A DNA stretch of 28,108 nucleotides from Savitreella phatthalungensis. Lineage: Eukaryota. Location of the stretch: assembly GCA_051599415.1 (NCBI GenBank), contig AP039699.1, forward strand, positions 496,001 through 524,108, written 5' to 3'. The position numbers and the translations under genes are program-made. Position 1 is the stretch's first letter. Each line of letters opens with the position of its first letter. Shown piece after piece: positions 1 through 28,108 of this stretch. The notes beneath the pieces were generated by a model. The model saw only the letters and a program-made list of their open reading frames with translations. It had not been told where the DNA came from and searched no databases.

Positions 1-1
1 A

Positions 2-679
2 GCTATTATTCATTATCGTCCAGTGAAGGGCGAGTGCGCGATCGTTGACTGGGACGCCATATATTTGTGTGACAGCGGAGCGCAGTATAGAGATGGTACG
101 ACGGACATCACTCGGACATGGCATTTTGGTCGGCCAAGCGACTTCGAGCGCAAAGCCTTCACTCTGGTTCTCAAAGGCCACATAGCGATCGCGCAGCTCG
201 TTTTTCCCCGCGGCACGACCGGTTACACCGTCGACAGCCTGGCCAGACAGTTCCTCTGGAAGGAAGGCCTCGATTATTTTCACGGAACCAGTCACGGCGT
301 GGGGCACTTTCTCAATGTGCACGAGCCTCCCGTGGGTATCGGCACGCGAATCAGCTTCAACGACGTTGCACTCTCACCTGGCAACGTTATCAGTAATGAG
401 CCAGGGTTCTATCTTGACGGGGAATTTGGAATACGCATCGAGAACATCATTACCTGTCGCCTCAAGCGCACGGAGCACAGATTTGGCGATCGCGACTATC
501 TCGCGTTCGACACAATCTCCCTGCATCCTCTTTGCCGGACAATGATTGACGTCAACCTGCTGTCAGCGGATGAAATTCGATGGGTCAATGCGTACCATGT
601 ACAAGTTCTTGAAACGCTTGGCCCCGTCGTGCCCAAGGAAGTGGCAAACTGGCTCACAGATGAGTGCGCCCCGCTCTGA
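2..679 (+). CDS. AMPP: Xaa-Pro aminopeptidase P (M24B), 3' part; 5' end lies outside the window
   Basis: Frame is open from nt 2 (AIIHYRP...). Contains M24B metal-binding motifs DSGAQYRDGTTDITRT, HGTSHGVGHFLNVHE, SNEPGFY and GIRIEN, plus the C-terminal WVNAYH. TGA at 677-679. Confidence 0.95.
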   Translation, partial: AIIHYRPVKGECAIVDWDAIYLCDSGAQYRDGTTDITRTWHFGRPSDFERKAFTLVLKGHIAIAQLVFPRGTTGYTVDSLARQFLWKEGLDYFHGTSHGVGHFLNVHEPPVGIGTRISFNDVALSPGNVISNEPGFYLDGEFGIRIENIITCRLKRTEHRFGDRDYLAFDTISLHPLCRTMIDVNLLSADEIRWVNAYHVQVLETLGPVVPKEVANWLTDECAPL

Positions 680-714
680 ATTATTCATAATTAGCGCTTG
701 ACGGACTCGAATCA

Positions 715-3700
715 TTATGCCTGTCTAATCATCGCACTATCAAATTGGTTGGCAGCCAGTTGTTGCTCTGCATCTTCAGGCAAAGAAAGCCATCTGGAGG
801 AGGGAGCGAGTGACGCGGCCCAGTCAAGCACATCCTCGAGCTTGTTCTTCGCCGGCGCGATTAGACCGGTTTGAGACGGAGTCAAGTCGAAGTCAAGGTC
901 AAAACTTCCGACATGGAAAAGATGGGAAACGATGTCGCCGAGATGCGCGAAATCCTTCATGTCGTCCATGACAGCGCCGTAGACGGACTGCGTAAGGATC
1001 CGGGCGAGTGGACCCCAGGGAATTTCCTGAGGATCGATGTTGTGCTTGTCGACCGGTAGCCAAGCATTGAGCACGCGGCCAGCCGCGGTGAGTTCTGCTG
1101 AGCCGAGCTCGTATGCCTTGCGCCATCCTAACTTTGGCGCAAAGCGAAGTCGCTCAATCACATAAGCATGAAGCCAGCCGGTGAGGATGCCCAATCGCCT
1201 ACGTTCCCGCGGTTCGCGCTCGAATTGAGATGAAAGGCCCACGATTGCTTCTGTGAGACTCGCCCGTAACCCTGCGGGTGCGATGGCTGCAAACGTGATG
1301 CACCCTGCGAGGAAGCTTTTAGGTACGACTGCTGTCTGCTCAGTAGTCAAGAATAATCTGAACGACGGCATCGGTCTGGCTTTAACAACACGCACTCGTA
1401 GACTTTCGAGCCATCTTTGCTCGAGATGCACGTTCTTGAGCACCAACCAGGTGCCACTTCGCGCAGTCAAATCAAGCATCCGCTCTGCCAATGCGATAGA
1501 TTCACCCGCTCCCAAGGATACGGTCTCGAGAGGAGTTCCGCCTGCGGCTGCCTCGACTTCATATGCGGGATCCTGACCTGCATCGGCCACAAGTAGAATC
1601 GGCGTCTCAGCATCCGATTCAGCTTGTATTTGAGCAAGAGTTTTGGGCTCCAGCTCAGTGCCGGTGTAGTCCCTCAAGGTTCTGTCCAAAGCAATGTGTG
1701 ACTGTTGCCATTCGGTTTGTTGCTCAGCGCCGACAGCTAAAAGACGTGCAAGACTTATCTTTAGGTCAACAACATGCTTTGGCAGGAGACTTGCCGACGC
1801 AGTTGATAAAGTCTCCTCGATGAGACTCGGCAAAAACTCGGCCCTGCGCGCAAGCGCGCGCCTAAGCATAGTGGTGAACCAAGCGAGTTTGAATGTATAG
1901 AGTGGAGAAAGCCCGCAAATGGTCTGCAGAATCTCGTACACAGCCGCAGTAGACGTGGCGTCGTGTTCGTATTGGTCCGTTACAGCTTGAATCTGAGCGA
2001 TTGCATGGTCGCCAGCTTTCAGCTTGAACTTGATGTCGTCGGAGCATGTTCGTAATAACTCCAGCTGCCGGATGACCTCAACGTTATCGAGAATGTTAGA
2101 CGACTGCGCAAGGGCTTCAAGTAGTTGGTTTTCATTGTCGGCTAGTTCGACGTGCAAAGCGCGCTGTGCCCGTCGCGCCTCGCGTCTTTGTGACTCCACC
2201 TCGGGCTGATGAACTTGAAGGATAGTAGCAAGAGCGAGATCTCTTAATGATGCGTTTGTGACGCTGAAATCGACGATTGACAGCCGAGATAGCACATTTT
2301 CGCTGAACGCTGCGACAGGCGCCGTGGTGTACAGTATCATGGTAAAGTTTGTCGAAATATCGACCTGCTGCTTTCCAAGCATGACAACGAGGCGGCCACC
2401 GACATTCGTGTATTCGCGATTCAGAAGCGCAAAAACGATGGGGTCAAAGTGCTCCGCGTCCGTGATGAGTAGTGTTCTGCCGAAACGCACCGCGCTCTCA
2501 AGCTGCTTGCTGAATCCGTAGTCTGAAAAACTCGCAATCACGAGCTCTCGCCTCGACGACATAGCCTTGATAGCGTGAAGGTGCTGTTCTGCCGGGTCGA
2601 CGATCAAAGATGTCCGCTGGATGTTATCCAACGCGACAAGGTTCTCGGCTGTGTGTTCGTCCTGAGCCTCGTGCTCGGGGGCTATGAAGGACAAATAGGA
2701 CCAGTCGTAGCTAAAGGGGATTGCGGCTCCTTCTAAAGCCACTCGCCATTTTTCCATCAGCGCCTGCCTATCCGCGCGTGCCCTCGGAATAGCATAGGCT
2801 TCGAATGCAGCAGCTAATAGGACGTCACCTAGTAGGCTGGCGTCTTTATCCTGTATGCAGTCAGCCGAAATTGTCCATCTGTCAACCTCCCCGGCGAGCC
2901 CATCCAGCAGCGCTTGACTGCGCTCTAAGCGAATCTCTGCGTCACGCATATTTTTCGCAATCTCTTGCGCCTCACCTACCAACTGAGCGTAATCGTCCTT
3001 CAGCGAAACGATGGAGGCCTCGAGGAGCGAGAGGCTAGTCGCTGCTTCTGCAATCTTATGACGTTGGGTCAACGCCGCTGATTGAAGCTCCTCGACTTCA
3101 ATTCTGAGCGGGGCGACGCGTTCAACGATTTCCGAGAAAGCTATCTGAGCCTCGACCCATAGTATGAGTGGGCCGCAAGCCTTACTTGCCCGGTGAACGA
3201 CCTCGTGCTGAAGAAGTGGTAGCGCAAGATAGTCTCTCTGGATTTTGGCGCGTAGACTGGGCGTGATGCGTGATTCTCCATCAAAATGTACGATAGATGA
3301 AATGAAATCCTCACGACGAATGATACCTTGAACCGTTCGCCAGGAATCTGGGTTGGAGTGACCTAACAAAGAGCATACAGCCTCGAGAGCAAGCTTTACG
3401 GCTTCCGGTGGGTTCGCCATAGATCGTAATTCTGTAAGTTGCTGCTTTTTGATGTCGCTCACGGAACGCCGAGCTTCCTCTACTGCAGGTTCTGCGCGTG
3501 CCAAATCTGCCATAACGACATCTTGTCGAGCTTTTATCTCTTCATCCTGTCGTTCAAGCTCGCGTTGCAGGGCGAGCGAGGTCGCCCGTCGTCGTTCTGA
3601 TTCCTGCTGTGAGTAGACCATATTCTCGAGTTGAGTATTGGCAGCTCGATTCTTCTCTAGTAAGACAGCTTTGGTCGTTATCAGAGAGGTTTTGAGGCTC

Positions 3701-6700
3701 GCCACGTCTTCGGCAGTCGCTTTCAGTCTGGCGAGGCCTTTGTGCAAGCGTGCCTGTTCGTGTTCCAGCTTTTGCCTCGACTGAATCAGCAAGGTTTGCG
3801 TCCTGTCCAGCAGGTCGAGCAGCTTCAAGGCTTCTCCATCATGCATTGACCATATTACGTCCGACAAGCGTTCCTGCAGCTCGTGAGAGGCATGCAATTT
3901 GGAAGACAGGTCCACTCGCGAAAGTTTCTGGGAAATGATTTCCTTTGTCGAATGCTCTGACCAACAACCAGTCCAGAGGACAACGCATCGATTGAAGAGA
4001 GCGGGTGATCGGTTTACACTTTTTGCGAGGTCCCGTGGCGGACTAATGGTTAGGACGACGTGGAGGTTGTGTACGATTTGCTCGGTGAACCAATCGAGTG
4101 CCTCTTTCGGTGTCTGAACGGAAGTGCCATCGAGTTCTGCTTGCTCGCGACAGCCGGAGATGAGGTTTGTCAGATCGTCGCCCTCGAACAGCCCAGGCAC
4201 TTCGGCATTCGCAAGGAGTGTGTTGATCCGCTCGATAAAGGCCGATTCCAGAAGGCTGCCCTCGTCAAGAACAAAACAGACGCGCTCGCGGCCCACCGTG
4301 CAAGCACGAAGTACCTTGCGCAAGTCGTCGTCGAAGTCCGTGATTGTGTACGAAGCGTGAGCCCTGATGCGATGGACTTTTAGCCCGTCGAGCCAGGCAA
4401 CAAAACGCACGAGTGTAGATTTCCCTGTCCCAGGTGCTCCCACTAGAATGGCGTGGCCTTGGGGTTGATGGAAGACGCGGCTGATCTTCAGAGCAGTGGC
4501 GGACAGCTCATTATAAGCGACGATTTCGGATGCTCCTTCAACTTCATCGGAGTATGTGCCCAATCGAAGCGATACATAGCTGTTGAGATCTGCAATCGGC
4601 GTGGCAGCGACCGTCTTGCTCAGCCAATCTGAGTAGAGGAGATTCTGCTCTGGCAGAATTCCCAAGTGCTTTTCGGCAGCTGCCCGAATCTTCTGAGCGA
4701 CCCTATGTCGTTCCTGCTCGTAGACGAGGCGATCCTCGAAGAGGCGAGAGCCTTCCTGCGCCCAAGCGCAGACGAGGTCTTTCGGCGAGACTCGATCGCT
4801 CAGTCTTACGAGCAGGCTCCGAAGGCCACGCACCCAGCGGGTCAGCTCGCGTGGACTGTACACATAGTGCGGCTGAAGCTCGGTTGTGAGATTCGTACGG
4901 CAAAAATCGTACACATCGAGGCTGGCTTGCACAACAGCATCGACCCGTTGCGATAACCCAAGGTCGCGTAAAGCTGCTCCGAACAACACTCGGTAGATAT
5001 GTTGCAAAGCTGATCTTGTTGGATGGTCGACCAGAACGACGCTGCAGTGGCGCAGAAATCGGTCGCTCAGAGCAGTTCGCCCGATGTCGGTAGGCGGGTT
5101 GCATGCTCCAACGATCAACACATCTCGCACAGCGACCCATTGCCGCGCAGATTTGTGATAAAAGCCTTGATGCTCGATCAAGTTGCGCAAGAACGAGATT
5201 ACTGGCTGCGAGCCAAACGCATCGGACGTGGTGAGGTTGACTTCGTCGCAGAAAAGCACAGCCTTGTGGCCAGGGCGAGGCGACCCCAAAACTAAGCCAG
5301 TCGGTCCTTTCGTGTACCGGCAATGCTGCTCGAGGGCAGAAACGATGTGATCTACGCTAGTCGCGCTGGAGAAGTTCATCGGAATGCAGTAATGTCCTTC
5401 CAAACGACGTAACGCTCCGAGCAAAAGCATCGTTTTGCCAGAGCCCGGCGGCCCGCACAGCACAATCGGTCTGCTTGACCGGAGCAAATCCACCAATAGA
5501 TCTTCAAGAGCGATCGTTTCCGCCGTTGACACGATGATGTCAGTTCTATCGAGTGATTCAGGCCCAAGCTCCAGCTTTGGGGCCTCCTCGGCTAGGGATC
5601 GCCACGCTCCGCCAGCAATTAGCCTGAACGAGAGGATCGACTCGTCAGCCAACATGTTTGGTGGCATGTCGAGCTGCATGGTCGCAGCAACAGCTCTGCG
5701 CTGCGTCACATTGCCTGCTCCAGCTGCTGCCCAAACTACTGCGCGAGCGACTTGGCCAATCGACAGTTCTTTATCGGAGATCAATGCTCGAAGAGAGTCG
5801 TAGTAGGCCGCTTGAGATTGCGGCATGATGGGACTGCCACACACACGCAGGGGCAGAGCGCCAAGGCTCTTCAAATGACCAAGCGCGCTGGAAGGGATAT
5901 TCTCTGCGAATCTCTGTTGTAGATCGTCCATACCGATCGCGCTATCACTGATGTGAATCATTCCGCAGCGTGAGATAGTCGCTGGAGTCGCGTGATTGAT
6001 GCTGTCGGTCTCAAAAATAAACCGGGTGTTGGCGTTGACTCGAATTCGCTCGCCATTAGGCAGAGATATAAAGTGATTGTCATCGAGAACACTGTTGAGA
6101 TTCTCGATCCAGACTGGGTCAATGTCCCCGTCAAATACTATCCATCGACGTAAATCGGGCTCAGCTGACTCTGCAATTGATCTCAGGATGTCTGTCAGCA
6201 CGCCGTCAGTCCAATGGCGCGTTGTGTCATCGAGGTGTCCATAAAGAGCAGCCTTGTCGAGTGTCTTCGCGTCTATCACATAAACCCGTGCGCGAGGACC
6301 GAGGGCTTCAACCGCAGCCCTCCATACAGTTGTCTTTCCAGTCCCGGCACCTCCAAAGACGATAATGCCGTTCTGAATTTCCTGCACGTGGATCAATTGT
6401 TGTATCTTGAGCGCCAAGCCCGACAGAAGTGGTGCATCATCCGCCAAACCGTCAATTGGGATCTTTGTGGCCACAAGCTGACGAAATATCGCTTCATCAG
6501 CAGCAATGAGTCGCGGCGCAATTGCGCGATTCAAGCTTGTCACAAGAATATGTCCGTCGCTAGCAGAACGACCAAGACTCCTCTTTAGTTGACCGCCTAT
6601 GATCAATGCGGATTTCAGTGCACGAAGCCCAAAGTCGTAATGTTTTTGATGCGAGAAAGATGTCTCGAATGTCTGGAAAAGCATGACGATTGTGTCAGCG

Positions 6701-9700
6701 AGCTGCGTAGCCGAGGAGAAGCCCTGCGCGTGCAGCAAAACGCGAGCAATATCCGAAGAATCAGGACGGGACATTGCCATTGGCCGAAATAGCCGTCGGA
6801 GATTGTCGGGCAACCGGGATCGACCAGCATAGTCCGGATTTGTTGTGATGAATATTGCGGTCGTCGCAGAGAGCGGTACGGGTCTTGCAAGCAATTCAAT
6901 TCTTTCGCTGCCCTGCGATAGTCCTTGCTGTATGGTCCGAATCTGCTGCGAGACGGCTGACAGGATCGCAGGCTCTAACCGATTGAACTCGTCAAAACAA
7001 GCCCATGCACCAATCTGGCACGCGCCCGTAAAAATACGACCGATTGCGTCGTAGTCGAAGCTGTCGTCGCAGCAGAAGACGACGACAAATGTGCCAAGTT
7101 GCAAACCTAAGCTCTTCACCGTCTCCGTCTTGCCCGTGCCTGCAGGTCCGAAGGGTGCACCGCCCAAACGATGGTTGAGCGCCTGGGTCATGTTCAAATA
7201 GAAGGCATCGGTGAGTGGCGTCTGAACCAGGCGCTCGACTGGGCCAAGGTATTCCCACGCATAGGCGATTTCGACGTCTGCCAATCGAACGTGGACGGCC
7301 CTGCTCTCTTCATTGTGATAGTGTCGCAAGGTGAAGAGCCACTGATCGCGATCGGCCTTCACTCGATTGAGACTGGTCTCCTGATGTACAACCGTTGTTA
7401 GCAGGCCTTCGAAAGTCATACGCTGCAAGGCCGAAAGGTTGTCCGTGAGGCGGTCAGACAGAGATGCGAGCAATCTCTTGAGATGCTTGTCAACGTCATC
7501 GAATGAGTTCGTTTCAAGGGCTTTCTGCATGCGCTCTGTCCAGTAGCACTGGTGCGCCAGTATGACGAGCTGGCCAGGCAGAACACTGTCAAGAACATCG
7601 TCCCCTTTCCGTAGCTGCGCAATGAGGCTGGCGGTATGATGCTGCATCGCTGCGCGAGTGGCTTGCTCGAGGAGCGGCAGCCACTGAGCAGCTCTGAGCC
7701 CTTGGACAATGACATCGCAATCCAGCTCGAGGCGCTCGCCGAGTTGGCCCTGTACCGCAGTGACTGCACCGGCTTGGATTTCAATGGACACAATGCCTGC
7801 AAAGAGTTTTGAGAGATGTCGGTCAACGCGCGCGAAATCTTGCGAGTTGCCGATGATTTCGAGCAGGTCGTCGTTTCCAAGGAAAAAGAAGCGAGGGCAA
7901 ACGCTCCTTTCGCGATCGAGATATTGTCCTAGTGAGTTTTTGACCTTGTCCAGCTGATCTTGTAAGCGAGCTAGCGTCTGCTCGACATCAGCGATATCGG
8001 CGACTGCGAGCGGTCTTGATGGGGCTGCTTTCTGACATAACGTAACAAAGGCGCCGTCTGCAGCCATGAAGCGCGATGCTTCTTTTGGCAAAAGATATCG
8101 GATGTCCGAGCTCGCAGCAAAAGTGCCGTCCAGATAAGTCCAGCTGCGTTGCACTCGACGCCAAGTTTCGAAGACACGCGTTAGCCTCGACAGACGTTCG
8201 GACCAAAATTCAGCTTGTTCGCGGAAGAGTGTGTAGTATGGGGAATGACGCATCGAAGCCAACGCGGCGAGATGCTCGCCAGCCTTGTTCACAACGTCAT
8301 CGATCCCAGATATGAGCTGACAACGTCCGCGATAGTCTACCGAGGCAAGCTCATAACCTTGCCAGAGATCTTCGATACCGCTCAAAAACAATTCATTTGA
8401 ATACTCGCCCCTTGCTTGCCGGAGTATCTGCTGCACCGCGCAATTGTTGCTGCGCAAGTCTAGAGCCCATATGGAGCCGAGAGTCAAGTCTTTCCGCGAC
8501 CTGAAACTTGCTCCCAAGAGCTGACCCCAATGTCTGTCATGGAAGACATCCGATAGCAAATCTTTCAGTATCGTCGTGGTAGGCAAAAGGTCATCGACTA
8601 CCTTGCCGTACCAGTACTCAAATGCATCGTATTGTCTGATTCGCACCGGCATTTCGTCCATGATTGCGCGGAGCTCCTTCAGCTTATCACGGACTTTCCC
8701 GGCACTGGCCGACGTCACTGACATCTGCCTGAGATCTTCCAGACGATCCCAGACAGGAAGGATGGACTGCCAAACGGAACGCAAATCCTGCATTTCTGTC
8801 GAGATTTCGGCCAGCCATTTATCTTCGCCAGTTGTCATCCCAAGCGCCTGGCGAGCGCGCTCGAGCTCAACATCTTGTTGACGAAGCGCAGTCGCCGACT
8901 TTTCATGCTCTGCGATAATGACCAGAGCACTTGGAGGGTCTATCTCACCCCGCAAGGGGCGGTGCTCCTCCCAGGCACGCACTGAACGCTCAACATTTGC
9001 TGAGAATGTATGGGTTTGAGCCATTATCGTGTCGCGCAATTTTTCGTACTGTCCTTGCAGCGCCCGATCCGAGCTGACATGAAGAGCATCTAGACTCGAA
9101 AGCTCCTCAGAGAGGTTGAAGAGCTCTAACTTCTCTCTTTGGCGGTTTCTAGCGAGCAACCTCTTGATCTGGACCAGAGTCTCGTGCAGCGAGTACCAAA
9201 TGGGCAAGTCACGCTTACAGGCTTGTATAGCTAAGATCATGGCGACCGGGGAAGCAGCATTGATGGCCAGACGCTCCATGTCGAGTCGCTGACGCCGAAT
9301 GGCAGACAACGCATCTGTCAGCCGCTCCTCGGCCAGTCCGTGCAGTCTCTCCGATATGTCGCGCTGGATCGCATCATAGCGTGACATCATTCGACTCTGA
9401 ACCTGCTCAAAGATGACGAGAAGCGGACCAAATTGCTTTGACCTGTCTGTGGAATCGATGTTTGCGCGATACTGGTGGACGTCGGTCAGCAAATCGAGCC
9501 ATTGCTGCATGTCTCCCGTGCCTAGGCTGGCTTCAATGTCTGTAAGTTGCACGTCCCAGACGCCTTGGCTCGCAATCCACCCAGTGAGATACTCTCGTAC
9601 AAGACTCGCTTGTTTTGTGATGGCCAAGGTGGTCTGCTCGAAGATTCTTCCGGCGAGTTCGTCTGTCAAATCTGAGAATGTGGCGTTCAGTCTAGCTTTT

Positions 9701-12429
9701 CGCAAGTTCGAGACATGCTCGACCAGTCGATTAACATCAGCCCACCATGTGGAAACAACTTTCTCGAATCCAGGTTCCACTATCAGCGATCCTCGATGCT
9801 GCGAAAGCTGGACCGTACACGGACTGCAACTGGCGCCAGTCGTGGAGAGATGTACACACCATGTCGTGACCGAGTCGTCCAGCTTGGTAGTCAGGGCTTC
9901 ACACAAACGCGAATCAATCGCGTCAGCGAAGGCTTCTGTGTTATCCAATTCCTGACGTCTGACTTCAGCAACGGCGTCGTACACAGGCCGGAAATATTGC
10001 TCATTGATTTCGAGCAGTGGGGTCGTTTGCATAGACTGTAGCGTGGTCTCGACGCGGTCGATGATCTCGAACACAGAGCTCAATTTACTGGACAGCACAT
10101 CTAAAGATGCCACAAGATGCTGCACTGCGCGATTCTGTTTTCCATCACTGATGGTATCGCTATCACCAGACTCTTCTGCTGCCGCCGCCTGGAGAACAAA
10201 GCTGTCCCAATGTAGGCCGGCGACCACTTCGAGTGCGTCATGAACACTGTCGACTAGACCAGCGACAAGTAGACTGGCCCATGGGTGATGCTCCACGTCA
10301 GCAAAGATCTGCTTGGCGGACTTCAGGGCGTCCACTAGGCTGATCGAGACTGGATATGCCCTTTGCGCTGCTTTTGCAACAACGGCAATCTGATGTGGCA
10401 CATTGTACGACATCCACTGAAGATTGCGGACCTCTTTGAAGAGCGTGACAACGCGTGGATCGAAGTTGACGCTGATGTCTACATCCCCGTCGAGCTTGTC
10501 AAGAGTGAAGTGAAACACCGGCCCGCCAATCTGCACCTTTCGTACTTGAAGATCTCGCATCCAGCCGTCGAGAAGGGGTCGTACGTCAAGCCGCAAGCGC
10601 AAAGAGTTCGCTTCTGATTGAAGTTTGGCACCTTCCGCATACAGTTCCCAGCCAGTACCGAGGATGTCTTCAAGGCGATACATGAGTTCGTCCAGGCGCT
10701 CACTAATTTGCCTAGTCCACATCACGCTGCCGCTGATGATGGGCACATCGTGTAGTTGTGCGAGTGTATGACAGTCGGACTCGATATATTTGCGGTGCGC
10801 CTTTGCTTGCAATACAGAAACATCGGCTTTGACCCTATCCACCAGCTGACTCTGGTACTCTTGTACAGCGTTGCGGATTCTCGGCCGAACGAAGAGGCCA
10901 CTGAATCTGGCAAAGGATCGGAACAGATGCGCGGTCGTGTCTGATGCGGAAAGCTCCGTACTCAGGTCGGCGATGATCGAGTCTTCCGCAGCTGAAAGCA
11001 TCGATGTGTAGCGATTCTGCGCCTCGGACCACGAGCCAAAGCCGACGTCACTGAGATCGAGGCAGTCGATGTTCTGTACTGTGGTATATGCTGCTTCAAT
11101 CTGACTCGCCACTTCATGCGACCCGTCGTCATGAGAGCCGAAGCTTTTGTCAAATGCCTGTAGCAAAGCTTCATGACCACTGCGGAATGTGTTGAGCACG
11201 GCGAGACGATCTCGAGTTGCAACGTGACGACCGTTGATCTTTATGGGCAGAAATTTCTCACCACGCTTCTTGATCGCTTCACGAGCAACGGAGGTGAATT
11301 CCTTGATGTCTTCCTCCCAAATATTGTATATCCTTGCGGCTGCAGCCATTATGTCCTGGAAATTACCATATGGTATGGCTAACAAGCGATGTCCGAGCAT
11401 AGCGCGCATGCGGACATCGAGCTCACCGGAGAGACCCTCCAAGAAAGCCAGTGCACGGCGCACCGGATAAGCGACCACGCGTAAGCGCCTAGAGAACATG
11501 CCGAGCACTTCCGTGAGCGCCGAACCTAGATCCGAAAGGCTTATCGCGCTGAGCATTACGCCAATTGGCAAATCACGCATCAGTCCTGCAACCTCATGAA
11601 CGTGCTTTCGAGCATCGCGGAAGGTTGAATCATTCTCGAGTGAGACTACCACGCCAAACCTGCGGCCTGCTTGCAGAACATCCATGGTCAAGCGTACTCC
11701 ATCGCTCTTCAATTGGCCCTCCACGTCTTCTAGCGCATCATCCAAAGAACACCAGAATCGTATCTCGTTGGCGATGGTGCCCGACTCCACCGCCCGGTCG
11801 CGTGAAATAAGGTCGTTCATAAGCCTGCGCCAAGTGTTCACGCTAGCCTGCACCTCATTTAGCCAGTGTTGGTCCTCCAGTCGGGATTGATCGAGCAACG
11901 AGACGGTCGGGCGGCTCGACTCTGCTTCGTTCCTCGATAAAACGTCATGTATGCTGGAATGAATGGGTAGCTGCACTTTGCCCACACCTGCCTCATCTGC
12001 CGAATTCGTGAGCGACAGCTGGAACTCATTGAGCCGCTTCTTGACATCATCATTTTGAGCTAAGGCATCGCAAAGCGGCTTGAGGAAGTCTGAAACCACG
12101 AGTCGAAGTCCTGAGGCGTCTTCCTGAGAGTTTAGTGTCACCGTGTGAAGCTGTCTTGATAGGGGTTGACCACTTGTCAGACAGCCGGACCCCTTTACAA
12201 CTGCTAAGCACTCCTTGCTAGTATTCGGTCCGTCGACCAACTTGCGCGATTCTGTGTCGAAAAAAATCACCCTAGGCTCGAGCTCTCGGCAGAAGGACGC
12301 GAGTTCATCGAGTGAGCTTCCATCAATCTGCAAGCTATCCGTACCCGAGTCTGTGGTACCGATCGCGACAGGGAGCTGCCCGGCAAGATATGCGCATAAG
12401 TGCTCCACCTGATTCTTGTCATTAGTCAT
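715..12429 (-). CDS. DYN1: Cytoplasmic dynein heavy chain (3904 aa, single ORF)
   Basis: Four P-loops (GPAGTGKT, GGAGTGKT, GPPGSGKT, GAPGTGKS), AAA1 Walker B CFDEFNR, RFFFLGNDDLLEIIG linker motif, HYDFGLRALK, and a stalk coiled coil with microtubule-binding domain (ELRSMANPPEAVKLALEAVC). Confidence 0.98.
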   Translation of the reverse strand: MTNDKNQVEHLCAYLAGQLPVAIGTTDSGTDSLQIDGSSLDELASFCRELEPRVIFFDTESRKLVDGPNTSKECLAVVKGSGCLTSGQPLSRQLHTVTLNSQEDASGLRLVVSDFLKPLCDALAQNDDVKKRLNEFQLSLTNSADEAGVGKVQLPIHSSIHDVLSRNEAESSRPTVSLLDQSRLEDQHWLNEVQASVNTWRRLMNDLISRDRAVESGTIANEIRFWCSLDDALEDVEGQLKSDGVRLTMDVLQAGRRFGVVVSLENDSTFRDARKHVHEVAGLMRDLPIGVMLSAISLSDLGSALTEVLGMFSRRLRVVAYPVRRALAFLEGLSGELDVRMRAMLGHRLLAIPYGNFQDIMAAAARIYNIWEEDIKEFTSVAREAIKKRGEKFLPIKINGRHVATRDRLAVLNTFRSGHEALLQAFDKSFGSHDDGSHEVASQIEAAYTTVQNIDCLDLSDVGFGSWSEAQNRYTSMLSAAEDSIIADLSTELSASDTTAHLFRSFARFSGLFVRPRIRNAVQEYQSQLVDRVKADVSVLQAKAHRKYIESDCHTLAQLHDVPIISGSVMWTRQISERLDELMYRLEDILGTGWELYAEGAKLQSEANSLRLRLDVRPLLDGWMRDLQVRKVQIGGPVFHFTLDKLDGDVDISVNFDPRVVTLFKEVRNLQWMSYNVPHQIAVVAKAAQRAYPVSISLVDALKSAKQIFADVEHHPWASLLVAGLVDSVHDALEVVAGLHWDSFVLQAAAAEESGDSDTISDGKQNRAVQHLVASLDVLSSKLSSVFEIIDRVETTLQSMQTTPLLEINEQYFRPVYDAVAEVRRQELDNTEAFADAIDSRLCEALTTKLDDSVTTWCVHLSTTGASCSPCTVQLSQHRGSLIVEPGFEKVVSTWWADVNRLVEHVSNLRKARLNATFSDLTDELAGRIFEQTTLAITKQASLVREYLTGWIASQGVWDVQLTDIEASLGTGDMQQWLDLLTDVHQYRANIDSTDRSKQFGPLLVIFEQVQSRMMSRYDAIQRDISERLHGLAEERLTDALSAIRRQRLDMERLAINAASPVAMILAIQACKRDLPIWYSLHETLVQIKRLLARNRQREKLELFNLSEELSSLDALHVSSDRALQGQYEKLRDTIMAQTHTFSANVERSVRAWEEHRPLRGEIDPPSALVIIAEHEKSATALRQQDVELERARQALGMTTGEDKWLAEISTEMQDLRSVWQSILPVWDRLEDLRQMSVTSASAGKVRDKLKELRAIMDEMPVRIRQYDAFEYWYGKVVDDLLPTTTILKDLLSDVFHDRHWGQLLGASFRSRKDLTLGSIWALDLRSNNCAVQQILRQARGEYSNELFLSGIEDLWQGYELASVDYRGRCQLISGIDDVVNKAGEHLAALASMRHSPYYTLFREQAEFWSERLSRLTRVFETWRRVQRSWTYLDGTFAASSDIRYLLPKEASRFMAADGAFVTLCQKAAPSRPLAVADIADVEQTLARLQDQLDKVKNSLGQYLDRERSVCPRFFFLGNDDLLEIIGNSQDFARVDRHLSKLFAGIVSIEIQAGAVTAVQGQLGERLELDCDVIVQGLRAAQWLPLLEQATRAAMQHHTASLIAQLRKGDDVLDSVLPGQLVILAHQCYWTERMQKALETNSFDDVDKHLKRLLASLSDRLTDNLSALQRMTFEGLLTTVVHQETSLNRVKADRDQWLFTLRHYHNEESRAVHVRLADVEIAYAWEYLGPVERLVQTPLTDAFYLNMTQALNHRLGGAPFGPAGTGKTETVKSLGLQLGTFVVVFCCDDSFDYDAIGRIFTGACQIGAWACFDEFNRLEPAILSAVSQQIRTIQQGLSQGSERIELLARPVPLSATTAIFITTNPDYAGRSRLPDNLRRLFRPMAMSRPDSSDIARVLLHAQGFSSATQLADTIVMLFQTFETSFSHQKHYDFGLRALKSALIIGGQLKRSLGRSASDGHILVTSLNRAIAPRLIAADEAIFRQLVATKIPIDGLADDAPLLSGLALKIQQLIHVQEIQNGIIVFGGAGTGKTTVWRAAVEALGPRARVYVIDAKTLDKAALYGHLDDTTRHWTDGVLTDILRSIAESAEPDLRRWIVFDGDIDPVWIENLNSVLDDNHFISLPNGERIRVNANTRFIFETDSINHATPATISRCGMIHISDSAIGMDDLQQRFAENIPSSALGHLKSLGALPLRVCGSPIMPQSQAAYYDSLRALISDKELSIGQVARAVVWAAAGAGNVTQRRAVAATMQLDMPPNMLADESILSFRLIAGGAWRSLAEEAPKLELGPESLDRTDIIVSTAETIALEDLLVDLLRSSRPIVLCGPPGSGKTMLLLGALRRLEGHYCIPMNFSSATSVDHIVSALEQHCRYTKGPTGLVLGSPRPGHKAVLFCDEVNLTTSDAFGSQPVISFLRNLIEHQGFYHKSARQWVAVRDVLIVGACNPPTDIGRTALSDRFLRHCSVVLVDHPTRSALQHIYRVLFGAALRDLGLSQRVDAVVQASLDVYDFCRTNLTTELQPHYVYSPRELTRWVRGLRSLLVRLSDRVSPKDLVCAWAQEGSRLFEDRLVYEQERHRVAQKIRAAAEKHLGILPEQNLLYSDWLSKTVAATPIADLNSYVSLRLGTYSDEVEGASEIVAYNELSATALKISRVFHQPQGHAILVGAPGTGKSTLVRFVAWLDGLKVHRIRAHASYTITDFDDDLRKVLRACTVGRERVCFVLDEGSLLESAFIERINTLLANAEVPGLFEGDDLTNLISGCREQAELDGTSVQTPKEALDWFTEQIVHNLHVVLTISPPRDLAKSVNRSPALFNRCVVLWTGCWSEHSTKEIISQKLSRVDLSSKLHASHELQERLSDVIWSMHDGEALKLLDLLDRTQTLLIQSRQKLEHEQARLHKGLARLKATAEDVASLKTSLITTKAVLLEKNRAANTQLENMVYSQQESERRRATSLALQRELERQDEEIKARQDVVMADLARAEPAVEEARRSVSDIKKQQLTELRSMANPPEAVKLALEAVCSLLGHSNPDSWRTVQGIIRREDFISSIVHFDGESRITPSLRAKIQRDYLALPLLQHEVVHRASKACGPLILWVEAQIAFSEIVERVAPLRIEVEELQSAALTQRHKIAEAATSLSLLEASIVSLKDDYAQLVGEAQEIAKNMRDAEIRLERSQALLDGLAGEVDRWTISADCIQDKDASLLGDVLLAAAFEAYAIPRARADRQALMEKWRVALEGAAIPFSYDWSYLSFIAPEHEAQDEHTAENLVALDNIQRTSLIVDPAEQHLHAIKAMSSRRELVIASFSDYGFSKQLESAVRFGRTLLITDAEHFDPIVFALLNREYTNVGGRLVVMLGKQQVDISTNFTMILYTTAPVAAFSENVLSRLSIVDFSVTNASLRDLALATILQVHQPEVESQRREARRAQRALHVELADNENQLLEALAQSSNILDNVEVIRQLELLRTCSDDIKFKLKAGDHAIAQIQAVTDQYEHDATSTAAVYEILQTICGLSPLYTFKLAWFTTMLRRALARRAEFLPSLIEETLSTASASLLPKHVVDLKISLARLLAVGAEQQTEWQQSHIALDRTLRDYTGTELEPKTLAQIQAESDAETPILLVADAGQDPAYEVEAAAGGTPLETVSLGAGESIALAERMLDLTARSGTWLVLKNVHLEQRWLESLRVRVVKARPMPSFRLFLTTEQTAVVPKSFLAGCITFAAIAPAGLRASLTEAIVGLSSQFEREPRERRRLGILTGWLHAYVIERLRFAPKLGWRKAYELGSAELTAAGRVLNAWLPVDKHNIDPQEIPWGPLARILTQSVYGAVMDDMKDFAHLGDIVSHLFHVGSFDLDFDLTPSQTGLIAPAKNKLEDVLDWAASLAPSSRWLSLPEDAEQQLAANQFDSAMIRQA

Positions 12430-12739
12430 TGATATCGTTTAGGTCATAGCCGCTGTGTCATCGTCCAGCGGCTAGAGTACAACCTTCAGCATTATTATAT
12501 TTCGACGTCCGCGCGTACGCGCATTTTTGTAAACCGCAGCCAAGCATAGCGTTGATGAGTTTGCGCGTGCGCGCGCTTGTAAACAAATTGATCTCGTGAT
12601 CATACGTACGTACATGTACACCGCGATCCATTTCTTGTACGTAGCTAGTACAACACGTAAGTGCTGTAACGTAATGAAGACAGATATACGAGCTGTGGAA
12701 ACGTACGCAAAGTGAAGCGAGAATAATCTAGGAAGGGAG
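12430..12739. promoter_or_regulatory. Divergent (bidirectional) promoter region of DYN1 and RAD18
   Basis: 310-bp gap between head-to-head starts. Contains CGCG/ACGCG (MCB-like) clusters at 12511-12522 and 12563-12576 and a forkhead-type GTAAACAAA at 12579-12587. Confidence 0.55.
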
Positions 12740-13675
12740 ATGGTGACGCTCGACGAATGGGATGAGTTGTTACCCAATCTCGCGCAGACGACTCCGTCGC
12801 TGCGTGCGCTTGACGAGCTATGTCGATGTCGGATATGCCGCGAGTATGTGACTGCGCCTTTGATGACCGGCTGTGGCCACACCTTTTGCTCTCTGTGTAT
12901 ACGGCGAGCAATCGCAGCCGATCAGTGTTGCCCCGTCTGTCGGTCTAAGGAGGAAGAGCGTCAACTTCGCAAGAATGTAACAGTGGAGGACCTAGTGGAA
13001 ATCTATACCGGAATGCGCAACGAGCTTGCCGTGCGGACGTCTCGGAAACGACGACGTAAAAGCTCGGGGTCAGAACAGGATCCTGTGGATTCTATCGCAG
13101 AACCTCGTCGAGCGGATCAAGAGGACCGCTCGCAGCGCAGATCCCTGCGGCTGTCACAAAGTGAGAAGCAGGTCTGTCCCTTTTGTGGCAAGAGCTTTGC
13201 TGAGGAAGAGATCAATGAGCATGCGAACAAGTGCCTGGATCAGGCGCCAGTGCGGCCCGAGGAGACATCAGTAGGCTCAAAACGCTCCTCTATGCAACGT
13301 TTGCCGAAGTTAAGCTATTCCGCATTGACCGAGGGTAAGCTTCGAGCTGCTCTGAAAGAGCTAGGTCTACCGACTACGGGCAGTAAGGCTCAGCTGCAGA
13401 AGCGTCACCTGGAGATGGTACACCTCTGGAACTCAAATCTTGATGCGAAACAGCCACGCTCTAGGCGCGCGCTGCTACAAGATATGGCGACGTGGGAACG
13501 CACCGTAGGTCGAATCACACACCAATCCAAACTGAGCGAGGAAGACGTAAGTCGCCTACGAGACGGAGGCGACTTTGACGATCTCATCGCTAAAGCGCGG
13601 GCAAGCGTGCGGAAGAAGGTGGAGGGAGGGCCGATCGAGGAGGCACAGGATCAAGAGCTCGAAGCTCATACATGA
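12740..13675 (+). CDS. RAD18: Post-replication repair E3 ubiquitin ligase Rad18
   Basis: RING finger (CRIC...CGHTFCSLCIRR...CPVCR), UBZ zinc finger (CPFC...INEHANKC) and SAP domain (RLPKLSYSALTEGKLRAALKELGLPTTGSK) followed by LWNSNLD, in Rad18 domain order. Confidence 0.95.
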   Translation: MVTLDEWDELLPNLAQTTPSLRALDELCRCRICREYVTAPLMTGCGHTFCSLCIRRAIAADQCCPVCRSKEEERQLRKNVTVEDLVEIYTGMRNELAVRTSRKRRRKSSGSEQDPVDSIAEPRRADQEDRSQRRSLRLSQSEKQVCPFCGKSFAEEEINEHANKCLDQAPVRPEETSVGSKRSSMQRLPKLSYSALTEGKLRAALKELGLPTTGSKAQLQKRHLEMVHLWNSNLDAKQPRSRRALLQDMATWERTVGRITHQSKLSEEDVSRLRDGGDFDDLIAKARASVRKKVEGGPIEEAQDQELEAHT

Positions 13676-14000
13676 TTCAGGTCATGGTTCTTGGAAACAC
13701 GCAATTGGTCAATCTGACGATTGACAGGTCGAGTTCATGACGCAGCGTGTAACCGTATACCGGTTAGCATGCAGAATCAACCGATCTTGCATTCACAGAG
13801 TGGCTCGATGCACATGCTGACCTCTTTCTCGTACTCGTAACCCCGTATAACTATCAGGTTGATGAATCATACACATGTACAGGAGCTCACACGTACGTGC
13901 GAACAAGCGGCAGCTCGATCTGAATTCAGGGCGCAATCGTCATGCACATAGCTATATAATGCTTGTTATTATCATGACGTTCGTGATCGAATTTACGTAT

Positions 14001-14020
14001 GATCGATCGATCGATCGATC
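14001..14020. repeat. (GATC)5 self-complementary microsatellite
   Basis: gatcgatcgatcgatcgatc read directly from the sequence. Confidence 0.9.
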
Positions 14021-14175
14021 GCACAAAGCACGCGCATATTGAGGGCTGAAAAAGATGATGACTACTTTAATTTAGGATCTACGATCATTGGATGATCTGC
14101 GTGGGCTCTTGAATCGGGCGTTATGACTTGGCAGTCTTGAGCACGGTCGAATATGTGTATATGGCTAGAATTTTA

Positions 14176-14307
14176 CCAATCATATGTTGCGGGGGATCAT
14201 GCATCGGGTACGTGTATACAGTGCACGGCCATGGCAAGCTTGGAGGTATTACGCACAGGCCGTGCACGCAACCGACCGATTTCCCTGGGGTCTGTCCTCC
14301 ATATATA
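14176..14307 (+). promoter_or_regulatory. Putative promoter of the GH36 gene with CCAAT box, CreA/Mig1-type sites and TATA box
   Basis: CCAAT at 14176-14180. SYGGRG matches GCGGGG (14189-14194) and CTGGGG (14285-14290). TATATA at 14302-14307, about 40 nt before the ATG. Confidence 0.45.
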
Positions 14308-14348
14308 GCCCCCTTCACCATTGAATAACCATCGCTTCAACTACCGGG

Positions 14349-16400
14349 ATGTCTCCCATAGACTTCGACGACATCTTTACGAGTGATCGAGATGAATCAC
14401 TCTCAGTCCGAACGCTCGATCGCGGGGCCTGGGAAGTGACGCGGAAGCTTGAGCCATCTCTGCCGCGTGAACCTGGCTATGTTGTTGGCGAGCCAAAGCG
14501 GCTCAAGCGATGGCTCAGCATTGAACGCTTGATGGCTTACTGGATGGAGCCAAAGCACGGACGAGGCCAGCTCGACGTCAATCGAGATTCGTTCATGCTG
14601 GGACTTGAGCGCGAGGATGCTCGATACGTGGTCGCGTTGCCATTATCAGGAACATCGGACGACTGCAACGCATACGTGCGAGCGGACAATGCCCAAGTTG
14701 TACTGCACGGACGAAATGAGGGCTCGTCAGCTGGGCAAATCCGGCTGGTCGTTACAGTGTCAAGCGATCTCCAAAATGCGATTGACTCCGCTTTCCAGCA
14801 TGCAAAGTCTCATTTCACTATTGGGACTTCCTCATCGAATGCGTACTGGAATGATGGTTTGTATTGGTGCAGCTGGAACGCATTCTATGACAAAGTCACC
14901 GAGGATGACATCTTGCATGCCCTCAAAAGTATAGCAGATCTTGGAATTCAGCTCGATGGTGCCATCATTGATGACGGATGGCAAGATGTCGATGATCAGC
15001 GACGATTGCGGAGCTTCCGGCCAAATCAGAAATTTCCGCACGGGCTGAAATGGCTAGTCGAGCAGATCAAGAGCCGTCATCCGAGCATCCAACACGTTGG
15101 CGTTTGGCACGCATTGATGGGTTATTGGAATGGCATTGCTCCAGACTCGGCCATCGCGCGCGCTTACAAGACGACATCTTGTCCTAACGACATCTGGTTA
15201 TGTACAGAAGGGGTCGACCAGCCCAGGGCATTGTTGTGCGTCGATGATGTTGACATTCACAGATTTTATGACGATTTCTATCGCTTCCTCGCCTCTCAGG
15301 ACATCTCCACAACTAAGGCCGATGCGCAGGCAGCGATCGATCAATTTGACAAAACATCCCCCCACCATCGCAGGTTGTGGCGGCCGTATCAAGATGCACT
15401 CGAGGCTGCCAGTGCGAAATACATGGACTCTCGCGTGATTTACTGCATGTCTCACGTCAACAATGCATTCTTCCACAGTCTTCTAGGTCCTGGGCGATTC
15501 AATCGTGCGCCCGTGCTCTTGCGTAACTCTGATGATTTCTTCCCGGACAGACCAGACTCACACAGCTGGCATATTCACGTCAATGTAATGAATAACCTCT
15601 ACACCACGAGGTTGTATTGTGTACCAGACTGGGACATGTTCGAGACGGGACATGAGCACGGCGCTCTGCATGCTGCCGGCAGAGCCATCTCTGGCGGCCC
15701 CGTCCTGATAACGGACGGCATCGGCAAGACGAATTTGAAGCTCATAGAGAAACTCACCAGCAAGCACCCAATGACGGGAAACCTCAAGGTTTTACGCTTC
15801 CAAAGTGGAGCCTGGCCACTACGACCTTTCCAGGGCTTTGGGGAAGCGCAACTGACTCACATTGTCAATGAGCGTGCGCATATCTTCACAGATGTGATTT
15901 TCAACCTCCATGAAACTGCCTTGTTGCAACATTTTAGCAGTACGGATCTCGGACTCGACGGAGATTACGCTTTTTGGCAAGAAAGCTCTGGCGATGTGCG
16001 ACTCGATGCGATCTCAGACAACAAATTGTTCTCTCTTGATCTAAAGCCGCGCGAATTCGATCGGATCGTCGCCGCCCCACTTCGACAGCTGTCTCACTGG
16101 CAGGTTGCGACATTCGGCCTGCTTGACAAATATGCCGGTGGCGCGGCTGTGGCAGTTATAGGTTCGACCGAGGCGTTGAGCATTGAGCTTGACTATTTCG
16201 GCCTGCTCGGCCTTCTGATCGCCGGGCAAAGAGATGTTTCCGTGGACATCAGCATAAAAGGACGCCGACTGCCCAAGGGCGCTGTGAAGTCTCGTGATCT
16301 TGCGTTCGGCGTGCTGCTGGAAATAGACGTGCCAGGCGCATGGGCAGTCCTTGGGCTTGACGGACGCCCTCCATATGAGATTCTGGTTAGACTCTCCTAG
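14349..16400 (+). CDS. GH36 raffinose synthase/Sip1-family alpha-galactosidase
   Basis: Family motifs WCSWNAFY, IIDDGWQ, VGVWHALMGYWNGI, KADAQ (nucleophile Asp), IYCMS, RNSDDFFP (acid/base Asp), PDWDMF and RAISGGPVLITD. Confidence 0.93.
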   Translation: MSPIDFDDIFTSDRDESLSVRTLDRGAWEVTRKLEPSLPREPGYVVGEPKRLKRWLSIERLMAYWMEPKHGRGQLDVNRDSFMLGLEREDARYVVALPLSGTSDDCNAYVRADNAQVVLHGRNEGSSAGQIRLVVTVSSDLQNAIDSAFQHAKSHFTIGTSSSNAYWNDGLYWCSWNAFYDKVTEDDILHALKSIADLGIQLDGAIIDDGWQDVDDQRRLRSFRPNQKFPHGLKWLVEQIKSRHPSIQHVGVWHALMGYWNGIAPDSAIARAYKTTSCPNDIWLCTEGVDQPRALLCVDDVDIHRFYDDFYRFLASQDISTTKADAQAAIDQFDKTSPHHRRLWRPYQDALEAASAKYMDSRVIYCMSHVNNAFFHSLLGPGRFNRAPVLLRNSDDFFPDRPDSHSWHIHVNVMNNLYTTRLYCVPDWDMFETGHEHGALHAAGRAISGGPVLITDGIGKTNLKLIEKLTSKHPMTGNLKVLRFQSGAWPLRPFQGFGEAQLTHIVNERAHIFTDVIFNLHETALLQHFSSTDLGLDGDYAFWQESSGDVRLDAISDNKLFSLDLKPREFDRIVAAPLRQLSHWQVATFGLLDKYAGGAAVAVIGSTEALSIELDYFGLLGLLIAGQRDVSVDISIKGRRLPKGAVKSRDLAFGVLLEIDVPGAWAVLGLDGRPPYEILVRLS

Positions 16401-17575
16401 ATTTGTAGAGCCACGCTGAACGCATCATCGGTGCCGGCTCTCCCAAAGGTACCGGCATCCAACCAGGCGGCGATCCTGGCCAACGTCGCCTTGTCACGCG
16501 AAGAAGCAGGCTCGGAAGACGTGAGGGCTCGTTCGAAGATAGTCTTGCATATCTCATAACGACCAACAACATCTGCGTGCTCGCCGTGCCGGTCGAGAAG
16601 CTTTTCCATTACGGGGACGCTTTCCAGTACAAGTGATCTACCCCACGCATGCCGGCATATCACGGCAAGCAGCTCGCGCGCGGGCCCGCGTTCCTGTGGA
16701 AAATGGGAGAAGACCGTGGATGTCATTCTTGACCACGAGTCCGGCGAACTCTTATCGCGCCAAACTCGATGTGATGCGACATCGTCGCCGCCTGCTGCTT
16801 CCAATAGCAATTTGAGAACAGTATATCTCTGCGGGCTCCGCAAGGCGATACGCGGGACCAGGGAGAGTATTTTATCCCTATCGTGGCGAGCAAGCCTCGC
16901 AAGGCAAATCAATACCAAATCCTCAGCAGTGCGCGAGAGGTTACTGGCTTTCAGCATTGCGTTCAGCTTTGCGGGAATATCTTCGACCAATCGATAGTCC
17001 TCAGGACTACAGTCACCTAGATATGACAGAACAGCATCCAGCCGCATCTCTTGCGTGATGTCCGTTGGCTCAGTAGTCCAAGCGCGAAGAATCTCGATCG
17101 GATCCTGCTCATCCAGCGCGGGCAGACGGAGAGAGTCCCTAGTCCAGTGTAGGCCGCGCGGCAGAAGCTTGTGCCAGAACTGAACGACAATTACGTCCAA
17201 AAGCGCATCCTGCATCTGCAGGAGCTTGATGATTGACCCTTTTGCGATCGTGAGTGCCCAGTCCTCGGCAGGAGATGGCTGCGACAAGACATTGGCGATC
17301 AGATCGAGGAGTGACATGAATGCCTTCTGCTCAGAAGCTCCACTCGCAGCGATCGTTTGTTGAATTGTCGCCCAGGACAAGGCTTCTCGAACAGATTCGA
17401 CGTCGATCGAGCATAGCAGTAAAGTGGAGGCCAGATTTTTTGCCTCTCCGAGACCTCTGGAGTCATCCTCAAAGAGCAGGGTGACCACCAAGGGGCTCAT
17501 ATGCGCGACTGCATGGCACAAGGCTGGTTCAGGAAGAGCAGCCAGGAGAGCTTGAATAGCATCAAGCAGAGACAT
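16397..17575 (-). CDS. Hsm3/PSMD5 (S5b)-like 26S proteasome base assembly chaperone, ARM/HEAT-like helical protein
   Basis: C-terminus FPQERGPARELLAVICRHAWGRSLVLESVPVMEKLLDRHGEH...RYEICKTI...WLDAGTFG resembles the PSMD5 C-terminal pattern (FPE...PW...SP...DR..EH...YEL.K...YL..GPY) as recalled. Start taken at ATG 17575 (MSLLDAIQ); upstream in-frame ATGs fall in an AC-rich, promoter-like tract. Confidence 0.7.
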   Translation of the reverse strand: MSLLDAIQALLAALPEPALCHAVAHMSPLVVTLLFEDDSRGLGEAKNLASTLLLCSIDVESVREALSWATIQQTIAASGASEQKAFMSLLDLIANVLSQPSPAEDWALTIAKGSIIKLLQMQDALLDVIVVQFWHKLLPRGLHWTRDSLRLPALDEQDPIEILRAWTTEPTDITQEMRLDAVLSYLGDCSPEDYRLVEDIPAKLNAMLKASNLSRTAEDLVLICLARLARHDRDKILSLVPRIALRSPQRYTVLKLLLEAAGGDDVASHRVWRDKSSPDSWSRMTSTVFSHFPQERGPARELLAVICRHAWGRSLVLESVPVMEKLLDRHGEHADVVGRYEICKTIFERALTSSEPASSRDKATLARIAAWLDAGTFGRAGTDDAFSVALQI

Positions 17576-18265
17576 TCGAACCAGAGTCCCGTCACGCGCG
17601 TCACCCGTGCACTGGATCGATCGATTCAGCTGGGAACACATACACACGTCATGTACCGTACGTGATTATCTTGCTAGCTGTGCAGGTTGCTTGTTCTGAA
17701 GCAGCTCTTCTGTACCAGCTAGATTTAGCCACCCAGTTGACTTTTAGACCCGAAGCATATATGCATCCAGTATAGATAACCAACCGCTCGATCGCTTATT
17801 CCGATCGAAAGGATCTTCCGTGGCTATTTCTGACCCCACACACAATTTGAAAGGCGAATAATCCACGGAAAATTGAGCAGTATCACGGGGCGCTGAAATA
17901 TAAGAACTGATATCGCAAGATTTACACGTACGTAGAATTTGCATGCGATCCACTCTACCACAAAACTAAATTGGAAGTCTACTGATCGTTCGATCGATCG
18001 TTAGATCATATAATTCCATACAAGCCCGCGCAAGTGCATGTGGAGCGCGATTACCATCACGTATAGGATGTATTTGTGGTGAGCGTGCAAGGTATATACT
18101 GTTGTCGTTTACAGGTGACAATACGTCGTGCACGAACGACGGGTCAGATCAGGCGGGCGCAGGATCATCAAAACGACTTAGACGGTGACTCGCCTGCCAA
18201 TAGCACGGCTTTGGCAAGCATAAAGCTCTGACACTGCACATAGGAGATACCAAAAAAGCACCGCA

Positions 18266-20917
18266 ATGAGTCGCACGTTGATACGCTACGTGGTACCTTT
18301 GCAACAGAAGGATGAAGGCCACAGGATGGGTGTCAACTCGATTGTCATCGACCCCAACAATGACGGGACCCTCTATTCTGCCGGTCGCGATGGTGTCATC
18401 TGCGCGTGGGATCTCGGAGGTCATCAGCATCGTCTCAAACGCGTGATCCAGGTGAGTACAAACTGGGTTAACCAAATTGCGCTTTCACATGACCGGCAGT
18501 CCGTGTATTCTTGCTCAAACGACACTCTTGTAAAGGTCTGGCGTCCCAATGCATGGCAGAACGAGCAAGCCGAGCAAATCGGCATGCACAGAGATTATGT
18601 CAAGTGCGTTCAAGCGCCTGAATACACGGACGAGTGGATTGCTACTGCTGGCCTTGATAAGGACGTTGTGCTTTGGGACACGACCGGCAAAGGCGAAAGA
18701 CTGCGTATCAACGACAGCTCTGTGACTGGCGGTATGAAGCAGTCTGTCTACAGCTTGGCGACAGCCCCCAATCTCATCGTCAGCGGAGGAATTGAGAAGG
18801 TTGTCCGCGTCTGGGACATAAGATCCGGACAACGCGTGACAAAGTTCATTGGTCACACTGACAATGTTCGCGCCATTCTCGGCTCACAAGATGGCAAGAC
18901 TTTCGTTACTGCCTCGAGCGACTCGACCATCAAGATTTGGGATCTAGCCACTGGCAGATGTGCCCACACACTCACGATGCACACAGATCCGGTATGGTGT
19001 CTCGCTAGCGAGCATCCCAGGCTTGCTGTATTTCATTCCGGTGATCGATCTGGCATTGTCGTGAAGGCCGACCTCCGCTCTGGTCATAACGACGGTGAGT
19101 ATGTAGCCGTATGCCGCGATCGGGCTGGAGTGAACTCGATCGCTCTACACGACGGCAAACTCTTTACAACAACCTCGGCTTCTGATATTTCTCGCTGGCA
19201 AGACCAAAAGTTCACCGAGGACGACCCCTTCGCCGACGATCATGGTGAAGTTGATCTTCCTAGCAGGCTTATTACCCGTCCGATTGCGCCTTCCGATCGA
19301 CGCGTGTCCGCTTATTCCACCACATCGATTGCATCTGTTGAAGACGATGCGCAGACGGATGCTTCGGCTGACTCGCTCAAGCCGCTCTGCACAGAGCCCG
19401 AGGCAGTCATCCGGGGTCTCGCGGGTCTGACTGCGCATGTCATGCTTCCTGACCGCTCACAGGTCCTCACTAGTGACACGCATGGTCATGTGAAACTCTG
19501 GGATATCATCCGCTGCATTTCAACACGCGATTTCGGGAAAGCTGACCTAGACGACACCTCCGCTGTCCTGCAGACCGCTTTAGCAATTGGTGGATGGTGT
19601 AGCGTTAACACTCGCGTCGGTGCTCTGACAGTAGAATTGGATCCTCGCAATGTCCTCGACGGAGAGACCTACTTCGATCAAGTGATGGCAAATCAAGGGC
19701 TTGACGTTGACACTGCAAATCAGAGGTTCAACATTGGCAAATGGATTCTCTACGGCCTCTTCAAGCGACTGGTGAATCATGAGCGCGAACTCGATATGGT
19801 AGCGCTGCAGAAGCGCAAAGACCGGAGACCAGGAAAGCTGGATCTGTCTCAAGTCGGACACAACAACGCGCCTGATGCACTGCAGACGCCTCGCGCAGGT
19901 GTATCGGCTTTTGCTAGCAAGAATCCTTACAGTACACCCGGAGCCGCCATTGGGCTGGCGACACCGATGCCGACGTACAATCCAAAGACGCCGACAAGTG
20001 CGACACGTTTGTCTGGAGGGCCGGACTATTTTAGCGGGCAACACACGCCCGGAAGTAGCGACACGGCTGCAGCAGAGGCCAACTCCGCCCCGGCAGTGAC
20101 TCCAGGTGGTTCCGCAGGTTTTATGAAGAACATGAAGTGGCTGCGGGGCGGCACAAAGAAGGGAGAGGCAAAACCGAACAAAGGTGGCGCGCCCAGCTCT
20201 GCTGCCTCTGACACAGCTCCTGTAGCCTCGCAATCAAACATCACGACCTCTGCAGGCTCATTCACAAATGGTCTTGCCGGAAGCCCTACAGTCAAGACCT
20301 GGGCGGAGCTCGTGCAGAGACGTCGGAAGGATTGGCTCGAGAACGACGACGAGGGGAAATCGGGCTCGTGGATCGCTCCACAGGATTTGATGCCAAGTTT
20401 GGATTTGCCAGCTAGTATTATGATTTCCCTGGCAGATTTCCACCCAGGCCAAGGCGAAGCACAGGACATCTACCGCGGCGCCATCGGCAACTTGGTCACA
20501 GACTATGACGCAGTGACGCAAAAGCTGCCGGCGTGGCTCGCGCAGATCCTGCTGCTCAATGAACCACCGCCGCAGATGCTCAACACGGAGCAGAACAAGC
20601 ATTACTTCTCATTTGCGCCTCACGCGGATACGTCCCTCCCAGACCCATTCAACGGCTCCGCAGGAATCATGCGTTTGGGTGCTGCGCGATCCTTACGGAT
20701 CCGTAAGGCACTGTCGTACATATCACAACGCCTGGACGACGATCTTGTACAGCGCGAGCGAGCTGGACAGGACGCGCTCGACGAGACGTGGCTCGAGATC
20801 ATCTGCGGAGGACGGCCCGTCGATCCCGACTGGACTCTGCTCATGACGCGAAGGCATTTGTGGAAGCAAGGAGGAGATATGCGGCTCGAATATAGATTGA
20901 AGCGAGAGGCTCGCTAA
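18266..20917 (+). CDS. WDR48/UAF1 (Bun107/Duf1-like) WD40 deubiquitinase activator
   Basis: N-terminal GHRMGVNS...LYSAGRDGVICAWD, multiple WD repeats (HRDYVKC, GHTDNVRAIL, MHTDPVWCL), a FNIGKWIL motif, and a C-terminal SUMO-like domain (RLGAARSLRIRKALSYI...LEIIC...HLWKQGGDMRLEYR). Confidence 0.92.
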   Translation: MSRTLIRYVVPLQQKDEGHRMGVNSIVIDPNNDGTLYSAGRDGVICAWDLGGHQHRLKRVIQVSTNWVNQIALSHDRQSVYSCSNDTLVKVWRPNAWQNEQAEQIGMHRDYVKCVQAPEYTDEWIATAGLDKDVVLWDTTGKGERLRINDSSVTGGMKQSVYSLATAPNLIVSGGIEKVVRVWDIRSGQRVTKFIGHTDNVRAILGSQDGKTFVTASSDSTIKIWDLATGRCAHTLTMHTDPVWCLASEHPRLAVFHSGDRSGIVVKADLRSGHNDGEYVAVCRDRAGVNSIALHDGKLFTTTSASDISRWQDQKFTEDDPFADDHGEVDLPSRLITRPIAPSDRRVSAYSTTSIASVEDDAQTDASADSLKPLCTEPEAVIRGLAGLTAHVMLPDRSQVLTSDTHGHVKLWDIIRCISTRDFGKADLDDTSAVLQTALAIGGWCSVNTRVGALTVELDPRNVLDGETYFDQVMANQGLDVDTANQRFNIGKWILYGLFKRLVNHERELDMVALQKRKDRRPGKLDLSQVGHNNAPDALQTPRAGVSAFASKNPYSTPGAAIGLATPMPTYNPKTPTSATRLSGGPDYFSGQHTPGSSDTAAAEANSAPAVTPGGSAGFMKNMKWLRGGTKKGEAKPNKGGAPSSAASDTAPVASQSNITTSAGSFTNGLAGSPTVKTWAELVQRRRKDWLENDDEGKSGSWIAPQDLMPSLDLPASIMISLADFHPGQGEAQDIYRGAIGNLVTDYDAVTQKLPAWLAQILLLNEPPPQMLNTEQNKHYFSFAPHADTSLPDPFNGSAGIMRLGAARSLRIRKALSYISQRLDDDLVQRERAGQDALDETWLEIICGGRPVDPDWTLLMTRRHLWKQGGDMRLEYRLKREAR

Positions 20918-22341
20918 AGGACACAGAGCAGGCTTAAAAAAAAGAGCAGCATCTCAAAGCGAGGTGCCACACGGGAGGACCAATTCGATGCGGGCAGAGA
21001 ATTTCCGCCGTCGCAAGACGTATCGCCGAGCATGTCAACGCCCATGTAAATATCCGAGATTCGTTGACTTGTAGATGTGTTCGATAGCGTCATCTTGCGC
21101 ACGCGCGGTGCCACATGGTCTTGGATTGCTTGCGCGATGATCGAAGCTTGCGGTTCCGCTCCAGCGTCTCGTTTCGTTAGAGTTGAGTTTGAAAGCGCAT
21201 GATTCAAGCCAAAAAATGCATCGATATCGTCACGAGACATGCGAATGCCGCCGAACGTGGAATATTCGGGTGCGTAAAGCGGCACAGAGAGACGCTTCAG
21301 CAGCGTGTCATTGCGCACGCCACTGTAAAATTGGAGCACATTCTGTGCATCGCTCCTAGGCGTCTGCGACGCGCAGTCGAGACATCCCATACCTATGCAG
21401 TGCGAGCACGGGGCTTTGTCGGATGATGACAGACCTATCCTTGCAGCCTGTCGAGCAGCTTGGTCAAGCATGTCCGCAGCAGCGGTCGATTGCTGAAGCG
21501 AGAAAGTCACTTGCGGCAGTGGGGCTGTAGGCACCAGGAAACCATCTGAGTTGATTTCATAGGCGGTACCCGCAAAAGAAGAGAGCGCTCGGGAAGCCGT
21601 GTAGAGTATCGCGGCTCTGGACCACGCCGTTGCCCAGTCAGTCGTGTTGGAAATTGCAGGATTGATTGGTGTTTTAGTCACTCGCGTGTAAGTAGTCCCT
21701 AGTCTGAGAGAAACAACCTTCGCAGCTTCATTGTCGTACACAGGAGGCTCTCCAAAGGTCACAACGCTGACTGGCCGGTTCAAGCTCGCAGCCAAGACAC
21801 TTGCAACGCCCCCACCAGCACCGTAGCCGACGAAAGTCAGTCCATAATCGGACGATGAAAGCCTGTCAGCAAGAGCAGCTGAAGCCCGGACCGCCGCGAG
21901 AAGCGTGCTATTACCAATCATCCCATGGATGTTCAACGATTCGGCTGAGACGGCTTGCTCTTTGCCATCTCGAAGAACAGAAGACATAGCATCTGATGAA
22001 GGAAATCCAGCAAATGCGACGATTTGTTCTCGTTTCAAAGAATCCAACACGACGGCGCCGCCTTCGAATGAGGCAGCGATGCTGAGTCCCCCCAGCGATT
22101 TGCATGCTGAAGCCCTTAAACCATTTACGCCTGCTGCAATGTGGGCAAAACGCACGAGCCTGGCGTCTGTACTTCTTAAAGATGGTGTTCCGTTACCGTC
22201 CAATGCCGCTTGCGCCTGCGGAGCAGCGTCACGCCGGACAATCGACGGAGATACTTCGAGAGACGTCGCAGCGAGAACATGGCAACCGATCACCAGCAAG
22301 AGCATCGCGACATTGACAAAGCGGCCAGCGTTGCTTTTCAT
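20914..22341 (-). CDS. Secreted, possibly GPI-anchored lipase class-3-fold protein with degenerate catalytic motif
   Basis: Hydrophobic signal peptide (MLLLVIGCHVLA). Lipase_3-like landmarks QIVAFAG, LTFVGYGAGGGVASVLA, VVTFGEPPV and YTRVT. Cys cluster CSHCIGMGCLDC and hydrophobic C-terminus (MLLFFLSLLCVL). Confidence 0.7.
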   Translation of the reverse strand: MKSNAGRFVNVAMLLLVIGCHVLAATSLEVSPSIVRRDAAPQAQAALDGNGTPSLRSTDARLVRFAHIAAGVNGLRASACKSLGGLSIAASFEGGAVVLDSLKREQIVAFAGFPSSDAMSSVLRDGKEQAVSAESLNIHGMIGNSTLLAAVRASAALADRLSSSDYGLTFVGYGAGGGVASVLAASLNRPVSVVTFGEPPVYDNEAAKVVSLRLGTTYTRVTKTPINPAISNTTDWATAWSRAAILYTASRALSSFAGTAYEINSDGFLVPTAPLPQVTFSLQQSTAAADMLDQAARQAARIGLSSSDKAPCSHCIGMGCLDCASQTPRSDAQNVLQFYSGVRNDTLLKRLSVPLYAPEYSTFGGIRMSRDDIDAFFGLNHALSNSTLTKRDAGAEPQASIIAQAIQDHVAPRVRKMTLSNTSTSQRISDIYMGVDMLGDTSCDGGNSLPASNWSSRVAPRFEMLLFFLSLLCVL

Positions 22342-22347
22342 ACAGAA

Positions 22348-23052
22348 CTAGACGCTCATGCCTTCGATCTGCAGCGTCAGACGTAGATCTCGAGAGTTAC
22401 TACCCACAACGGCGAACCGAGCGCGGTTGAGACGAATGACAGCCAACTCTTCTTCTGCATAACATGGCGCCAACAGCCGGTATGAGCACCTCTCGAGGGG
22501 CTGTGCAATAGCAGAGAGGCAGGCTGAAACGAGCAGGGATCCCTGCACGACCAGATCTGCGTAACCCTCTACTTCGACAGCATATTTTCTTTCTGTGTGT
22601 ATCTTGTGCTGGTTGCTGGTGATGCGAGAATAATCAAGAATATCCTGCGACGAAAATATGACCGTGCGCAATGTCTCGCCCTTATGAATGGGACGGGGCA
22701 CTGTCGACCGTTTCTCCTGGAGGTAGATCAAATTACGTTCTTCCACTACGCACAGACGACCTTCTTGGTGAAGCGATCGTTTGACACGTGCGAACTCCCC
22801 ATCAAGCGTGTAAGTTTCCTGACAAGACACCTCGAGACCATCATCAAGCGTTCTGTGCCACTGGAGGGAGCCCGAGTGCCATAGCCGATGTCGCCACAAT
22901 TCTTCTGCAGGCGCTTGGAGCCCGTGATATCCGTCCTTCTGCAGAGGGACGTTGGTATGATTGCATACGAGAAATTCGTGCGATGCCCGGGTTTGAAGTA
23001 TTCGCGCGAGCACCTCTAGCCTAGAGACTTGCGGTGTCTCACGCGGCGGAAG
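22348..23052 (-). CDS. HTD2: HTD2-like mitochondrial hydroxyacyl-thioester dehydratase (double hot-dog/MaoC); no in-frame ATG start
   Basis: Motifs LQKDGY...RHRLWHSGSL, VEERNLIY, hydratase motif YSRITSNQHKIH and YAVEVEGYADLVVQG. The frame is open from the codon immediately after the COQ8 TGA; the only Met is the third-last residue. Confidence 0.8.
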   Translation of the reverse strand, partial: LPPRETPQVSRLEVLARILQTRASHEFLVCNHTNVPLQKDGYHGLQAPAEELWRHRLWHSGSLQWHRTLDDGLEVSCQETYTLDGEFARVKRSLHQEGRLCVVEERNLIYLQEKRSTVPRPIHKGETLRTVIFSSQDILDYSRITSNQHKIHTERKYAVEVEGYADLVVQGSLLVSACLSAIAQPLERCSYRLLAPCYAEEELAVIRLNRARFAVVGSNSRDLRLTLQIEGMSV

Positions 23053-24876
23053 TCACACATAACCGGCACGTGCCATGACGTCCTCGAAAATGCGTCTGCA
23101 CTCAATCCGACTGCGAAGCTTTGCACATAGTAGAAAGTGGCCGCTCAATCGACGATGCAAGCTGTAAGTCTCTTCCGGCGGAGGAGCAAGCCTTTGACGG
23201 AGCATCGTTGGGATGTACTTTTTCACGCGCTCGGTCACAGTCTGGCCCTCGAAATCGTAGACAGCATCTCGTGAGAGCTGGAACGAAAAGGGTTCTGCAA
23301 GAGTGAGAATTGAGGACAAGTGCGCCTCAATCATTTCCTCTGATTCGCCACCGGTGAGATATCCCAGCTCTTGGCTGAGTTGAACTAGCGTCGCACGATC
23401 GCCTCGCGCTGCGGCAACCAGCAAACGACAATACCGGTCAATGAAGTCGCGGTCGAACGCGCGTGACGCTCCAAAGTCAAGCAGCTCGATTCGGCCGGTC
23501 TTCTGATTGTAGAGGAAGTTCGTCCAGTTCGGATCAGTCTGCATGAAGTTGAACTCGGCAAGCTCACGCAGGCAGAGAGTCATCAACGCCGAACCAAGAT
23601 GATCACGCGTCTTTTGCGGTAGATCAAGCACCTTCGCTATGCCTTTGCCGTGAAGGAACTCAGTGGTCAAGACCTGCTTACCAGACAATTCGTCGATCAC
23701 CTCCGGCACGAGAAAATCAGTCTGATCCGTGCCAACAAGCTCGCGAAAGCGTCGCGTATTCTCAGCCTCGCGCTCGTAGTCACATTCCCAAGCGAGCTCA
23801 GTCCGAGCGTTTGCGATTGTCTTATCGAGGAACAGGCCTCTTGGAAGCAGCTTCGTGGCTTTCAGTAAGATGCCAAGGTTTTTAAGGTCCGAAGAAATCG
23901 ATTCTGCCACTCCGGGATATTGCACCTTGACGGCAACTTCACGCTTGTCGTGCAGACAAGCCTTGTGTACCTGTCCAATAGATGCAGCAGCAATAGGAAT
24001 CTCATCGAACGTGGCAAACTTGTCTCGCCAGGCTGCACCAAATTCGCGTGACATGACGGCGTCTAATTGCCAACCAGGCATGTAGTCGGCAGAATCCTGC
24101 ACACGTCGCATCACCTCTTTCACTGGCTCGGGCAGGCTGTCTTCCTGGAAAGAAATCATTTGGCCAAGCTTGAGGGCGGCTCCCCGCATGCGCGAAAGCT
24201 TTCGAACGAGGAGATCGACGTTGCGTGGTGACAGCACGCTAGAACCATTGCCGCCGAGCAGCCGATCGCTCAAAGAATTGAATGCCAGGGATGATCCGAG
24301 TGTCGTGTAGTGGTACAAGCGTGACAATCGTGAGGATGGCACTGTTGAGGCAGATAACGTGGATGTTAGCTCAAAAGCTGACTGCGGGATTTCGGCCGTC
24401 GGTTCTGCTGATGCATCGGGCTGGTCTGGCACGGAGACTCGGGACGGTTGATTCATTGGCCCGGGTTGTTGGTTAGATCGTAGCTCATCATGAGAAGAAC
24501 TCTCACCTGATCCATGTTGAACGAAGCCGCTCTGACGAAGGGATGAATCCCGCGCTCTTCGCAGAACAAAGACATCGTCGTTGCGCTGATCTGTCTGAAG
24601 GGGTTGCCGCTGTGGCCGCACCACTTCCTCTCTTGAACTCTTGACTATATCTTTTCGCTTCCTAAGTGCATTTGATGCAGCCTGTTCTTTCCTCAACACG
24701 TAAAGGTCATCTTCGGGCAAGTCTGCCGTGCCTTGACGACTGTGACCGACCGTGCGCCTAATGGACGAGCTTGTCCACCATTGCTCGTTGATACGAGAAC
24801 GTAGCAAAGCATTTTTCTTAAGGACGTTGGCGACAACACTCGCGATGGCCGCCACATCGGAGGCCTTCTGACTCAT
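23053..24876 (-). CDS. COQ8: Atypical ABC1/UbiB kinase Coq8 (ubiquinone biosynthesis)
   Basis: KLSRMRGAALKLGQMISFQ (KxGQ), AAASIGQVH, VAVKVQYPGV, MQTDPNWTNF, LLDFGA and PPPEETYSLHRRLSG, with a basic, presequence-like N-terminus. Confidence 0.96.
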   Translation of the reverse strand: MSQKASDVAAIASVVANVLKKNALLRSRINEQWWTSSSIRRTVGHSRQGTADLPEDDLYVLRKEQAASNALRKRKDIVKSSREEVVRPQRQPLQTDQRNDDVFVLRRARDSSLRQSGFVQHGSGESSSHDELRSNQQPGPMNQPSRVSVPDQPDASAEPTAEIPQSAFELTSTLSASTVPSSRLSRLYHYTTLGSSLAFNSLSDRLLGGNGSSVLSPRNVDLLVRKLSRMRGAALKLGQMISFQEDSLPEPVKEVMRRVQDSADYMPGWQLDAVMSREFGAAWRDKFATFDEIPIAAASIGQVHKACLHDKREVAVKVQYPGVAESISSDLKNLGILLKATKLLPRGLFLDKTIANARTELAWECDYEREAENTRRFRELVGTDQTDFLVPEVIDELSGKQVLTTEFLHGKGIAKVLDLPQKTRDHLGSALMTLCLRELAEFNFMQTDPNWTNFLYNQKTGRIELLDFGASRAFDRDFIDRYCRLLVAAARGDRATLVQLSQELGYLTGGESEEMIEAHLSSILTLAEPFSFQLSRDAVYDFEGQTVTERVKKYIPTMLRQRLAPPPEETYSLHRRLSGHFLLCAKLRSRIECRRIFEDVMARAGYV

Positions 24877-25064
24877 GAGTCTAGGTCGGGTCGAAGATGA
24901 TATCTGCTTTTTGTACTCGATGAAGTCATCTATCTGATTTGGATGTCAGCGCCGATATCGCTATAGTGATCAATTTCAGGCACGCAGGAACCGTACACAT
25001 CATTAGCTACAGTGCATATTCGAGTGCTTTTACAGCTTGCGCAAGAGTCATCCTGGTACGAAGC

Positions 25065-25907
25065 ATGGACAGGGCAACAAAACGCGTACGTTTTCACAGC
25101 GCCAATGAAGATCCAGCTCGCCTGACGCCATCTCAGGTACAAGCTGGGCGATCAAATATCTTCGGCCAGCTGCAAGACGAAGCGGAGCTCTCAGAAGATG
25201 ATATCGATGGGGACAATGGAGATGGAGCCGAAGACGAAGACGAGAACACGGATCGGGAGCTGAACGATGAGCAGGATATCGAGGCTGAAGATGTCTCCAG
25301 CATAGATGGGATCGAGACAGACCAGCTTGTTACGGGCGTAGATCGTGACGTGTCTGCAGATCGAAACGATGGCGATGACCCTGTGCGCCGAAGAGGACGA
25401 GACTCTGAAGCAGAATCAGCGGCCTTTGGGCTCGCCCTGGATAAGATTCTCGGGCGAGATTTACCGAAGTCGGCGAAGAAAGATCCTGTCCTTGCACGGT
25501 CGCTAGCTTCCCGACAGGTCGATGCCGAGCGAGAAGACGCCAAGCTCGAGCGCAAGGCGCGCGCACAGATGGCGGCCGAGAAAAAGATCAGACTGGATCG
25601 CAACCACGATAACCTTGAGCGGTTTTACAGCTCGAACACGATTGATAGCGATGACGATGCACGGGCACTCGAGCGCGAAAGAAATCTCCGCAAACTCGCG
25701 CAGCGTGGCGTCATCCGGCTATTCAATGCGATCAAGCAGGCGCAGACGGATATGAACAGACAGCATTCCGAGCAGATCTCTGCGGCTCGCCAGCGAAAAC
25801 TTCAGGCTGACGCAGTGCACAGCCAAGCAGAGTCGAAGGATGGAGGAGAGGCTGTTAACGACGCCAACAAGTTGTTGCTCGACATGATCGTTGGTGGCGG
25901 CCGGTAG
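25065..25907 (+). CDS. RRP15: Ribosomal RNA-processing protein Rrp15
   Basis: Acidic N-terminal region, then FGLALDKIL...DPVLARS and the Rrp15 signature ERERNLRKLAQRGVIRLFNAIKQAQ. First ATG at 25065; the ORF track start at 24939 is a TTG. Confidence 0.9.
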   Translation: MDRATKRVRFHSANEDPARLTPSQVQAGRSNIFGQLQDEAELSEDDIDGDNGDGAEDEDENTDRELNDEQDIEAEDVSSIDGIETDQLVTGVDRDVSADRNDGDDPVRRRGRDSEAESAAFGLALDKILGRDLPKSAKKDPVLARSLASRQVDAEREDAKLERKARAQMAAEKKIRLDRNHDNLERFYSSNTIDSDDDARALERERNLRKLAQRGVIRLFNAIKQAQTDMNRQHSEQISAARQRKLQADAVHSQAESKDGGEAVNDANKLLLDMIVGGGR

Positions 25908-26234
25908 AGTCAGCAGATGAATGAATGTACATTGAGCTTTCTGTACGCAGACCAGCGCTAGCAAGGGTCTTGGCATGCGACAATGGCGGAGATCAGGGAT
26001 GGCAAGACATTGCGGCACATCAGGCGCCAGTGTTGTCTACAGTCAAAGGAGTGAGATTGCAGGCAACAGGATGAGGCAAGTGCCATGCAGGTATTGTTCG
26101 TGACAGCGTTTGACAGATGTCATTCCAGGCAGGACAAAACAAGTGAAAATGAAGGCTGAAATATATGAGTTGTAATCAGCACAGCACAGTAGTACGGCAC
26201 AGCAACACAGCAGCATAGCACAGTCGCACAGCAC

Positions 26235-26374
26235 AGCAGCAGCAACATGCCCACCATCACCAGCAGGAGCAGCAGCAGGAGCAGCAGCAACATGCCCACC
26301 ATCACCAGCAGGAGCAGCAGCAGGAGCAGCAGCAACATGCCCACCATCACCAGCAGGAGCAGCAGCAGGAGCAG
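26235..26374. repeat. 45-bp tandem repeat, 3 copies
   Basis: Unit agcagcagcaacatgcccaccatcaccagcaggagcagcagcagg, with the ATG recurring at 26247, 26292 and 26337. Confidence 0.95.
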
Positions 26375-27136
26375 GAGCAGGGGTGGCAGTAGCATCAGTA
26401 GTAGCGGCAGTAGTAGCAGCAGTAGGAACAGCAGCGTAGTCGCAGCATTAGAATGAGTGAAGGTGATGAGAGAAGCAGTAAGTATGGAAGCAATAGCAGT
26501 AGCAGTTGTCCCAGTCAATAGAACACAGACTAGATGGTAGAATGAGGCATGCAAAAAGCACAGACAGGCACAGTCACAATGTAGTTAACAGATTACAGTG
26601 CATGACAGTGGCAAGTACATGCGACGGTGCACAAGACAGTCATGAGAAGCAAGTGAGAGTGAATTGAAGTCAGTTGTGGAGGAAAGGGCACAGCACAGCG
26701 CCAGCAATGGATTGGACAAGCAACAGTGGAGGAAACAGTGCATGCCATGTGACAATGCAGTCAATTGCAGTCAATTGATGTAGCATAACAGGCGCCAGTG
26801 CCAATTACAGACAGAGGAAAGAGAATGCAGGCAACAGGGTAGGGCCAGGGCCAAGCAGATGGTGTTTATGACAAGCTGAGACAGAGACAGTGGCAGGGTC
26901 AGGTGACAAATGACAGTGACAAGTGACAGTGCAGGATTGACACATCAAGTGAGAGTGCAGTGTTTAACAGATGACAGCATTTGACAGATGGGAGTGCAGT
27001 GATGAAACAGGGTACAGTCCAGGCAACAGTGGGTGACAGAAACAGAAAACAGGAGTCAACAGATGAACAGCAATTGGCAGATCAAGGGTTTGACAAATGC
27101 CAGGCCACAGAGCAGGGCAATGAGGCAAGTAGTAGC

Positions 27137-27560
27137 GCAGGTAATGGTATTTGAGAGATGATGACACAAGTGACAGTGCAGATAACACCGGGTGACAGAT
27201 GATGGTGCAGGCAACAGCACATGGCAGACAACCGTGCAAATAACAGGATTTGAAGGAGACCAGGCAGGAAACAACATTTGACAAAGACAGGGACAGGGCA
27301 GGTGACAGCATGTGAGGGATACAGGGTGTGTAATGGCAATTGAGAAATGGCAGTGCAGGTGTTGGGATTGATGAGTGATTTTGACAGTTGACAGCATTTG
27401 GCAGGTGATGGCATTTGCGAGGCGGCAGGGCAGATAACAGTATTGGACAAGTGGCAGTTCAGGTAACAGCATTTGACAGGCGACATGCAGGTAACAGCAT
27501 GTGACAGGTGACATGCAGATAACATCATTTGGCATTTGGCAGGTGACGGTGCAGTTGCAG
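27137..27560. repeat. Degenerate ~28-29-bp subtelomeric minisatellite
   Basis: Approximate consensus GCAGRTAACAGCATTTGACAGRTGACA(G)T. Unit starts at about 27178, 27207, 27236, 27264, 27298 and 27430, 27459, 27487, 27515. Confidence 0.75.
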
Positions 27561-27875
27561 ATGGAACAGATGGCAGGATTTTTAAGAGTAGGAATGTGGA
27601 GAGCAAATGGCATTGGATGTTTTAGGTAAACAGGAGGAAGAGTGTCAAATAGATGAGGGTTTGAGAGCAGGAGTACAGCAGAGAGAGAGGAGCAGTGAAG
27701 GGACGACAAGATGATGATGATGTTGAAGACCAGCAGGGGCATATGCGTGCAGACAAGTGTAGTGTAGCAAGGCAGCAGGCATGAGCAAAGAAACAAGGTC
27801 AGCGAGCAAGCAAGCAAGCAAAGCAGAGCAAGGGTTGGGGCATTGGTTAGTTTGACGGCGGTTAGTTTTTGTGGA

Positions 27876-28020
27876 TCAGGGTCAGGGTGAGGGTCAGGGT
27901 CAGGGTTAGGGTTAGGGTTAGGGTGAGGGTTAGGGTTAGGGTTAGGGTTAGGGTTAGGGTTAGGGTTAGGGTTAGGGTTAGGGTTAGGGTTAGGGTTAGG
28001 GTTAGGGTTAGGGTTAGGGT
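27876..28020 (+). repeat. Telomeric repeat (TTAGGG)n with proximal TCAGGG/TGAGGG variants
   Basis: 24 hexamers: 4 TCAGGG, 2 TGAGGG and 18 TTAGGG. The G-rich strand is on +, running toward the sequence end. Confidence 0.97.
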
Positions 28021-28108
28021 AGGTGCTGTTCTCGCAAAGGCAGAAAGTAGTCTTAACCTTAGCAATACGTAACTGAACTAGTAAGTAGATAAAACAAAAC
28101 AGTACATG
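28021..28108 (+). other. Oxford Nanopore native barcode NB06 plus ligation adapter (technical artefact)
   Basis: AGGTGCTG flank, TTCTCGCAAAGGCAGAAAGTAGTC (barcode 06 as recalled), TTAACCTT flank, then AGCAATACGTAACTGAAC (ONT adapter) and noisy bases. Confidence 0.93.

Follow-up and report, generated by a model that had tools for sequence, protein, structure and literature searches.

Possible UGA readthrough from COQ8 into a start-less HTD2-type reading frame in Savitreella phatthalungensis

On the minus strand of a 28,108-nt window of the compact genome of the yeast-like fungus Savitreella phatthalungensis (contig AP039699.1, positions 496,001 to 524,108; the window is this whole stretch), a reading frame for an HTD2-type dehydratase stands directly behind the UGA stop codon of COQ8, in the same frame and without a start codon of its own. 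The locus thus raises the question of how an HTD2 with such a beginning could be translated, and the answer considered best here is readthrough of the COQ8 stop.

The gene pair and its coding capacity

ORFs were called from stop to stop with the standard code, and the following features define the gene pair.

23056..24876, minus strand: CDS of the COQ8 / ABC1 atypical kinase, 607 codons from ATG 24876, Pfam PF03109 ABC1
23051..23055, minus strand: COQ8 stop UGA (23055-23053) and the next two bases CU, from the sequence
22351..23052, minus strand: HTD2-type double-hotdog dehydratase ORF, 234 codons, with no in-frame ATG before codon 232
22348..22350, minus strand: HTD2 stop codon TAG, from the sequence and the ORF list

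The upstream ORF matched PF03109 (ABC1) at E 4.7e-75 in a Pfam search, and over 71-77% of the query its product was 67-70% identical to the proteins of Taphrina deformans and Protomyces lactucae-debilis; its N-terminus and its C-terminal end, ...AGY[VLM], agreed with those of Taphrina, Protomyces and further relatives. Both the ABC1 domain and orthology to fungal Coq8 were therefore found. At the junction the minus strand reads ...GTG TGA, followed by CTT CCG CCG CGT GAG ACA, and the COQ8 frame stays open past the TGA for 234 codons (23052..22351) up to the TAG at 22350-22348, with residue 232 of 234 as the sole Met. This ATG-less arrangement had been described in an earlier note made from the sequence alone, and it was confirmed, as was the naming of the two genes as COQ8 and HTD2.

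For the downstream ORF, phmmer matched 925 library proteins at E<=1e-3 (57 at <=1e-10, 3 at <=1e-30), indicating a real coding region and no chance open frame. Similarity was significant to proteins named or classed as HTD2: the top relative, P0001 (E 9e-49), bears Pfam PF27832, named Htd2, and the yeast cluster P0018 (E 2.5e-15) includes five NCBI entries under the name hydroxyacyl-thioester dehydratase type 2, mitochondrial. A Pfam scan of the same ORF gave no family at E<=0.01 and one irrelevant match (0.13) at E<=10; PF27832 is apparently newer than the Pfam copy used. The AlphaFold model (pLDDT 95, pTM 0.91) showed the double hot-dog (R-hydratase/dehydratase) fold, with the itaconyl-CoA hydratase PaIch as the top Foldseek match (E 4e-19, TM 0.78-0.81) and plant ECH2, MaoC-like dehydratases and M. 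tuberculosis HtdX among the further matches.

Eight columns (D40, G41, R56, E104, N147, H149, H152 and E162) were invariant over 82 aligned sequences including the query, and the family-invariant residues of the DGY, R..W and N.H..H motifs were all kept. In the columns conserved at 80% or more, the query agreed at 22 of 28 and the relatives at 25-27; one of the six missed columns is the absent Met, and the others are conservative or clade-typical. Mean identity to nine outgroup relatives was 0.343 for the query versus 0.374 for P0001, the nearest relative, which agreed at 25 of the 28 conserved columns. By sequence and model, the downstream ORF is an intact HTD2-type dehydratase, with predicted activity and a predicted mitochondrial location.

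An ORF that lacks a start codon could also be a relic, left when a recent deletion took the spacer and the HTD2 start, and either unexpressed and as yet undecayed or with its function covered by another enzyme. The slightly greater divergence of the query, in both identity and conserved columns, would fit this reading, as would the HTD2 genes of relatives, which appear to be ATG-initiated. What speaks against it is that 234 codons have persisted with no stop or frameshift, that every family-invariant residue is retained and the model reaches pLDDT 95, and that the deletion would need one endpoint precisely at the COQ8 stop and the other at the first conserved residue of HTD2, with the frame kept. 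The loss of HTD2 abolishes respiration in yeast, which also counts against a relic, and this origin is considered distinctly unlikely.

Accuracy of the junction

A further ATG in the junction bears on the question of a sequencing fault.

23058..23060, minus strand: out-of-frame (+1) ATG heading a 14-codon ORF (MCDFRRVRHRKSLG, then a stop) that overlaps the COQ8 stop, from the sequence and the ORF list

From run X2, which comes from the same sample as the likely source, a 4220-nt Logan contig (word depth 158) matched 22300-23500 without a single differing letter or gap. A 486-nt contig from run X3, a phyllosphere metagenome of another study (depth 3.2), covers 22845-23330 and so includes the TGA, ATG 23060 and ATG 22966; it has 0 gaps and 1 other letter, 23236 C>A, which by frame reading is a synonymous change (GTG>GTT) in COQ8. 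The match from run X7 spans just 23070-23332, short of the junction, and run X4 gave no match. The COQ8-HTD2 junction is thus no assembly fault, being the same in contigs from two studies.

The earlier note had offered a 1-nt assembly indel between ATG 23060 and HTD2 as an alternative, and this was contradicted, since an indel joining the two is absent from both the X2 and the X3 contig. In its wider form, a sequence error would mean that a lost or inserted base conceals an HTD2 that begins with ATG, headed by ATG 23060 or by ATG 22966 with an extra C, or that the TGA is a miscalled sense codon. ATG 23060 does sit 8 nt ahead of the HTD2 ORF, and ATG(22966)-C-AAT-CAT resembles the predicted start of P0001, MNH... 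Besides the agreement of the depth-158 contig and of the metagenome contig, the residues ahead of 22966 (HEFLVC) can be aligned to HFLFW, a motif of the family, which shows the HTD2 frame passing through 22966. A sequence error is largely refuted already and is regarded as extremely improbable.

Other decoding routes were rejected as well. A -1 frameshift from ATG 23060 into HTD2 finds no slippery heptamer, a +1 shift at GUG-UGA-C enters the 14-codon frame and not HTD2, and termination followed by reinitiation at ATG 23060 yields a 14-residue peptide, again not HTD2. An altered genetic code was ruled out: the genes of the window end in TGA, TAA or TAG, and the 3904-codon dynein ORF has no internal stop, so the standard code applies.

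Coding signal directly after the stop

The beginning of the HTD2 ORF was compared with the N-termini of related proteins.

22996..23040, minus strand: N-terminal block ETPQVSRLEVLARIL (ORF residues 5-19), counterpart of the first block conserved among related HTD2 proteins

In alignment A1 this block aligned with the first conserved block of the closest HTD2 relatives. Against a profile of the 8 closest relatives it scored 8.0 bits, equalled by 10 of 5000 shuffles, while the other two frames scored -1.1 and -1.3; against a broader 20-sequence profile it scored 1.7 bits, equalled by 142 of 2000 shuffles, which is not significant. In the model, a beta bridge is formed at residues 4-5 and a helix at residues 9-19, with pLDDT 85 for residues 1-10 and 95 for residues 11-20. 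Both the HTD2-type sequence and the confidently modelled part of the structure set in 4-5 codons past the UGA, and between the UGA and the block there is neither an ATG nor a near-cognate codon in frame. An in-frame protein-coding signal directly after the stop is therefore given by the 8-relative profile and the model, and from these the stretch directly behind the COQ8 stop looks translated.

Stop context and predicted hairpin

The stop context at the end of COQ8 is UGA CUU, a leaky one. According to PMC4615788 the leakiest stop context is UGA-C, and PMC4207609 describes UGA-CU as the core readthrough motif in Ustilago maydis and HeLa cells and as sufficient for efficient readthrough in U. 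maydis. The leakiness emphasised in the earlier note is borne out to this extent, yet TGA-CT was found at 2 of the 11 ORF ends of the window, so the UGA-CU context alone is not rare and makes a weak argument. A predicted RNA structure follows it.

23003..23045, minus strand: predicted RNA stem-loop, beginning 7 nt after the UGA

The hairpin had a minimum free energy of -25.7 kcal/mol (z -2.8); it was as stable in 4 of 200 dinucleotide shuffles, and its stability was equalled by 39 of 3000 synonymous recodings. Among the 39 in-frame 63-nt windows tiling COQ8 and HTD2, the one with the hairpin was the most stable, with the runner-up at -19.7. Type II readthrough signals combine UGA-CGG/CUA with an extended stem-loop located some 8 nt downstream of the stop (PMC3542737). 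An Rfam search over 20000-25500 gave just a sub-threshold chance match and no SECIS, and a search for tRNA genes found none in the window.

Possible initiation within the HTD2 frame

HTD2 might instead be initiated independently, from an mRNA that begins inside the 3' end of COQ8, at a near-cognate start for which the first candidate is a GTG. The codons and the neighbouring gene that bear on this are as follows.

23011..23013, minus strand: first in-frame near-cognate GTG (ORF codon 14), the rival start, from the sequence; inside modelled helix 9-19 and the 3' arm of the hairpin
23074..23076, minus strand: final in-frame COQ8 ATG (MARAGYV-UGA), from the sequence; its role as a start is conjectural
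20914..22341, minus strand: class-3 lipase-like gene, ATG 6 nt past the HTD2 stop in the same frame, Pfam Lipase_3 E 6e-6

The lipase-like protein has an ATG and a signal-peptide-like start. The earlier note had argued from the lack of intergenic space for a promoter, and this argument proved weak: the lipase has an ordinary ATG only 6 nt past the HTD2 stop, so zero spacing at this locus does not by itself imply co-translation. The same gene favours a near-cognate start, showing that a gene here can be expressed without a spacer. The mtFAS gene HFA1 of yeast uses a non-AUG (AUU) start according to PMC4263661, most of the N-terminal block is missing in Protomyces-type HTD2, and, on visual inspection, the stretch encoded downstream of GTG 23013 looks basic and hydroxylated and has no acidic side chain within roughly its first ten residues.

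The product from GTG 23013 would have about 221 residues and lack the first half of the N-terminal block; the GTG lies within both the confidently modelled helix and the hairpin, and the conserved block that precedes it would escape translation and yet have stayed open and in frame. It is flanked by the out-of-frame ATGs 23060 and 22966 and by the in-frame ATG 23076, so that the transcript would have to start within a stretch of some 45 nt. On this reading, the UGA-CU context and the hairpin's position would be coincidences. Initiation at a near-cognate codon is considered unlikely. From the sequence, the COQ8 ATG at 23074..23076 could, on a short transcript, head a readthrough product without the body of COQ8.

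Splicing

All ORFs of the window are uninterrupted, including that of the 3904-codon dynein gene, which argues against splicing as the source of a fusion or of a start codon. Two forms of it were considered. The first is an in-frame 48-nt stretch, GTTATG(23063)...GCTAG(23016), which had been pointed out in the earlier note together with the +1-frame ATG (23060-23058) and the in-frame GTG (23013-23011); all three features are present. The second would use an alternative intron of far greater length, spliced from a phase-1 donor within COQ8, such as CAG|GTGAGA at 24506, to the acceptor AAG| at 23028; HTD2, beginning at its residue 9, would then follow the N-terminal 123 residues of COQ8.

Either join preserves the reading frame, three of the 8 GTRNGH sites listed (24506, 23681 and 23567) have a good consensus in phase 1, and a shared targeting exon would solve the problem of import. 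Set against this, GTTATG makes a weak donor site, each join would cost part of the conserved N-terminal block, and phase-compatible GT/AG pairs are expected by chance alone. Lengths of 48 nt and of about 1.5 kb are both atypical when compared with the mean intron of 78 nt given for Taphrina deformans in PMC3648899. Splicing is accordingly held to be very unlikely.

Readthrough as the preferred explanation

The best explanation, to which about an even chance is given, is that HTD2 is made as a Coq8-X-Htd2 fusion by programmed readthrough of the UGA; we infer both the readthrough and its rate. It is favoured by the continuous frame with a single UGA between the COQ8 and HTD2 ORFs. In this fungus of the Taphrina/Protomyces clade, HTD2 would have lost its own start and any spacer, so as to begin now at the first codon past the COQ8 UGA in the same frame. 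The majority of ribosomes would terminate at the UGA and give Coq8, and a minority, aided by the following CU and the hairpin 7 nt downstream, would decode it with a near-cognate tRNA (Trp, Cys or Arg) and continue, giving an 842-residue Coq8-X-Htd2 protein. This fusion would probably enter mitochondria by way of the Coq8 N-terminus and may supply HTD2 activity either as fused HTD2 or after release by cleavage.

More tentatively, with a probability put somewhat below even, an essential mtFAS enzyme of a free-living fungus would have programmed UGA readthrough of the COQ8 mRNA as its only source, being made as a bifunctional Coq8-Htd2 that borrows the Coq8 import signal, from a signal like that of viral type II readthrough (UGA-CU and a hairpin 7 nt downstream). 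Readthrough normally gives a small share of the product, and HTD2 is expected from what is known of mtFAS to be needed for respiration, so a small share would have to suffice, which counts against readthrough.

If readthrough is the route, a complete conserved enzyme would depend on it entirely, as happens with viral replicases; to our knowledge, known cellular readthrough adds short tails (peroxisomal signals, small extensions) to otherwise complete proteins. Genome compaction would then have turned two neighbouring genes into one recoded unit, a nuclear two-enzyme 'polyprotein', and UGA-CUU with its hairpin would offer a fungal readthrough signal that occurs naturally and is easy to assay. 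Dosage of the lipoate/acyl-ACP pathway would be tied to that of coenzyme Q synthesis; the coupling of the two pathways through the fusion, which the earlier note had proposed, is purely conjectural. Readthrough would also explain why annotation pipelines miss HTD2 in this lineage: in a collection of 15 billion proteins the HTD2 ORF protein was absent and the COQ8 protein of the same contig was present.

Relatives of the gene pair

In relatives of the Taphrina/Protomyces clade, COQ8 and HTD2 appear to lie on one contig; in Protomyces lactucae-debilis, HTD2 (ORY81366.1) and COQ8 seem to share a scaffold of 560,494 nt. The predicted HTD2 of most relatives has a Met start lying between a few and about 60 residues ahead of the conserved block. 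The start-less arrangement therefore cannot be called conserved. The earlier note had named a normally separated, ATG-initiated HTD2 in relatives as a finding that would speak against it; the ATG-initiated part is what the predicted proteins show. In the Protomyces-type relatives P0006 and P0281 the N-terminal block is shorter or missing, so a product initiated further in might still work.

With the HTD2 part as query, no fused COQ8-HTD2 protein of 463-1474 residues was found. A metagenome scan with alignment A2 gave 18 pattern matches and no relative, and one with the single HTD2 protein gave 25 loci at 25-38% identity, probably bacterial hydratases and of no use for the junction. No report of the COQ8 and HTD2 gene pair was found in the searchable literature, a coverage that leaves out subscription journals.

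Comparison with known systems

The closest cellular cases are the enzymes with programmed readthrough at UGA-CU(A) presented in PMC4207609, namely Tpi1, Pgk1, Art1 and Rpe1 of Ustilago maydis and human LDHB and MDH1. The proposed case shares with them a cellular gene, a UGA followed by CU, and an in-frame extension decoded by a minority of ribosomes that alters what the protein can do. It differs in that the extensions described there are short PTS1 targeting tails, whereas here a whole 234-residue enzyme follows with no other evident route of translation; moreover, the third base after the stop is U, and the stimulating base in the systems of PMC4207609 is A.

With type II viral readthrough (alphavirus nsP3/nsP4, tobravirus, coltivirus; PMC3542737), the locus shares UGA-C, a predicted stable stem-loop at the same spacing and, as proposed here, a whole downstream enzyme domain made only by readthrough. 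The viral cases are polyproteins, whereas this is a nuclear gene pair with a hairpin that is predicted only.

In yeast, adjacent ORFs parted by one stop codon (SORFs) have been screened for readthrough in work cited in PMC4615788. These also consist of two ORFs in one frame with a single stop between them; as far as that citation goes, they are mostly short or unconserved extensions, whereas both ORFs here are conserved enzymes of known families.

The human HsHTD2 ORF lies in the 3' UTR of the RPP14 mRNA and starts at an AUG of its own, with leaky scanning or reinitiation as the suggested mechanism (PMC4705651). If the proposed readthrough occurs, HTD2 would likewise come from the 3' part of another gene's mRNA with no gene of its own, making this the second lineage after the vertebrate RPP14/HTD2 in which HTD2 rides on another mRNA. 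Unlike the AUG-headed ORF described for RPP14, the ORF here has no in-frame ATG before codon 232 and is in frame with the upstream stop.

Yeast Hfa1, as reported in PMC4263661, is an mtFAS component that initiates at an upstream AUU on its own mRNA and thus also has a translated N-terminus without an AUG, whereas at the present locus an in-frame stop stands immediately upstream and no near-cognate codon lies ahead of the conserved block.

Sequence of the COQ8-HTD2 junction

The upstream minus-strand ORF encodes COQ8 in 607 codons, running from ATG 24876 to a last GTG that precedes the TGA stop at 23055-23053. Pfam ABC1 is matched at E 4.7e-75. The nearest named relatives are the Coq8-type proteins of Taphrina deformans, 67% identical over 77% of the query, and of Protomyces lactucae-debilis, 70% identical over 71%, which places the window in a fungus of this clade. 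Past the TGA the same frame stays open for 234 codons (23052-22351) and ends at TAG 22350-22348; the sole Met of this second ORF, HTD2, is residue 232. Three further features described in the earlier note were found as reported, namely GTG 23013, the 48-nt stretch GTTATG...GCTAG, and the following:

23060, minus strand: ATG of a 14-codon ORF in the +1 frame

A 4220-nt Logan contig from the likely source sample (word depth 158) was identical over 22300-23500, and a 486-nt phyllosphere metagenome contig from another study spanned 22845-23330 without a gap and with one change at 23236, which by the reading of the frame is a synonymous GTG>GTT in COQ8. The two contigs agree, and the junction sequence is genuine. 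This excludes the 1-nt assembly indel that had been suggested near ATG 23060 and that would have joined this codon to HTD2.

ATG 22966 was likewise rejected as a hidden HTD2 start. An extra C stands between it and AAT CAT, so that the stretch mimics the predicted start "MNH" of P0001, the HTD2 homologue of the nearest relative. The frame is continuous at this point, since the residues just before it, HEFLVC, correspond in the alignment to the family motif HFLFW, and the contigs also exclude the candidate. With both contigs supporting the junction and this alignment keeping the frame, a sequence error is scarcely conceivable. The element ATG-C-AAT-CAT (22963-22966) is shifted by one base from the frame at the very position where P0001 is predicted to begin, so the first conserved block of P0001 also has no called ATG; the predicted start of P0001 probably reflects truncation in the gene call, and P0001 may share the start-less arrangement.

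Identity and integrity of the HTD2 ORF

The second ORF had no family match in the local Pfam copy, while an exhaustive phmmer search returned 925 proteins at E<=1e-3, of which 57 reached <=1e-10 and 3 reached <=1e-30. The best match, P0001 (45% identity), carries PF27832, a family named "Htd2" in the Atlas output, and a budding-yeast cluster (E 2.5e-15) includes NCBI entries named "hydroxyacyl-thioester dehydratase type 2, mitochondrial". The AlphaFold model, built from an 82-sequence alignment, had pLDDT 95 and pTM 0.91; its top Foldseek match was the double-hotdog itaconyl-CoA hydratase PaIch (E 4e-19, TM 0.78-0.81), followed by plant ECH2, MaoC-like dehydratases and mycobacterial HtdX. At all eight columns invariant over the 82 sequences the query conforms. 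Because homology, fold matches and invariant columns concur, the original HTD2 assignment stands and the ORF looks functional.

A recent relic, in which HTD2 expression was lost very recently, is distinctly unlikely. The query has diverged a little further than P0001, both in mean identity to nine outgroups (0.343 vs 0.374) and in agreement at well-conserved columns (22/28 vs 25/28), but its misses there are the absent Met and conservative or clade-typical changes, and the ORF does not look like a pseudogene.

Start of HTD2 coding and context of the COQ8 stop

In the alignment of HTD2 relatives, the close ones share a first conserved block of the pattern x-E-[TV]-P-x4-[LI]-x2-L-x3-L, which aligns with ORF residues 5-19 (ETPQVSRLEVLARIL), that is, from the fifth codon past the stop. 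A profile of this block from the eight closest relatives, with the query left out, scored the query at 8.0 bits, a value reached by 10 of 5000 shuffles; the other two frames scored -1.1 and -1.3. With a broader 20-sequence profile including budding yeasts, the score was a non-significant 1.7 bits, which 142 of 2000 shuffles also attained. In the model, residues 4-5 form a beta bridge and residues 9-19 a helix; pLDDT is 85 over residues 1-10 and 95 over residues 11-20.

The in-frame codons between the UGA and the block (CUU CCG CCG CGU) include no near-cognate start, so translation of the block would require ribosomes to pass the UGA. Initiation on an internal transcript at the near-cognate GTG 23013 is doubtful.

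The best-supported reading, to which we give an even chance, is programmed UGA readthrough yielding a putative 842-residue Coq8-X-Htd2 protein; in a variant, a shorter mRNA would be translated from the final in-frame ATG of COQ8 (23076). The stop context is UGA-CU. According to Stiebler et al. (PMC4207609), UGA followed by CU is enough to drive readthrough efficiently in U. maydis and also functions in HeLa, and an A at the third position boosts it further, whereas here the third base is U. Of the window's 11 ORF ends, 2 are TGA-CT, which is a caveat on this signal. A predicted hairpin (-25.7 kcal/mol) begins 7 nt past the stop; its z was -2.8, with 4 of 200 dinucleotide shuffles as stable and 39 of 3000 synonymous recodings, which preserve the peptide, matching it. 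When both genes were tiled with 39 in-frame 63-nt windows, the window containing the hairpin was the most stable (runner-up -19.7 kcal/mol). Firth and Brierley (PMC3542737) describe type II viral readthrough as combining UGA-CGG/CUA with an extended stem-loop some 8 nt further on.

Such a mechanism would be of a known kind; the expression of a whole essential enzyme in this way from a nuclear gene would be new. Unusual expression of genes for mitochondrial fatty-acid synthesis is described elsewhere, as in the bicistronic human RPP14/HTD2 mRNA (PMC4705651) and the non-AUG start of HFA1 (PMC4263661). No report linking COQ8 and HTD2 was found in the literature searched.

The Protomyces Coq8 (P0158) end ...GYLPPMSS* can be set against ...GYV*LPPRETP at 23044-23064 of the window, with the three residues LPP matching past the GY[LV] end. 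This match may be coincidental, or it may point to an older Coq8 tail as the origin of the codons that immediately follow the stop.

Linkage and predicted starts in relatives

HTD2 and COQ8 homologues could be paired in six relatives by equal "longest contig" values.

Paired homologues and their longest contig
HTD2 P0001 and COQ8 P0152: 26722 nt
HTD2 P0271 and COQ8 P0153: 5829 nt
HTD2 P0005 and COQ8 P0157: 4790 nt
HTD2 P0008 and COQ8 P0156: 19442 nt
HTD2 P0009 and COQ8 P0159: 21783 nt
HTD2 P0006 and COQ8 P0158 (Protomyces): 560494 nt

From these equal values, rather than from DNA, the linkage seems old in the Taphrina/Protomyces clade. A protein search with the HTD2 part as query found no fused COQ8-HTD2 protein of 463-1474 residues.

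The earlier note had proposed ATG-initiated HTD2 in relatives as a test. A Met does head most of their predicted HTD2 proteins, 1 to ~60 residues ahead of the conserved block. Between strains of a single 90%-identity cluster, however, the start shifts (MICRDS..., MYSTRRDVICRDS..., MLEEVP...), so the annotated starts are unreliable gene-caller choices. In the cluster of P0003 (P0271-P0277), HTD2 proteins more than 90% identical to one another differ between strains in their predicted N-terminus: their lengths are 264, 257 and 272 residues, and the same position is M, V or extended by 8 residues.

Gene neighbourhood and genetic code

The window is very compact, as seen in the following features:

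16397-16400, convergent gene pair: CTAG, stop codons overlapping by 4 bases
20914-20917, convergent gene pair: CTAA, stop codons overlapping by 4 bases
22341, minus strand: ATG of a class-3 lipase-like gene, six bases past the HTD2 stop and in the same frame, with a signal-peptide-like N-terminus

Owing to the four-base overlaps, the 3' UTR of each convergent gene must extend into the coding sequence of its neighbour. The claim that HTD2 has no room for a promoter applies equally to the normally started lipase gene, and is weakened accordingly. Either the lipase gene has its promoter and 5' UTR within HTD2, or transcripts are common to COQ8, HTD2 and the lipase gene. Together the three form a head-to-tail series in one frame, nearly free of spacers, on the minus strand (20914-24876): COQ8-TGA-HTD2-TAG-(TTC TGT)-ATG lipase. 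The lipase-like protein also has a hydrophobic C-terminus.

The genetic code is standard, since genes in the window end in TGA, TAA and TAG and the 3904-codon dynein ORF has no internal stop. This cytoplasmic dynein heavy chain (715-12429, minus strand) is one uninterrupted ORF, as are the remaining ORFs, so the genome seems intron-poor compared with Taphrina deformans, for which 2.1 exons per gene are given (PMC3648899). Splicing into HTD2 is therefore very unlikely: eight candidate donors are present, and phase-1 donors such as 24506 could join acceptor 23028 in frame, but that intron would be ~1.5 kb in a genome that looks intron-poor.

An ORF terminating in TGA-CT runs off the window end, with a sub-threshold acidic-repeat match to Trypan_PARP (38.5 bits vs a cutoff of 100); it coincides with strong GC skew (0.19-0.47) and AT skew (0.22-0.37) over the last 2 kb (26001-28108).
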